Positions 1 to 64,000 of a stretch of DNA of 64,000 bases are shown here, in pieces. The notes beneath the pieces were generated by a model, which was given only the letters and a program-made list of their open reading frames with translations, did not search any database and was not told the origin of the DNA. The position numbers and the translations under genes are program-made. Origin of the DNA: Deltaproteobacteria bacterium (lineage in GTDB: Bacteria; Myxococcota_A; Polyangia; Fen-1088); contig JANRKS010000034.1 of NCBI GenBank assembly GCA_033763315.1, positions 340 to 64,339 of the forward strand, in the 5' to 3' direction. Position 1 is the stretch's first letter; each line of letters opens with the position of its first letter.

Positions 1-1954
1 CTGGGCGTGGGTGGCCACGTACCGATACGCTTTCGATCACTGTGGTGAGATCATGCCGACGGTGCGGAAGGGCAGGGTCCATAATGGCTAAGCCGGATAA
101 AGTGGGCACGGCCATGCGTCCGTCTTGCATGCGCACGATGCTGGGGGAAAAGTGTGCAACGCAGTCCTCGGAGGGGAGCCCATCGGCGAAGCCTACACGT
201 AGCGTGGGAACTCTCGACGCGGGATCTCTTAGGGCGCGACGAAGATCCGAGAGCCGCGCGACGGCGACGCCCAGATCCGACGTGAGCCACATTCTACCGC
301 CGTCGTCTGTGGCCATACCAAAAACACGTGCGATGCCGCTGCCGGGGTCGATGTGAGACACGTGTTGTCCTTCCACGTGGGCAAGACCAACCGGATCAGC
401 AAAGCCCACCCAGACGCCTCCCTCAGGATCAGGCAGAAGGCTCGCGGGCTCCGTCCCGGGGAGTCCGGTGCGTAGACATACGGCGTGTGTACCATCCCAG
501 CGAGAAAGGCCGCTTTTTGGATGCGCTAACCACAGAGTTCCATCATTTGCCAATGCAGCGGCGGTCGCGTTTCCCCCACAAAGGCCAGCGGTTTTGTCAA
601 GATCGCGACCAGGATCGAAAGGCCTTGGTCGCAGGAGTTGCTCTGGTGTCAGTAGTCGAACGATGCCGCCCTCAAGCCCGATGGCCGCGCCGCCATCGGG
701 GAGGGCAAACACAAGCGTTACCGCGGCGGGTTGGCCCTGAAGGGAGGGCCTAAATCTCGTGAAGCGGAAACCGTCTCCGAGAAGCACGCCAAATCCCTCG
801 GCCGCAACCAGTAGACTCCCTTGAGGGGTTGGCAAAGCGAGTTCAGCAAGCCCGCGAGGCGACCAGGCATCAAGCGCCTCAAGCGAAATATGTTTCTGTC
901 GACCGTCGGGCGATAGGCCATTGAGTCCCGCTGTCGAGGTCACCCAAAGGGTGCCATCTCGTCCAGACAAAACCGAGAAGGCAGCCACGCTGGGTGTGTT
1001 ACCGAGCTTGGGCACCGTAACGAAGGCGGGCTCGCTGTGAAAAACGCCCGTGCCCCAGGTGCCCACCCACAAAGTGTCCTCCCGATCACGAAACAGGGTT
1101 CGCACGACTTTTCCGACGAAGGGCGCCACTGGCTGCATCTGGCCTTCCGTGAGTCGCAGGAGGCCCCATCCCGTCGTTGTGTAAACTGCTTTGCCCTCTG
1201 CGCCCAACAGGGAGATGTGGGGCCCGGCATAAAGAACTGACTCATGGTCATCAAGTACCTTCACACCTTCGGGTCCGGCCACCACCAAGCGGCCGGCGCT
1301 CACTGAAAGGGACGTAATTGGCTTGTCGAAAACGTTCTCCGACGCGGATGCAGCAAGCCGATAGCGCTTAACCCCAAAGGTTCCGCCCGCGACAAGGACG
1401 TCGCTGCTTTCGTAGGCCAACGCGAGTGCCACATCAGAGGAAGGCAAGGAAAGCGGGCTCTTTCGCAGGTCTGCGGAGAGCTGAAAAAGACCCTCTTTGG
1501 TTGCGACGGCGGCCCCGCCTCCCATCGTAGCAGCGGCTGTCCACACTTCGCCAAGGTCGGCTACCCGCTCCCAAGTTGCAGTGCCCTCGGATCGGAGCTG
1601 ACCACGATAGAGAGCGTTGTCTCTTGAGGACCATACGACCCGGGCGGGCAGTGATTCGGAGTCAATTGTGGCACGGCCCGTCACCACCCAAACGAAGCCG
1701 TCAGGCGTTGCGTGTAGTTCACGGACCGGTTCGGCCCCCCAAGGGCCTTGGACGTTCGTCAAAGTACGACCATCGAATCGTACCAGGCCACCAGGACCTC
1801 CAAACCACAGCCACCCGTCAGGCGTTTGTGCAATGGCTTGCGCCCCCGTGATGCCTTCGATGCGTTTGAACCTCAAGTCATTAGCGGACGCAGAACCTCC
1901 GGTCAGAAGCACGGAAACAACAGAAAGCACACAACACGCTCTACTGTACGGCAT
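1..1954 (-). CDS. Sensor histidine kinase, N-terminal part: signal peptide plus extracytoplasmic 'two-component regulator propeller' repeats. The 3' end, including the kinase core, runs off the window start.
   Basis: Hand translation of the minus strand from the ATG at 1954..1952 gives MPYSRACCVLSVVSVLLTGGSASANDLRFKRIEGITGAQAIAQTPDGWLWFGGPGGLVRFDGRTLTNVQGP... This has a hydrophobic signal-like N-terminus and a TPDGWLWFG..GLxRFDG propeller motif like the full-length kinase at 14303..17311. No ORF in this minus frame (codon top position = 1 mod 3) is listed in the track, consistent with one open frame lacking a stop inside the window. A spot check of positions 1-60 shows no stop. The start lies 10 nt downstream of the response-regulator stop at 1965. 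Confidence 0.7.
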   Translation of the reverse strand, partial: MPYSRACCVLSVVSVLLTGGSASANDLRFKRIEGITGAQAIAQTPDGWLWFGGPGGLVRFDGRTLTNVQGPWGAEPVRELHATPDGFVWVVTGRATIDSESLPARVVWSSRDNALYRGQLRSEGTATWERVADLGEVWTAAATMGGGAAVATKEGLFQLSADLRKSPLSLPSSDVALALAYESSDVLVAGGTFGVKRYRLAASASENVFDKPITSLSVSAGRLVVAGPEGVKVLDDHESVLYAGPHISLLGAEGKAVYTTTGWGLLRLTEGQMQPVAPFVGKVVRTLFRDREDTLWVGTWGTGVFHSEPAFVTVPKLGNTPSVAAFSVLSGRDGTLWVTSTAGLNGLSPDGRQKHISLEALDAWSPRGLAELALPTPQGSLLVAAEGFGVLLGDGFRFTRFRPSLQGQPAAVTLVFALPDGGAAIGLEGGIVRLLTPEQLLRPRPFDPGRDLDKTAGLCGGNATAAALANDGTLWLAHPKSGLSRWDGTHAVCLRTGLPGTEPASLLPDPEGGVWVGFADPVGLAHVEGQHVSHIDPGSGIARVFGMATDDGGRMWLTSDLGVAVARLSDLRRALRDPASRVPTLRVGFADGLPSEDCVAHFSPSIVRMQDGRMAVPTLSGLAIMDPALPHRRHDLTTVIESVSVRGHPRP

Positions 1955-1964
1955 GCTGGGCTGG

Positions 1965-2597
1965 TCATTCTGGGTCGATGAGGCCGCGCGCCCGTGCCAG
2001 AGAAACCGCCTCAGTGCGCGAACTGGCACCCAGCTTGCCGAGTAGTGCCTGCATATGTGTCGCGACCGTTCTTTCGGCAATGCCAAGCGCCTTGCCCACA
2101 GCTTTGTTCGACAAGCCGAGCGCCACTTGTGACATGACCTGCCTTTCACGCATCGTGAGGCTTTCGAACTGCAACCGCTCGGCCAGTTTCGCAGCAACCT
2201 TATTGGGAATGTGGCGCTCTCCGCGGCTAACGCTGCGGAGAGCGTCCAGGATCTGCCCGGGCGCCGTGTCTTTCGTAATGTAGCCCATCGCGCCCGCCCG
2301 TAGGGCCTGAAAGATTTTTTCGTCGCCGTCGTAGTGGGACAGTACAAGCACCCTTGTGCTGCTACCGGCTGCAGTGAGGTTCTGGGTAACCGATATGCCG
2401 TCAAGAAGGGGCATCCGCAGGTCTGCGATCAATACGTCTGGTTTGTGGCTTTGGCAAAGTTTGAGGGCCTCAACTCCGTTCTGCGCCTCACCCACAAGTT
2501 GAATGTCAGGCTCGCCCGTAAACAACATGCGCAGGCCCATTCGCATGAGCTGGTTGTCGTCAGCCAAAACCACCCGCGTTGGTCCACTGAGCTTCAT
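1965..2597 (-). CDS. NarL/FixJ-family response regulator (REC + LuxR-type HTH).
   Basis: Receiver motifs VVLADDNQL...PDVLIADLRMP...VLVLS. C-terminal LuxR HTH: LTMRERQVMSQVALGLSNKAVGKALGIAERTVATHM. The ORF is open to 2690, but the receiver domain begins at MKLSGPTRVVLADD, so the start is probably 2597 (alternatives 2627 or 2690). Next downstream on the minus strand is the kinase at 1..1954. Confidence 0.85.
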   Translation of the reverse strand: MKLSGPTRVVLADDNQLMRMGLRMLFTGEPDIQLVGEAQNGVEALKLCQSHKPDVLIADLRMPLLDGISVTQNLTAAGSSTRVLVLSHYDGDEKIFQALRAGAMGYITKDTAPGQILDALRSVSRGERHIPNKVAAKLAERLQFESLTMRERQVMSQVALGLSNKAVGKALGIAERTVATHMQALLGKLGASSRTEAVSLARARGLIDPE

Positions 2598-2725
2598 TGT
2601 GACCTCGCCATTGAAAGCCGCCTTCATAATTTTTTCATGCCCAACGGGCGGAGGCACGTCATTTTCATCAGTCCGAGCTCCGTCGGCCACCCAGCAAGAG
2701 CATCGTTACACATGACGATAGTCGA

Positions 2726-3106
2726 GTGACCAACAGAGTGTCATCAGAATTGACTTCATCTTCACCCGTTCGATCTGACGATGCCTCTGAATCCGCTCCG
2801 GCCTGGGGCGTCTTCAGCGCCGGGGCCTGCGACGGATTCGAGACTTACCCCCAAGGCGTCGGCCCTCCAGCGCCCGAGGCAGGAGTGTGCATGCAGGCCA
2901 ACCAGGATTTGTGTAAGCCCGTGGCCGGCAGTCAAAATGTGTGGCGCACCGAATGGAAGCTGTTCAAACTCCACGGGAGCGACTTCTCATCGCCAGTGGA
3001 CAAGGTGCGCGTAGCCCGACTGGATTGGGTAACTTTCCAAGGTGGCGACATCGCTGATTTCTGGATCACGGTCGTGGCGCTCGCCACCGAAGCAGATCTG
3101 CAATGA
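2726..3106 (+). CDS. Hypothetical ORF in a low-GC patch; may be a decayed remnant rather than a gene.
   Basis: 126-aa ORF with no recognisable motif. Many codons end in A/T (aga, tca, gaa, act, tct, gtt), unlike the surrounding high-GC3 genes. It is adjacent to the solo IS OrfA. Confidence 0.2.
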   Translation: MTNRVSSELTSSSPVRSDDASESAPAWGVFSAGACDGFETYPQGVGPPAPEAGVCMQANQDLCKPVAGSQNVWRTEWKLFKLHGSDFSSPVDKVRVARLDWVTFQGGDIADFWITVVALATEADLQ

Positions 3107-3259
3107 GCGGTGGTCCCGCGATGCGCGGGAACGTGCCGCAGAGCCATCCAGTGGCAGGCGAATCTAAGGATTCGCGGCCCCAGAAGAACCCCACAATGTT
3201 GCTGGATGGACTGCCGACGTGACGAGGCCCCTTGCCGTTCGCTGCGCCACGGAGTTTGG

Positions 3260-3670
3260 TCACTCGCTACGTGATAGACGGACAAAGGCGTCAGCCGGCT
3301 CAAATGCGACCAATGAATCGTCCTCCGTAGACATAGATCCCTGAACCATCTTGTGTTCGATGCCTTTCAAGGCGCGAAAGATGGCTGACACTTGTTCCTC
3401 GAGATCTCGCAACCGGTTTTCCACTGCCACCATCGACTGCGGCATTGGCTTAGGTTCATCTGTGGCCGCGGGCCGCACCAAGCCTAGGGCTTTCTGCCAA
3501 CGGAACAACAAACCAACTGCGATGTCGTGGCGTCTCGCTACGAGCGACAAGGTTTCATTCTCTGCAAAGGCCTTTAGGATCAAGCTTCGCTTCTCTGCGT
3601 CTGAAAACCTTCGCCGACGTCCATCACGAAATGGTGGAACAACAACTGGGGCACCTTCAAACTTGCTCAT
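3260..3670 (-). CDS. IS3/IS66-family transposase accessory protein OrfA (HTH_Tnp_1 / Transposase_8). Solo remnant with no OrfB.
   Basis: RRRFSDAEKRSLILKAFAENETLSLVARRHDIAVGLLFRWQKAL is a classic IS3/IS66 OrfA helix-turn-helix, followed by a leucine-zipper-like tail (LRDLEEQVSAIFRALKGI). No downstream transposase catalytic ORF is present; 2932..3303 and 3066..3263 are not protein-like. Confidence 0.7.
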   Translation of the reverse strand: MSKFEGAPVVVPPFRDGRRRRFSDAEKRSLILKAFAENETLSLVARRHDIAVGLLFRWQKALGLVRPAATDEPKPMPQSMVAVENRLRDLEEQVSAIFRALKGIEHKMVQGSMSTEDDSLVAFEPADAFVRLSRSE

Positions 3671-3792
3671 GCTTTAGACACTCCCTTAGTAAAGGCTAAC
3701 TAGAGACTACCAAGGCTTTCCTTTAGGACACCGTCAACCATCGCCCCGAACGTTGTTAGACCAACCTTCATCAATGGTATGTGTTCACGCCC

Positions 3793-4938
3793 CTAGGGAT
3801 TCACGCCGGGACCGAATACCACTTTGTTAATCGATGGCTTGCCCTGTGCTGTGCCCGTGCCCCATGTGCCATCAACCGCACCGACGGGTGCCCACAAGGG
3901 CGACGGGCTCCGAAAGCCAGCGACGAGGTTCAAGCCAAAATCGATTGGACCCGCACAATTGCCTTCAGCTATTTTGCCCCATGATCGACCGAGATCTGTC
4001 GAAACCCAACAGTGGAAATTGGAGCCGAGCAGGATGCGACCACCTGGCAGCGCGGCAGCGCCTAGCACATAGGTGCCGCTCAGATTCATTGAAGCCGACC
4101 AGGTCTTGCCGTCGCTCGACGTTGTTACGGTGCCATCGCTGCGATAGACGACGAAGCGGCCCTGCACGAAATCGACACCGTCATAGCTGCCGACGTTAGC
4201 GGCGACGTTCCAGTTGCGAAGGTCGGTGCTCCAAAACGTTCCGTTATCACCAGTCGCTACGAAGACGTCGGACCCGAAAGCCATGCCTCGGATATTGCCC
4301 TGCGCGCGCGCCGCCTGTCGGGTCCAATCAAACCCGTTGGGGCTGGTGAAGACCTCACCAGCCGTTGCTCCAGCGACAAACATACCTTTGCCAAAGGCGA
4401 CGCCCCCCATCCAGCCGCCGTCCATGATGGTGTCGCGCCAATCTTTGCCATTTGCGCTGACACTGCTCCAGCGGCCTCCCGGTCCAGCCCCACCACCTCC
4501 TCCGACCGCAACGAACAAGCCGTTGCCAAATGCCAGGCCACGAAGATTGTTGGGGTCGTCGCCGCCGCCGCCGCGAATCTTCGCGTCGATCCACTGCCGC
4601 CCGTTCAGCGATCGAATGCGGATCCCCGAGTATCCTACGGCGACCCAGATGCCCTTCGAGCGATTGCCTGGTTCCACGCCCCCGTCTGGCGCCGTCCGCG
4701 CGTCGGCAGCCCCGCCCGCATCGGGCACCGCCGCGCCGCTGGCCCCGCCAACCTCTGGGTTTGCCCCATCGCCTCCGCTTCCGCCATTGGCCACAGCCCC
4801 TCCCATGTGACTGCTCGACGAATGGCCGCCTTCGGCGTCACTTTCGCCGACCGATTCAGTGTCTGGCGACGCGGCGCAAGCCGTAAGCCCGAAGAATAGA
4901 AAGAAGGTGGATCTCCAAATTACAGATCGTGAGAGCAT
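3793..4938 (-). CDS. Secreted lipoprotein with Gly-rich linker and BNR/Asp-box-like beta-propeller repeats.
   Basis: Signal peptide with lipobox (FFLFFGLTAC). Gly-rich low-complexity segment. Five repeats of the form G.AFG.G.FVA.G....S.DG..W, with TSSDGKTW matching the BNR consensus SxDxGxTW. Confidence 0.6.
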   Translation of the reverse strand: MLSRSVIWRSTFFLFFGLTACAASPDTESVGESDAEGGHSSSSHMGGAVANGGSGGDGANPEVGGASGAAVPDAGGAADARTAPDGGVEPGNRSKGIWVAVGYSGIRIRSLNGRQWIDAKIRGGGGDDPNNLRGLAFGNGLFVAVGGGGGAGPGGRWSSVSANGKDWRDTIMDGGWMGGVAFGKGMFVAGATAGEVFTSPNGFDWTRQAARAQGNIRGMAFGSDVFVATGDNGTFWSTDLRNWNVAANVGSYDGVDFVQGRFVVYRSDGTVTTSSDGKTWSASMNLSGTYVLGAAALPGGRILLGSNFHCWVSTDLGRSWGKIAEGNCAGPIDFGLNLVAGFRSPSPLWAPVGAVDGTWGTGTAQGKPSINKVVFGPGVNP

Positions 4939-5071
4939 GGAACTGGCCTCCCTTGATGCGGTTGTCGAGTTTTACGGTTGGATCGACTGATCCGATGACC
5001 GCAGTGCGAAGGGCCACAAAAGCTAGTGCTTGGAGGCCACTTTCGGTTTTGGGGCAGACCGGCGATGCGCC

Positions 5072-6025
5072 TCACTTGGGCAACACCTTCACCAGCCCCA
5101 TGTACCATTTGGCCGCCATCTTCTCTTGTCCAGCGGGGTTTGGATGGATACCGTCGATGGTGTCAATGCCTGGGTGCCAATCGAAGCCTGTCGTTTGGTC
5201 AACGACGATGACCGGCGATGCCTCGCTTGTGATCCGCGCGGCTAGGCCAGGAAGCGAAGCATTGAAGGCGCGTCCAGAGGCGTTTGGCGCGATCAATTGC
5301 GCCACGAAGATCACTATGTTCGGGTTCTTCTTGCGAAGCTTGCCGATCAGCGTCTCGGTCATTGCCAAAATCTCGGCGCCACTGGCACCACTTTGGTCGT
5401 TGGTGCCAAGATGCACCAGCGATACGTCCGGCGCGTAGCTTGCCAACCATGCGTCTATTTGCGGGAGCACTTGGCTGAGCTTCCATCCGTAGTGGCCCTC
5501 ATGATCGGGGTCGTAGTCGTTGTAAAACGGTTTGGCATCCCCCAACTGCACGTTGCGGGTTCCGACGAAGTCCACGTTGTAGTTAGCCGCGATTAGCTTC
5601 TTCCACAGCGGGCGACGGTACGTGGCTTCCTGTGCGCTTGCCTTGCCCTCGGTGATCGAATCACCCAATGGCTGGATGCGTATGGCCCGGCCGGTGGGCA
5701 AATGGCCAAGCCAACTGATTTCCGTTGGCGATGCAGCGTCGGGTGGCAACATTGGCATCTTCCCTGGATCTGGGCTCGAAGCCCCTGCATCGGAATGGGA
5801 GCCGCCGCCCCCACCCGCGTCACTGATATTGGCCGGGTCAACAGTCGTGTCGGGGTCCTGGGCGGCGTGCTCTCCAGCTTCGTCTTCTTCCGCTGAGCCC
5901 GCTTCGCCTCCGACGCCTTCAAAGGGCCCGGTGTCTGCCGTACCGCAACCCCACGCACTCGAAGCGCATAACACCGCCGTCAACAAGAGTCGTGTCCAAA
6001 CTGCGGACCCGTAGCTATGGAGCAT
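5072..6025 (-). CDS. Secreted SGNH/GDSL-family hydrolase (esterase).
   Basis: Block I GDSITEG, block V DGIHPN with the catalytic His, and LVHLGTNDQ matching block III (GxND). The ORF is open to 6109, but the signal peptide MLHSYGSAVWTRLLLTAVLCASSAWG begins at the ATG at 6025. A Gly/Asp/Ser-rich linker precedes the catalytic domain. Confidence 0.8.
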   Translation of the reverse strand: MLHSYGSAVWTRLLLTAVLCASSAWGCGTADTGPFEGVGGEAGSAEEDEAGEHAAQDPDTTVDPANISDAGGGGGSHSDAGASSPDPGKMPMLPPDAASPTEISWLGHLPTGRAIRIQPLGDSITEGKASAQEATYRRPLWKKLIAANYNVDFVGTRNVQLGDAKPFYNDYDPDHEGHYGWKLSQVLPQIDAWLASYAPDVSLVHLGTNDQSGASGAEILAMTETLIGKLRKKNPNIVIFVAQLIAPNASGRAFNASLPGLAARITSEASPVIVVDQTTGFDWHPGIDTIDGIHPNPAGQEKMAAKWYMGLVKVLPK

Positions 6026-6221
6026 GAACAACAGCCTCCGATGGTCGAAAGAAAGCTCACATTGGATCTCCGCGAACCCGCCTGCAACGAAAGACGAATC
6101 ACGGGCCAAATTGACAAGTCATTATTGACTACACCAACACAGGGCGAGCGGACGCGCCGGTGGTGACTGTGAGCATCATCGCCCTTAGGCCGGCCGGCGC
6201 TCGCACGCGGCTTATGCGGTG

Positions 6222-9200
6222 CTACGGAACCTCGACCCAACCTGTTTGTTGAAAGCGAAGTCCGCCATTGCGAGTCACATCACTGATCGCACCACCCGCG
6301 AGAAACGTTTGGTTGAGCTGATCTGTGACATCGTGAACCTTGCCCTGCGAGTCTGTATACACGACCTTCTTATCAACGATGACGGCAGACGTCACAGCTT
6401 CGTTTACCAGTCCTAGGCCCGCTCGTTGTTTGAAACCAACGCCGCCCAGCTCCATCGTGTGCACCAAAAGATACGAACGCCCTTGGCCACAAACGTTGGT
6501 GGGCGGTGCAAACCACAACGACATGATCACAAAGCCCGTGCCGTCCGCCTTCAGGATCGCCAAAGGCGTACCTGTGGGTCGTGAGTTTGCTGGCAGCGAT
6601 TGCGTGCACGCCCCAGCGCCGCTGTTTCCTGACGGATCCCATATCCCGCAGAGCGATGAGGATCCTACGTCGTATTCAAGCCGCCCACCGGAAGCCCAAG
6701 TGAGGTCCGGCGTCACCCCACCAGAACTTGCAGCACGCACCTCCTTGCGAATGATCATCTTTGACGACGCAAAAGCGTCGGTTTGCGGATCAAGCGCGCT
6801 GTTCGTCACTTGAACCAGATAGATCTCCCCCGGGTGATTCAAGGGGTCGTCACGATCAAGCTGAACGACGGTCGGTGCGAAGTGCAACGGGTGCTGACAC
6901 CCAACGGCCTGTACGAGGCTTAGGTTGCCCGTGGTTCCTGTGTTGTTGTTGGCCCCCACCTGCGCAGGCACATAACGCCACAGGTTGCCCCACGTATCAC
7001 CGAAGTATGAAGCCAGCATCTGCTGTTGTTCACGGAAATCGAAATTGCGCGCCGCTGCCACGTCGGTGATGGTGGTCAGTTCAGTGGTGGAACACGCGGT
7101 GCCCGTAACCGTGTCGGCGTCAAGCAAGGTGCCCATCTTGGCGGACACATTCACAAGGGTGATGCCTTGGCTTGCGTCCGTAGGCGTCTCAGACTTGTAC
7201 CCAGAAGCCATCACAACGCGGTAGTCATCCTTGGTGGTGTTCTTTCCGTAGTAAAACGCAGGCACCGAAACCGTGTTGCCTAAAGCGCGATCGTAGGCGG
7301 CCTTGTCGGCCGGCATGACGGTGTCTGTGTGCCACACCAGGTTCACGGGCGGGTTTGCAAAGTTGTTGGACACAAAAGGCGTCGTCACATCCAACATGAA
7401 AGCCTCTGTGCCGCCCCACCCATCGGTCATAACCATTATGGATTTCCACACCGCGGTGGCATCATCGTCGCAGTTTTGCCAGCACACGTTCTTGACCTTG
7501 GGAGAGCTGGTCAGGCCAAAGATGTGCTTGCGGGGGTCAGGCTTTTGGCCCCCCTGTGCGTAAACGGAAGTGAGCGTGGCCAACATCTCTGGCGGAACAT
7601 AAGCAAACGCTTCTTCGCCGCCTTTGTAGGTTTGCCCCCCCACCGTGGTATCTCGCGTGAAAAACGCATGCAACATACCGTCGTCACCGGCCGCATACAC
7701 CAAGCTCACGCGCGTCTTATTGTCATCGAAGAACCGGCGCCCCCCCGGCAGCGACGTGAGCCCAGGCGGCCCCACCTCAATGGGTGTTGAGTTCACAAAC
7801 GCGCCCAACACAGCTTTGTTGCGTTGCCGTGGATCGCCCAACATCCACTGGGCAATGCGTTCAGCTTCGTCGTTGGTGCTGCCCAGACCGAGAGCCAACA
7901 GGACGTCTCGATTGAGTATGGCGCCTGAATTCTGTTCAACGTCAAAGCGAACCATCGTGCCCCCCGCAGAGGTATACACGCGTCGCTTTTTCCATGCCGT
8001 CCAGCTGGAGTAGGTGGCGCTATCGTCAATGTCCGCAAAGTTGGTGGGGCTGCCTGCGTCCCACATAAGTTTTGGTTGCAGCGTCACGGGATCGATATTG
8101 TTGGTGTCGTAAGCCATCAAGTGCCCTCGCCAACTTGGGAAGTCGACACGGGCGTCAAACAAGATCCCACCGGGAGTCAGCTTCTTATCGTCAACTTGGG
8201 TGCCAGATGTCGCCGATGCCGGTGTCGTTGAATAGGAGCCTTTGATGGCGTCAAAGATCACCGCTTGAATTGCATCCTGCAGCTCGGTTTCGTTGTTCGC
8301 CAGGAACGCGCAGTGATCCTTGGCGCCGGTTGGGTCCACGGTGTTGTCGAACGGAGAACGACACGTGCCTCCAGCACGCGCGATGTTTTCGTTTACGTCA
8401 AAGGAGGTTCCCAACGTGGCGTCTGGCGAGAACCCGATGACGTAGGTCTTCACGTTCAAGCCGCCTTGAGCCACGCTCTTGCGCAACTGCAATGCGTTCT
8501 GGATGGACTTACAGGGGCAGCCCGCCGCCGTTGCGTTGGGATCATCCCACTGCACGCGGCACGCAGGATGGTTGGCCACATCGCAGCTTGTACGCATCTT
8601 TCCCGGATTGTTGGGATCGGGCTCAATGTCTCCCGGACCGTTCGTTTCACCGTCGGTGATCAGCAGGATGAAGTTGTCGCGGCAAGGCAGATAATCCGTT
8701 GATTTCACATCGTCGAGGTAGTTCCATGCGGAATACCGCTTTTTATCGAGTGGCGCTGGCACGGCACCGTCAGCGAAATCGTTGATCAGAGCGCAGCCAA
8801 GCGGGCTTCGCTCCCAGTGCATAAAGCCGCCGTCGCGCGCCTTTTCCAGCATCGGCAGCATCTTGGCCATGTTGGCCTGGGCGGCCGCGGGCACATCGGT
8901 TGTATCCATGAAAGGCACAAGGTTTGGATCCCAATTGCCACCGCATTGAATCGAACATTTATCAGAACATTGTGCGCCTTTGATCGCGGGCCGGTTCGCG
9001 CCTGCCTGAGGATCCCAGTAATAGTCGTTGCGCGGCTTGAAATATGTGTAATTGACGCCAGAGATTGTGGTGTTGTTACCCTGGTACGTCTTGAGGAACA
9101 CTGGCTTATCGCTATCGGTATAGTCACCGCTTGGAACGGTGTATTGATAGATTGCGCCCGCAAACTTGGACGTGCCGCGTGCATCGGTGTTATTGGTGCC

Positions 9201-12200
9201 GTTTAGAACTTTGTTCGGATCGGTATAAGCCAAGTAGCCCTGGCTGACGGAGCTGACCACACAAGTGTCTCCACAAAAAGGTTGGTCGACCTGAACGAAA
9301 GAGCCACCACGGAAAACTGTGTAACGCGTGTTGACCCCGGGTCGAAGGGTGTAAGTGGTTGGACCCACAACACAGGTGGCCGCAAGTCCATTGCTCACCT
9401 TTGGGTTGTAACAGTTATTCCGCCTCAGCTCATCACGCGTGAAATAGCGATCAAGATAAATTGTGCTTCCCGTGTTTTTGGTGACCGGGTAGTAGGGAAA
9501 GTAGTAGTCGTCCGGCCAATTGTCTTTGTCGTTGGCGTCAACAACCCCGTTGTTGTCGCGATCATAAGTGCTGCCGTCGGCACTGCCTTGGCTTAAGCCC
9601 ATCATGCCAAAGTTCATGATGTCTTCGTTGTTCAGAAATACGTTCTTCAACACTCGTTTTGCCACGACGGAGCGGCTGGTTGCCGGCACGCATTCATCGC
9701 CCGCGAACGTCGTGCCGTAGCCGGCATAGGTGCAATCGGAGTCCACCGCACAAAAGGTCTGCCGTAAGCGGCACATCTTTGCAGGGCCCCTGTTGGTCTG
9801 GTTGATCACGCACGTGTCGGTGGTGTTGACGCCCTGGCACTCATTGACGCTGCCGCCTTGGCAAACGTTCGGCGTTACGCCTTGGCACGAGTTGTCTTGA
9901 GCGTTGCAAGGGTTGGGCTTACAGAACGAGCTTGAGCCCGTGGGCAGAGAGCCCGTGTTAAGCGCCGTGACTTCAGCAGGTGTGAGGGCTTTGTTCCACA
10001 TCGCCACCTCGGAGATTATGCCGTCAGAGTACTCCTCTGGCCGGTCGTTGTTGAGGCCGGCGCCGAAGAGTATCGGCTGGCTGTTCGCCCTACAGTTGCC
10101 CGACTTGGGTGTGCTGGCCACCAAGGTGCCGTCACGGTAGAGCTTGAGGTTGGCGCCGTCGTACGTGCCCACGAGGTGGTACCATTGGTTTAGCGTCGGC
10201 CCGATGGTGTCTGCAACCGAGGTGTTGTCCAAAACGAATTCCATCTTTCCAGCGCCGTTGACCCACAAACCCATGAAGTCACCTGCGCTGTTTGGCCCGT
10301 CTTGTTGATGAACCCACCAACGGGTGCTGCTTGCGAGTTTCTTTTGCACCCAGGCACTCACCGTGAACTGATCGGCCACCTTGCCGTCAAGCACCGTGCT
10401 CGGAACTTCGCTGTACTGCCAATAAGAGTAAGAGAGCGCCTTATCGGTAGGAGACCCGGTGTGCCCCGCCACCCACCCGGGCATGCCGTTGCCACAGCCT
10501 GCGCCCGTCTGGTTGCGAGTTAAGGCGACGCTGTTCCAACAGTAAACGGACGCGGGATGATTGTAAGATGATTGATCGGCAAGAGTCACCCCTGTGCCTT
10601 CATCCCATTTCCAATGGCCGAGCAGGTTTGCACCGCCAGCGCTAGCGCTTGAGGCCTTGTTTCCCGCGGCCACGGCCTCAAGCTCGCTCTGCGTAAGCAC
10701 ACGGTTGTAGATGCGTACGTCATCAATGAGGCCTTGAAAGTGATTGGTGCCATCGGTCCCAGCGGATCCGTCGCGCTCGGCACCAATGAACACATCCGCA
10801 CCGGCGGGCGTGCTGCCGGGCGTGAAGGTGGTGGAGGCCACGTTCGTGACGGCGCCCGCGCCCACCTTCTTCCACAGGATGGCAGACCCAGGCGAAACGG
10901 TGGCCGCGCCGAACACCCATGTGCCGTTGGTGACACGAACTGAGTCTCTCGTATTTCCTGCCCCGCCCCCCCAAGTAAGCGATTGCGGAACGAAGTCACC
11001 GGGACCCTTTATCCCCAAACCATAGTGGTCCGCCCAAGATACGTTCTCTTGCCGATTGACGATCCAACTTGAATAGATGCCCGCGCCTACGTCCACGTTT
11101 TGTTGGAACCACGCCGTGATCGTGTAAGTGCCGAGGCCAACGTCCAGGTTACCACCCACAGCGGCGGGGACCTCGAAATGCGCGGTCCCTGAAAGAGACG
11201 CCGCCTGTCCATATTTGCCTGCCGTGTACGTTGCGCCGTTATAGCCAATGGCGTTGTTCGCCTTGCCGGAGCTATCATTGCCGTTGCCTTCAAAGTCGAG
11301 TCGCAGCACAAGACCAGGCTCCGCATTTGTGCCCACCAAAGCCCCTATCTCTGCGTCGGACAGCACGGTGTTGTAGAGGCGAAAATCATCAATTAAGCCG
11401 TTGAACTTGTTGGCGGAGCCTCCGGCCCGCGAACCAACAAAGAGATTTCCTGAAGCGGACGCGAGCGCGCCCGGCGCGCCCGCGCTTTCATCAACCTTGA
11501 CGCCCTCAACGTAAGTCTTCAGCGTTCCCGTTGCGCCGTCCCAAGTGACTGCGACGTGGTGCCACGTGTTCAGCGACAACGGCGATGTGCCACCGCCAAC
11601 TGAACCACCTGACGATGCAACCGTAGGGTACATAGCTGCCGAGGGGCCCATCAACAGGCGATATTCAATTCCTCCATTTGGCTGTCTTTGGAGAATCCAT
11701 TCGTCGCCCGCGAGGGCGGGTGCGGATGGACGATAGATCCACGCCGCCATTGTAAGCTTGTCGGTCACCTTATCAAGGTTGCCACCCGCGTTCGCATTGA
11801 CGATCGTGTCTCCGTTCGCAGAATCTGCGGCCTGACCAAGAACGCCTGTGGCGTAGGCAGGGGTGCTAAACGATGCGTTTGCGCCGTTGCCCGAGGCGTC
11901 TGTGGTATCGCCGTCGAACTTATAGTGAACGAACAACCCAGCAGGGGTTGCATTGGAATCGGCCGTGTAAAGCGCTGTGATCTCGGCGTCGGAAAGCACC
12001 GAGTTGTAGACACGGGTATTGTCCAACTGGCCCCCCACGGGGTTGTAGTAATTAGGCCCCGGGCCAGCACAAACAGCAAGCTCCTTCGTTTGCGTCGAGA
12101 TGGTCTGGCTCACGCTCTGGGTGCTCACCAAAGCACCATTGATGTAAAGCTTCACCTGGCTGCCATTCCACGTTGCCGCCAAATGGTTCCAAGCATTCAA

Positions 12201-13253
12201 CTGAACGTTCGTGGCCGAAGTGCGAGGCCACGTGCCGAAGTTGCCCCCAAGGACCAAGCCGAAGGTGTTGTCGCCCCACAGGGTCATCTCGTATCCACCC
12301 GACCAACTCACAAGCTTCTGGTCGCCCGTGCCCTTACGATAAACCCAGGTGCTGATGGTGACCGTGTTGCCAAGTTGCAGATTGGCCGTGGTGCCCTGGG
12401 TCCACCCTTGATCTGAACAATCGATTGACGAGCCCGCGCCACCAAAGCCCGCAGCGCGTTTGGCGCCCGCCGTAAATGAACCTGTGTGGCCCGTTCCAGA
12501 ATGGTCGGTGATTGTGCCTGTGCCGGCCGCTTCATCGTACTTGAAGTGCACCTGCAAACCTGTTGTGGGTGCGCCGTTGGGAGGCGCGGCCACTTGGCAA
12601 TCGGCATCGGCGCTGCAAGTCTGCGTGGGCTTGTCAGAGCAATACCGAATGGGACAGCTGTTGCCCGGGCTGTTGCACACCGCGTTTCCATCTGCGCATC
12701 GCCCTGCCACGGCACAAGGTACAATCGAAGAGCAGAACGCCCCTGTGAGCTTGCACGTGCTTACTTGCGGCCCACAGTCTGCGTTGTACTGGCACGGCTT
12801 GCCTGTGCTTGAGCAAACACTGCCAACGGAGGGGCAATCAAAATCTTGTAAGCACGGGTCACCACCATACTTGCACGCGCCCACGCGGCACTGCGAATCG
12901 TTTGAGCACAAACGCGGAATGGTGCCCACACAGGTTGCGTAAGGGCAAGGGCGGGTGGCGTTCAGGCATTGTCCGGTTTGCGAGACTTCGCGGCAACCCT
13001 CACCAAGGTCACAGTCAACGCCCAGCTCCGTGGCGGCATCGAACTGCTCCCCGGGCACCCCGGTCATGGATCCCGAAGTGTCGAGCACCACCAGCATGTT
13101 CCCCTTCTTGAGCTGCCGGGTGATCATGTTGAGCGGACTGACCTTGGCTTGCGCCACAGGCACACCTCGTATGCCAGGCCAGGGAAACAAGCTCAAGTAC
13201 ACACTTAGCGCCACAATGTGGGCAATGATGTTGCGAAAGCGTGAAGACCGCAT
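6222..13253 (-). CDS. Giant (2343 aa) PilY1/PilC-like adhesin: signal peptide, N-terminal vWA MIDAS motif, Cys-rich modules, four LamG/ConA-like (LamG_3) domains, a vWA-like core, and a C-terminal PilY1 beta-propeller.
   Basis: N-terminal signal peptide, then MLVVLDTSGSMTG (vWA DxSxS MIDAS motif). Cys-rich stretches (CxxGxCxxxxDC...). Four ~180-aa LamG-type units, each ending in a signature such as IDDFRLYNTVLSDAEIGAL, IDDVRIYNRVLTQSELEAV, or ISEVAMWNKALTPAEVTAL. Later FILLITDGETNGPGD and KTYVIGFSPD (vWA beta4/TDG region). C-terminal LVYAAGDDGMLHAFF...AFAYVPPEMLATL resembles the Neisseria PilC / Pseudomonas PilY1 beta-propeller motif (VYVGANDGMLHAF). Confidence 0.85.
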   Translation of the reverse strand: MRSSRFRNIIAHIVALSVYLSLFPWPGIRGVPVAQAKVSPLNMITRQLKKGNMLVVLDTSGSMTGVPGEQFDAATELGVDCDLGEGCREVSQTGQCLNATRPCPYATCVGTIPRLCSNDSQCRVGACKYGGDPCLQDFDCPSVGSVCSSTGKPCQYNADCGPQVSTCKLTGAFCSSIVPCAVAGRCADGNAVCNSPGNSCPIRYCSDKPTQTCSADADCQVAAPPNGAPTTGLQVHFKYDEAAGTGTITDHSGTGHTGSFTAGAKRAAGFGGAGSSIDCSDQGWTQGTTANLQLGNTVTISTWVYRKGTGDQKLVSWSGGYEMTLWGDNTFGLVLGGNFGTWPRTSATNVQLNAWNHLAATWNGSQVKLYINGALVSTQSVSQTISTQTKELAVCAGPGPNYYNPVGGQLDNTRVYNSVLSDAEITALYTADSNATPAGLFVHYKFDGDTTDASGNGANASFSTPAYATGVLGQAADSANGDTIVNANAGGNLDKVTDKLTMAAWIYRPSAPALAGDEWILQRQPNGGIEYRLLMGPSAAMYPTVASSGGSVGGGTSPLSLNTWHHVAVTWDGATGTLKTYVEGVKVDESAGAPGALASASGNLFVGSRAGGSANKFNGLIDDFRLYNTVLSDAEIGALVGTNAEPGLVLRLDFEGNGNDSSGKANNAIGYNGATYTAGKYGQAASLSGTAHFEVPAAVGGNLDVGLGTYTITAWFQQNVDVGAGIYSSWIVNRQENVSWADHYGLGIKGPGDFVPQSLTWGGGAGNTRDSVRVTNGTWVFGAATVSPGSAILWKKVGAGAVTNVASTTFTPGSTPAGADVFIGAERDGSAGTDGTNHFQGLIDDVRIYNRVLTQSELEAVAAGNKASSASAGGANLLGHWKWDEGTGVTLADQSSYNHPASVYCWNSVALTRNQTGAGCGNGMPGWVAGHTGSPTDKALSYSYWQYSEVPSTVLDGKVADQFTVSAWVQKKLASSTRWWVHQQDGPNSAGDFMGLWVNGAGKMEFVLDNTSVADTIGPTLNQWYHLVGTYDGANLKLYRDGTLVASTPKSGNCRANSQPILFGAGLNNDRPEEYSDGIISEVAMWNKALTPAEVTALNTGSLPTGSSSFCKPNPCNAQDNSCQGVTPNVCQGGSVNECQGVNTTDTCVINQTNRGPAKMCRLRQTFCAVDSDCTYAGYGTTFAGDECVPATSRSVVAKRVLKNVFLNNEDIMNFGMMGLSQGSADGSTYDRDNNGVVDANDKDNWPDDYYFPYYPVTKNTGSTIYLDRYFTRDELRRNNCYNPKVSNGLAATCVVGPTTYTLRPGVNTRYTVFRGGSFVQVDQPFCGDTCVVSSVSQGYLAYTDPNKVLNGTNNTDARGTSKFAGAIYQYTVPSGDYTDSDKPVFLKTYQGNNTTISGVNYTYFKPRNDYYWDPQAGANRPAIKGAQCSDKCSIQCGGNWDPNLVPFMDTTDVPAAAQANMAKMLPMLEKARDGGFMHWERSPLGCALINDFADGAVPAPLDKKRYSAWNYLDDVKSTDYLPCRDNFILLITDGETNGPGDIEPDPNNPGKMRTSCDVANHPACRVQWDDPNATAAGCPCKSIQNALQLRKSVAQGGLNVKTYVIGFSPDATLGTSFDVNENIARAGGTCRSPFDNTVDPTGAKDHCAFLANNETELQDAIQAVIFDAIKGSYSTTPASATSGTQVDDKKLTPGGILFDARVDFPSWRGHLMAYDTNNIDPVTLQPKLMWDAGSPTNFADIDDSATYSSWTAWKKRRVYTSAGGTMVRFDVEQNSGAILNRDVLLALGLGSTNDEAERIAQWMLGDPRQRNKAVLGAFVNSTPIEVGPPGLTSLPGGRRFFDDNKTRVSLVYAAGDDGMLHAFFTRDTTVGGQTYKGGEEAFAYVPPEMLATLTSVYAQGGQKPDPRKHIFGLTSSPKVKNVCWQNCDDDATAVWKSIMVMTDGWGGTEAFMLDVTTPFVSNNFANPPVNLVWHTDTVMPADKAAYDRALGNTVSVPAFYYGKNTTKDDYRVVMASGYKSETPTDASQGITLVNVSAKMGTLLDADTVTGTACSTTELTTITDVAAARNFDFREQQQMLASYFGDTWGNLWRYVPAQVGANNNTGTTGNLSLVQAVGCQHPLHFAPTVVQLDRDDPLNHPGEIYLVQVTNSALDPQTDAFASSKMIIRKEVRAASSGGVTPDLTWASGGRLEYDVGSSSLCGIWDPSGNSGAGACTQSLPANSRPTGTPLAILKADGTGFVIMSLWFAPPTNVCGQGRSYLLVHTMELGGVGFKQRAGLGLVNEAVTSAVIVDKKVVYTDSQGKVHDVTDQLNQTFLAGGAISDVTRNGGLRFQQTGWVEVP

Positions 13254-13388
13254 TCAACAAACGTAGAGCAAACGCTGGGCCGTCTTCGTATCTCAGCATC
13301 TACGCGTGCTTCGCGATCGCGTTTCGGCCGCAGACTGACGATTTTCGTCACTTTGGGTTCGCGCAGCCGCAAGATCTTGCGTAGCTGA

Positions 13389-13402
13389 TGTCACTTGTGA
13401 CA
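13389..13402. promoter_or_regulatory. Perfect palindrome TGTCAC-tt-GTGACA in the divergent intergenic region between the PilY1-like gene and the second two-component operon.
   Basis: Read directly: ...gatgTCACttGTGAcaagc. It lies ~135 bp upstream of the ATG at 13253 (minus strand) and ~175 bp upstream of the regulator ORF at 13575. Candidate operator for a dimeric HTH regulator. Confidence 0.3.
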
Positions 13403-13574
13403 AGCCGCAGATCCGCACATCGTTCGATCCGCCGACCTAAACGGAGGAAGGTCCAACTGCGCTTGGAGGCTGAATGCGGCGCCGATCGCGCGCACAAATG
13501 ACGTCATTAATGACTAGGTCGGCGCCCCCGTCCCCTGCAGCGGGCTCTCCGCCGCGACAGAACAAAGGCATGTT

Positions 13575-14309
13575 GTGTACAAGCGCCCCTATTGTTGGCG
13601 CCCACGCCTGAGAAGGGTTCACTTGCAGTTCGCCGAGGTTCCAAAGCCCTACACTATTCTCATCGTGGACGATCACTTCGTTGCGCGATGCGGATTGCGC
13701 GGATTGTTTGAAACTCAGCCTGACCTTCACGTCGTGGCGGAATCGAACGACGGTGAGTCCGCTGTGCTCGCGTACCGCGAACATAAGCCTGATCTGGTGA
13801 CGATGGATGCCCGTATGCCTCGGCTCAATGGCTCCGCGGCAACACGTCAGATTCTGAAAGACGATCCCGACGCCCGGATCCTCTTTGTGTCGAGCTTTGA
13901 CTCCGAATCCGACGTTCGCGCTGCGCTCGCGGCAGGCGCCCGAGGTTACCTGACGAAGTCGGCCGAACCAACTGAACTGCTGACTGCCGTCCGAACGGTT
14001 GCGCGTGGTGAGCGCTACGTCCCACGGGGCCTTGCGGAGATGCTTGCGCGCGCCGAGGAGCCACACCTGAGCCAACGCGAGAGGAAGCTATTGACCTTGA
14101 TAGCCCGGGGGCTTTCCAACCGCTACGCAGCCCTGGAATTGGGCCTCAGCGCCGGCTCTGTGCGCATCTATGCGAGCCAATTGTTCGGCAAGCTCGGCGT
14201 GAAAAAACGCGGCGAGTTGGTGGCCATCGCTTTGCAACGGGGTTTGATTGAGGCCAACCGGGAGGACAATCTGGCTCCTCAAAATACCCTCGGACCGACA
14301 CGGTGTTGA
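13575..14309 (+). CDS. NarL/FixJ-family response regulator (REC + LuxR HTH), paralog of 1965..2597.
   Basis: ILIVDDHFVARCGLRGLF...PDLVTMDARMP...ILFVSS, then LSQRERKLLTLIARGLSNRYAALELGLSAGSVRIYASQLFGKLG. The track ORF gives a 26-aa N-terminal extension; the true start may be an internal alternative. The stop overlaps the kinase start by 7 nt. Confidence 0.85.
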   Translation: MYKRPYCWRPRLRRVHLQFAEVPKPYTILIVDDHFVARCGLRGLFETQPDLHVVAESNDGESAVLAYREHKPDLVTMDARMPRLNGSAATRQILKDDPDARILFVSSFDSESDVRAALAAGARGYLTKSAEPTELLTAVRTVARGERYVPRGLAEMLARAEEPHLSQRERKLLTLIARGLSNRYAALELGLSAGSVRIYASQLFGKLGVKKRGELVAIALQRGLIEANREDNLAPQNTLGPTRC

Positions 14310-17300
14310 ACGTGTCCAAGTGGGATTTGGCGCTTGGATTTCTTTTGGTTGTGGCTTGGCCGGCCACCGCCATGCCTGCGGGGGAGCAGCGAAGTGAACG
14401 TGGGCCTATAGCCCCTTTTGCGTTTCAGCAGGGCGAGGTTTGGCAGGCCTCGCAAAAGGTTTTCGCGCTTGCCCAAACCAGCGATGGTTTCTTGTGGGCC
14501 GGCACTGATAGCGGTTTGATCCGCTACGACGGACGCGACATCAAGAAATTCACCTCATCTGACACCTACGGACTACGTGAAAACATCGTGACTGCCCTGG
14601 CAACAGACAAAGGCAGGATGCTGTGGCTAGGACTCGAGGGAGGCAGAGGCTTGGCTGGAATGCGCAATGACCGAGTGGAATGGGTGGCGGAAGGACACGC
14701 GCTCCAGGGCCATTCGATCACGGCACTGGTCGTAGATGAACTAGGTGTCGCCTGGGCAGGCACAAAGGGCGGGTTGTTCCGTTATGACCATTCCACATCG
14801 GGTGGCTTAGAACGGTATGCCGCTTGGCCAGGTGGCGAGGTCTTCGTTCTGGCACCAGCTGCGGATGGGAACGGCATTTGGGTCGCTGGAAGCCAAGGGC
14901 TGTTTCGCGCAAGGAATAGCGGAATTGAGCGATACGCAGAGCTGTTCGCTGTCTCTGCGCTGGTTGACAAAGGTGGCGGCGAGCTTGTTGTGGCCGATGC
15001 GTCTGCGGGGTTGCTACGAGTGCAGGCGAACACCACTCCGTCGGTACTGGTTGCGGCGCCCCCGGGAAGCGATGGGACCAAGTTTTCCGCTTTGGCGATG
15101 GCCTCTGACGGACGTATCTGGGCCGGCTGGGGTACCGGCGCCGGCATTCTAACCGGCAACACCATTACACCGGTCCTCGAGACCAGGTCCGAAGTCGTGG
15201 ACCTGCTCTGCGATCAAGAAGGCAACACCTGGGCCGCCAGCTTCTGGGGATTGGTCTATAAGGCCATCGCTCCACGCGTTGCCTTCACCTCGCAACCGGA
15301 CAAACTGCCTGTCGTCTTTGGCGTGACCAGCGATGAAGACGGCGCGATCTGGGCCGCCCAGTTTATGTCTGTGACCCGCATCGATCCCACAACAGGCACG
15401 AACCAGCGATGGGACAGCGGTACCTCGTTTGGTGGTTGGTGTCCCCGGGGTGCCATGCGTGCTGCAGAAGGCGGCGTTTGGTTCCCAACCTGCGACAAGG
15501 GGCTATTCCGCTTCTCTGCTGGCAAGTGGCATCACCCGGGCGCGAAACACCCTGAGAGGGCACAGTTTATCCATTCCCTTTTCGAAAGCGGCGACGGCCA
15601 AGTCTGGATTGGCACAGGGCTTGGTGAGGTCTTTGCCATGGACAAAGGGGGCGCAACAACCCATCACACATTGACCACAGGAACCTGCCTCTCCAAAGAC
15701 CTGCAACGGCGGCCAGGCGTGCGTGAGGAGTGCGGCTTCGCTATCGTGGCCATTACCGAGGACAAAGAGGGTACGATATGGGCTGCGTCTCGCTCTGCCG
15801 GGCTGCATCGCATCCAAGGCAACTCCACCCGTACATTCACGGTTAACGACGGCCTTCCGACGAACAACCTTACGGCATTGCTTGCGGACGGGAACGACCT
15901 GTGGATCGGGACTCAAGGCAATGGTTTGGTTCGCTATCGCCAGGGTGCATTTGCCACCGCTCAAGCGTCAGCCGGTCTTCCGGGGAGCAGCGTGCACGGC
16001 ATACTACAAGACGCCGAAGGATGGCTTTGGCTGACCACAGAAGAGGGCGTCGTCCGCGCAAACAAGGCCGACGTCGAAGCGTATTTCGCCCACACTCGCC
16101 ATGATCTGGGCGCCAGTCTCCTTGTTGATGGCCATGGGTCCAATCCATTCATTCCACTACAGGGCTATCCTGGTGTCATTCATCGAACAGAGTCGGGGAC
16201 CTTGCTGGTGCCAACCGATCACGGCATTTTGTGGGTTGCAACTGAACGAATCTCGCAAACCAAGGGCTTTGCGTCACCGCACTTGGAGTTCGTGCGATTG
16301 CAAGGGGCCCCGCAAAACACAAATACCCCCCATCGTGTGGATTTGCCTGTGGGGGTCGAAGCCCTATCCTCGTTGTCCTACAAGATTGTCGTACCCAATT
16401 TCACTGCGAGTCATCGTATCGTCCTTCGGTACCGCTTACGAGGGCACGAGACGACGTGGCGACAGGCCAATTCAGAACAGCCAATTGAGTACTTGGCCGT
16501 GCCGGCGGGAGAGTACACTTTTGAGGCGTTGGCGGTCTTGGATGGCCAAGCCTGGGCGCCGCCTCTGTTGGCTCCTCAAGTCACCGTCACAAGTTTCCGG
16601 CAGCGCCCTGTTTTCTTCGTTCTTCTGGGGCTGCTGATCTTCCCGGTCTTGGGCGTTGTCTACGTGGTTCGTTTGCATGCAAAACAGCTAGCCAGCCGCC
16701 GAGTGGCTCATGAACGGAATCGCATCGCCCGCGAGTTGCATGACTCGCTGGCCCAGTACTTAAATGGGATCACAATGCAGCTAGAGCGGTCGCGCACAGT
16801 GGGCTGCAAGTCGCCTGGACTCCTGGACGAGATCATTGACTATACCCAGTCCCTTGTGGCGCGCTGCCTGCAAGAAGCCCGGCAATCGATCCAAAATTTG
16901 CGTCAGCATGAAGACCACAAGACAGATCTCCAGGCAGCGATCACCCTCTTGGCAGAGCAAGTCCTTACCATGACGGCTGCACAAAACGTTGAGGTGAAGG
17001 TCTCGATTCGAGGCACGCCCAAGCTCGTTGATTACGAAACTCACTGTCACATCTTGCGAATGGCGCAAGAGGCCACCATGAATGCCCTGTTGCACGCCAA
17101 GGCGTCGGTCATCGAAATCTCACTTCATCAGGACCGTCATCATCTGACGTTGTCGGTGGAAGACAACGGAAGGGGTATCGACCACAGCCAGAAAGAGCGC
17201 CCATTTCACTTCGGTCTACGCGGCATGCAGGAAAGAGCTGAATCGGTGGGCGGTGAACTCACGATTGGCGAGCGTCCCACAGGGGGAACGCTCGTCAAAC

Positions 17301-17311
17301 TGAGGGTCTAG
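14303..17311 (+). CDS. Sensor histidine kinase (1002 aa): signal peptide, two-component regulator beta-propeller repeats, Y_Y_Y domain, one TM segment, HisKA_3 dimerisation domain, HATPase_c.
   Basis: Repeated SDGFLWAGTDSGLIRYDG-type propeller motifs. A Y_Y_Y-like segment (YKIVVPNFTASHRIVLRYRLRGHETTWRQ). TM PVFFVLLGLLIFPVLGVVYVV. HisKA_3 H-box ERNRIARELHDSLAQYL. ATPase N/G boxes (LLHAKASVIEISL, LSVEDNGRGID, GGELTIGERPTGGTLV). Confidence 0.9.
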   Translation: MLNVSKWDLALGFLLVVAWPATAMPAGEQRSERGPIAPFAFQQGEVWQASQKVFALAQTSDGFLWAGTDSGLIRYDGRDIKKFTSSDTYGLRENIVTALATDKGRMLWLGLEGGRGLAGMRNDRVEWVAEGHALQGHSITALVVDELGVAWAGTKGGLFRYDHSTSGGLERYAAWPGGEVFVLAPAADGNGIWVAGSQGLFRARNSGIERYAELFAVSALVDKGGGELVVADASAGLLRVQANTTPSVLVAAPPGSDGTKFSALAMASDGRIWAGWGTGAGILTGNTITPVLETRSEVVDLLCDQEGNTWAASFWGLVYKAIAPRVAFTSQPDKLPVVFGVTSDEDGAIWAAQFMSVTRIDPTTGTNQRWDSGTSFGGWCPRGAMRAAEGGVWFPTCDKGLFRFSAGKWHHPGAKHPERAQFIHSLFESGDGQVWIGTGLGEVFAMDKGGATTHHTLTTGTCLSKDLQRRPGVREECGFAIVAITEDKEGTIWAASRSAGLHRIQGNSTRTFTVNDGLPTNNLTALLADGNDLWIGTQGNGLVRYRQGAFATAQASAGLPGSSVHGILQDAEGWLWLTTEEGVVRANKADVEAYFAHTRHDLGASLLVDGHGSNPFIPLQGYPGVIHRTESGTLLVPTDHGILWVATERISQTKGFASPHLEFVRLQGAPQNTNTPHRVDLPVGVEALSSLSYKIVVPNFTASHRIVLRYRLRGHETTWRQANSEQPIEYLAVPAGEYTFEALAVLDGQAWAPPLLAPQVTVTSFRQRPVFFVLLGLLIFPVLGVVYVVRLHAKQLASRRVAHERNRIARELHDSLAQYLNGITMQLERSRTVGCKSPGLLDEIIDYTQSLVARCLQEARQSIQNLRQHEDHKTDLQAAITLLAEQVLTMTAAQNVEVKVSIRGTPKLVDYETHCHILRMAQEATMNALLHAKASVIEISLHQDRHHLTLSVEDNGRGIDHSQKERPFHFGLRGMQERAESVGGELTIGERPTGGTLVKLRV

Positions 17312-17338
17312 AAGCGGCTTGTCAGCTCCCTACAAATA

Positions 17339-18262
17339 TCAAAGGCATTTTGAGAACGTCATGTTGGATCTAATCCGCAGCGTGGCACCGAAGAGCTTTC
17401 GGTCCGCGTAGAAGATGTCAATGGGATACACCTTTCCCGACTCAAGACCGAGGGTCACTGCAGCCTTATCAAGCTGCACCAACACCGGGGTTGCCGCGTG
17501 GACCCCGCCATTGTCTATCGCAAGCCGTCCGTTTATGAACACCCAGGCGTCATCATCAGCCTCCACGATCATGAGTTCGTTCGCTCCAGCGTGGTAGGTG
17601 ATTTCGGCGTGCGCTTCCAGGGTGAAAAGCTGATTGTGAGCCTCGTCCTTCAGCTTATCAGGCTCGTTGCTCGTGGCGGGATTGACCAGATCGACGTTCC
17701 CCAACAAAGCTCCATCGATCGGAAAAAACGGCCCACTGCCCAGGGTGTAAGTCTTTGCTGGACCTGAAGGCGCCAAACCTTCGAATGTGTATTTCTTCGA
17801 CATGTTGACCCCAGGGACGTCATTAAACCACTGAGCAAAGCTTGTCGGGCCCGCAACCTGCCGGAACCCCAACTTATCGACGAGGGGGCCACTGGCACTC
17901 AATTCCGGTTTCTTGTCGGCACCCAAGGTTGCCTTAACCACCCCCATGAGATCTACCTCCCAGCAGGGCATGTCGGGAACACAAGGCTTCTCCTGCACTG
18001 TCTCAAAGTCAGCATGTTTGTTGGTGAAGTCACGAATCGTAGCTTCGATAAGGGGTATGCACGCGGCAGTGCTTCCTGCCGAGCCAGCGCTTCCGCCTGC
18101 CGAGCCAGCGCGGCCGCCCGAGACAACGGCCGTTCCAGCGGAGCCTCCGTTTGCACCGCCACCACGGCCTCCGCTACTCTCGTCGGTCGACGAGCTGTCT
18201 GTACAAGCCCACAAGCTCAGGCTTACAAATAACACCAGGCTTACGTTGTTCGCTATCGGCAT
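17339..18262 (-). CDS. Fibro-slime domain lipoprotein (PA14-like; TIGR02148-type).
   Basis: Lipobox LSLWACTDSS, a Gly/Ser/Ala linker, then FTNKHADFE...FFPIDG...ITYHAGANELMIVEADDDAWVFINGRLAIDNGGVHA. This matches the fibro-slime signature (GDDDVWVFING-LA-DLGG-H). Confidence 0.6.
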   Translation of the reverse strand: MPIANNVSLVLFVSLSLWACTDSSSTDESSGGRGGGANGGSAGTAVVSGGRAGSAGGSAGSAGSTAACIPLIEATIRDFTNKHADFETVQEKPCVPDMPCWEVDLMGVVKATLGADKKPELSASGPLVDKLGFRQVAGPTSFAQWFNDVPGVNMSKKYTFEGLAPSGPAKTYTLGSGPFFPIDGALLGNVDLVNPATSNEPDKLKDEAHNQLFTLEAHAEITYHAGANELMIVEADDDAWVFINGRLAIDNGGVHAATPVLVQLDKAAVTLGLESGKVYPIDIFYADRKLFGATLRIRSNMTFSKCL

Positions 18263-18434
18263 CGACCATGCTCCTCATTGAGGTAAAGTTCTTCAGTACT
18301 AGAAGAGCTGTTACCGCCGAAACGCCACGGCTGGCTACAGGCGTGCGACGATCTTCATCTCGTGAGCGTCCATTCACCTACTTTCGTCAAAGACTGGCAG
18401 AGGTGTCGTGGGGACACTTGGTTTGGAAGTTAAG

Positions 18435-19085
18435 ATGACGAACGCCTCCTCCCCCATCCGTGTCTTGCTCGTTGACGACCACTTTGTCGCCGTGATGGGG
18501 ATCCGTATGCTCCTGGCAGAGCAGGGGGGCTTCGAGGTGGTGGGGGATGCGGCCAGTGGCTTGGCGGGAGTAAAGCTGTACGCGGAACTCAGACCCGATC
18601 TTGTCCTTGTCGACATGAAGATGGACAACTTCGATGGCGCCAGCACGGCGTCCGCAATTCGGCGAACTGATCCCAACGCGCGGATTCTAATGTTCTCGAG
18701 CTACGACGCGGAAATGGACGTGGCCCGCGCACGAGCCGCCGGGGTCTTGGGCTACGTGTTTAAGGAAGCCGGACCCGTTGCGCTGCTCAAGGCAATGGAA
18801 GCCGTTGCTCGAGGTGAGGAAAGTTTTCCTCATGGCAACGAGCTGGGTGCGCGCGCCACCGTAGAGGGTGCTGCTCCAATCAACGCGCGCGATCTCCAGC
18901 TGTTGCGGCTGTTGTGCCTCGGATGCAGCAACAAGGAGATCGCTGAGCACACTGGCCTGCAACTAACAACTATCAAGGACTACCTCAACGAGCTGATGAC
19001 AAAAATGGGCGTCAGCAACCGCAACGAAGCTTCTTTTGAGGCGGTTCGACGCGGCCTCGTTCGGTTGCCGCACAAGAAGCCCTGA
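18435..19085 (+). CDS. NarL/FixJ-family response regulator, third paralog, with no adjacent kinase.
   Basis: MTNASSPIRVLLVDDHFVAVMGIRMLL...PDLVLVDMKMD...ILMFSS, then LQLLRLLCLGCSNKEIAEHTGLQLTTIKDYLNELMTKMG. The ATG at 18435 has ggaag 6 nt upstream; the ORF is open from 18408. Confidence 0.85.
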   Translation: MTNASSPIRVLLVDDHFVAVMGIRMLLAEQGGFEVVGDAASGLAGVKLYAELRPDLVLVDMKMDNFDGASTASAIRRTDPNARILMFSSYDAEMDVARARAAGVLGYVFKEAGPVALLKAMEAVARGEESFPHGNELGARATVEGAAPINARDLQLLRLLCLGCSNKEIAEHTGLQLTTIKDYLNELMTKMGVSNRNEASFEAVRRGLVRLPHKKP

Positions 19086-19105
19086 CAAGCGAGCAGCCCC
19101 GGCTA

Positions 19106-20092
19106 CTACGGCTTGGTTGGACAACCGACGGGCTTGCGGTCGATGGCGATATCATCGATCCAAAGGGTCACTGGTTTTTCCATTTTATGCCAGTGTCGGA
19201 AGCCGAACTTCGTCACCGTTACGGCTGGCAGATACCAGGTGTCCTGGAACAAATTTCCGTTTGTAGTGCACTGAGCGCTGACGAAGTCGAGCATGAGCTG
19301 GAACACGCCCAGGTTGCGGCCGTTGATCCTTACGGCGTAATTGAACGGCTCAGTCTCCGACAGATCCATCTCGACACACACCCATTCTCCCAGAGGAAGA
19401 TCCAACGCCTTTTGCACGGAGCAATCTTGGGAAGTTCCGCCACCGGCCAGAGGTGTTCCGAAATGGTGCAGTTTGTACTTGCCTTCACCCAATCCGCCGA
19501 CAGATACAAAGCCGACCGCGTCCTTTCCGCCTCCCGAGATCTTGCCATGATGTGCAACAAGGTCCCAATGGCCGTTGTTCCCAGGCAGGCCTTCCATCCA
19601 AAGCATGAAGCGGGTGAAGACAGTCTTTGATGAGGCAAGGCCCAGGCTCCTATCCGTTCGGAGCGAGACTAAGCCCGATTGGTTCTCGTTGCCGTTGGGC
19701 TCGAGGTGAAACCGAAGGGACTGAACTCCCGAAAACGCGTGCGTTCGATCTAGCTTCGCGGCACGGTCGTCGTCGGTGAGCGGACTGAGGGGTGGACTGC
19801 CAGGTTCCCCTTGCTCGAAGTCGTTCTGGTACTTGTGTCCCCCTAAGTTGCCTGCCTGCCCACCTGTTGCGCCTGGCATACCGCCCGTACTACCACCGGC
19901 CCCCGCTATGCCACCACCGGCCCCTGCCACGCCACCCACGCCACCCTCCCCACGACCCATCTCACCGTCGCTACCAGAAGAGCCACCGATGTCGCCATCA
20001 TCGCCCGTTCCAGACGACCTTGCGTCTGACGTACAGGCCGCAAGTAGGGAGCATGCGAACACGATCTTGAGAAATCTCAGCTGACAGACCAT
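19106..20092 (-). CDS. Secreted lipoprotein with Gly-rich linker and a C-terminal beta-sandwich (CBM-like) domain of unknown function.
   Basis: Lipobox FACSLLAACTSD, a long Gly-rich low-complexity linker, then a C-terminal domain ending ...KPVTLWIDDIAIDRKP. No catalytic motif is recognised. Confidence 0.5.
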   Translation of the reverse strand: MVCQLRFLKIVFACSLLAACTSDARSSGTGDDGDIGGSSGSDGEMGRGEGGVGGVAGAGGGIAGAGGSTGGMPGATGGQAGNLGGHKYQNDFEQGEPGSPPLSPLTDDDRAAKLDRTHAFSGVQSLRFHLEPNGNENQSGLVSLRTDRSLGLASSKTVFTRFMLWMEGLPGNNGHWDLVAHHGKISGGGKDAVGFVSVGGLGEGKYKLHHFGTPLAGGGTSQDCSVQKALDLPLGEWVCVEMDLSETEPFNYAVRINGRNLGVFQLMLDFVSAQCTTNGNLFQDTWYLPAVTVTKFGFRHWHKMEKPVTLWIDDIAIDRKPVGCPTKP

Positions 20093-20340
20093 GCATGAAG
20101 ACTACCTGCAAGAGTCGGCATCCGCGGCATGGCGATACTGCCTGGCAAACGGAAGACCTCCTTTTGGCAATACCACTCGTCAATGAGCAGCTTTAGCTTT
20201 CAAACAAGTTGATAGGCGGCCCCAGTTTGGCGGCCAAGCTGTCCGCGAGTGGACCGCGGCTCACGCGTAACAAGTCTGTTCGTCGAGTCGGTCAATTAGC
20301 TAGAGCAGGGAGTGCCGGGCCAGTTCCCGGTAGAAACAGT

Positions 20341-21330
20341 ATGCAACGTATCGGGTCGGTTATAGCCACATTCATCTTGCTCTACATCAGCGCTGTCACG
20401 GCGAGCTGTGGCGGTCCTTCGAGTCAGACGAATGACTCAGGCGGCGAAGGGGGCGCAGGGGGCAGTATCGCAGAAGGCGGCTCAAGCGGTAAAGCCGGCT
20501 CAGGCGGGGGCGCCGCGCGAGGCGGCTCAGGCGGCAGCACCGCGACAGGCGGCTCAGGCGGCAGCACCGCGACAGGCGGGAAAGGCGGCTCAAACGGCAA
20601 CGCAGTGGGAGGGAGTGGAGGAATCGGCGGCAGCGGGTTGAACGCTACTGCGACTCGTCCGGAGCCGATCCTGTATTTGAAGATGGACGACGGGTCGGGA
20701 TTCGGCGCGGTGGACTCCTCGGGGCTCGACCACAAAGTGTCCGTCAAGCCACCCGAGATTGGAAGTGCTTGGGTCACTGGAAAAATGGGAGGAGGCATCG
20801 CCTTTGACGGAACGAACTGGCTCACGGTGCGCACCAGCCCTTACCTTGATGGCGTCGATTCTGAAACCGGCACAGGCCAAGTCACCTTAGCCGCCTGGGT
20901 TTATCCGACGGCCTTCGATACGAAGAACTTGAAGCCTATGTTTATTGTCGGCCGACAGATAGGCACCACCACCGGCAATCAGTTCGGTTTGGCACTCGTG
21001 CCGGTTTCAGGCAAGGCAGGGCACCTGGGTGCATTCTTTGGCCCGTTTGGAGGCTTGTCCGCACCGGATGGTGCGCTTCCTCTCAACACGTGGACGCATG
21101 TCGCCGTGACCTACGATGGCATCACAGCCGTCCTCTACACGAACGGGCAAAAGACCTTCTCTAGTGCAGTCGTTGCGGAAATGCCTCCGGAGCGCGGCCC
21201 GGTCATTGTAGGCGGTGACATTAACAGCGCTTCAGGTGTCTCCGAGCTCTTCGTAGGCAGCCTGGATGAGGTCCGCATCTACAACAGGGTCTTGTCGGAT
21301 GCGGAGATTGCAGGCGTCGCGAAACCATGA
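20341..21330 (+). CDS. Small lipoprotein with a Gly/Ser repeat linker and a single LamG/ConA-like (LamG_3) domain.
   Basis: Signal/lipobox MQRIGSVIATFILLYISAVTASCGG (the ORF is open from 20209, but the signal peptide starts at 20341). Linker with a perfect GGSGGSTAT duplication. C-terminal domain ends LFVGSLDEVRIYNRVLSDAEIAGV, nearly identical to the LamG domain ends inside the PilY1-like giant. Confidence 0.75.
   Translation: MQRIGSVIATFILLYISAVTASCGGPSSQTNDSGGEGGAGGSIAEGGSSGKAGSGGGAARGGSGGSTATGGSGGSTATGGKGGSNGNAVGGSGGIGGSGLNATATRPEPILYLKMDDGSGFGAVDSSGLDHKVSVKPPEIGSAWVTGKMGGGIAFDGTNWLTVRTSPYLDGVDSETGTGQVTLAAWVYPTAFDTKNLKPMFIVGRQIGTTTGNQFGLALVPVSGKAGHLGAFFGPFGGLSAPDGALPLNTWTHVAVTYDGITAVLYTNGQKTFSSAVVAEMPPERGPVIVGGDINSASGVSELFVGSLDEVRIYNRVLSDAEIAGVAKP
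20521..20574 (+). repeat. Perfect 27-bp x2 in-frame tandem repeat (ggcggctcaggcggcagcaccgcgaca), with degenerate copies on both sides (about 20476..20600).
   Basis: Seen directly in the sequence; it encodes GGSGGSTAT twice within the lipoprotein linker. Confidence 0.6.
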
Positions 21331-21399
21331 GCTCGAGAGCGCGCAGGGAAGGCACTGAACTGCGCCCGTTCTGGCTCTCCGCATAGGAAGTTCTCAACC

Positions 21400-23061
21400 A
21401 TGCTAACAAGATCAAACGGCAACCCAATCATAGGTTACGCCCTGGCGAGCATCCTTTGGGCTGGTGGGTGTTCGGGGCAGGTCGAAGGCATCAACGGGCA
21501 AGGTGGCTCAGGCGAACCCGCTGCCGTGAGCTTGGCTTTGCGTACAACAACCTCGCGCCTGACCGACGCCCAGTACCGAAACACGCTTGTGGCGGTCACA
21601 GGCCTCCCGATGTCGGCATTTTCGCCGCTGCCTAAGGCTGCCGTCTTAGGAAAAAACTATTTTGACAACAACATTGAGGCGCTGGAAATTTCCAACAGCT
21701 TCGTCGCGCAGTTGAACAGCAACGCCGTTGCGGCGGCCAACGCCTTGTCGCCTCGGGACCTTGCGCCTTGCGCCCAGGATGCGGACTCAAAAGCTTGCGG
21801 TCTCGACTTCATCCGATCCTTTGGGCAGCGTGCGTTTCGGCGCCCGTTGGACACAGCCGAATCGGAACGCTTTTCAAAGTTTTTTGACGGGGCGGTTGAG
21901 CAGTTTGGCTACGATGAAGCGGTTCGCTTAACTGTCACGGCATTCTTGCAAGCGCCAGAGTTCGCGTACCTCATCGAAGAAACCGGCGAGCCCAACGACC
22001 GTGGCGAGGCAACGTTGACGCCGTATTCCCTTGCGTCGAGGCTATCTTACACTCTGACCCAGGGACCTCCCGACGACGAGCTCATAGCGAACGTCGAGGG
22101 CCTTGGTGATGCGGTGACCCTGCGCAAACAGATCGACCGCTTGTTGTCAGAAGGCAAGGCGGGGGGCGCTGTGAGAGACTTCTTTCGGGGCTGGTTGCAT
22201 ATACAAGCGGCTTCCTACGAGCGTAAGAAGGCGGCTTTCGACGGCTTAACGGTTGAACAAAACAGTAGTGTGCCGGAATCGTTGTCGCGCTTCGCGAACC
22301 AGGTCTTTTGGGAACAGGGTGGTCGACTTGATCGACTCTTCTCAAGCAATAAAGCCTTCGTAAATCCCGCGCTCGCCAGCCTGTGGGACGTGCCGATGTC
22401 CGGTGACCAGTGGCAGGAGGTGGATCTACAGACCGACCGTTTTTCTGGCGGCCTTTTGACTCAGCCGGCGTGGTTGGCGATGGTGCAATCACCGAAGTCG
22501 CTCTATCGCGGTCTCTTTGTGTTGGAGCGTCTTCTCTGTGTTCACGTCCCACCTCCTCCTCCCAACATTGTGCTGAATCTCGGAACGCCCGACCAAGAAT
22601 TGGACGGCAAGCCACTAACAGATCGCCAACGCTTGGAGCTCGTTCACGAAAAGCAAGGCACGAACTGCGGCGCTTGCCACGCCACCATCGATCCGCCTGG
22701 TTTCGCTTTTGAACACTTTGACGAGGTTGGCCGGTGGCGCGATCAGGACAACGGCCAGACCATCGATTCAAGCGGCGAACTGAACTGGGACACCGACGTG
22801 GATGGTCCCTTCGACGATGGGCTTCAACTCGCAAAGAAGCTACAGAACAGCCGAACGTTGCAGGCTTGCGTGGCACGGCAGTGGTTCAGGTTCCTGCACG
22901 GCCGCGCTGAAGAGGCAGAGGGTGAAGCGGACGCTAAGGCCATTGAAGGGTTTGCGAAGATCCTGGAAGACACAGGCGGGAACATGCGCAATCTCGTCAA
23001 GGAGATCCTGGCTTCACCCTCGTTTAGAACGCGCCCATGGACATTGGAGAGGCCGCAATGA
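21400..23061 (+). CDS. DUF1587/DUF1592/DUF1595/DUF1588/DUF1585-family lipoprotein (553 aa).
   Basis: Lipobox ILWAGGCSG. LTDAQYRNTLV (DUF1587-like), FGQRAFRRPL (DUF1592-like), GLLTQPAWLA (DUF1588-like), and C-terminal CGACHATIDPPGFAFEHFDEVGRWR (DUF1585-like CxxCH...DP.GF..E.FD..G.WR). The stop overlaps the next gene. Confidence 0.8.
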   Translation: MLTRSNGNPIIGYALASILWAGGCSGQVEGINGQGGSGEPAAVSLALRTTTSRLTDAQYRNTLVAVTGLPMSAFSPLPKAAVLGKNYFDNNIEALEISNSFVAQLNSNAVAAANALSPRDLAPCAQDADSKACGLDFIRSFGQRAFRRPLDTAESERFSKFFDGAVEQFGYDEAVRLTVTAFLQAPEFAYLIEETGEPNDRGEATLTPYSLASRLSYTLTQGPPDDELIANVEGLGDAVTLRKQIDRLLSEGKAGGAVRDFFRGWLHIQAASYERKKAAFDGLTVEQNSSVPESLSRFANQVFWEQGGRLDRLFSSNKAFVNPALASLWDVPMSGDQWQEVDLQTDRFSGGLLTQPAWLAMVQSPKSLYRGLFVLERLLCVHVPPPPPNIVLNLGTPDQELDGKPLTDRQRLELVHEKQGTNCGACHATIDPPGFAFEHFDEVGRWRDQDNGQTIDSSGELNWDTDVDGPFDDGLQLAKKLQNSRTLQACVARQWFRFLHGRAEEAEGEADAKAIEGFAKILEDTGGNMRNLVKEILASPSFRTRPWTLERPQ

Positions 23062-24440
23062 AAAATGTGCATCATTCCCCCGGACTGGCCAGCGCCACGC
23101 GGCGGCAGATCTTGCGCACCGTTGGTCTGTCGGGCCTTGGACTTGGAGCCGGGACCTTGTCTTTCCGGCCCATCGCTCAAGCTGCTGAGATTCCCAAACG
23201 ATTGGTGGTGTTCTACACGATTGGCGGTGTGGATCCAGCGTGGGACCCCAAAGGTGACCGCACCAACTGGGAGCTGAGCGACCACCTTTCGCCACTGAAG
23301 CCCTTCAAGGAGAAGCTGAACTTGGTGTCAGGTCTCAAATCGGGATCCGCTGAGTTCGGTTTCAACGATGGAGGCGGACACGGAAGCAGATCTCAGCACG
23401 CTCTGGCCGCCTGGGCTCCCAAGTCAGTCAAAGAGAATCCCAGCGAAAACAGTTTGCCGGGAGGGGTCAGCTTTGACAATTTCATCGCGGAGAAGCTTAG
23501 GGCATCAGGCAACTCAGCCCCTATCGATCACTTGTACCTGCTGTCAAAGACAACGGGCTACGACTATCACGACTTCAATCTGTACCCTTCCCGGCGGAGC
23601 AATGGCGAGGTCCGGCATCCCGACGAGAACGCTGCCGCGATCGTGGACTTGTACTTTCCGAAGGGCAACAGCAAGCCGAAATCGACCGGGCCTGATTCCT
23701 CGGCCTACTTGGTGAATTTCCTCAAGCAGCAGTACGACCGGTACGCCAAGGCCGATAAGATGGACCTTGAGAGCAAACGTCGCTTTTCGAGCCATCTGGA
23801 TCGCTTGACTGACCTAGAAAAGCTCTCCGCGAGGGCCGCCTCTGACGCGTGTACGCGCCCGGAGGTTCCGACTGCGACAGACCTCGTTACTAGAAATCGA
23901 TTCTTTGCCGAACTCGTGGCGACCGCATTGGCTTGTGACACCGCGCGAGTGATCTTGCTGGACATGGGATGGGCGGTGAGCCCTTCGTTGGTGGGAGGCG
24001 TAAAGGAATTCAATTTGCCTCCCGCCAACCAGACCATCCACGAGCTGGGCCACGAGGTTCATGGCACCGGACCTCTTTCCACCAACCAAGCGGCCAGAGA
24101 CAAGCTTCTACACAGCTTTCGCATTCAAAACGTAGACCCCTTGTCTCAGCTCCTGGCCAAGATGGATTCCGTCCAGGAAGCCGATGGGAAGACCTTGTTA
24201 GACCACAGCGCGGTTTTGTGGTGCCAACAGTCTTCTGATGGCAACCACGGCCTAACGGACTTTCGCTACTTATTGGCTGGCGGCGCCGGCGGCAAGCTCA
24301 AGACGAACCAGTACCTGCACCTGCCGGGGCGGTCGACGGCCGATGTGTGGGTGACGCTTGCCAAAGCGATGGGGATCTCCGACACAACAGGAATCGCGGA
24401 CAGGTTCGCGTACGATGGCCCTATCGACGAGTTGCTGTAG
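23058..24440 (+). CDS. DUF1552-family protein with twin-arginine (TAT) signal; partner of the preceding DUF1592-family gene.
   Basis: MKNVHHSPGLASATRRQILRTVGLSGLGLGAG is a TAT signal. The ATG at 23058 overlaps the upstream stop (aTGa); the ORF is open from 23037. Same length and architecture as 57369..58724. Confidence 0.8.
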   Translation: MKNVHHSPGLASATRRQILRTVGLSGLGLGAGTLSFRPIAQAAEIPKRLVVFYTIGGVDPAWDPKGDRTNWELSDHLSPLKPFKEKLNLVSGLKSGSAEFGFNDGGGHGSRSQHALAAWAPKSVKENPSENSLPGGVSFDNFIAEKLRASGNSAPIDHLYLLSKTTGYDYHDFNLYPSRRSNGEVRHPDENAAAIVDLYFPKGNSKPKSTGPDSSAYLVNFLKQQYDRYAKADKMDLESKRRFSSHLDRLTDLEKLSARAASDACTRPEVPTATDLVTRNRFFAELVATALACDTARVILLDMGWAVSPSLVGGVKEFNLPPANQTIHELGHEVHGTGPLSTNQAARDKLLHSFRIQNVDPLSQLLAKMDSVQEADGKTLLDHSAVLWCQQSSDGNHGLTDFRYLLAGGAGGKLKTNQYLHLPGRSTADVWVTLAKAMGISDTTGIADRFAYDGPIDELL

Positions 24441-24534
24441 GCGCCCCTCCGTTGATCGGTCTGGAACCAGCCGGCGCGATGAACTTCTAACGGAGGATCA
24501 TTTTTGTGGCCTCCGAGAATGGCTCGTTTTCTTC

Positions 24535-27500
24535 ATGAGAGTTTCCGGTCAGTTCATGCCTATATGCATGCTCCTGGCGACAGCGTTGTCGGCGCCTTTC
24601 ACCACAAGCGCTTGGGCACATCCCTCCGACTCCGAAATCCAGTTCAACAGGGACATCCGTCCGATCCTCTCGAGCCGCTGCTTTTACTGCCACGGACCCG
24701 ACAAGGCGAAACGAAAATCGGGTTTGCGCTTGGATTTGCGGGAGGCCGCAATTGAAGACAAGGCCATTGTGGCTGGCCGCCCAGACGAGAGCGGGCTTTA
24801 CGCGCGAATCATGGCAACGGAGCCCGACGAAGTGATGCCTCCACCTGAAAGCCACAAGACGCTCAGCAAAGGCGAGATCGACTTGCTGAGGCGCTGGATC
24901 CAGAGCGGGGCCGAATACCAGCCCCATTGGTCCTACGCGCCCGTAAAGAAAACGGCCGTTCCTCCCTCTGAGGGCACGCTGGGAGCCGGGATTGGTGCCG
25001 GGACGCGGGCCGAAACGGCTCAAGCGGCGCCTACAACGGCCATTGATAAGTTCGTGTCGCGTGAGCTGCGCGAACGGGGCATGGTGCCGTCACCTCGAGC
25101 CGGCAAGCGCACCCTGTTGCGACGGCTGTCTTTGGACTTGACGGGCCTACCGCCCACGCTCAACGAACTCGATGCGTTTGCTGCCGATGAGCGCCCAGAC
25201 GCCTACAAGCGGCAAGTGGAAAGGCTCCTGGCATCCCCGCATTACGGCGAGCGTATGGCTGTCCCCTGGCTGGATCTGGTGCGGTTTGCAGACACCGTTG
25301 GCTATCACGGCGACCAAAACCAAAACATCTTTCCGTACCGTGACTACGTAATCGAATCGTTCAATCGCAACAAGCCTTTTGACCGATTTACGATTGAGCA
25401 GATCGCTGGCGATCTTCTACCCGGTGCGACCGAAGAGCAGAAGATCGCTTCGGGCTTTAACCGCTTGAACATGGTAACCCGCGAGGGAGGCGCTCAGCCC
25501 AAGGAGTACTTGGCGAAGTACATGGCTGACCGGGTGCGGGCGGTTGGCACCGTGTGGCTGGGCTCGACAACTGGCTGTGCACAGTGCCACGACCACAAGT
25601 TTGATCCTTTCACCCAGCGGGACTTCTACGCCATGGGTGCGTTCTTTGCGGACCTGAAGGAGTGGGGTGTCTACACAGATTACGAATACACCCCGAATCC
25701 GGAACTCAAGGGCTTTACGAACGATTCCCCGTTCCCGCCCGAGATCAAGATACATAGCGCTGTGCTCCAGCGCTTGTCTACTTCATTGCGAGCGCAGGAG
25801 CAGGCCTGGCGAAGAGAGGCATACCAGCAGATCCTACAGCACCATCTCAAAGCGCGGAACGAATGGATGCGCGGTGTGAGAGGTTGGATGGCGACCTCAC
25901 GTGACGGCTGGCAACCGGTCCTGCCAAATGAAGTGCTCAGCGAGGATCCTACCGTAGAAAACTCAATCGACGGTGAGACGGTCATCTTCAAAAGCAAGAA
26001 AAACGCCGGCCCGTTTGAATTTCCGGTTTCCACACTGCATTTCACTGTGCCTCCTGGTTCCCCTTTGCGATCGCTGGCGAGTGTGCGCTTGCAGGTCGTG
26101 CCGCACGCCAGCCACCAAGGTGGCACGTGGCGCAACGAACGGGAAACTGTGTTGTTGTGGCTCGATGTGAGGATCAAGCGCAAAGGCGCCAAGATCAGCG
26201 GCGATCTGATCGGAATCGCCAACGCCGACGCAGATCACAGAGCGAAGCGGTACGTAAGCGGCACTCTGCAGAACGATGTGGTGAATGGATGGTCGCTATC
26301 CCCGGCCTTCCGGCGAGTTCTGCAGACGTCAGTGTGGGATCTAAAGGTTCCGCAGGACCTCGATCCAGGGGACGAGGTGGTGGTGAGAATTCGCTCCGAC
26401 GGTGTGGGGGCTGTGAGGCTTGCCGTTTCTCCCATTGCCACACTCAGCGGCGATGCACCAGCTGGATGGGCCGCGGGCGGAGCGCCATGGGTACGGAAGC
26501 TGAAAGCCGGTATGTCGAGCGACCGCGGTGCCTCGGCTCTGTTTTTGGCGAGCACAAACATCTTGCCACGGCTACGCCGCCTCATTTTGAACGAACGGCG
26601 ACAGTGGTTGTCGATCGCCAACGCAACGGCGTACTCACTGGTGAGCGTTGCCACGACGCCCCGAGAAACCCGAGTGCTGCCACGTGGCGATTGGCAGAAC
26701 GAAAACGGAGAGGTGGTGCAGCCTGGGACCCCGAACTTCTTGCCGCAGATTGCGGACGTCGGCAAGCGCCGCTTGACGCGCCTGGATCTCGCGCGATGGT
26801 TGGTGTCGCGTGACAATCCGCTAACGTCACGCGCGTTCATGAACCGATTGTGGAAGCAGTTCTTTGGAACCGGACTCTCGGCGGCGCTCGACGATCTGGG
26901 CGGACAGGGAGAGCCTCCCACGCACCCAGAATTGTTGGATTGGCTTGCTGCCGAGTTCACAGATTCGGGCTGGGACGTCAAGCACATGGTTCGGCTGTTG
27001 GTGATGTCCGCGACATACCAGCAGGACTCGCAAGCCCGCCCTGAACTCATGAAAAAGGATCCACAAAATCGCTATCTGGCTCGACAATCGCAGCGGCGTT
27101 TGGACGCAGAATTCCTGCGTGACAACGTCCTGAAGGTGGCGGGTCTTCTAAATGAGGACATCGGTGGACCCAGTGTTCATCCCTACCAACCGGCGGGTTA
27201 CTACGAGAACATCGAATTTCCCAAGCGGGAATACGTGAGCGAGCAGGACGACAGGGTATACAAGCGCGGCGTCTACATGCACTGGCAGCGGACCTTCCTC
27301 CATCCCATGGCGGCCAACTTCGACGCTCCCTCGCGCGAAGAATGCGTGGCCGACCGTCCGATCTCCAACACCCCCCAACAGGCGCTGACCTTGCTTAACG
27401 ACCCCACCTTCGTTGAAGCGGCTCGGGTGTTCAGCGAACGAAACCTCAAGCAAACTCCTGGTCTCAAAGATGAAAAGCGCTTAGGAAGAGCCTTCGCAAC

Positions 27501-27720
27501 GGCGCTTGGTCGGGCGCCATCGGCGCTAGAGAGCCGTCAACTCTTGAAACTGCTTGACGAAGAACGAAGCCGATTCGGAGCGGCTCCGGAAGACGCCGAG
27601 GCATTGTTGGGAATTGGTCAACATCCTCGCGATCCGAAGCTTTCAGCATGTGAAGTAGCCGCTTGGACATCCGTGTCCCGCGTCATTCTCAATTTGTACG
27701 ACGCCATCACGAGAGTATGA
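24535..27720 (+). CDS. PSCyt1 (cytochrome c-like CxxCH) / DUF1549 (PSCyt2) / DUF1553 (PSD1) large secreted protein.
   Basis: Signal peptide [28 protein letters not shown] (the ORF is open from 24358). [27 protein letters not shown] (heme-binding-like CxxCH). [18 protein letters not shown]...[15 protein letters not shown] (DUF1549-like). A DUF1553-like C-terminal region. Confidence 0.85.
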   Translation: [1061 protein letters not shown]

Positions 27721-29162
27721 AGTTAAGCCACGCAATGAAGGAATTCGAGATTGACCGGCGCCGCCGAACCCTCCTCACAGGCGCTGGCTACGGTTTGGGT
27801 GCCGCCGCCTTGGGGCACCTTTGGCCAGGATCTGCGCACGCCGCTTCGAGGCCACGCGGGTGGTCCGGTGTGCTCACTGAGGCCGACTTTCCGGTTAGGG
27901 CCAAGCGGGTGATTCACCTCTGTATGGCGGGGGGACCCTCCCAGTTCGAGACCCTGGATTGGAAACCGATCCTGAGGAAGCTGCACGGCCAGCCCTTCCC
28001 AGCATCGCTAACGAAGGGTCAACAACTTGCGCAACTTCAAAACACGCCGCTTATCGCCCGTGGGTCGTTCGTCGACTTCAAGAGATACGGAAAGTCGGGG
28101 CAGGAGATTTCAACACTACTCCCACACATCGGGAGCGTCGCCGATGACATCTGTATCATTCGATCAATGTACGGCGAGCAGATCAACCACGATCCCGCAC
28201 ACGCTTTCATGAACACGGGCTCGATCTTGAAAAATCGACCGAGTATGGGCTCTTGGTTGCTGTATGGACTGGGTGCCGAAAGCCAGGACTTACCAGGCTT
28301 CGTGGTTATGGTTTCCGTCGGGCGAGATGGCGATCAGCCGATTTCCTCTCGCCAATGGTCTGCAGGTTTTTTGCCCAGTCGATTCCAAGGCATCCAGTTT
28401 CAATCGAAGGGCGACGCCGTGCATTTTGCGAAGCGCCCCGATGGAGTGAGCAAGGGCGCCCAAGAGCGCATCACGCAAACGGTGCGAGAGCTTGATGCGG
28501 CGACTTTTGCCGCGCGCTTGGATCCGGAAATTGAAACACGCATCAGCCAGTACGAGATGGCGTTTCGTATGCAAACCTCGGTACCCGAATTGACCGACCT
28601 GTCATCCGAGCCGAAGAGCGTCCTCGCGGCTTATGGCATCGAACGACCAGGTGACGGTAGTTTCGCATCCAATTGTTTGATGGCCAGGCGGCTTGCAGAG
28701 CGCGGCGTGCGGTTCATTCAACTTTACCACCGTGCGTGGGACCATCACGGCGACATTGAGAAGCACCTGCCCCGCGTGGCCCAAGGTGTGGATCAGCCCT
28801 GCGCGGCCCTCATCAAGGATCTGAAACAACGCGGAATGCTGGACGACACCCTGGTGATATGGGGAGGTGAATTTGGTCGCACCCCGATGGGTCAAGGATC
28901 AGGCCGGGATCACCACATCAATGCGTTTTCGATTTGGATGGCCGGAGGCGGCGTCAAGGGTGGCATGAGCTGGGGACACACAGACGAAATGGGATACAAC
29001 CACCTTAAGGACGGGCAGGAAGTCGCTGTACGAGATCTACACGCAACCATGCTGCGCCTGTGCGGTGTCGACCACAATCGCTTGACGTTTCCGTACCAGG
29101 GTCTCGATCAAAGACTGACCGGCGTTGAAGAAGCGCGAGTTGTAAAGGAGATCATTTCGTAG
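27717..29162 (+). CDS. DUF1501-family (sulfatase/alkaline-phosphatase-like) protein with TAT signal; partner of the preceding PSCyt/DUF1553 gene.
   Basis: MKLSHAMKEFEIDRRRRTLLTGAGYGLGAAALGH is a TAT signal. The start ATG at 27717 overlaps the upstream TGA (ATGA). C-terminal HRAWDHHGDIEKH and GGEFGRTP are typical of DUF1501. Confidence 0.85.
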   Translation: MKLSHAMKEFEIDRRRRTLLTGAGYGLGAAALGHLWPGSAHAASRPRGWSGVLTEADFPVRAKRVIHLCMAGGPSQFETLDWKPILRKLHGQPFPASLTKGQQLAQLQNTPLIARGSFVDFKRYGKSGQEISTLLPHIGSVADDICIIRSMYGEQINHDPAHAFMNTGSILKNRPSMGSWLLYGLGAESQDLPGFVVMVSVGRDGDQPISSRQWSAGFLPSRFQGIQFQSKGDAVHFAKRPDGVSKGAQERITQTVRELDAATFAARLDPEIETRISQYEMAFRMQTSVPELTDLSSEPKSVLAAYGIERPGDGSFASNCLMARRLAERGVRFIQLYHRAWDHHGDIEKHLPRVAQGVDQPCAALIKDLKQRGMLDDTLVIWGGEFGRTPMGQGSGRDHHINAFSIWMAGGGVKGGMSWGHTDEMGYNHLKDGQEVAVRDLHATMLRLCGVDHNRLTFPYQGLDQRLTGVEEARVVKEIIS

Positions 29163-29811
29163 ATGGACTGATCCTCAGAGCGCGAAAGAATCCAACGGTG
29201 CCAGGGCCGATCCAAAGAGCGATCGCTCCCGTCAGCTCCGGGAGCTTGAGGTCGTGAACGACCAGCGCAGGCTGAGTGCTGGAATGAACGAACAAGCGTG
29301 CTTCCTTGCCCTTCACCACGATTCGAATATGGGTCCACGCCCCCGGTTCCAAGTCGACATAGGACTCGTACTTCCCTGGCGCTTCCGCCCGCAGGCGGGA
29401 CCACGGGAATTCAGGATAGCTCGCGTATTGCGTAGCGTGATTGCGCCGCAATTGATCATCGGCACGGCCGTTGGTGGGGCGCAGATAGATTACCTCGTAC
29501 CGCGGCTCTTCCGTCTGGACCCGAAAAGCCAGGCCAATGAAGCCGCGGGCCTCGCCGTTGGCTTTCTCGTCGACTGTGCCCGCGACATCAAGTTCGATCG
29601 TGCCATCTGAAAACTTATGGTCTTTGATCACGGCGATGCCGTCGCCCTTTAGGCGCGTAGACGTCTTGCCTTTGTATTTAACGGCCGCCACTTCCACGCC
29701 CCGTGGGAGGAGAGCGGTGGGAGCGATCAAATTAGCTGCGGCTCCAGCGTGATGCGAAAGCAGGAGTGCGCCAGCAAAGACCAATCGAGCCAAAGCGTGC
29801 CGGGCGGTCAT
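29152..29811 (-). CDS. Secreted DUF1080-like (3-keto-disaccharide hydrolase / ConA-like) protein.
   Basis: Signal peptide MTARHALARLVFAGALLLSHHAGAAA (start 29811; the ORF is open to 29892). FSDGTIELDV...GFIGLAFRV...YEVIYLRP...WTHIRIVVKGKEARLFV resembles the DUF1080 jelly-roll pattern. Family-level call only. Confidence 0.5.
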   Translation of the reverse strand: MTARHALARLVFAGALLLSHHAGAAANLIAPTALLPRGVEVAAVKYKGKTSTRLKGDGIAVIKDHKFSDGTIELDVAGTVDEKANGEARGFIGLAFRVQTEEPRYEVIYLRPTNGRADDQLRRNHATQYASYPEFPWSRLRAEAPGKYESYVDLEPGAWTHIRIVVKGKEARLFVHSSTQPALVVHDLKLPELTGAIALWIGPGTVGFFRALRISPSTK

Positions 29812-30004
29812 CAGCGAAAAAGAGCCAATGAAGGAAAGGTCCGGCACACAGTTTCGTGCAATGGGCCGCATGACATCGTTGAGAAGAAACACAGGGTAAC
29901 AATAGTCCCAGCGGACTCAGGCTTGCCACCCCCGAACCCGCCACTTGTCCTCGGGAGGGAGAAAATCCTCCTTTCGTCAATGAACCTCGCAAGCACCTAA
30001 CGGC

Positions 30005-31045
30005 ATGGTGTGGCGAATGCGCTTTGATGTTTCCGAGGTCGCTTCTAGGTGCCATCCAAGGCGCAGAAAAGAATCCTCCCGTTGCTCGTGGCTCGTAGTG
30101 TTGGGCCTGGGGGCCATCGTTGCCGCTTGCGTTCCCGGCGCGCGCCCGTCGGGATTCTTTGTTGCCGATGATGACGAGCCAGCGCCGCCGGACGAGGGAA
30201 CTCAAAGCGGCGAGGGTGGCGCCCTTGGGACCGGTGGCATGCCTGTGACTAGCGTCCCTGACGCCGCGATCGGGGACGTGGCCAGCAGTGCAGGAGGGGG
30301 CGCGGGCATGGCCCCGAAGGGTGGTGTCGCAGGCGTGATGGGCGGAGGTGGACTGGGCGGCGTTCTGGACGCCGGCGGTATGGCAGGGACACCAATACCC
30401 CCCGACCCAAAGCCGGTCCTATCAGGAGAAAACTTGAATTGCTCGGTTGTGGCAACCGTGGCCGATGCAGACCTGGCCAAGTTCGAGAATGATCTTAAGA
30501 CCAGCGTCACTGCCACCCGTCCCACTGCGATGGAAATCTTCGTGGTGACAGACGGAAGTAAAACCGGCAGCCACTTGGTCACCCACACCAGGACTGACCT
30601 GGCTTGTGCCAGCGCTGGCTCGCTGAACCTCACGGCGCGTGGGTACACGAGTTGGGGGGTGTCTCTCGTGATGCCCTTCCTTGCCAGGAATTCCTTCTAT
30701 GACGCATCGGCGTTCCTTGGCATCCAATTTCTTGCGAGAGGCACGCGCTACCTTGATGGCCGCGTGAATGTCTCTGACCGCAACTCCTCGCCCGTGGGAG
30801 GCCACTGCAAGAGCAGCTTGGGAGAGTGCTACAACCATTGGGGCCGCGGTTGGAAGATCACCACGGAATGGCGCCTCTATCGCCTCATGTTCGACGAGCT
30901 CGACCAGATCGGAGGCAACCGCTTCGGGCCCTTTGACGTCCATCACGTTCTGGGACTGGAATTTGCCGTTGTGGGACAGGACTCTTACGACCTCCAAATC
31001 GACGAAATTGCGTTCATTCCAAAGACAGAGGTGAGTCCTCTTTAA
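30005..31045 (+). CDS. Secreted protein with Gly-rich linker and a C-terminal CBM11/CIA30-like beta-sandwich domain.
   Basis: Hydrophobic N-terminus with a VAAC lipobox-like motif, a Pro/Gly-rich linker, and a C-terminal domain ending ...GQDSYDLQIDEIAFIPK. No catalytic residues are recognised. The start codon is uncertain. Confidence 0.5.
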   Translation: MVWRMRFDVSEVASRCHPRRRKESSRCSWLVVLGLGAIVAACVPGARPSGFFVADDDEPAPPDEGTQSGEGGALGTGGMPVTSVPDAAIGDVASSAGGGAGMAPKGGVAGVMGGGGLGGVLDAGGMAGTPIPPDPKPVLSGENLNCSVVATVADADLAKFENDLKTSVTATRPTAMEIFVVTDGSKTGSHLVTHTRTDLACASAGSLNLTARGYTSWGVSLVMPFLARNSFYDASAFLGIQFLARGTRYLDGRVNVSDRNSSPVGGHCKSSLGECYNHWGRGWKITTEWRLYRLMFDELDQIGGNRFGPFDVHHVLGLEFAVVGQDSYDLQIDEIAFIPKTEVSPL

Positions 31046-31173
31046 CCAGGATACCTTGGTGGTGCGCGAATGGGCGCGGGCAGCCTCGCAGGGTCGCGGC
31101 CGGCGCAGGCGTGTTCGACGTCACCGCTTCACACGTGTACGACAAACGCGTGTTCCGACGATATCTCCATCGC

Positions 31174-31201
31174 TTACCTTTGTTGACGAAGGTAGGTTTT
31201 T
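31174..31201 (+). terminator. Weak hairpin plus T-run downstream of the 30005..31045 gene.
   Basis: ttacctt-tgttgacg-aaggtagg followed by ttttt. The stem is only 7 bp with one mismatch. Confidence 0.3.
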
Positions 31202-31271
31202 GAGCCACGTGGCGACGCAACTCCTGCTTTGGTGTTTGGCACGGCCAAGCCACCTTGCGATAGTTGTTTTC

Positions 31272-32684
31272 ATGAAAATGTCCTTCCTTGCAGTTCTAGG
31301 GCGCCCCGAATCCACACTTAAATCGAGTGCGCCGACTCGACCCAACGGCTTCCTTTCGACACAAGTGTGCGCCCTGTTTCTCGGCGCCTTCATTGCCTGC
31401 ACTGGGGGATCGTCGGACGGCGCTGGTGGGCAAGGGGGACTGGCGGGTGAGGGAGACAGCGGCGGTTCGGGCGGCGCATCGGGAGGCAGGGGTGGCGGTT
31501 CGGGCGGACTAGGCGCGCGGGGTGGCGCGGCGGGTGGTTCGGGCGGCGCATCGGGTGGTTCGGGCGGCGCATCGGGCGGTTCGGGCGGCGCATCGGGTGG
31601 TTCGGGCGGCGCATCGGGTGGTTCGGGCGGCGGTGGTGCCGGTGGCACGTTCGTTTCCTACCCTGCAGATGATCCTGCCCTACGGTACGTGGGGAGGATC
31701 GCCCTTTTCAACCCGAAGGAGCCCTGGATCATCTATTCAGGAAGCTACGTTCAAACGAAGTTCGAAGGAACTTCGCTTTCGGTGACGGTGGTTGAACAGG
31801 AGTCAAATCCAGATCGGCAGAGCTGGGCTGGGTTCATCATCGACGGCAAGCTGGAGAAGGTGATCAACTTCAAGAAGACGGGTCAATCGGACACGATTGA
31901 AGTAGCCAAGGGCCTTACTGACAAGGAGCACACGCTCGTCGTGGTTAAGCGGACCGAGTTTGGAGTTTTCCGATTTCTGGGTGTGACTTTGGATGCCGGA
32001 AAGCGTTTGTTGAGTCCTGGGGCCCGCTCTGCTCGCCGGATTGAATGCTTTGGAGACTCCGTTACAGCGGGTACCCACGTCGAAGGCTCTGTGGGAGTGA
32101 CCGATCCCAAGACCCCAGATAAGCACAACGGCTACTACTCGTGGTGTTCGATTCTCGGTCGAAGCATGGGGGCGGAAGCCAACGTCCTCGGGATTCCAGG
32201 AGAAGCGCTCTACAAGGGATGGGGGGCCGGCGCTCAGCTGTTTCCCGCGAGGTGGCAAAAGCTGATTCCCTACGATTGGGCTCCCGATTCGATGTGGAAT
32301 TTCGCGTCGTTTGAACCACAGGTCGTAGTCGTGGCGATGGGGCAAAACGATTACTACACGACTCAGAACTTCACAGGTAACGGCGACAAAGAAAACTTCA
32401 AAGCTGCATTCTCGAAACTACTCCCCCAGATGCGGATGAAGTACCCCAACGCCCACATTATCTTGATGCCAACGTGTATGGGGCGTGACACTGCGATGCT
32501 TGATGACCTAACGAAAGCGGCTATCGCTGATTACAAGATCGCTAACGCCAGTGATGCGAAGGTGCACTTCTTTGCTCCAAGCAATTCTGGAACGGTTTTT
32601 CCTGATCATCCACGGGTTGTTCATCAGGAAAAAATGGCAGCTGATCTGGAAGCTTTCATCAAAACCCTGAGCCTGGCTTGGTAG
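31272..32684 (+). CDS. Secreted CE2-like acetyl esterase: N-terminal beta-sandwich plus C-terminal SGNH/GDSL hydrolase, with a (GGSGGAS)n linker.
   Basis: Hydrophobic FLGAFIACTGG (lipobox-like). Linker GGSGGASGGSGGASGGSGGAS. Beta-sandwich YVGRIALFNP...FIIDGKLEKV. SGNH block I RIECFGDSVTAG and later VVVAMGQNDY (GxND). The ORF is open from 31056; the true start may be 31272 or a nearby GTG. Confidence 0.75.
   Translation: MKMSFLAVLGRPESTLKSSAPTRPNGFLSTQVCALFLGAFIACTGGSSDGAGGQGGLAGEGDSGGSGGASGGRGGGSGGLGARGGAAGGSGGASGGSGGASGGSGGASGGSGGASGGSGGGGAGGTFVSYPADDPALRYVGRIALFNPKEPWIIYSGSYVQTKFEGTSLSVTVVEQESNPDRQSWAGFIIDGKLEKVINFKKTGQSDTIEVAKGLTDKEHTLVVVKRTEFGVFRFLGVTLDAGKRLLSPGARSARRIECFGDSVTAGTHVEGSVGVTDPKTPDKHNGYYSWCSILGRSMGAEANVLGIPGEALYKGWGAGAQLFPARWQKLIPYDWAPDSMWNFASFEPQVVVVAMGQNDYYTTQNFTGNGDKENFKAAFSKLLPQMRMKYPNAHIILMPTCMGRDTAMLDDLTKAAIADYKIANASDAKVHFFAPSNSGTVFPDHPRVVHQEKMAADLEAFIKTLSLAW
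31524..31631 (+). repeat. 21-bp in-frame tandem repeat, about 5 copies (ggcgcatcgggtggttcgggc), encoding a GGSGGAS linker.
   Basis: Seen directly: four near-perfect units at 31545..31628 plus a variant unit at 31524..31544. Confidence 0.7.
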
Positions 32685-32753
32685 GCAGACTGGGTTATTT
32701 GCACCTGCATCGACGACCTTGTCGTGAAGACGTAGCGGAATCCGCGCTCCACA

Positions 32754-32798
32754 AGAGCCAAGCGGAGTCTTCTCGGACTCCGCTTGGCTCTTTTCCAT
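32754..32798 (+). terminator. Strong rho-independent terminator after the CE2-like esterase gene.
   Basis: Perfect 16-bp GC-rich stem agagccaagcggagtc / gactccgcttggctct, loop ttctcg, then ttttcc. It lies 70 nt past the stop at 32684, between convergent genes. Confidence 0.7.
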
Positions 32799-32856
32799 TC
32801 GCGGGATACGCGTCAAAGCTTTCCGAGCTTGAACACTTCGGGCTTCTCCCAAAGGC

Positions 32857-33606
32857 TCAAGGCGCTTCGGGAAGTATTCCGCAGAGCCCAGCTTTCGGCT
32901 CCGCAGCGGCCGCGCACTTGCCTTCGACATCAGAGGTCGTCGCCTTCTTGCAATTCTCTGACTTGCACTGTCCTGAGTCCTTGCAAGTGGCATCGATCTC
33001 GAGTTTTGCTGCACATTGCATCTTGGTTGCACCAGCTGGCGTTCCACAGAAGCCTTCTTTGCAGTCAGCACCGATGGTGCATTCACTTCCGTTTGCGACC
33101 GTGCCTGTTATGTAGATACACGACGCGCGAACCGAATCGATATCAGCGGCCTTTGCGTCACACGCCGCCGCCTTCAGATCCTCAATACACTTGGCGAGTT
33201 TCTTTCCGTCGTAGTTGACTCTGCCCGCAGTGACGGACGCCTTAAGCCCGCTCAATCCAGCTGTGTACCTCGCCGAGACTTTGGCCGCGCACTTGTCGAC
33301 GTTTATCGAACAACACTTCATCATCTGCTCGCATTGCGCGGTTGCGAGCGCCAAGGGGTAGTTGGCAATCGCAATCTCTGAACCGCTGCTGCCCCCGCCT
33401 GAAGCCCCCCCCGTTCCGCCGTTTGAGCTGGAGCCGCCTGAAGCCATGCCGGCACCGCCGCCTTTCCCCCCACTGGCGCTGCCACCACTGCCACCACCGC
33501 CATCGCCTCCCGCTTCATCACTGCCGCTGCTCGAATCCTTGGAGCACGCCGTCGCGGCTGTCATCCACGCGCACATGAAAATCACGGACATCCAGTTGAA
33601 TTTCAT
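32857..33606 (-). CDS. Cys-rich lipoprotein with Gly/Ser linker (function unknown).
   Basis: MKFNWMSVIFMCAWMTAATACS lipobox (the ORF is open to 33624). A GGSGG-rich linker, then about 20 Cys in CxxxxC / CKxGxC patterns. Confidence 0.5.
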   Translation of the reverse strand: MKFNWMSVIFMCAWMTAATACSKDSSSGSDEAGGDGGGGSGGSASGGKGGGAGMASGGSSSNGGTGGASGGGSSGSEIAIANYPLALATAQCEQMMKCCSINVDKCAAKVSARYTAGLSGLKASVTAGRVNYDGKKLAKCIEDLKAAACDAKAADIDSVRASCIYITGTVANGSECTIGADCKEGFCGTPAGATKMQCAAKLEIDATCKDSGQCKSENCKKATTSDVEGKCAAAAEPKAGLCGILPEAP

Positions 33607-33751
33607 CACTTGCCTTCCTTCCACTTAACGACGTTCGCGGAGCACCGCGACATTGTCCTGAGACGGCACATTACTCCCGGTCGGTCACGCCAATCAAGTT
33701 GCCGAATGGCTGAGTGCCCGGCCGTCCGTAAGGGCTCATTAATCTACCCCT

Positions 33752-35542
33752 TCACGTTTGCAGTGTGGGTTGTGCCAACTCGCTAAAAACGCCATGGCTT
33801 GCCGCCAATGTGGCGAAGGTGCCCCGTTCAACAATCTGCCCGCGCGCGACCACCAACACTTGGTCTGCGTGGCGAACGGTGGACAGGCGGTGGGCCACGA
33901 CGAAGCTTGTGCGGCCCCGCAACAAATTGCGCAGCGCCGCTTGAATGCGCGCCTCCGTGATTGTGTCGATGGCGCTTGTGGCTTCGTCCAGAAGCAATAT
34001 GCGCGGATCCGCCAACATGGCGCGAGCGAAACACACGATCTGGCGTTGTCCCAGGGAGAGGCTTGCGCCCCGTTCGCCCACGGGCGTGGCAAAACCTTGC
34101 GGCAGGGCTTCGATCAGATCCTTTACGCCCAGGGCCTCTGCGGCGGCGATCACCTCTTCGTCGGATGCGGAAGGTTTGCCGTAACGAATGTTTTCAAGCA
34201 CCGTGCCGGTCCATAAAAAGTTGGCTTGCTGCACGAGCCCCATTTGCCGCCGCAGCGATTCTCGTGTGACACCGGCGAGATCTTGATCATCCACAAACAC
34301 GTGGCCGCTCGTCGGCAAATACAGCTTCGCTATCAAGGCGAGGATTGTGCTTTTGCCGCCGCCCGTTTGGCCCACGATCGCCACCGTTTGCCCTGGCTCC
34401 GCCACAAACGAAACGTCCGACAATACCGGCACATGGCTTTCGTAGCCGAAGCTTACGTGGCGCAACTCAACCCTTCCCGCGGCCACCTGCAACAGCTTTG
34501 CGTCAGCTGCATCATCCCACTCGCGTGGCGTGTCCAGCAGACGGAACACACGTTCGGCGCCCGCCATCGCAGCGAGGGCCTGATTGTATTGGGTGGCCAA
34601 GACCGGTATCGGATTGAAGAAGATTCCCGCCAAGAAGAAAAAGTGAACCAAAGGCCCCAAGTCGGTGTGCCCCGTCAAAGCGCGGTAACCGCCCACCACG
34701 ACCAGCAAGGCCAAGAACATTTGCCCGTTCAGTTCCGCCAGTGGCCCGAACACCGCGTTTTGTTCCGCGACCTGCAGATTGAAGCGGGCGTGATCATGAA
34801 TGAGCTCGCGAAACGCGTCTTGTGCGGCCTTTTCACGGCCAAAGCCTTGAATGGCACGCACGCCGCTGACCGTCTCGGCCAAGGTGGCCGTCACGCGTGA
34901 GAAGCTTTCGTGCATGGCTGTGTGTGCTTCGAATAAGCGCCCATGAAAGTATCGAATGAGTAACCACAACACAGGCACCAACACGAAGACCACGCCGAAG
35001 AGCACGGGATCTTGCCACAGCATCAATGCGGCGGCGGTGAGCATCGATCCAAGTTGCACCACACCCACGAACACCGCGTCCTGGATGCCAAGCCGGATCG
35101 TCTCTACATCCGAAGTGGCGCGAGACAGCAACCGCCCCAGCGGCATGCGCGAGAAAAAGCTCATCGGCATCGACAAGATGTGGTGATGCACTTGCCGCCG
35201 CAGATCCTGAACAATGTCTTCACCCAGCTCAAGGGCGTGGCGCAGGCGCGCGGAAAAAACGATCTCGGTGAACAACAGCAATCCCGCAAAGCCCGCGACG
35301 CCCCATGCTGTGCCTTTGGCGTCGTGGCGTGCGATGGGGCCAGACAAGATCTTTCCCACAGACCACGCCAAAAGCGGCAGCTGCAGCGCACGCAGGAGCG
35401 TCAACACAAACAAGACATTGCGGCGACGCGCGTACGGTCGCGTGAGCCCCCACACCCGCCCGAGCAGCGCCGCATTCATCGGCAGCCGCGGCGCTTCACG
35501 GGTTTCCCGCGGCCGAACGATGCGGAACGGTCGTCGTGTCAT
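33752..35542 (-). CDS. ABC exporter, fused permease + ATPase (type I exporter half-transporter); second gene of a heterodimer pair.
   Basis: N-terminal 6-TM region, Walker A GQTGGGKST, signature LSLGQRQ, Walker B ILLLDEATSAID. Its start overlaps the upstream gene's stop by 4 nt. Confidence 0.85.
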   Translation of the reverse strand: MTRRPFRIVRPRETREAPRLPMNAALLGRVWGLTRPYARRRNVLFVLTLLRALQLPLLAWSVGKILSGPIARHDAKGTAWGVAGFAGLLLFTEIVFSARLRHALELGEDIVQDLRRQVHHHILSMPMSFFSRMPLGRLLSRATSDVETIRLGIQDAVFVGVVQLGSMLTAAALMLWQDPVLFGVVFVLVPVLWLLIRYFHGRLFEAHTAMHESFSRVTATLAETVSGVRAIQGFGREKAAQDAFRELIHDHARFNLQVAEQNAVFGPLAELNGQMFLALLVVVGGYRALTGHTDLGPLVHFFFLAGIFFNPIPVLATQYNQALAAMAGAERVFRLLDTPREWDDAADAKLLQVAAGRVELRHVSFGYESHVPVLSDVSFVAEPGQTVAIVGQTGGGKSTILALIAKLYLPTSGHVFVDDQDLAGVTRESLRRQMGLVQQANFLWTGTVLENIRYGKPSASDEEVIAAAEALGVKDLIEALPQGFATPVGERGASLSLGQRQIVCFARAMLADPRILLLDEATSAIDTITEARIQAALRNLLRGRTSFVVAHRLSTVRHADQVLVVARGQIVERGTFATLAASHGVFSELAQPTLQT

Positions 35543-37446
35543 GCGGGTACCCGCACCAGCGGCCCTGGGGCAGATGGCGTCGTCTTGTGCGCGCGTGCGG
35601 CGCGTGCGTAGGCACCCTGGCTTTGCATGAGCGTGGCGTGCGTGCCCCGTTCAACGATCTGTCCGCGTTCGAGCACCACGATCTCGTCGGCGATCTGACA
35701 CAGGGGCAAACGATGTGTGGCGACGATGGTGGTGCGGCCTTGCTTGGCGCGGTGAAGTGCCGCGATGACCTCGGCCTCCGTGGTGTTGTCCAATGCGGCC
35801 GTCGGATCGTCCAAAAGCAATATGGCTGGATCGGGAAGCAGCGCGCGCGCCAAAGCCAATCGTTGTCGCTCCCCTCCCGATAGGTTGCGGCCGCCTTCTT
35901 CAAGGTACGCTTCATAGGCGCCAGGCAGGCGCGACACGAAGCCATGAGCGGCCGCGAGTGTGGCCGCCGCTTCGATGTCGGCTTGCGACGCTGCGGGTGA
36001 GCCAAACGCGATGTTGTCAGCCACCGTGGTGCTAAAGAGGACGCTTTCTTGAAACATAAATCCGATGCGCTCGCGCAAGTAAACCAGGTCAAAGTCTCTG
36101 ACGTCCGTGCCGCTGATCAAAACCTGGCCCTGGGTCACGTCGTAAAAACGCGGCAGCAACGACAAAAGCGTGCTTTTGCCGCTGCCGGTGGCGCCGAATA
36201 ACACCACGGTTGTGCCGGTCGCGACCACCAGATTGATGCCGCGCAAAGCCTCCCCGGCGGGGCCATAGCCGAAGGACACGTCTCGCAATTCGATTTGCGG
36301 CGAAAATGGTGCGGGCCTCGCGCCTTGGGTTGGTGCCCGCACACCCACGGGTGCGTCAAGGATTTCAAACACGCGCCGCGCGCTGATCAGGCTTTGTTGC
36401 AGCGAGTTCACGATGTTCGAAACGTTGGCCACGGAGGCCGCGTACTGTTGCAACAGCCCTGCAAAAACGATGGCGTCACCCAGCGACACTTGGTTGGTCA
36501 TCACCAAGTGACCACCGTACGCAAGCAACACCACCAAGTTCAGGTGTGAAAGAAAATCGGTGGTGGGCGCGAAGATGGCCACCGCTTTGAACAAGCTTTG
36601 TTGCTGCGAACGCAGTTCCTGGTTTCGATCCTCGAACACCTTCTTCCGCTCAGACTCGCGCGCAAAGCCCTTGACCACAGCAATGCCTTGCACGCTTTCG
36701 GCGATCACGGTGACCACGCGGTCCAATAAGTCGCGTGAACGTTCGTAAGCGGGACGCGCGCGGCTCGAAAACCGCAGCGACGTCAAGGCCACAAGCGGCG
36801 CCGACGCCACACACGCAAACGTTAAGCCCCAGTGCTTCTTGGCCATATACACCACGGATAGCGCCAGCCCCAACGTGAGCGCGAGCCCTTGCAGCAGCAC
36901 CTGATCCACGAACGCCCGCACGTTTTGAACGTCGCCCGTGACGCGGTTGATGATGGCGCCTGAGGCGGTGGCATCGAAGAAGCGAAAGCTCATGCGTTGA
37001 AGCTTTGCGTAGACCGCCTCGCGCAGAGCGGGCACAATTTTCACTTGCACCAGATGGCCCGTGGTGATGCCGTAAACAAACGACAACACCGCTCGCAACA
37101 GCGCCAGGCCCAGGACTACTAGTCCGGCTGTAAGAACCAAGCGCATGCTCGACCAGTGCATCGGCACGTGCAGACCAAAAGGCCATCGCGGCGCCGGTGC
37201 GTTTGCGTCAAGCGCGTGTCGAATCACATCGATGGCCAACCCCGAGACGCCTAAGCCCGCGATCGACAAACCAACAAGCAGCGCCTGAATGAGGAGGGCA
37301 CCAATACAATCAAGTTTGTATTGCCACGCCAATGCTAAGAGGCGCGGCACCACCGAAGTCGTGGAAGCGGGCGGGCTGCCGTCAGGTTCGCTCATCGGTA
37401 GGGCAAAGCTATTCCATGACTGCGGCTTGGGCCAGCTTTGCCCCAT
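35539..37446 (-). CDS. ABC exporter, fused permease + ATPase; first gene of the heterodimer pair.
   Basis: TM domain, Walker A GATGSGKST, signature LSGGERQRLALARAL, Walker B ILLLDDPTAALD. Confidence 0.85.
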   Translation of the reverse strand: MGQSWPKPQSWNSFALPMSEPDGSPPASTTSVVPRLLALAWQYKLDCIGALLIQALLVGLSIAGLGVSGLAIDVIRHALDANAPAPRWPFGLHVPMHWSSMRLVLTAGLVVLGLALLRAVLSFVYGITTGHLVQVKIVPALREAVYAKLQRMSFRFFDATASGAIINRVTGDVQNVRAFVDQVLLQGLALTLGLALSVVYMAKKHWGLTFACVASAPLVALTSLRFSSRARPAYERSRDLLDRVVTVIAESVQGIAVVKGFARESERKKVFEDRNQELRSQQQSLFKAVAIFAPTTDFLSHLNLVVLLAYGGHLVMTNQVSLGDAIVFAGLLQQYAASVANVSNIVNSLQQSLISARRVFEILDAPVGVRAPTQGARPAPFSPQIELRDVSFGYGPAGEALRGINLVVATGTTVVLFGATGSGKSTLLSLLPRFYDVTQGQVLISGTDVRDFDLVYLRERIGFMFQESVLFSTTVADNIAFGSPAASQADIEAAATLAAAHGFVSRLPGAYEAYLEEGGRNLSGGERQRLALARALLPDPAILLLDDPTAALDNTTEAEVIAALHRAKQGRTTIVATHRLPLCQIADEIVVLERGQIVERGTHATLMQSQGAYARAARAHKTTPSAPGPLVRVPA

Positions 37447-37578
37447 GACCTTTATGATAAGTCATCCAGCCTAGAGTATAAGCAGTGTCAACCCCAAACG
37501 TGTCGCAGGCCACTTCGGCGCGCGGCTTAACGTTGTTTCCGTGCCGCGCGGGCATGCGATTGGCATAGACTTGCCGCC

Positions 37579-38934
37579 ATGGACGATTCGAAGCGAACGA
37601 ACCCTGCTCCGCCCGCGGATGACGACGTCACTGTGAGCCGCCGTCGCTTGTTTTCCGGCGCCGCCTTGGCGTCCGCCGGCATCATGGCCGGTTGTGCGGT
37701 GACCAAATCGTCCACGCCGCCAGCCACCGCGGCGCAACCGCCATCACCCAAAGAGCCCGTGGCCAACGGGATACCGGGCCCTTTCGCCGGACGGGTGATT
37801 GAGGTCCATCACGATGGCTCGGTGGCCAACGGCGCGATCGTGCAAGCCGCCGTGGGGCCGATGCTTCGCAAAGCCATGGGCGATCTTGCGTCCGCCGATG
37901 CCGTCACGGCGTGGAAACGGTTCTTCTCGCCGGGCGATCGCGTGGGGCTCAAAGTGAACTGCGTGGGGCATCCCGTCAGCGACCCCAAAAAGCACGCCGT
38001 TTACACCAGCCATGAGCTCATTCGTGAAGTCGTGGCGGCTTTGCGAGCCATTGGCGTGAACGACATCTTGTTGTTCGATCGCTACCGCATGGAATTTCAG
38101 ATTGCCCAATACCCTGAGGTTGCCAAGGAGCTTGGCATTCCGTGGGATGTCTCGGCCATCTCGTGGGACGAATCGCAGATCGATATGGAAGGGTATTCCA
38201 AAGGCGATCCAAGTGCGGAGTCACGCAACCAGGCGGCGCGCGCCGACGGCAGCCCTCGCGTGAGTGGGTACGATCCTGAGCACTTTGTGCATGTGGATTT
38301 TGTACACCCCGTTCACAACCCCACCGACCCACGCACGCGGCGTTCGCACCTGTCGAACATCGTGACCAAGAAGGTCGATAAGATCATAAACCTCTGCTTG
38401 GTCAAAGATCACGCGGCGGCGGGCGTGACGGGTGCCCTGAAAAACTTGTCGCACGGGTTGGTTGACAACGTGTGCCGCAGCCACAGCCGCAGCCAGCTCA
38501 ACCAAACGGCCACGTTCATTCCAGCGGTTCTTTCCCACCCGATGATTCGCCAAAAGTGTGTGCTCAACATCATGGAAGGCTTTCGGGGCCTTTATAACGG
38601 TGGCCCGTGGGCCAGCCCTTACTTGTTCACGCCGAAGTCGCTCCTTGTGTCCACCGATCCCGTGGCCATGGATCGCGTGGCGATCGCGATCATTGACGCG
38701 CGCCGCGCCGAGGAGGGGTTGCCGCCATTGCTCAAATCGGGGGCGGCCGCCGCGCACGGCGAAGGCGAGGGGCACCTGTTTCGCGGCACAACCCACGTTG
38801 AATTGGCCGGCGCCGCGGGTTTGGGCGTCTATCACACCAGCGCCGAAGAGCTACGCCGTTGGTTGGGGCACGACCCGGTGAAGTTGGGCCGGGATCCTCG
38901 CGTGATCGAACACGTTCGTTCCGAGCTAACGTAA
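37579..38934 (+). CDS. TAT-secreted protein, DUF362-like (tentative).
   Basis: SRRRLFSGAALASAGIMAGCA is a TAT signal with lipobox. VGLKVNCVGHP resembles the DUF362 N-terminal motif. Otherwise no motif is recognised, so the family call is weak. Confidence 0.45.
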   Translation: MDDSKRTNPAPPADDDVTVSRRRLFSGAALASAGIMAGCAVTKSSTPPATAAQPPSPKEPVANGIPGPFAGRVIEVHHDGSVANGAIVQAAVGPMLRKAMGDLASADAVTAWKRFFSPGDRVGLKVNCVGHPVSDPKKHAVYTSHELIREVVAALRAIGVNDILLFDRYRMEFQIAQYPEVAKELGIPWDVSAISWDESQIDMEGYSKGDPSAESRNQAARADGSPRVSGYDPEHFVHVDFVHPVHNPTDPRTRRSHLSNIVTKKVDKIINLCLVKDHAAAGVTGALKNLSHGLVDNVCRSHSRSQLNQTATFIPAVLSHPMIRQKCVLNIMEGFRGLYNGGPWASPYLFTPKSLLVSTDPVAMDRVAIAIIDARRAEEGLPPLLKSGAAAAHGEGEGHLFRGTTHVELAGAAGLGVYHTSAEELRRWLGHDPVKLGRDPRVIEHVRSELT

Positions 38935-38952
38935 TCTGGTAAATAGCGGCCC

Positions 38953-40776
38953 GTGGCTTTGCTTCTGTCCGCCCAATCGTTGGGTCACGCCTTTGCGGCG
39001 CGTCCTTTGTTCCAAAACGTCAGCTTTACGGTAGCCGATGGTGATCGCGTGGGTCTTATTGGCCCCAACGGCGCGGGCAAGTCTACGTTGTTGAAGATTT
39101 TGGCGGGCGAGCTTGGTCCCGATGAGGGCGAAGTGGCCAAACGGGGTGGCTTGCGTGTGACGTATTTGGCGCAAACGCCTGCATTTGCACCAGGGGCCAC
39201 CGTGCGCCAAGCCGTGTCCGAAGGCGCGCCCGCAGGCGGCGGCTATGAATGGGAAATCGATGCGCGTGTGGACGAGCTCATCGCCAAACTGAACTTGTCG
39301 CAAGACGGAATCGGCCCGGACGCCGAGGTGTCGCGTCTTTCCGGTGGTTGGCAAAAGCGCGTGGCACTGGCACGCGCGTTGGCGGGCGAGCCTGAGCTCT
39401 TGCTGTTGGACGAGCCCACCAACCATTTGGACGTGGAAAGCATCCTGTGGCTGGAAAACCTGCTTACGCAGGCGCGTTTTGCGACGATCACAATCACACA
39501 CGACCGGGCATTCTTACAAAAGGCCGCCAACCGCATCCTAGAGCTCGATCGCCGCAACGCGGGCGGCCTGTTAGATGTGGCGGGCGACTACGCCACGTAC
39601 CTTGAACGCAAGGCCGAAGCGATGGCGGCGCAAGAGCGCCGCGAGGACACGCTGCGGAACACGTTGCGCCGCGAAACGGAATGGTTGCGTCGTGGCCCAC
39701 CGGCCCGCACGACGAAACAAGAGGCGCGCATTCAACGTGCAGGAGCGTTGGCCGAAGAGGTGGGCGAGCTAGCGACGCGCAACCAGCAAAAGGGCGTGTC
39801 CCTCGATTTTCAAGGCGTGGGCCGCAAACCCAAGCGCCTGATCGAAGCACAGGCCATCGGCAAATCCTATGGCGGCCGCAGCGTGTTCGACAACATCAGC
39901 CTGTTCATCGGCCCGGGCAGCCGCGTGGCACTGCTAGGCCCCAATGGTTGCGGCAAATCAACTTTGTTGCGTGTGTTGGTGAGTCACGAGAACCCCGACA
40001 AGGGTCAAGTCTTGCGCGCCGAATCGCTCTCGGTCGCCTGGTTCGAGCAAGATCGTGGCTCGCTCGATCCCGACCAAACGCTGGCCGACGCGATTTGCCC
40101 GATTGGTGATCACGTTGATTTTCGTGGCGCCCGCTTGCACCGTTATGGCTACCTCGAACGATTCTTGTTTCGTCCCGAGCAGATGAACCTGGCCGTGGGC
40201 AAGCTGTCAGGTGGCGAACAAAGCCGTCTGTTGGTGGCGCGCTTGATGTTAAAGCCCGCCAGCATCCTGGTACTGGATGAACCCACGAATGATCTGGATC
40301 TCGCCACACTCGATGTCTTGCAAGACGCTTTGACAAGCTTCAATGGAGCCGTGCTTCTCGTAACGCACGATCGGTTCTTCTTGGACCAAGTGGCCACGCA
40401 GATCTTGGCGTTTCACACGCACCCCGACGAACACGGCCGCATCACCTCGTTTGCGGATCTGAACCAATGGCAGGCCTGGCATCCATCTCAGTTGGTGCAG
40501 CGATCTTCGAAGGCAGAGCCCAAGGCCACCGTCGAGACGAAGCGCAAGAAACTCAGCTATAAAGACCAACGCGAATGGGACAGCATCGAAGCACGCATCG
40601 AGACTGCCGAAGCCGCGGTCAAAGCGTTGGAAGAAGAATGCTTGCGCCCCGACGTTTCGGTAAACGCCGCCCGCTTGCTTGAGCTTCACGCGGAGATCGA
40701 CAAAACGCGCACCAAGGTGGAGGGCCTTTATGCGCGGTGGTCGGAGCTTGAGGCGATGATCAAAGGTGACGCCTGA
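38953..40776 (+). CDS. ABC-F family ATPase (two tandem ABC domains, no TM; Uup/EttA-like).
   Basis: Two Walker A motifs (GPNGAGKST, GPNGCGKST), two signature motifs (LSGGWQKR, LSGGEQSR), an inter-domain linker, and a C-terminal coiled-coil. No membrane domain. Confidence 0.85.
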   Translation: MALLLSAQSLGHAFAARPLFQNVSFTVADGDRVGLIGPNGAGKSTLLKILAGELGPDEGEVAKRGGLRVTYLAQTPAFAPGATVRQAVSEGAPAGGGYEWEIDARVDELIAKLNLSQDGIGPDAEVSRLSGGWQKRVALARALAGEPELLLLDEPTNHLDVESILWLENLLTQARFATITITHDRAFLQKAANRILELDRRNAGGLLDVAGDYATYLERKAEAMAAQERREDTLRNTLRRETEWLRRGPPARTTKQEARIQRAGALAEEVGELATRNQQKGVSLDFQGVGRKPKRLIEAQAIGKSYGGRSVFDNISLFIGPGSRVALLGPNGCGKSTLLRVLVSHENPDKGQVLRAESLSVAWFEQDRGSLDPDQTLADAICPIGDHVDFRGARLHRYGYLERFLFRPEQMNLAVGKLSGGEQSRLLVARLMLKPASILVLDEPTNDLDLATLDVLQDALTSFNGAVLLVTHDRFFLDQVATQILAFHTHPDEHGRITSFADLNQWQAWHPSQLVQRSSKAEPKATVETKRKKLSYKDQREWDSIEARIETAEAAVKALEEECLRPDVSVNAARLLELHAEIDKTRTKVEGLYARWSELEAMIKGDA

Positions 40777-40779
40777 GCT

Positions 40780-42135
40780 TCACTTTAGCTGAACCTCGAA
40801 CACCGTATCGATCGGATCAGGCATCGCAAAGGTGTGATGCACAGGTTTGGCGACGTTCATGAACACGTCCTGGCCGCTGTCTTGGCCAAACTTGTTGGTT
40901 CCTAAGTAGGCCTCCGCACGATCGGACACCAGGCGTGCATTCACGATCCTGTTTCGCACCCCGGGCAGCAAGATGTAGCTGATCGGTGGATCCGTTACGT
41001 GAACGTAAAGTGACTTTCCCTTTTGTGTGAAGCGCCCATATTCAGGCTTGGGCAGCGCCGCCGCTCCTGCGCCATAGACGCTCTCCCCGTTGACCTGCAG
41101 CCATCGGCCCACCTCATTCAACACGCGAACTGAATCTTCGGGAATGCGCCCGCGGCCATCGGGGCCCACGTTCAGCAGCAGGTTGCCCCCTTTGCTCACA
41201 GCATTCACGAGCGCTCCCACGATCTGCTTGCTGGTCTTCCATTGCTTATCGTTGCGGTTAAATCCCCAGCTGTTGTTTAACGTTAAACACGTTTCCCAGG
41301 GCAGCAGGCGACCCTCCGCGTCGGTGGGAGCCACCTCAGGAATGCCCTGCTCGGGCGTCACGAAGTCGCCGGTGCTCATGCCGTGGGACACGCCGTCCCC
41401 GCCCAACCGGTTGTTCAATATCGCTGTGGGTTGTGCCTGGCGCACCACCTTAAGCAGCTCTTTGGCTCGCCACGCTTCGCCCGTGAGTTTGTCGTAAGAG
41501 AAGTCAAACCACAGCACATCCAACTTGCCATAGTTGTGAACAATCTCTGAGATCTGGCCGTGCATGTACTTGAGGTAGCGATCAAAGTCGTGGCGCTTGT
41601 CTTTCCACGCCATGTTGTCGCGTTCGGGGTGGTGATGGTCGCCAAAGTGTGGGTAATCCTCGTGATGCCAATCAAGCAAAGAATAATACAGACCCACCTT
41701 GAGCCCTTCGGCGCGGAAGGCGTCAACGAACTCGCGTACCAGATCGCGCTTTGAGGCCGTTGCCGTCGACTTGTACGTCGTAAGCTTGCTGTCGAACAAA
41801 CAAAACCCGTCGTGGTGTTTCGCGGTCATGACGGCGTATTTCATGCCCGCGGCCTTCGCGAGCTTGGCCAACGCCCGCGCGTCGAAATCCACTGGGTTGA
41901 AGCTTTGAGCGAATGGCTCGTAAGCCTCCACCGAAATCTTCTCAACGCTACGCACCCATTCGCCGCGGCCCAGGGTTGAATACACGCCAAAGTGGATGAA
42001 CATGCCGAACCGCGCGTCCTGCCACCAAGCCAGATTGTTGGCGGGGCGAGAAGGCGCCGTTTTCACGGCTGGTGCGGCAACCGCCGTGGTGCAGAACAGT
42101 AAGGTCAGCCCTATGACACGCTGCAAAGTCGACAT
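40780..42135 (-). CDS. Secreted GH29 alpha-L-fucosidase.
   Basis: Signal peptide. WWQDARFGMFIHFGVYS...MKYAVMTAKHHDGFCLFDS...GLYYSLLDWHH are the canonical GH29 N-terminal motifs. Confidence 0.85.
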   Translation of the reverse strand: MSTLQRVIGLTLLFCTTAVAAPAVKTAPSRPANNLAWWQDARFGMFIHFGVYSTLGRGEWVRSVEKISVEAYEPFAQSFNPVDFDARALAKLAKAAGMKYAVMTAKHHDGFCLFDSKLTTYKSTATASKRDLVREFVDAFRAEGLKVGLYYSLLDWHHEDYPHFGDHHHPERDNMAWKDKRHDFDRYLKYMHGQISEIVHNYGKLDVLWFDFSYDKLTGEAWRAKELLKVVRQAQPTAILNNRLGGDGVSHGMSTGDFVTPEQGIPEVAPTDAEGRLLPWETCLTLNNSWGFNRNDKQWKTSKQIVGALVNAVSKGGNLLLNVGPDGRGRIPEDSVRVLNEVGRWLQVNGESVYGAGAAALPKPEYGRFTQKGKSLYVHVTDPPISYILLPGVRNRIVNARLVSDRAEAYLGTNKFGQDSGQDVFMNVAKPVHHTFAMPDPIDTVFEVQLK

Positions 42136-42192
42136 TGTATAGGACTATAATACCTGCCCGCGTTCCGGGCACGCAAAAACCCACCACCGGGG

Positions 42193-43494
42193 TCAATTGA
42201 AGGCCCAGCTCACATCCGCGTAGAATCCGTTAATCCGCAGCCGGTAATCGTCGTTTCCTGCGGCCCCACAGAATGCGCAGGGTTGCTGTCCCGGCGACGC
42301 TGGATCGATGTCCTCTGGCCTCACCTGACCCGCGCCGCGGCGGTGGGCGTAAGCGACGTTGAACTGCCAGGCGCCGACGCTATACCCGGCCCCCGCTGTG
42401 AACACGTGCGTCGGTGCGGGCGGCGTCCCAAATGCGGAAGGGTAGCGCTCGTTGGTGATCTTGCCATCAAAGATGTAGCCGCCGCGCAGGGCGAAGGGGC
42501 GCACACCCGACGGGGTTGGCAGCAGCCTATATTCAACGCCCGTGCGAAGAGTGAAGGCATCGCGCCAGTTGAACACGTTGGGCACGGCGGCCCGCATTGG
42601 CGTGGCGCCCGGATCCGCGGGTGGAACCCCCGTGAGTGGATACGCACCGTTTTGGTGGCCGAAGATGTATTCGCCATCAACGGCGAAGCCCCACGCCTGC
42701 CAATCGGCGCGCGCGCCAGCACCAAGTTTCGATGGCAGTACGAACGACGTTTCGATGTCGGAATAGGTCCTCTGCAAAGCGATGCCTTGATCGTTTGTCA
42801 CCGTTGTTTTTGTGCGGTGGCGGTACGTGGTGCCGAGTTGCAGCCACGGCAACGGCGCCCATTGCAGTCCCACGCGCGCACCGAGAAAGTTGGTTCCCGT
42901 CATTTTGAAATCAAGCCCCGGCGGGATCGTTGAGCCCGGCACGCCCTGAAAACGTTCGAGGCTGACGTACGTCACCCGGTAGCCCAAGCCTAAGCGCACT
43001 TGCGGTGTCAGGTTAACGGCGATCCCGGGTGAAGCTTCAAGAAACACCAAGTGGGTCTTGTTCTCGGCGGTGTTGCTGCCAACGGGGTACTTATACGTGG
43101 CGCCTGCTGAGGCCACCGGATAAAGGCCAAAGCCCAACGTCACGAGCCGGCTCACGCGATACCCAGCGCCCAGCAAAAACAGGGGCGCCACGGTCAGCTC
43201 AGAGTCGCGATCTTTAGACAGGACGTCGGGGCTGGCGTGCGTCTTCGCCAGCAACAACGAGAAGTCTGCGATCAACGACAGACGTTGCACGTTGCCCAAC
43301 CCTGCGGGGTTGTGAAACAGGGCGGAGCCATCGTTTACGTAAGAGATGGCCGTGCCGCCCATGCCTATGTGGCGAGCGGAATACAACATCGGCGTGTCGT
43401 ATCCACCGGCGCGCACCGCAGCGGACGCAAAGGTGAGCGCGCCGGCGAATGCCAACGCACACGACAGCCGCTCACATTTGCGCGTTGCCATCAC
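42193..43494 (-). CDS. Outer-membrane beta-barrel protein, FadL/OmpP1/TodX-like (tentative).
   Basis: Signal peptide. GGYDTPMLYSARHIGMGGTAISYVNDGSALFHNPAGL resembles the FadL-family N-terminus. Alternating amphipathic strands run throughout, ending YADVSWAFN. Confidence 0.55.
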   Translation of the reverse strand: MMATRKCERLSCALAFAGALTFASAAVRAGGYDTPMLYSARHIGMGGTAISYVNDGSALFHNPAGLGNVQRLSLIADFSLLLAKTHASPDVLSKDRDSELTVAPLFLLGAGYRVSRLVTLGFGLYPVASAGATYKYPVGSNTAENKTHLVFLEASPGIAVNLTPQVRLGLGYRVTYVSLERFQGVPGSTIPPGLDFKMTGTNFLGARVGLQWAPLPWLQLGTTYRHRTKTTVTNDQGIALQRTYSDIETSFVLPSKLGAGARADWQAWGFAVDGEYIFGHQNGAYPLTGVPPADPGATPMRAAVPNVFNWRDAFTLRTGVEYRLLPTPSGVRPFALRGGYIFDGKITNERYPSAFGTPPAPTHVFTAGAGYSVGAWQFNVAYAHRRGAGQVRPEDIDPASPGQQPCAFCGAAGNDDYRLRINGFYADVSWAFN

Positions 43495-43496
43495 GA

Positions 43497-44051
43497 TCAG
43501 TTACCTGCGCTCGCGTCAGCCCCTGCGTCGGCTCCTGTGCTTGGGGCCGGTAGGCCGCTGCACATATAGAAGATGCTGAGGCATCCGTTCTGCTGTTGGC
43601 AACTGATGCACGCGGTGCTTGATGAATCAGCGGAACAGGGCACCTGGCACTTATCAATGGTGCAGTTGAAAGCCTTTTTGTAGCAATCCAAGCACACGTC
43701 GCTAACGCTTGGGTTGATCGTTTGTTTGACGCAAGCACTGGTGCAATCGTCGCCGCCACCGTTGAGAAAACACGACCGGCCACACGTGCGGGCCGCACCA
43801 CCAACGTCGTTAGCGCATACGACGTTCAAATCCGCCGCCGACGCGCACTTTCCCGCAAGCGAGGTGCCGGCTTCCAAGGTTGTTCGGTTGTAGGCCGCGA
43901 AGGTAGCCACGCACATCGCCGGCCCCACCGGACCATCAATGGCCGCATCGCCCACCGGCGTGACAGGCCCATCATCTTCATCATCGCATCCGGCTGTCGC
44001 GAGAACACCGGCCGCAGAGATCGCGCAGAGACACAGAATAAGGCGTTTCAT
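43497..44051 (-). CDS. Cys-rich lipoprotein (unknown function), immediately upstream of the outer-membrane protein gene.
   Basis: MKRLILCLCAISAAGVLATAGCDDEDDG lipobox, 20 Cys in 184 aa, Ala/Gly-rich C-terminal tail. Its stop abuts the downstream gene's start. Confidence 0.5.
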   Translation of the reverse strand: MKRLILCLCAISAAGVLATAGCDDEDDGPVTPVGDAAIDGPVGPAMCVATFAAYNRTTLEAGTSLAGKCASAADLNVVCANDVGGAARTCGRSCFLNGGGDDCTSACVKQTINPSVSDVCLDCYKKAFNCTIDKCQVPCSADSSSTACISCQQQNGCLSIFYMCSGLPAPSTGADAGADASAGN

Positions 44052-44177
44052 CGTATCCTCCCCCGAAAAAAAGCCGCCCCAAAGCGAACGACGGCCTAAG
44101 GCACTTTAACGACCTGGGCGAAATGAAGCAAATCGATCGAACCCAACGGGTGATGGCGATTACGTCGTTGCGGCTCA

Positions 44178-45686
44178 TTGTTCCGCGAACGAAGCCAAAG
44201 TAACGGTGGCGAGAGCCTGATGTTGCAGAATCTGCACTTTCGCGCGAGCATGCACGGCATGCCGCCATCTGGCCGGGTTGGGTTCGAGTTCAGCTTTTCC
44301 ACGGGAAAACCCGCGCCCACGCGGCCCGTGGGTCAACGCCTGCGGCTGTTGTTCCTCGCCAACTTCGCGGGCCAATCGTTGCCACCATTCACCGTGAAGA
44401 AAGTCAATGGCGATGATTTGGATGGCCTCGTCGCGGCGTTCTCACCGCAGGTGCACGTGGCCTTCAACAACGAATCTCCCGCCACGCTATCCTTCGCGTC
44501 GCTCGACGACTTCGCTCCAGACGAACTGTTGCGACGCGTGCCTGTGCTTATGGATTTGCAGCGCACGCGGGCTGAATTGTTGAACCCTGCCACGTTCGCT
44601 GCCACAGCGGCGCGTTTGGGCCTTGCGCAAACAACAGCGGCGCAGCCCACGCCCCCAGCACCCACCTCACTTTTTGCAGGTTTGTTGGGTGGTGAAGTCG
44701 CAAAGCCTTCCATTCCCCCTGCGCCTTCACCATCCGGCCTTGATGCCGTGCTCGCTCGCGCTGTTGCACCACACATCGTGCCCGCAGCGGATCCGCAGCA
44801 GAAATCACTCGTGTCGGTGGTTGACCAAAACCTCGCGGATGCTTTGCGATCTGTTCTTCATACGCCTGCGTTTGCGTCTGTGGAGGCCGCGTGGCGGGGG
44901 CTGCAACGCGTGGTTGAGGCGTTCTCTGGCGATCCGAGCGTGGAGCTGTGGGTTGCGTCCGCGCCGCCGGAAGTTCTGCTGGCTGACGCCGTAAAGCTGC
45001 AAACGAATCTGGACGCATCTTTGCTTGGCACGCTGTTGTGCGGTGAAGACGCGGCATGGTCGATGGTGATTGTCGACCACATGTTCGGACGTAGCGTGGA
45101 TGATCTCATCGCGCTTGGTGCCTTGGGCGCTTTGGCAGGTCGTGCGGGCATTTGTGCGGTGGCCAGTGGCGATGCGGCTTTGGCCGGCGGCGCAGCGTCT
45201 GATGTTCAGGAGCTTTGGCAAACGCTGCGGCAAAGTCCGCTTGCGCCGCACCTCGCTCTGGTTCATCCGCGGCTGCTGTTGCGATTGCCCTATGGTCCGC
45301 GGCGAAACGAGGTTCAGTCCTTCCCCTTCGACGAGCTTGGCACCCAAACCGAGCCCCCACCCCAACGCCTCCTGTGGGGCTCGGGCGCATGGGCGGTGGC
45401 AGGCGTCTTGGCGCGTTCCTTCACCGAGGATCCGGACGATTTGCCACTGGGGGCCAGTGCCGAGGTGGATGGCATTCCCACGCTGGTGTTTGTTGACAAG
45501 CACGGTGACAAGCAACTTTATCCCAGCTGTGAGTCGTGGCTTAGCGAGACGCAGGCGCAGACTCTGTTGGGTTCCGGCCTGATCCCGTTGGTTGGTAACC
45601 GTAGCTTGGCGCAAGCGTCGCTCTTCCGGCTGCAATCCATTGCCCAGCCGCCCCAGCCCTTGTGGCTCCGTAAGGTGAGCGCGTAG
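44178..45686 (+). CDS. T6SS sheath-like protein: TssB (VipA) and TssC (VipB) fused in one ORF, with the TssC C-terminal region absent.
   Basis: Aligned by eye to V. cholerae VipA/VipB as recalled from memory. The TssB part has RLRLLFLANFAG (VipA PLKTLVVGDFKG) and LSFASLDDFAPDELLRRVPVLMDLQRTRAEL (VipA LNFKSLADFAPDAVASQVPELKKLIELREAL). A Pro-rich linker follows. The TssC part has KSLVSVVDQNL...FASVEAAWRGLQRVVE (VipB KSLVDQMLVEL...FQAMESAWRGLKLFVD), LIALGALGALAGRAG (LQYMGALGAMAHAP), LALVHPRLLLRLPYGPRRNEVQSFPFDE (LTAPRFLLRVPYDPIENPVKSFNYAE), LLWGSGAWAVAGVLARSF (YLWGNTAFAFATRLTDSF), and IPTLVFVDKHGDK...LIPLVGNRSLAQASLF (LPVHVFESMGAL...FIALTMRKGSDNAAFF). The ORF stops where VipB has about 120 more residues, and the next gene starts 16 nt later. 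The start may be 44250 (MHGMPPSGRV) rather than 44178. Confidence 0.7.
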   Translation: MFRERSQSNGGESLMLQNLHFRASMHGMPPSGRVGFEFSFSTGKPAPTRPVGQRLRLLFLANFAGQSLPPFTVKKVNGDDLDGLVAAFSPQVHVAFNNESPATLSFASLDDFAPDELLRRVPVLMDLQRTRAELLNPATFAATAARLGLAQTTAAQPTPPAPTSLFAGLLGGEVAKPSIPPAPSPSGLDAVLARAVAPHIVPAADPQQKSLVSVVDQNLADALRSVLHTPAFASVEAAWRGLQRVVEAFSGDPSVELWVASAPPEVLLADAVKLQTNLDASLLGTLLCGEDAAWSMVIVDHMFGRSVDDLIALGALGALAGRAGICAVASGDAALAGGAASDVQELWQTLRQSPLAPHLALVHPRLLLRLPYGPRRNEVQSFPFDELGTQTEPPPQRLLWGSGAWAVAGVLARSFTEDPDDLPLGASAEVDGIPTLVFVDKHGDKQLYPSCESWLSETQAQTLLGSGLIPLVGNRSLAQASLFRLQSIAQPPQPLWLRKVSA

Positions 45687-45701
45687 CAAATACCGTTTGC
45701 T

Positions 45702-47723
45702 TTGAACCGGAAGGCCCTTCGGGTAACCTGCCAGGCAGTGCCTGGTTGCCCCGCCTGTGACGTTGAGCTTTCCGATCCCAGCCTGCGGTTTTGCAGTGCG
45801 TGCGGGCACGATCTCAAACCGAAGGCCATTGAAGACGAGTTTGACGGTCTGATCGGCAAGATCGTCGACGCGCGCTACAAGGTCCTTGGCCGCATCGGCT
45901 CCGGGGGGATGGGCGTCGTTTACCGCGTCGAGCATGTTCGCATGGGTAAGGTGGCCGCGATGAAAGTGTTGCGCCGCGATTTGGTTGACGACGCCCAAGC
46001 CGCGCGCCGCTTCGTGCGGGAGGTGGAGGTGGTGAGCAAACTTGACCACCCCAACATCGTTCAAACGTTCGATTTCGGCGAATGGCGTGGGCTGCTTTAC
46101 CTCGTGATGGAATTGGTGCGCGGCGAAGATCTCGCAGCGCTTGTGCGGCGTGATGGCCCGTTGTCGTTAAGCCGCGCCTTGCCGCTGTTTTCGCAAGTGT
46201 GTCGCGCGCTTGATGAAGCGCACCACGCGGGCGTGATTCACCGCGATCTCAAGCCCGACAACATTGTCGTCTTTAGCCGCCGCGAAGGCGAGCACGTGAA
46301 AGTGTTGGACTTCGGGTTGGCCAAACTGCGCGAACGTCCCGGCATGGCTGAAGTGACGGGGGCGGGCAGTCTGGTGGGCACACCCTATTACATGGCGCCC
46401 GAACAAGTGCGCAGCGAGCCCGTGGACGAACGCACCGACATCTACGCTCTGGGGGCCACGATTTATCGCGTGGTCACGGGCACGCCCGCGTTCTCGGGTG
46501 ATTCGCCTATGGCGATCTTAACCCGCCATATCACCGATCCTGTTGAACCACCCAGCGTGCGACGTCCCGGGCTGCCATTGGCGTTGGATCACCTGGTGCT
46601 CAAGGCCATGGCGAAAGATCCCGCCAACCGTTTTGCCACGGCAACCGAGATGCGCGAAGCCATCGACGCGCTTTTGACGGCCCGTATTGCCGCCAATGAA
46701 CACAGCCAACCTTTGCCCTCGTGGGTTGAGAATCCTGTCACCGCCAGCGCGGAGATGCCCCGCAGCACCACCGCTGTCACTGCGGTGGCCATGCCCAAGC
46801 CTGATGACAGCGATCCGCTCACGCGCCTGCGTCGCGAGGATCTTGATGATTTCGAACGCAGCCTGAAGCGCCGCCGTCTGTTTCTGCAGCTGGGCGTGCC
46901 GCTCGCGGTGATAGTGTGTGCATGGGCCGGGTGGCGTTGGATCATTGCCCCACCCGAGCAAGCCGGGCCTACGGAAGAAGAGCCCAACGATTCGGCACGC
47001 ACAGCAAACTTGGCAGCAAATTCCACGCCCATCTTCGGCCAGCTTGGCTCCGAGAAGGCGGATGGAACGCCCGACTTTGATTACTACCGCATCCCTGCAG
47101 GGAACACGCCGCGCACGCTGTTCGCGTCAGTCAGTGGCGTCAACGAGATCAACTTGGTGCTAGAGCTGTTCGATTCAGCCGGCGCGTTGGTCGGAAAATC
47201 AGATGGCGGGGGCGAAGGAGCCGGAGAAACCTTAGGGCCTTTGCACATCGGCGCGAATGAAGCGTTTTTGCGCGTGAGGCCGCTGTGGCACGAGGGACAA
47301 GATTCGAACACCGTGACTTCGCAAACGCCTTACGCGATCCGAACCTCATGGGGAAAGCCTTCCGCGGATGCTGAACTTGAACCCAACGATGTGAGGACAC
47401 AAGCCTCGCCCTTGTTATTGGATACCGCCACAACGGGGCACCTGTCGTCGGTGCAAGACGTTGATTGGTTCGTGGTCAACGGTGATCCAGGCGGCCGCAT
47501 CACGCTCACCTTAGAACCAAGCGCCGAGCTGCCCGTCCTGGTTGAATCACCGAACACGAAACAAAAACTTGTGGCCAGCGCCGACGCCGCATCCATGCCT
47601 TTGGTCTTCCCCAACGATGGTCGGATCTTTGTGTCAGCCAGGCAGTCGGCACACAAAAAAGACGCCGACGTTGATCGCACGGCGCCCTACGCCCTCATCG
47701 TTCGCAAAGCGTCGCGCGAATAA
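45702..47723 (+). CDS. Membrane Ser/Thr protein kinase: N-terminal zinc ribbon, Hanks-type kinase, one TM, and two extracytoplasmic PPC (pre-peptidase C-terminal)-like domains.
   Basis: CPACDVELSDPSLRFCSACGHDL (Zn ribbon). GSGGMGVVYRVEH...AAMKVL (glycine loop/VAIK), HRDLKPDNIV, DFGLAK, YMAPE. TM LFLQLGVPLAVIVCAWAGWRWII. C-terminal DFDYYRIP... and EPNDV...GHLSSVQDVDWFVV are PPC-like. Confidence 0.85.
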   Translation: MNRKALRVTCQAVPGCPACDVELSDPSLRFCSACGHDLKPKAIEDEFDGLIGKIVDARYKVLGRIGSGGMGVVYRVEHVRMGKVAAMKVLRRDLVDDAQAARRFVREVEVVSKLDHPNIVQTFDFGEWRGLLYLVMELVRGEDLAALVRRDGPLSLSRALPLFSQVCRALDEAHHAGVIHRDLKPDNIVVFSRREGEHVKVLDFGLAKLRERPGMAEVTGAGSLVGTPYYMAPEQVRSEPVDERTDIYALGATIYRVVTGTPAFSGDSPMAILTRHITDPVEPPSVRRPGLPLALDHLVLKAMAKDPANRFATATEMREAIDALLTARIAANEHSQPLPSWVENPVTASAEMPRSTTAVTAVAMPKPDDSDPLTRLRREDLDDFERSLKRRRLFLQLGVPLAVIVCAWAGWRWIIAPPEQAGPTEEEPNDSARTANLAANSTPIFGQLGSEKADGTPDFDYYRIPAGNTPRTLFASVSGVNEINLVLELFDSAGALVGKSDGGGEGAGETLGPLHIGANEAFLRVRPLWHEGQDSNTVTSQTPYAIRTSWGKPSADAELEPNDVRTQASPLLLDTATTGHLSSVQDVDWFVVNGDPGGRITLTLEPSAELPVLVESPNTKQKLVASADAASMPLVFPNDGRIFVSARQSAHKKDADVDRTAPYALIVRKASRE

Positions 47724-47728
47724 AAAAC

Positions 47729-47777
47729 AAAAGGCGCGTCGGCGTCGCTTCTTTCGAGCGGGCCAAACGCGCCTTTT
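47729..47777. terminator. Bidirectional terminator candidate between the convergent kinase and hpf genes.
   Basis: An 11-nt perfect inverted repeat aaaaggcgcgt...acgcgcctttt (GC core GGCGCG/CGCGCC). An A-run lies on one side and a T-run on the other, so it can act on either strand. The loop is long (~28 nt). Confidence 0.4.
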
Positions 47778-47796
47778 CTATCGACCATTGTGCGCT

Positions 47797-48123
47797 TTAC
47801 GCGGCAACCGCCTCCTCGTGCAGTTTGCGGCGGCTCGCGCGCTTGCGGTTCTTGTCGCGCCGTCGCTGTTCAACCAGCTTGTTAACCGCCATGTGCATGG
47901 CGTGTGAAAACGTCTCTGCTGACGCCGTCACGGTATAGAAGCGATCATGCGCGTGAAGATTGCAATGCACCACCGGTGCCTGCACATGTCCATCTGCATC
48001 CAACGCCCATTCCACATACTCGATGCGTTTGAAGTACTTCGGGAGACGCTCTGAAAGCTCTTGCGCCAACCTTCGGTGACCAGCCCTCACATCATCGCAT
48101 CGGGACACGATCGTCACGACCAT
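47797..48123 (-). CDS. hpf: Ribosome hibernation promoting factor / RaiA (YfiA-HPF family, short form).
   Basis: 108 aa. MVVTIVSR.DDV...LPKYFKRIEYVEWAL...YTVTASAETFSHAMHMAVNKLVEQRRRDKNRKR aligns with E. coli HPF (MQLNITGNNVEIT...LEQYFDRINQVYVVL...YAAIDGLIDKLARQLTKHKDKLK). Confidence 0.65.
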   Translation of the reverse strand: MVVTIVSRCDDVRAGHRRLAQELSERLPKYFKRIEYVEWALDADGHVQAPVVHCNLHAHDRFYTVTASAETFSHAMHMAVNKLVEQRRRDKNRKRASRRKLHEEAVAA

Positions 48124-48501
48124 TGCATTCCTCCTTCATTGTTGAAACACACGCACTGGAGAAATTCTTCCGGCGAAAAAGCGGCTGGCGCCGAGGCACG
48201 CCGTCACTCCAAAACATCGCCCTACATAACTATTTAGGTCCCGTTTTTTGAGGTCGTCAAACATAAAAGCAGAATTACCTCGAAGCTTTTTAATGCCCGC
48301 ATTCAGTGTCGTGAGGTTACTCACCAACGGCAGCACAGCATTTCTCAGAAGCCGTGGCGCTTTCGTGAGTTAGGTCGGTGTGCCTTAACTAGAAGCCCAA
48401 ACGAAACAAAAGGGTCACTCGTGAGGTTTAGACACGAATGACCCTTCATGAAGCGACATATGCCGTGCGCGTGACGCGCGGTCGACGCGAGAGACTTTGC
48501 C

Positions 48502-48861
48502 TTAAGCCGCCATCGGCTGCTCTTGGCGGCAGCTGCGACGTTCGGTCTCAAGGTGCAACAGGGCAGCGTCAAGGCTGCGAACAACCTCAAGGGCCTGATG
48601 CACGCTCCAGGCTTGCTTCAGTAAAACGTTGCTGCGCATCTCCACGGGCACGGTGGTAAAGATCTGTCTGAAGCCTGCAATCGCCTTTTGTAACTCGTCG
48701 TTGGCTTGTGCGCGCGCCTTCTGCAGTTCTTCAACGGCGTGGTCGAGCACCGCGTTTGTGCGCTCGGTGATGGACGCCGGGAGGGAATCCTGCACGTCCT
48801 GGGGACCGCTGGCCTCAACCTCTGATGTCACGTGAATCATGTTGTCCTCCCCCTTTTGCAA
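48502..48861 (-). CDS. Hypothetical small protein (predicted helical).
   Basis: 119-aa ORF (possible start at MIHVTSE, 48840) with no recognisable motif. It sits downstream of the sigma/anti-sigma operon with a nested palindrome in its upstream region. Confidence 0.3.
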   Translation of the reverse strand: MQKGEDNMIHVTSEVEASGPQDVQDSLPASITERTNAVLDHAVEELQKARAQANDELQKAIAGFRQIFTTVPVEMRSNVLLKQAWSVHQALEVVRSLDAALLHLETERRSCRQEQPMAA

Positions 48862-49040
48862 ACCTCAGGCCACCCTGTATTTTCTCTAACTTCTCTCTAA
48901 CTTGCTGTATTTGCTTCCACTTGGGCCCAGCCCCCGGTTCAGGGCGGAGGCTTGGTGTACCTCAAGGGCACATGACCTGTGACATAGATGTCATCCAGTC
49001 ACAGGCGCTTCGCAAAAATCTATCGAACGCGGGGTGCGTC

Positions 49041-49868
49041 CTATCTTGCGAAGGCGCTCTCAAGTACGTGCGAGAGGGTGTCCTCGTCGAGGTCCGACGT
49101 CAAGACATAGTTTAGGCCATCGCGGCCACGGAAAGCGGCCGTAGAGGCTCCCTGGCCACTGCCAAAGTACACATCGCGACCACCGACCACACGGTGGCGA
49201 GGCCCCTCAAGCGACTCGTCATCGCCCTCAAACACCATCACATTGATACGGTGCTGGGCACCCATCTTGTAGGTCAGGTAGGCGCCGAAGTTATCGCGCA
49301 CGTTGATGATGCGGCCGCCCTGGCAATGCGGGCTTTCGTCATTGACCGATTCCACTGACGACGAAGTCACAGACGCAGGCAGTGCACCCTCAATTTGCGG
49401 CGGGTGCACTGTAAAGCCGAGTCGCCCACGGAACCACGAGGCCACGCGGTTACAGTCAGGGGTTTCCACGTCCATCGGCAGTTCGACGCTGTGGGCGCGG
49501 AGGGCTTGCTGGATCACTGGCGTCTGTGACGCCTTTTGGTGCCCTGTCAAAACCACCAGCACGGCCACCACAGCGACGGCTCCGAAGGCGGGCGTCAGCC
49601 GGGGAAACGCCAGCCAGCCCCAAGCGCTCGGCCTGTCCTCTTGGCCCGCGGTTGCCAATGTCACCGCCACTTTGCGTTCCAGGGCCGCCGGCAAAGCAGG
49701 GCGGGGCAGGTGGCTGCGTAGGGCCGACTTAAACCTGGCCTGCGCCTTTACAGCGCCGGCGCAAGCGCTGCATTCCAACAGATGCATCTCGAACGAATGC
49801 CGATCCTCCCCAGCCAATTCGCCGTCGAGAAATGCATGCACCAAGGGCTCGGACTGGGCGCACATCAC
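49041..49868 (-). CDS. Membrane-anchored anti-sigma factor (zf-HC2 / RskA-like) for the adjacent ECF sigma.
   Basis: HAFLDGEL...HLLECSACA is the zf-HC2 anti-sigma motif (H-x3-C-x2-C). TM AVAVVAVLVVLTG, then a periplasmic C-terminal domain. Its start overlaps the sigma gene's stop by 4 nt. Confidence 0.7.
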   Translation of the reverse strand: MMCAQSEPLVHAFLDGELAGEDRHSFEMHLLECSACAGAVKAQARFKSALRSHLPRPALPAALERKVAVTLATAGQEDRPSAWGWLAFPRLTPAFGAVAVVAVLVVLTGHQKASQTPVIQQALRAHSVELPMDVETPDCNRVASWFRGRLGFTVHPPQIEGALPASVTSSSVESVNDESPHCQGGRIINVRDNFGAYLTYKMGAQHRINVMVFEGDDESLEGPRHRVVGGRDVYFGSGQGASTAAFRGRDGLNYVLTSDLDEDTLSHVLESAFAR

Positions 49869-50527
49869 GACGCACCCCCGCTTTTGTTTTTGCGGTAGGT
49901 CGCCATGTCTATCGGGGCGGCTGTGGGTGAGGCCTCGCTGGCCAGGTTTGCCGCCGTTTCGGCGGACAAAATGCCCTGCTCAAGCGCGTAGGTCACAAGT
50001 TGTTTTTGCAGCAATTTGCGCCCCCGGTAAAGGCGACTCATCACGGTGCCAGCGGGGCAGTCCATGATTTCTGCGATCTCCTTGTAAGAAAAATCTTCCA
50101 GGTCGGCCAGGATCACAGCCAAACGGAATTCAGCAGGGACGGCTTCCAAGGCAGCCTCAACGTCCTTGGACACCATTCGCCCGAGGATGTTGGCTTCATG
50201 GCTCTCAGGAACCGCCGGCGTGAACTGCCCCAAGTTTGCCGTGGACGATTCGGCTTCGTTCAGGATCTCCTGCTCACGCTCGCGCTCGCGGTATTTGTTG
50301 CGAAATACGTTCGTCATGATGCGGAACAGCCACGCCTTGCAGTTGGTGCCAGGCTCGAAGCTGTCGAAGAACCGATAGGCCCGCAGAAGGGCGTCTTGCA
50401 CCAGATCTTCGGCGTCACCGGGGCTGTGCGTCAATCGAAGCGCCGCGCCGTAAAGGGCTTGCATGTGGGGCAAAGCCTCACGCTCAAACTCGCCGCGGCT
50501 GGGTTTTCTTTTGAACAAGGCCATCAC
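49865..50527 (-). CDS. ECF (sigma-70 family group IV) RNA polymerase sigma factor.
   Basis: Region 2: DAEDLVQDALLRAYRFFDSF...AWLFRIMTNVFRNKYR. Region 4: LAVILADLEDFSYKEIAEIMDCPAGTVMSRLYRGRKLL. Confidence 0.85.
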   Translation of the reverse strand: MMALFKRKPSRGEFEREALPHMQALYGAALRLTHSPGDAEDLVQDALLRAYRFFDSFEPGTNCKAWLFRIMTNVFRNKYREREREQEILNEAESSTANLGQFTPAVPESHEANILGRMVSKDVEAALEAVPAEFRLAVILADLEDFSYKEIAEIMDCPAGTVMSRLYRGRKLLQKQLVTYALEQGILSAETAANLASEASPTAAPIDMATYRKNKSGGAS

Positions 50528-50607
50528 AATCTTTGTAACGGCTGGGCATTCGCCGTTATTCCCAGTTTACAGCGTCCTGCAAAGCTGGGAAGCCCGGCGG
50601 TTTCACG

Positions 50608-53679
<3,072 letters not shown>

Positions 53680-53804
53680 AGTGACGAAGGTCCTTTCCGC
53701 CGGCCGTTGACCATATGCGGGAGGGGCCCCCTGCGCAAGGCGAACCGGGGTCGTCCTGGCGCTGAGGCGCTAGGTGGGGGCGCCTCAGCGTGACAGTTCG
53801 GTGT

Positions 53805-54707
53805 CTAGGGCGTTGTGCCGGTGGCGACGGCTTTGCCCATCACGTGGTAGCCCTTGTCGACGTACACGGTTGTGCCCGTGATGCCCGCGCCCAAGGGGCT
53901 GGCCAAAAAGGCAGCCGTGCTTCCCACTTCCTTGGCGCTCACACACTCAGGCAAGGGCGAATTGGCGGTGCAGTATTGAATCATGTCGTGAATGAAGCCA
54001 ATGGCCGAGGCCGCCCGCGACGCCCAAGGGCCGGCTGAAAGCACGTTCACGCGCACGCCATATTTGCGTCCCGCTTCGTAAGCCAACACGCGCGTGTCGC
54101 TCTCCAACGCCGCTTTGGCCGACGACATACCGCCGCCGTACCCGGGAATCACGCGTTCAGAAGCCATGTAGGTGAGCGCCAAAAAGGATCCACCTGGTCG
54201 CATAAGCGGGCTTAACCGCTGCACCATGGAGGCGTACGAATAAGCACTGACGCCCACCGCCGCTAGGTAGCCTTTGCGCGAGGTCTCAAGCAGGGGCTTT
54301 TTGACTTCAGGACCGTTCGCCAGGCTGTGCACCACGATGTCCAAGCAGCCGTCGCCGAAATCGGCCTTGAGGCGGTCAGCCAGCCCCGCGATGCTGCAAT
54401 CGCCGAGATCGCGGTAGCGCTTTGATTCTCGCACCTCGGCCGGCACGTCTTCGGCCACGTCGAAATCCGCATCCAACGGGTAGATGCGCTCGAACGCCAG
54501 CTTGCCGCCGTCGGACATCACTAAAGATTCGTCCAATTTGCCGCGCTCAAGCATGGTCTTGAAGATGCCCAGAGCCGGCGGCCACGTGCCCAAGCACACC
54601 GACGCGCCGGCCTCGGCCAACGATTTGGCGATGGCGAAACCAAAGCCTCCATCGTCAGCAACACCGGCCACGAACGCACGCTTACCTTTGAGATTGATGC
54701 CCAACAT
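53805..54707 (-). CDS. fabI: Enoyl-[acyl-carrier-protein] reductase (NADH), FabI.
   Basis: LKGKRAFVAGVADDGGFGFAIAKSLAEAGA (FabI-specific Rossmann start), catalytic Y-x6-K region (YMASERVIPGYGGGMSSAKAALE), C-terminal VYVDKGYHVMG. Confidence 0.85.
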   Translation of the reverse strand: MLGINLKGKRAFVAGVADDGGFGFAIAKSLAEAGASVCLGTWPPALGIFKTMLERGKLDESLVMSDGGKLAFERIYPLDADFDVAEDVPAEVRESKRYRDLGDCSIAGLADRLKADFGDGCLDIVVHSLANGPEVKKPLLETSRKGYLAAVGVSAYSYASMVQRLSPLMRPGGSFLALTYMASERVIPGYGGGMSSAKAALESDTRVLAYEAGRKYGVRVNVLSAGPWASRAASAIGFIHDMIQYCTANSPLPECVSAKEVGSTAAFLASPLGAGITGTTVYVDKGYHVMGKAVATGTTP

Positions 54708-54752
54708 GGGGCCGATGCTTCCCCCAGCGGGGGCGCGTGGTCAAGGGGGCAA

Positions 54753-55559
54753 ATGCGAATGTCGCCAGGCGGGCGGCTTCCGCGTATAGATGCCAGCGTG
54801 CCAGATTCGCAATCACCTAAAGGCCTGCCGCCAGGGCAAGGGGAACGTGTGGCCAAGGTTTTGGCCCGTGCGGGCGTGGCCTCGCGGCGTGAAGTTGAAC
54901 GCATGATCGAGCAGGGCCGCATCTGCAAAGACGGCGTGGTTTTGACCTCGCCAGCGTTTTTGGTGGCGGGGGTGGCTGGGCTGGCGGTGGATGGCCGGCC
55001 CATTGAGGCTGTGGAGACGACGCGCATGTGGCGCTTTCACAAGCCATTCGGCGTCGTAACCACGCACTACGATCCGCAGGGGCGTCCCACCGTTTTTGAT
55101 CAATTGCCTGGTGAGCTGCCGCGCGTGATCTCTGTGGGGCGGCTTGATCAAAACACGGAAGGGTTGCTGTTGCTCACCAACGATGGTGAGCTGGCGCGGT
55201 GGTTGGAATTGCCGTCGTCGGGGTGGCAGCGGCAATATCGTGTGCGCGTCTCGGGCTTTGTGGATCCGTTTGCGCTCGTCGCGATCGAACAAGGTGTGAC
55301 GATCGATGGTGTGCAATACGGCCCCGTGCACGCCAACATAGAACCTACGCCCACCCGCGATGGTGTGTGGTTGTCGATCGTGATTACGGAAGGCAAGAAC
55401 CGTGAAGTGCGCAAGATTTTGCGTCACCTGGGGCTTTCGATCCTTCAGCTGATGCGCGTGGCGTTCGGGCCATTCACTTTGGGCGCGCTGCCTGTGGGGC
55501 AAGTTGAAGAGGTGCCACACACCGAGGTCGCCGCGTTTGTGGCGCAGCGGCCTCGCTGA
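54753..55559 (+). CDS. RsuA/RluB-family pseudouridine synthase (S4 domain + catalytic domain).
   Basis: S4 domain ERVAKVLARAGVASRREVERMIEQGRI. Catalytic VISVGRLDQNTEGLLLLTNDGELA. C-terminal EGKNREVRKILRHLG. Confidence 0.8.
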   Translation: MRMSPGGRLPRIDASVPDSQSPKGLPPGQGERVAKVLARAGVASRREVERMIEQGRICKDGVVLTSPAFLVAGVAGLAVDGRPIEAVETTRMWRFHKPFGVVTTHYDPQGRPTVFDQLPGELPRVISVGRLDQNTEGLLLLTNDGELARWLELPSSGWQRQYRVRVSGFVDPFALVAIEQGVTIDGVQYGPVHANIEPTPTRDGVWLSIVITEGKNREVRKILRHLGLSILQLMRVAFGPFTLGALPVGQVEEVPHTEVAAFVAQRPR

Positions 55560-55687
55560 TTCTCGGTGGGCTTAATTGGCAGAGCCAGGCGCGAACGCGG
55601 TGCGCAAAGGGGGGGCCGTGACTTATTCTGCAACCAACCGGGCACCTGCAGTGATCGAATTGCCAGTGTCGCGATACTTGAATCAAC

Positions 55688-57349
55688 ATGGCACCCGCGA
55701 CGTTGTCTGTTGTTCGCCCTCTTTACACCTTCATAGCGGTTTGGTCCTTAACCGGAGGGTGTTCGGGCGCGGTTCGTTCTACTGATAGCGGCGATGACGG
55801 TGCGGGCGGTGGGGCAGGCACGTCGGAACAAACGGGGGGCGCTGGTTCTAACGGTAGCGCCGCGGGCCCCGCGCGTGCGGCGCCAACCATGCTCCGACGA
55901 CTCACGAACACTGAGTATCGCAACACATTGGTGGCTCTGTTGTCCTTGCCGCAGTCCCCAAAGGATTCACTTAGCGCCGATCCGTTGAGCAAGGCCGGCT
56001 TTGATAACTTCTCGTCACAGCTAACGGTGTCCACAACAACGGCAGCGCAATACGCGGCCTTAAGCGAGTCGCTGGTTTCGGCATGGAAGGCCCCCGCCTG
56101 CGCCGGCGCCGAAACAGATTGCGCAAAAACGTTCGTTGCAAGCTTTGGCAAGAAGGCTTTTCGTCGTCCCCTGAGTGACACGGAGCTGCAGCGTTACGTG
56201 GCTCTTTACACCGACGAGCGCACAAGAGGAACCCACGCAGGGGCGCTTGGGCAGGTGGTGGAAACGATGTTGCAATCCCCGAAGTTCCTCTACAGATCGG
56301 AGCTTGGGAATCCTGCCGATGGCGCCAATCGCAAGCTCACGCCATACGAAGTTGCCACGGCGCTTTCTTACCTATTTACGGGTTCAATGCCCGACGACGA
56401 GCTGTTTGCGGCCGCCGACGCGGATGCGCTGCGCACGCCTGCGCAGATAGAAAAGCAAGCGCGGCGCCTGCTTGGCTTGCCATCCGCAAAGAGCACGCTT
56501 CGCGGCTTCATTGAGGCTTATGCCGGCATCACACGATTGTCGGAAATCACCAAGAACGCCGAAACATACCCGCAGTTCACGGCTGCCCTTCACAGCGCGA
56601 TGAAGGAGGAGACGAGCCGCTTTATTGATTCGGTGCTTTGGGAAGGTGACGGAACCTTCAAGTCTTTGTTGACCAACACAACCACCTTCGTCAATGCAGA
56701 CTTGGCAAAGTTTTATGGTCTGCCTGGCGCCGCTGATCCCACCACCTTCGTGAAAGCGACGCCACTACACCGCGCTGGCCTTTTGACCCGCCCAGCGGTG
56801 CTTGCGGCCCATTCAAAGGCCAACGAATCGTTCCCCATCTTGCGTGGCAAGTTCGTGCGAGTGGCTTTGCTCTGCCAAAATCTTCCCGCGCCGCCCAAGG
56901 TTGTGCCCAAAGCGCCCGAGCCCGCCGCCAACGCCACCACGCGTGAGCGCTTTGCTCAACACGCAAGTGACCCCGCCTGCTCTGGGTGCCATCGTTTGAT
57001 CGACCCGCTTGGTTTTGGATTCGAGAACTACGATGGCATTGGCCAATACCGCGAAACAGAAAGTGGCAAACCGATCGATGCCGCGGGCGTCATCACAGAC
57101 ACGATCGACCTGGATGGGCCTTTCATGGGCGCGGTGGAGCTGTCGCAAAAGTTGGCGTCAAGCGCGGAAGCCCAGCAGTGCTTTGCTCTGCAGGCCTTTC
57201 GATGGATGTTCGGTCGGTACGACGCTGACGATGAAGCCAAGATCGCTGAAGCGGCGCAAACCGCATTGTCCCGTGAGGGCTTAAATATCAAAGACCTGTT
57301 TGTGTCTTTAGCGAAGACCGATGCCTTTGCTTCCAGGACGTTCGAGTAA
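55688..57349 (+). CDS. DUF1587/DUF1592/DUF1588/DUF1585-family lipoprotein; same-length (553 aa) paralog of 21400..23061.
   Basis: Lipobox VWSLTGGCSG. LTNTEYRNTLVALL, FGKKAFRRPL, GLLTRPAVLA, CSGCHRLIDPLGFGFENYDGIGQYR. Confidence 0.8.
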   Translation: MAPATLSVVRPLYTFIAVWSLTGGCSGAVRSTDSGDDGAGGGAGTSEQTGGAGSNGSAAGPARAAPTMLRRLTNTEYRNTLVALLSLPQSPKDSLSADPLSKAGFDNFSSQLTVSTTTAAQYAALSESLVSAWKAPACAGAETDCAKTFVASFGKKAFRRPLSDTELQRYVALYTDERTRGTHAGALGQVVETMLQSPKFLYRSELGNPADGANRKLTPYEVATALSYLFTGSMPDDELFAAADADALRTPAQIEKQARRLLGLPSAKSTLRGFIEAYAGITRLSEITKNAETYPQFTAALHSAMKEETSRFIDSVLWEGDGTFKSLLTNTTTFVNADLAKFYGLPGAADPTTFVKATPLHRAGLLTRPAVLAAHSKANESFPILRGKFVRVALLCQNLPAPPKVVPKAPEPAANATTRERFAQHASDPACSGCHRLIDPLGFGFENYDGIGQYRETESGKPIDAAGVITDTIDLDGPFMGAVELSQKLASSAEAQQCFALQAFRWMFGRYDADDEAKIAEAAQTALSREGLNIKDLFVSLAKTDAFASRTFE

Positions 57350-57368
57350 GCCGCGAAGGAGACCAATC

Positions 57369-58724
57369 ATGTCACATGCATTAATTCGACGTCGCAGTCT
57401 GATGAAGCGCCTCGGTGCTGCCGGCTTCCTTGCAGCGCCTGTGTTTCGCGAAGCGTTTGCCGAGGCCGCCGCAACGCCACCCTTGAGGCTCATTCTTCTG
57501 AACTTGCCAGGTGGGATCCCGTTCAAGGGAGGATCAGAGGAGCAGCTCGACACGTTTTTCGATACGATGCTGAAGCCCTTTGCGGCGTTGCAGTCCGACG
57601 CTTTCGTTTTCGACAACATTCAAAATGGCGCTGGAGATTTGGTCTCAACCTATTTTGAGCTCGAAGGTCACGGTGGAGGCTGCCGATCGATCTTTGGCGC
57701 GGCCGTCATGGATCAAGGGTGCAAGGGCACCGCGAGCTGTGGTGCGGAGGAGAATGCGTATCGGTATGGCACGGCGACCACGATCGACCAGCACTTGGCG
57801 AAAGCCATTGGCTCCCGCACACAGTTTCCTGCACTGCACTTTGGAACTTTGTGGGACAAGGGCCAAGGCGGTGATCACGCCGAATGCTTCTTCAACAATG
57901 GCCAACCGGTGCGCCCGATGGCCGATCCGATGGCCGCCTTCACCCGTTTGTTTGGCAACAAGGCGCCAAGCGCCAACACAGGTTCCACGGGCCCTGATGC
58001 TCTCACAGTGAATAAGCGTGCGCGCGGCAAAAGCCGCCTGGATGCGCTCTATGCTGAAATCGCCGAGGTGAAAGCGATCGCCGGTCGAACGGAGCGGGCG
58101 AAGCTCGATCAGCATCTTACGGCGCTGCGTGAGTTGGAAACACAGCTTCCCGCGGCTCAAGATGGTGCCCCCGTGCCGCAAAAGGGGACCTCGTGCAGCA
58201 CTCCTTCGGTCACAGCCGCGGCTGACATTCGCATTGTGAGTGCCGCATTCAACGGGCTCGCTTACCAAGCGCTGAACTGCGACCTTACGCGTATCGTGGC
58301 TTTGCAATGGTTGTCATCTGGCGACCATCTGCCGCGGTTTGAATGGTTGGGTTGCAAAACCGATCACCATACGATGGAGCACAGTTCAAACGGCGCCGAA
58401 TACATCAAAGCGCAAACGTGGATCCTTGAGCAGATGGCGGCGTTTGTGGGCATGCTGAAGGCCACGCCCGAGGGCAACGGCAACATGCTCGACAATTCTA
58501 TCGTCTATCTGGCGTCGGAGATGGGCAACGGCACGCACCTACTCAGCCCTGCGCTTTCCGTAATGTTTGGCAAGGCAGGGGGCGCCTTTCGCCCCGGGCG
58601 CCGCATCGATATGGGCGGGCGCCACATCAATGATGTGTTGCTCACGATCACGAAAACGATGGGCCTCAACGCATCCTCGATCGGTGATGCCAAATTCAAT
58701 AAGGGCGTGGTGTCGTTGGCCTGA
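57369..58724 (+). CDS. DUF1552-family TAT-secreted protein; paralog of 23058..24440.
   Basis: MSHALIRRRSLMKRLGAAGFLAAPVF is a TAT signal. The ATG at 57369 is 19 nt past the upstream stop; the ORF is open from 57321. Confidence 0.8.
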   Translation: MSHALIRRRSLMKRLGAAGFLAAPVFREAFAEAAATPPLRLILLNLPGGIPFKGGSEEQLDTFFDTMLKPFAALQSDAFVFDNIQNGAGDLVSTYFELEGHGGGCRSIFGAAVMDQGCKGTASCGAEENAYRYGTATTIDQHLAKAIGSRTQFPALHFGTLWDKGQGGDHAECFFNNGQPVRPMADPMAAFTRLFGNKAPSANTGSTGPDALTVNKRARGKSRLDALYAEIAEVKAIAGRTERAKLDQHLTALRELETQLPAAQDGAPVPQKGTSCSTPSVTAAADIRIVSAAFNGLAYQALNCDLTRIVALQWLSSGDHLPRFEWLGCKTDHHTMEHSSNGAEYIKAQTWILEQMAAFVGMLKATPEGNGNMLDNSIVYLASEMGNGTHLLSPALSVMFGKAGGAFRPGRRIDMGGRHINDVLLTITKTMGLNASSIGDAKFNKGVVSLA

Positions 58725-58792
58725 GGCACCCACGACCGCAAAACGAGGTCGCCGCGTTTGTGGCGCAGCGGCCTCGTTGACCGCGACCTCTT

Positions 58793-61726
58793 TTATCGCA
58801 ATTTGCACATGCCCGACTTGCCGGGGCATTTGTAAATGTCTTGGCAATCAGCATCGGAATCGCAGCGTGTCTTACATGCGTTATTCACACACTTGAGGCC
58901 GTTCGCACACGCCACCGTGACTGATCCACAAGTGCCTGAACCAGTGCAGCTCGGCCTGATCTCGCTGTTTCCATCCGCGCTGCAGCTGGTGTTGCCGCAG
59001 AGCGTGCCCGATGCGGCTTGCTTACAAGCCCCGCCGCCATTGCATTTGCCGATAAAGCCGCAGGCGGTGTTGTCGGCCGTGCAACTGTCAACGTCCTCAC
59101 TGCCGTCAGGCACGTTCGCGCACGTTCCCGCGGCGTTCTTGCAGCTTTGGCATGTGCCGCACGAAGGTTTGTCGCAGCACGTGCCGTCAACGCACGTCAA
59201 GCCGGCCATGCATTCCGTTGTTGCGGCACAACCAGAACCTTTTGGCTTGAGGCCACATGAGAACGTTGAACCCACCGCCACGCAGTTCGAGCCCGCTTTG
59301 CAATCAGTGGCTTGCGTGGCAGGCGTGCATGTGGATTTACAAGTGGCGCTCGTGGAGTCACAAAGAAAGTCGCCACACGATTGAGATGATCCCATAAGGC
59401 AGGTGCCCAGGCCGTTGCAGAACCCAGCGTTGCTGAGCGTGGCGCCGCCCGAGGGACACATCGCTACGGTGCACATGGTGCTGGCGCTCCATTGGCTGCA
59501 ACCGCCTTTGCCATCGCATTGGCCATTCGTGCCGCACAAGGTGGCGGCTGTGGAGGCGCAATCACCTGCCAAATCGGCGCTGCCGGCGGGGACGCTCGAA
59601 CAGGTGCCCGCAGATCCTGAAAGGTTGCAAGCCACGCAAGTGCCTTTGCACTCCGTGTCGCAGCACACGCCATCAACACAGAACGTGCTCGCGCAATCGG
59701 CAGCTGCGGTGCAAGAGGCTCCGATGCCTTTGGTTCCACAACGGCCTTCGGTGCACGCGTTGCCCGCTACGCATTCCGTACTGTTTTGGCAAGAGTCGAT
59801 GCACGCGGTTCCAGCCGCGTTGCAGGTGTACGGATCGCACGAGCGTTTTGTGCCCGCGATGCAAATGCCTGTGCCTGAGCAGTAGGACGTCACTTGGTTT
59901 TGTCCGGCTGTGCAGTTCGCCTGTTTGCAGATTGTTGTCTCCGCGTAAAGCCGGCAACTACCGGAGCCGTTGCACGTTCCGTCGGTGCCACAGCTGGTTC
60001 CGCCCATATCTTTGCATGTGCCCATAGGATCGATCGAACCATTCGGCACAGCGGAACACATGCCCTCTTTGCCAGGCAGCGCGCAAGAGAAACAGCCTTT
60101 GTCACAGGCGGTGCCGCAACACACGCCTTGGGCGCACGCGCCGCTTTGGCATTCGCTGGCGGTGCTGCACACTTGGCCGTTGCCCTTTTTGCCGCACGAT
60201 CCCCCGCGGCACACGTTCGGCGCCACGCAGTCGGCGTCGCTGGCGCACAGATCGGCGCAGCGATTGCCATTGCAGGTAAACGGTGCGCAAGCCAACGGAG
60301 GCGAACTCATGCACGCGCCGTTGCCGTTGCAGGTGCTGGGTGGCGATGCGGTGTTGGTGGTGGAGCTGCATGAGCCTGCTTTGCAAACCGTCCCCGAAGC
60401 GTAGAGCTCACAACCTCCCGAGCCATTACACATGCCGTTTCTGCCACAAGCGGCCACGCCACCATCGATGCAAGCTTTCGCAGGATCACGTTGCCCAGCG
60501 GCGTAACGAGGATCAGGCGTGCGGGCCGGCACCGCCACACAACGACCAGGCGAGGCGGGCAAAGCGCAGTTACGGCAGAGGCCATCGCACGAGCTCTCGC
60601 AACAAACCCCGTCGGTGCAGAAGCCAGAGCCGCACTGATCGGACGCGCTGCAGGCCTGGCCCAACCCGCGCTTTCCGCAGCTGCCGTTGTTGCAGGTGGC
60701 AGGGGCAACGCAATCTTGGTTTCCTGTGCACATTGTTTTGCAAGCGCCAGCCGCGCAGACAAACGGGGCACAGGTGATGGCAGCGCCCAATTGGCAGCTG
60801 CCCTGGGCGTTGCAGGTGGCGGCGGGCATGAAGCTGCCGCCCGCACAAGAGCCCGGCGTGCACACGGTGCCCGGCGCATACCGAGCGCAGCCGCCTTGGC
60901 CATTGCATTTTCCGGAGAAGCCGCAGGTAGAGACATCTGACTTGGCGCACAGCCCATGCGGATCGTCGGCGCCCGCTTTGGCTGGCACGCACTGGCCTGG
61001 CTGCGTGGGATCTTTGCAAGTCACGCAAGGGCCATCGCAAACCGTGTTGCAACAAACGCCATCAACGCACGTCCCGGAATCACATTCGCTGTTGTTCGCG
61101 CACGTGAGACCCACGGGCTTCTTGCCGCATGAGCCGTCCTTGCAGGCGCGCCCGCTCGTGCATTCAGCGTCCGTCTTGCATTCAGCGAGACACGTCGATG
61201 TGGTTTTGTCGCAAATGAACGGCGCGCAGCTTTGATTGGCGCCCGCTGTACACACACCGCTTTGGCACTGCTTGGGCGCCACCAATTGCGCACCGTTGCA
61301 CACCCCAGCCTCGCACGGCGTGTTGTCGGGATATTTGCGGCAACCGCCGCGGCCATCGCACGTGCCATCAAGGCCACAGGAAGCGACGTTGCTGCGAGGG
61401 CAGGCATTTTCTTTGGCCGGCGGCGCTGCTTCAGGCACGGGCGTGCAAACGCCGACGTGGCCCGTGACATCGCAGGATTCACAGGGGCCTGTGCACGCGC
61501 TTGTGCAGCAGATGCCGGATGCGCAAACGCCGTCGGCGCAATCACCATCAGTGGTGCAGGCTCCGCCGCGTTGGACCGTACCGCCGCCTCCCACGGGAGG
61601 TGCGGCGTCTGGCGTCCCGTTGTTCGTATTTTTGACGGTGCATCCTGAGAGGACCCACACCACGCCAAATACTGCGGCCGCTCGTCGAGCGAGGCACGAG
61701 ACATAAGATCTATCGCCAGCGGTCAT
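58793..61726 (-). CDS. Large secreted/lipoprotein built from about 5 tandem ~190-aa Cys-rich repeat units.
   Basis: Lipobox VVWVLSGCT (start likely 61726; the ORF is open to 61777). The repeat skeleton C..DGDC.SG.C.DGVCC...C.GPC..C...G..G.C..VP...DP.G.C......CG..G.C.G.GGC..Y..GT.C....C.G.........C...G.C.....C.PF.C....C...C..D.DC recurs about 5 times, with more than 150 Cys in total. Confidence 0.7.
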   Translation of the reverse strand: MTAGDRSYVSCLARRAAAVFGVVWVLSGCTVKNTNNGTPDAAPPVGGGGTVQRGGACTTDGDCADGVCASGICCTSACTGPCESCDVTGHVGVCTPVPEAAPPAKENACPRSNVASCGLDGTCDGRGGCRKYPDNTPCEAGVCNGAQLVAPKQCQSGVCTAGANQSCAPFICDKTTSTCLAECKTDAECTSGRACKDGSCGKKPVGLTCANNSECDSGTCVDGVCCNTVCDGPCVTCKDPTQPGQCVPAKAGADDPHGLCAKSDVSTCGFSGKCNGQGGCARYAPGTVCTPGSCAGGSFMPAATCNAQGSCQLGAAITCAPFVCAAGACKTMCTGNQDCVAPATCNNGSCGKRGLGQACSASDQCGSGFCTDGVCCESSCDGLCRNCALPASPGRCVAVPARTPDPRYAAGQRDPAKACIDGGVAACGRNGMCNGSGGCELYASGTVCKAGSCSSTTNTASPPSTCNGNGACMSSPPLACAPFTCNGNRCADLCASDADCVAPNVCRGGSCGKKGNGQVCSTASECQSGACAQGVCCGTACDKGCFSCALPGKEGMCSAVPNGSIDPMGTCKDMGGTSCGTDGTCNGSGSCRLYAETTICKQANCTAGQNQVTSYCSGTGICIAGTKRSCDPYTCNAAGTACIDSCQNSTECVAGNACTEGRCGTKGIGASCTAAADCASTFCVDGVCCDTECKGTCVACNLSGSAGTCSSVPAGSADLAGDCASTAATLCGTNGQCDGKGGCSQWSASTMCTVAMCPSGGATLSNAGFCNGLGTCLMGSSQSCGDFLCDSTSATCKSTCTPATQATDCKAGSNCVAVGSTFSCGLKPKGSGCAATTECMAGLTCVDGTCCDKPSCGTCQSCKNAAGTCANVPDGSEDVDSCTADNTACGFIGKCNGGGACKQAASGTLCGNTSCSADGNSEIRPSCTGSGTCGSVTVACANGLKCVNNACKTRCDSDADCQDIYKCPGKSGMCKLR

Positions 61727-61819
61727 AAGGCCTCCAAGTTTGCAAAGTCCCGCCGGCCGGTGCCGGTATCGAGCCAAGTAGCAAAGTGTAAGCTATGTCG
61801 ACGGGGACGGCTACGTCGT

Positions 61820-62668
61820 TTACTTTTGCAGCGGTGTCGAGCGCGCGGCCCGCAACATCTCATCCACGGGAGGGGTGGCTTTGATGGCCAGCTTTACAGC
61901 ATAGGCCGCTTGGTGAACCAGCATGGGCAGGCCGTCCTGGTAACGGGGGGTGCGTCGCCTTGCCGCGGTCGCCAAGGGGCTCGTGGTGCCGTAGGCCATC
62001 TCGACCACAGCGGCTGCCTTGGTCAGAGCGCTTAAACCCTGCAGAAGCGCTGCATCCTCCCACGCCGCGGCGGGGATGGCCGAGATCAACACGTCTGTGT
62101 TGGGCAAGTGTATCGCCAGTGTTTCGCTGTTGAGCGAGGCCACCTCAACCCGCTTGCGCAGGTTCTCGGGCAAGCGGTTCCTAAGAGCGCGAGCCGGGGC
62201 CACTCGACGCGCCAAAATGACCACGTGCGCGCCCTTTTTTACCAACGCCAAGAGCGCTCCTGCCGCGGCCCCGCCGGCGCCGACCATCACGAATCGCGTG
62301 CCACGTTTCACGGCCACCCCGAGATCACCTAACGCCGCCAGCAAACCTTGGCCGTCGGTGTTGTCGGCGGTTATCTCCACGGCCCCCGCTTTGCGGCGAA
62401 ACACCAACGTATTCGCGGCTCCCGTCATGTCGACGGCGGCCGATCGCCGCGTGGCGATGCGCGCGGCAAGCTTCTTGTGCGGGATCGTCACATTGACGTA
62501 GTTGTATCCGTCTTTGACGAGCGCACGGATCGCTTTGCGGAAGTCTTTGCCGCTGACACTCACCGCTTCGTACTTGCCCTTGATGCCTAGCGCTGCGTAC
62601 GCGGCGTTGTGAATCTGAGGCGAGCGGCTGCGGCTGACGTCTTGCCCCAACACGGCGGCACGAATCAT
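61820..62668 (-). CDS. aroE: Shikimate 5-dehydrogenase.
   Basis: SRSPQIHNAAY (the SxSPxxHN substrate motif), GYNYVNVTIPHK, NTDGQG, and the Rossmann VMVGAGGAAAGA. Confidence 0.85.
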   Translation of the reverse strand: MIRAAVLGQDVSRSRSPQIHNAAYAALGIKGKYEAVSVSGKDFRKAIRALVKDGYNYVNVTIPHKKLAARIATRRSAAVDMTGAANTLVFRRKAGAVEITADNTDGQGLLAALGDLGVAVKRGTRFVMVGAGGAAAGALLALVKKGAHVVILARRVAPARALRNRLPENLRKRVEVASLNSETLAIHLPNTDVLISAIPAAAWEDAALLQGLSALTKAAAVVEMAYGTTSPLATAARRRTPRYQDGLPMLVHQAAYAVKLAIKATPPVDEMLRAARSTPLQK

Positions 62669-63996
62669 TCGTCGTCCTTCCGCTTATCATCAGACGCTTG
62701 CGACGTTTGTTCCACCACGGCCACCAGCGTACCTTGTTTTAAAGTGACGTCGATGCGCTGCCCGGCGCTCACGTCGCTCTTTGACGTCACAAGGCGACCG
62801 TCGGCTGTGCGCACGAGGCTGTAGCCGCGATCCAAAACGCGCAATGGCGACAAGGCTTCAAGTTTGGCGGTGAGCCGGCCTAACGCCTGCTTTCGCGGCG
62901 CGATCGCTGCAACCGCCGCCTTCGCCAGCCGCTGCTCCAGCGCCACCACATGCGCGCGCTGAACGGCGATGCGTTTTTGCGGATGCGCGCGCAAAAGCGC
63001 CGTTTCCACAGTGCGCAGCTGGACGCGTTTGCGTCCCAGCGTCGCCTTCAAACTGTTTTCTGCGCGCGTTTGCAGATCATCAAGCGATTGGCGCCGTCGA
63101 TCCAAGAGCCGGCGCGGATCTGACAGGCGGGTGGTCAATCTTTCCAACGCCAATCGCGCCCGGTGCAGCTCTCTATCGGTGCACCGGTGCAGGCGCCGGC
63201 TGGCGCTCACGAGTTCCTCGCGCAGGGCGCGCATCTCTGGAATCGCTATTTCGGCCGCAGCCGAGGGGGTGGGGGCGCGCCGATCGGCGACGAAGTCCGC
63301 GATTGTGAAGTCAGTCTCGTGTCCCACAGCCGAAATCACCGGAACGGGGCTGCGAGCAATGGCGCGGGCCACGCGCTCTTCATTGAATGCCCACAGATCT
63401 TCGAGCGAACCACCCCCGCGCGCCAAGATGATCACATCGATGCCAGGCACACGCCACAGCCGCTCAAGCGCATTGACGATGAATCCAGCCGCGCTTTCAC
63501 CTTGCACGGGCGTGGGTGAAAGCACAATGCGCATGGGAAAGCGCCGGTGGGCGACATGCACGATGTCGCGGATGACAGCGCCCGTGGGCGACGTAACCAC
63601 GCCCACGCAGCGGGGCAAAAACGGCAGCGGGCGTTTGCGCTCGGGTGCAAACAGCCCCTCGGCCTCCAGCCGCTGCTTGAGTTGCAAGAACGCCAGCGCC
63701 AACGCCCCCGCGCCCGCGGGCTCGATGTCCACCAACGTCATCTGGAACTTGCCGCGCCCTTCGTAAATCGTAAGCCTGCCGCGACAGCGGACCTGCATGC
63801 CGTCGCGTGGCTTAAACTTCAGGCGTGCGGCGTCGCGCGAGAACATCACGCAGTCGACCTGCGCTTGCGCCTCTTTGAGCGTGAAATAAAGGTGGCCTGT
63901 GGGCGACGGTTTCATGCCAGAGATTTCACCCTCCACGCGCACGTCGGCATAGCGGGTTTCCAACATCACCCGCGCGCTGCGAACCAACTCCATCAC
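62665..63996 (-). CDS. xseA: Exodeoxyribonuclease VII large subunit.
   Basis: VRVEGEISGMKPSPTGHLYFTLKE (OB fold), VGVVTSPTGAVIRDI, ILARGGGSLEDLWAFNEE. Its stop overlaps the aroE start (ATGA). The N-terminus is at the window edge. Confidence 0.85.
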   Translation of the reverse strand: MMELVRSARVMLETRYADVRVEGEISGMKPSPTGHLYFTLKEAQAQVDCVMFSRDAARLKFKPRDGMQVRCRGRLTIYEGRGKFQMTLVDIEPAGAGALALAFLQLKQRLEAEGLFAPERKRPLPFLPRCVGVVTSPTGAVIRDIVHVAHRRFPMRIVLSPTPVQGESAAGFIVNALERLWRVPGIDVIILARGGGSLEDLWAFNEERVARAIARSPVPVISAVGHETDFTIADFVADRRAPTPSAAAEIAIPEMRALREELVSASRRLHRCTDRELHRARLALERLTTRLSDPRRLLDRRRQSLDDLQTRAENSLKATLGRKRVQLRTVETALLRAHPQKRIAVQRAHVVALEQRLAKAAVAAIAPRKQALGRLTAKLEALSPLRVLDRGYSLVRTADGRLVTSKSDVSAGQRIDVTLKQGTLVAVVEQTSQASDDKRKDDE

Positions 63997-64000
63997 TGTG

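Follow-up and report, generated by a model that had tools for sequence, protein, structure and literature searches.

The gene at the centre of this analysis most probably codes for a stand-alone bitopic Hanks Ser/Thr kinase of the receptor type, a reading to which we give a probability of about 0.6 and in which the T6SS sheath-like protein encoded immediately upstream would be at most one candidate substrate. A coupling between the two proteins is possible, and the kinase most likely has a promoter of its own and ends its own transcription unit. The coordinates of the features are given in Table 1 and refer to the whole stretch of DNA that was analysed (64 kb), called here the window.

As stated in a preliminary description of this DNA, there is a kinase-coding open reading frame on the forward strand at 45702-47723, but its start has to be moved, the TTG at 45702 being merely the first codon of the longest ORF. 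We have placed the start at the GTG at 45738 because in the orthologous loci L009, L010 and L015 in-frame stops are found just 5' of the equivalent, conserved GTG. This codon is also the start of the kinase in the NCBI and other gene calls, and the resulting product is identical to the NCBI protein P0050. Therefore, the gap that separates the kinase from the sheath-like gene has 51 nt, or 15 nt if counted to the TTG, and the spacing of 16 nt given before has to be corrected. The neighbourhood of the kinase gene, which includes genes for SecA, an ECF sigma factor, an ABC-F protein and shikimate dehydrogenase, is conserved across genomes. A link of the kinase to the nearby ECF sigma/anti-sigma pair was considered and rejected, given that the anti-sigma is a conventional zf-HC2 protein and that the pair is absent beside the ortholog found at locus L016. 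A search of the window against Rfam gave no matches.

Table 1. Location of the features described in the text; all coordinates are positions in the window.
Feature	Coordinates	Strand	Remarks
TssB-TssC fusion without the TssC C-terminal domain	44220..45686	+	488 aa; Pfam VipB and T6SS_VipA; candidate partner
Conserved promoter-like motif	45697..45737	+	TTGCTTTGAAC, 16 nt, TAACCT, 8 nt, GTG; in the 51-nt gap
Receptor-type Ser/Thr kinase gene	45738..47723	+	661 aa; GTG start; stop TAA at 47721-47723
Four-Cys zinc ribbon (CPAC ... CSAC), cytoplasmic, N-terminal	45747..45803	+	C4, C7, C19 and C22 conserved
Hanks-type kinase catalytic domain	45876..46646	+	Pfam PF00069; intact G-loop, Lys76, HRD, DFG, APE
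Disordered low-complexity juxtamembrane linker	46701..46829	+	AF2 pLDDT <50 for residues 322-327 and 331-364
Predicted single TM helix LFLQLGVPLAVIVCAWAGWRWII	46878..46946	+	Residues 381-403; KRRR directly before
Ectodomain repeat 1, PPC/collagen-binding-domain-like beta domain	46971..47357	+	Invariant ExEPND and DxD; weak PPC match
Ectodomain repeat 2, PPC/collagen-binding-domain-like beta domain	47358..47720	+	ELEPND and DVDWF; profile match to ColG/ColH
Terminator hairpin separating the kinase from the convergent orf108	47729..47777	+	-29.1 kcal/mol, z = -4.98, followed by UUUU

The order of zinc ribbon, Hanks kinase and one TM helix described before was upheld. The four cysteines of the ribbon are conserved in at least 90% of 62 aligned homologs. 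In the window protein the Pfam zinc-ribbon matches are sub-threshold (DUF7575, 4e-5; DZR, 9e-4; Zn_ribbon_3, 1e-3), and several of the kinase homologs carry precomputed PF13240/PF13248 annotations. The catalytic domain was recovered by hmmscan, as had been proposed, with 176.5 bits for Pkinase (PF00069), well above the gathering cut-off of 31.7 (E 8.8e-52). All the catalytic motifs, i.e., GSGGMG (residues 54-59), K76, E95, HRD (168-170), N175, DFG (191-193) and APE (220-222), are invariant in the alignment of the 62 homologs (A3). The AF2 model (mean pLDDT 86.8) has the bilobal kinase fold and matches PknB of Mycobacterium tuberculosis in a Foldseek comparison (E 4.7e-27, 39% identity, TM 0.92, rmsd 2.1 A). 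The kinase is PknB-like, has all its motifs intact and is predicted to be active. Residues 381-403 are the sole strong hydrophobic window of the protein and are contained in a long AF2 helix (366-403); the positive-inside rule points to an N-in/C-out topology.

The claim that the extracytoplasmic part consists of two PPC domains stands at the level of profiles and not at that of the protein itself. In the hmmscan that had been suggested for PF04151 the window protein gave only a match of 14.4 bits, below the cut-off of 25.9 (E 0.072), and this was confined to repeat 1. The same family was matched in 8 of 20 kinase homologs, with a best E of 1.1e-7. When the ectodomain profile (A4) was compared with the PDB, the tandem collagen-binding domains s3a-s3b of ColG (5iku) were found with an E of 2.7e-12, a value that refers to the whole sequence, and s3 of ColH (3jqw) with 1.4e-4. 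The matching part of the profile, positions 122-229, comprises repeat 2 preceded by the final strand of repeat 1 and aligns to both of the ColG domains. The two repeats are mutually homologous by hhalign (98.9%, E 1.5e-17); a BLASTP comparison between them was non-significant (E 27), so that this homology requires profile-profile comparison. Repeat 1 is all-beta in the AF2 model, with pLDDT >90, and the motifs ExEPND and DxD are invariant in both repeats. Together these data support an ectodomain formed by two tandem PPC/collagenase-CBD-like domains, an assignment that holds for profiles. The acidic motif ExEPND...DxD corresponds to what we take to be the Ca2+-chelating residues of the clostridial collagen-binding domains. 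In ColG, collagen binding by these domains requires Ca2+ (PMC6168687). Collagen itself is an unlikely ligand for the ectodomain of the kinase.

The verified architecture fits the earlier proposal that an outside signal leads to phosphorylation inside the cell. The two ectodomains, each with its acidic motif, would be located in the periplasm and would bind some protein or polysaccharide ligand. Ligand-dependent dimerisation would then result in autophosphorylation of the activation loop, and the activated kinase would phosphorylate cytoplasmic targets, as PknB-type kinases do. The best 120 database matches to the kinase have ca. 590-810 aa and 43-73% identity over 42-98% coverage, and in the alignment of 62 homologs conservation extends over the Cys, kinase and ExEPND/DxD columns. 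By sequence comparison the protein is a member of an orthologous group, both large and conserved, that is present in Polyangia/Myxococcota-like bacteria, a lineage in which very large kinomes are known.

The gene upstream codes, judging by its sequence, for a genuine fusion of TssB and TssC that lacks the TssC handshake domain. Pfam detects VipB (1.7e-28, 100 bits against a cut-off of 27) and T6SS_VipA (2e-5, 24.9 bits against a cut-off of 24); VipB_2 (PF18945) was not detected by the Pfam scan. The profile of the fusion family matches, among PDB entries, residues 6-365 of the 493 of TssC (2.5e-75) and TssB (2e-17). The alignment stops near TssC residue 365, i.e., the ca. 125 C-terminal residues are missing. 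This end of TssC contributes strands beta11-beta13 to the handshake domain, by which the subunits of the sheath are joined and which is needed for their polymerisation (PMC5807055). The fusion also falls under the NCBIfam equivalog cut-offs, with 85 bits for TssC against 271.5. Its AF2 model (pLDDT 85.7) has TssC1/VipB as best Foldseek matches, and the N-terminal strand motif of TssB, the LVLxDFxG motif and the TssC motifs AWRG and RLPYG are kept.

Fusions of this kind form a large family. When clustered at 50% identity, the proteins found by an exhaustive search fall into over 150 clusters, of which the best 150 representatives were all near full length; relatives were found at one locus each in the genome-contig and metagenome-contig scans, and a plasmid tblastn with the fusion as query found nothing. 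Some distant members sit in T6SS clusters or next to them, in the company of tssA-B-C-hcp-tssE-F-G at L014 and of vgrG/DUF4123/PAAR-like genes at L011 and L013. An all-against-all BLASTP of six distant fusion loci detected no conserved partner genes other than those of the T6SS. In the window and in the close-clade loci, in contrast, the fusion is an orphan. A scan of the ORFs in the 64 kb detected no T6SS core gene (TssA/E/F/G/J/K/L/M, Hcp, VgrG, ClpV), nor were such genes found in the flanks (+/-8-10 kb) of the clade loci L001 and L015. In the literature searched, neither TssB-TssC fusions nor a kinase with a Zn ribbon, one TM helix and a pair of PPC domains were described, and a review of T6SS accessory factors published in 2026 does not include the fused, truncated family.

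The preliminary description proposed looking at the co-occurrence of the two genes in other genomes, and the outcome was divided. Kinase and fusion are neighbours in all seven loci of one Polyangia-like clade (the window, L001, L007, L009, L010, L015 and a single contig of 5,965 bp, P0005/P0051), with kinases that are 62-83% identical. In six of them the genes are directly adjacent on the same strand, with no terminator in between. In the seventh, L009, they are close together, with a minus-strand SLFN_AlbA_2/HATPase_c_4 gene located between them. However, this adjacency is weakly informative, since the entire block of ca. 25 kb is syntenic in the clade: the genes from ABC-F to SecA/XseA are kept in L001 and L015, and junctions unrelated to the pair, such as sigma-SecA and kinase-orf108, are equally conserved. 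Outside the clade, one kinase ortholog (L016) was inspected for its gene context. It is a full-length positional ortholog (46% identity) beside an ABC-F ortholog (66%), and no TssBC-like gene was found within 10 kb of it. Conversely, TssBC-like relatives in other lineages are not paired with orthologs of this kinase. A cross-match of the contigs shared by the two lists of matches returned only three pairs, already known; we give it little weight because the word-indexed search behind it recovered few fusions (ca. 50 proteins, compared with the more than 150 clusters of the exhaustive search) and missed that of L015. The adjacency is most likely an inherited, clade-specific gene order that defines neither of the two families.

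The promoter-like motif before the kinase start is conserved in every one of seven aligned loci, among them L016 and also L009, where the motif and the GTG are retained in spite of the inserted reverse-strand gene. This conservation suggests that the kinase may have its own promoter here, from which a leaderless mRNA could be made; a generic sigma-70 promoter scan found no sites between 43.4 and 48.4 kb. A strong hairpin terminator follows the kinase gene only, and no terminator-like site was found in the gap after the fusion gene. The co-transcription of the pair that had been put forward is plausible as read-through, the genes being on the same strand and separated by 51 terminator-free nt. 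We consider the kinase independent of its neighbour because of the ortholog in L016 that has no fusion, the gene inserted in L009, the motif that is kept, the terminator and the synteny of the block.

A dedicated signalling module formed by the two genes had been proposed before. In such a module the kinase would sense a periplasmic cue, phosphorylate the sheath-like protein or its complex and in this way control assembly. The model cases for it are the control of T6SS firing by PpkA/Fha and the phosphorylation of the sheath that has reportedly been seen in Francisella. The conserved disordered linker and the N-terminus of the fusion could carry phospho-sites. What speaks for a module in the clade is the adjacency itself, with its common strand and short gap; the absence of the fusion from L016 and the insertion in L009 stand against it, as does the retention of the kinase's upstream motif where there is no fusion. 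Beyond the clade, three of the six distant fusion loci (L014, L012 and L011) have a Ser/Thr kinase or FHA gene within ca. 3 kb, a hint of a recurrent link between the fusion family and Ser/Thr signalling. However, these kinases are non-orthologous to that of the window, with which they share just the catalytic domain, and genes of the PpkA/Fha type would in any case be expected at these loci, which are T6SS clusters. In addition, Pfam matches to FHA and PP2C were absent from the window ORFs scanned. The sequences thus weakly suggest a module, and we regard this explanation as doubtful. Still less probable, in our opinion, is a more specific version, in which the orphan fusion of the Polyangia-like clade would have moved away from its T6SS locus to serve a receptor kinase with a PPC ectodomain as its dedicated target in the cytoplasm. 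The fusion retains the donor strand of TssB and, from TssC, the N-terminal helix but lacks the handshake acceptor domain, and so would not build a canonical sheath. If this version were true, a phospho-regulated sheath-like assembly, a sheath cap or a regulator would be under the control of an extracellular cue.

Alternatively, the kinase could regulate, in the manner of PpkA/TagE, a canonical T6SS whose genes are located elsewhere in the genome, with the fusion as an accessory factor of that system, for example a sheath cap or a modulator of assembly. The distant fusions located inside T6SS clusters or beside them (L014; L011 and L013) and the PpkA-like topology of kinase, TM helix and periplasmic domain are consistent with this. 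Nevertheless, we find it improbable: T6SS core genes are absent from the window and from the L001 and L015 flanks, Fha and PppA were not found nearby, the ectodomain is PPC-like instead of vWA, and a kinase of the same orthologous group does without the fusion in L016. Finally, an anti-phage defence kinase, either a single-gene system like PD-T4-6 or a part of a defence island, is very improbable in spite of the strong matches to the PADLOC models of PD-T4-6 (to 1.7e-95) and of the Schlafen/AlbA_2-type gene inserted beside the kinase in L009, since nearly all the PADLOC matches listed fall within residues ca. 40-370 (kinase domain and linker), the two models that extend to ca. 397-423 and all others listed leave the ectodomain untouched, the housekeeping neighbourhood is stable across genomes, and other defence genes were not found in the window.

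The closest solved match of the kinase's catalytic domain is found in the PknB/PknA type, represented by PknB of M. tuberculosis and Stk1 of Staphylococcus aureus, and its best NCBIfam match is PknB_PASTA_kin, with 329 bits and under the equivalog cut-off of 450. Like these kinases, it has a cytoplasmic catalytic domain, a juxtamembrane linker, a single TM and repeated domains that would act as extracytoplasmic sensors. However, it has no PASTA repeats but two PPC/CBD-like domains and an extra N-terminal zinc ribbon, and its host is a diderm, myxobacterium-like organism. The combination of a Zn ribbon with a kinase, a TM helix and two PPC-like domains is thereby documented as an architecture which is conserved, abundant and as yet unstudied. 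The neighbour is the more interesting of the two proteins. The TssB-TssC fusions with a truncated C-terminus, of which it is one, make up a large family found in T6SS clusters and as orphans. If the coupling between kinase and fusion were true, it would represent a new regulation, or a re-use, of contractile-sheath proteins by phosphorylation.

A threonine phosphorylation pathway that acts on the T6SS, that of PpkA/TagE, has been described for the H1-T6SS of Pseudomonas aeruginosa and for Agrobacterium and Serratia (review PMC13584744). The kinase of the window is similar to PpkA in being a membrane-spanning Hanks kinase with a predicted periplasmic sensor, encoded beside a gene of T6SS ancestry. 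In contrast, it is located outside any T6SS cluster, Fha/TagH, PppA and TagQRST are not nearby, its ectodomain is PPC-like and not vWA, and its family is also found without a T6SS-related neighbour (L016). The collagenase domains ColG s3a-s3b and ColH s3 (5iku, 3jqw, 1nqd; PPC family PF04151) are likewise arranged in tandem and conserve ExEPND and D-x-D, but the domains described here are joined through a TM helix to a kinase and not to a secreted protease. Finally, the AF2 model of the fusion superposes on TssC1/VipB of the T6SS sheath TssB/TssC (VipA/VipB, TssB1C1). In contrast to the sheath pair, the fusion is a single polypeptide without PF18945 that is here encoded away from the T6SS core genes.

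The kinase reading frame that the preliminary description placed at 45702-47723 (+) is present and translates as 673 codons, but its TTG start at 45702 is merely that of the longest ORF. Because an in-frame stop lies directly 5' of a conserved GTG in three orthologous loci (L009, L010 and L015), and all independent gene calls begin at this GTG, among them that of P0050 (661 aa), an NCBI protein of identical sequence, we have reset the start to 45738. The gap after the stop codon of the TssB-TssC fusion gene is therefore 51 nt, and not 16 nt as had been described. There is no Shine-Dalgarno sequence before the GTG. A motif, TTGCTT(T/G)G, a spacer, G-TA(A/G)(C/T)CT, 7-8 nt and GTG, is kept there in seven loci, L009 and the more distant L016 among them. 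It resembles a promoter from which transcription would start at or just 5' of the GTG, and the kinase mRNA made from it may be leaderless; a generic sigma-70 scan gave no call at this motif.

Features of the kinase, its neighbourhood and the compared loci (residues in 661-aa numbering)
Feature	Position	Details
Kinase gene	window 45738-47723 (+)	661 aa
Motif before kinase start	window 45697-45737 (+)	TTGCTTTGAAC, 16 nt, TAACCT, 8 nt, GTG
Fusion gene	window 44220-45686 (+)	stop codon 45684-45686
Zinc ribbon	residues 4-22	CPAC...CSAC; four cysteines >=90% conserved (alignment, 62 full-length homologs)
Kinase domain	residues 47-303	G-loop, Lys76, Glu95, HRD, Asn175, DFG, APE invariant in family
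Linker	residues 322-364	predicted disordered
Transmembrane helix	residues 381-403	sole strongly hydrophobic segment, KRRR just before
Ectodomain	residues 405-661	two all-beta domains, pLDDT >90 (AlphaFold2 model)
orf108	window 47797-48123 (-)	108 aa, convergent with kinase; strong AAGGAGGA ribosome-binding site
Cys-rich lipoprotein and outer-membrane barrel, paired	window 42193-44051 (-)	lipoprotein 184 aa, signal peptide, lipobox-like TAGC, no Pfam match; barrel FadL/TodX- or PorV-like
DUF1587/1592/1595/1588/1585 protein, then DUF1552 (HXXSHH)	window 21400-24440 (+), 55688-58724 (+)	two paralogous pairs
PSCyt1/DUF1549/DUF1553 and DUF1501 pair	window 24358-29162 (+)	
Laminin_G_3 protein	window 6222-13253 (-)	2,343 aa, four (concanavalin-like) repeats
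994-aa ORF product	window 58793-61777 (-)	no Pfam match at 1e-4
Schlafen/AlbA_2 and HATPase_c_4 gene	L009 (= L006) 2604-3965 (-)	453 aa, exactly between fusion and kinase
Ser/Thr kinase near distant fusion	L012 about 11700-12330 (+)	2.2 kb 3' of fusion; split over three reading frames (long-read contig)
Two genes following the fusion	L002 9653-13398; L004 9640-12965	~400-420 aa and 680-840 aa, no Pfam match

The order proposed earlier for the protein, a ribbon, a kinase, one transmembrane helix and two ectodomains, agrees with the motifs, the hydrophobicity and an AlphaFold2 model made from a 62-sequence alignment (mean pLDDT 86.8), and the same architecture was found in all 62 aligned homologs. 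Pfam zinc-ribbon models gave sub-threshold matches on the window protein. PF00069 matched over the full length of the domain (E 8.8e-52, 176.5 bits against a cut-off of 31.7), and the best superposition of the kinase model was with PknB and PknA of M. tuberculosis (Foldseek E 4.7e-27, 39% identity, TM 0.92). All the testable features of a Hanks kinase were found in this protein, and an active enzyme is to be expected from the invariant catalytic residues. The KRRR next to the single hydrophobic segment would give a bitopic topology, N-in/C-out.

That the ectodomains are of the PPC type was borne out at the level of the family profile, whereas the window protein alone fell short of PF04151 (E 0.072, 14.4 bits against 25.9). 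Eight of 20 homologs matched this model individually (best 1.1e-7), and a profile of the 20 ectodomains matched the tandem collagen-binding domains (CBDs) of ColG (5iku, E 2.7e-12), ColH s3 (3jqw, 1.4e-4) and further clostridial CBDs. Homology between the two repeats is evident from hhalign (98.9%, E 1.5e-17, 116 columns) but escaped plain BLASTP. Each repeat opens with an invariant E-x-E-P-N-D, followed some 30 residues further on by an invariant D-x-D, and these motifs align with EMEPND and DADTF of ColG, positions that we take to be the Ca2+ ligands of the ColG s3b structure. ColG CBDs require Ca2+ for collagen binding (PMC6168687), and by analogy the kinase ectodomains may bind Ca2+ as well.

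The product of the upstream gene is identical to NCBI P0001, annotated as sheath large subunit, and its description as TssBC-like was confirmed by Pfam (VipB 1.7e-28, VipA 2e-5). The family profile matched TssC (2.5e-75) and TssB (2e-17) in the PDB, and TssC1/VipB lead the Foldseek matches of its AlphaFold2 model (pLDDT 85.7). This is thus a genuine TssB-TssC fusion. Its alignment to TssC ends at about residue 365 of 493, and a Pfam scan did not find PF18945. The missing part of TssC provides the handshake-domain strands beta11-beta13, connecting sheath subunits (PMC5807055); polymerisation of the fusion into a canonical sheath is unlikely. From TssB it keeps the N-terminal strand motif and from TssC the N-terminal "SLLxxLL" helix, and therefore could dock onto sheath-like partners. 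It is also the fastest-evolving protein of the block, with 41-74% identity across the clade of Polyangia-like genomes that have both genes; the kinase has 62-83%, the sigma factor 71-75% and orf108 86-87%. The latter is the best-conserved gene of the neighbourhood (measured in L001, L006 and L015), with a sub-threshold match to Ribosomal_S30AE/HPF (E 7.6e-4, 20.6 bits against 23.7).

The preliminary description had proposed that kinase and fusion may form a signalling module. The two are on one strand with a short gap, where no terminator-like site was found, and a strong hairpin followed by UUUU lies directly 3' of the kinase stop (-29.1 kcal/mol, z -4.98). Within the clade the pair is co-conserved: in six loci the fusion is followed by a kinase ortholog (the window, L001/L005 from a Polyangia MAG, L007, L010, L015 from a Myxococcales MAG, and the 5,965-bp contig of P0005/P0051), and in L009/L006 both are near but not adjacent. 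There, the intervening Schlafen/AlbA_2 gene, an insertion of apparently mobile or defence type, is on the opposite strand, so the kinase must be transcribed independently of the fusion. Other small insertions flank the fusion gene in L015 (a histidine kinase) and L010 (GH43). In the clade genomes synteny covers the whole block, beginning at the ABC exporters and reaching past SecA, and junctions between functionally unrelated genes are equally conserved. This synteny, the L009 insertion and the motif before the kinase weaken the clade adjacency as functional evidence.

Upstream in the window are ABC exporters, DUF362, an ABC-F ATPase, a GH29 fucosidase, a FadL/PorV-like outer-membrane protein and the Cys-rich lipoprotein, and downstream a small HPF-like protein, an ECF sigma/anti-sigma pair, SecA, SDR, pseudouridine synthase, shikimate dehydrogenase and XseA. 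The lipoprotein-barrel pair, divergent from the fusion gene, is kept in L001, L007 and L015, and the lipoprotein gene was found in L006/L009 and L008 as well. The DUF1587-type, DUF1552 and DUF1501 pairs are "planctomycete-type", here in a myxobacterium-like genome.

In the loci compared beyond the clade, kinase and fusion occur apart. The kinase family is large: the best 120 clusters of kinase relatives (~590-810 aa) have 43-73% identity over 42-98% of the query. In the 43-52% tier we examined one locus, L016, whose full-length kinase (46% identity) adjoins an ortholog of the window ABC-F gene (66%) and is therefore a positional ortholog; no fusion gene was found within 10 kb of it. This one locus points to an insertion of the fucosidase-OMP-lipoprotein-fusion segment between ABC-F and kinase in the close-clade ancestor. 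When 1.84 billion representatives were searched exhaustively with an HMM, the fusion family proved to comprise at least 150 clusters at 50% identity; the 150 best-scoring representatives all match over nearly their full length at E <= 1e-147, and one comes from the cultured Methylobacter sp. YRD-M1 (WP_268116961.1). We compared six distant fusion loci (27-35% identity; L002, L004, L011, L012, L013 and L014). In L014 the fusion directly adjoins tssA-tssB-tssC-hcp-tagJ-tssE-tssF-tssG, in L011 and L013 it lies by vgrG/DUF4123/PAAR-like genes, L011 also having an Fha-type gene, and in L012 a Tox-PAAR-like gene is near; L002 and L004 have no T6SS genes within 8 kb. The gene pairs following the fusion in these last two are alike in size, but BLASTP found no similarity between them. 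This is a large, uncharacterised family, with some members directly beside complete T6SS clusters or vgrG/PAAR genes and others orphan.

Ser/Thr signalling genes do recur near distant fusions, as the module would have it, with kinases within about 3 kb in L014 and L012 (the frame splits of the latter are probably assembly indel errors, and its deposited 481-aa gene call is mostly out of frame). However, PpkA/Fha pathways are frequent in T6SS clusters (PMC13584744), so that Ser/Thr signalling genes are to be expected there, and these kinases are unrelated to that of the window, which has no ortholog in the six loci; neither was any other common partner gene found in them. We consider a dedicated module unlikely. 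That the kinase serves, like PpkA, a T6SS encoded elsewhere is more doubtful still: a scan of the ORFs over all 64 kb found no T6SS core genes, FHA protein or PP2C phosphatase, and the kinase lacks the context and domains that define PpkA/TagE. An anti-phage defence kinase is very improbable; PADLOC models matched nothing more than the generic kinase domain and the linker that adjoins it.

The evidence is best explained by a receptor-type kinase that stands alone and acts like PknB; the gene next to it is an orphan from a fusion family of T6SS ancestry. The repeated ectodomains, a putative Ca2+-dependent sensor, would bind a ligand, the ligand-bound kinase would dimerise as PknB does and autophosphorylate its activation loop, and once activated it would phosphorylate cytoplasmic substrates. 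In the literature searched we found no description of TssB-TssC fusions or of the ribbon-kinase-TM-PPC architecture, which is not proof of novelty, and a review from 2026 on accessory factors of the T6SS says nothing of the fusion family. The kinase belongs to an already known kind, the Hanks receptor kinases, and differs from PknB in the added cytoplasmic zinc ribbon and in having a PPC/CBD-like tandem as its presumed sensor. The fusion family, although outside the kinase coordinates studied here, is the more unusual of the two. Its member next to the kinase has the TssB and TssC N-terminal domains in common with functional sheath subunits, but lacks their C-terminal domain and genomic context and scores far under the NCBIfam equivalog cut-offs.
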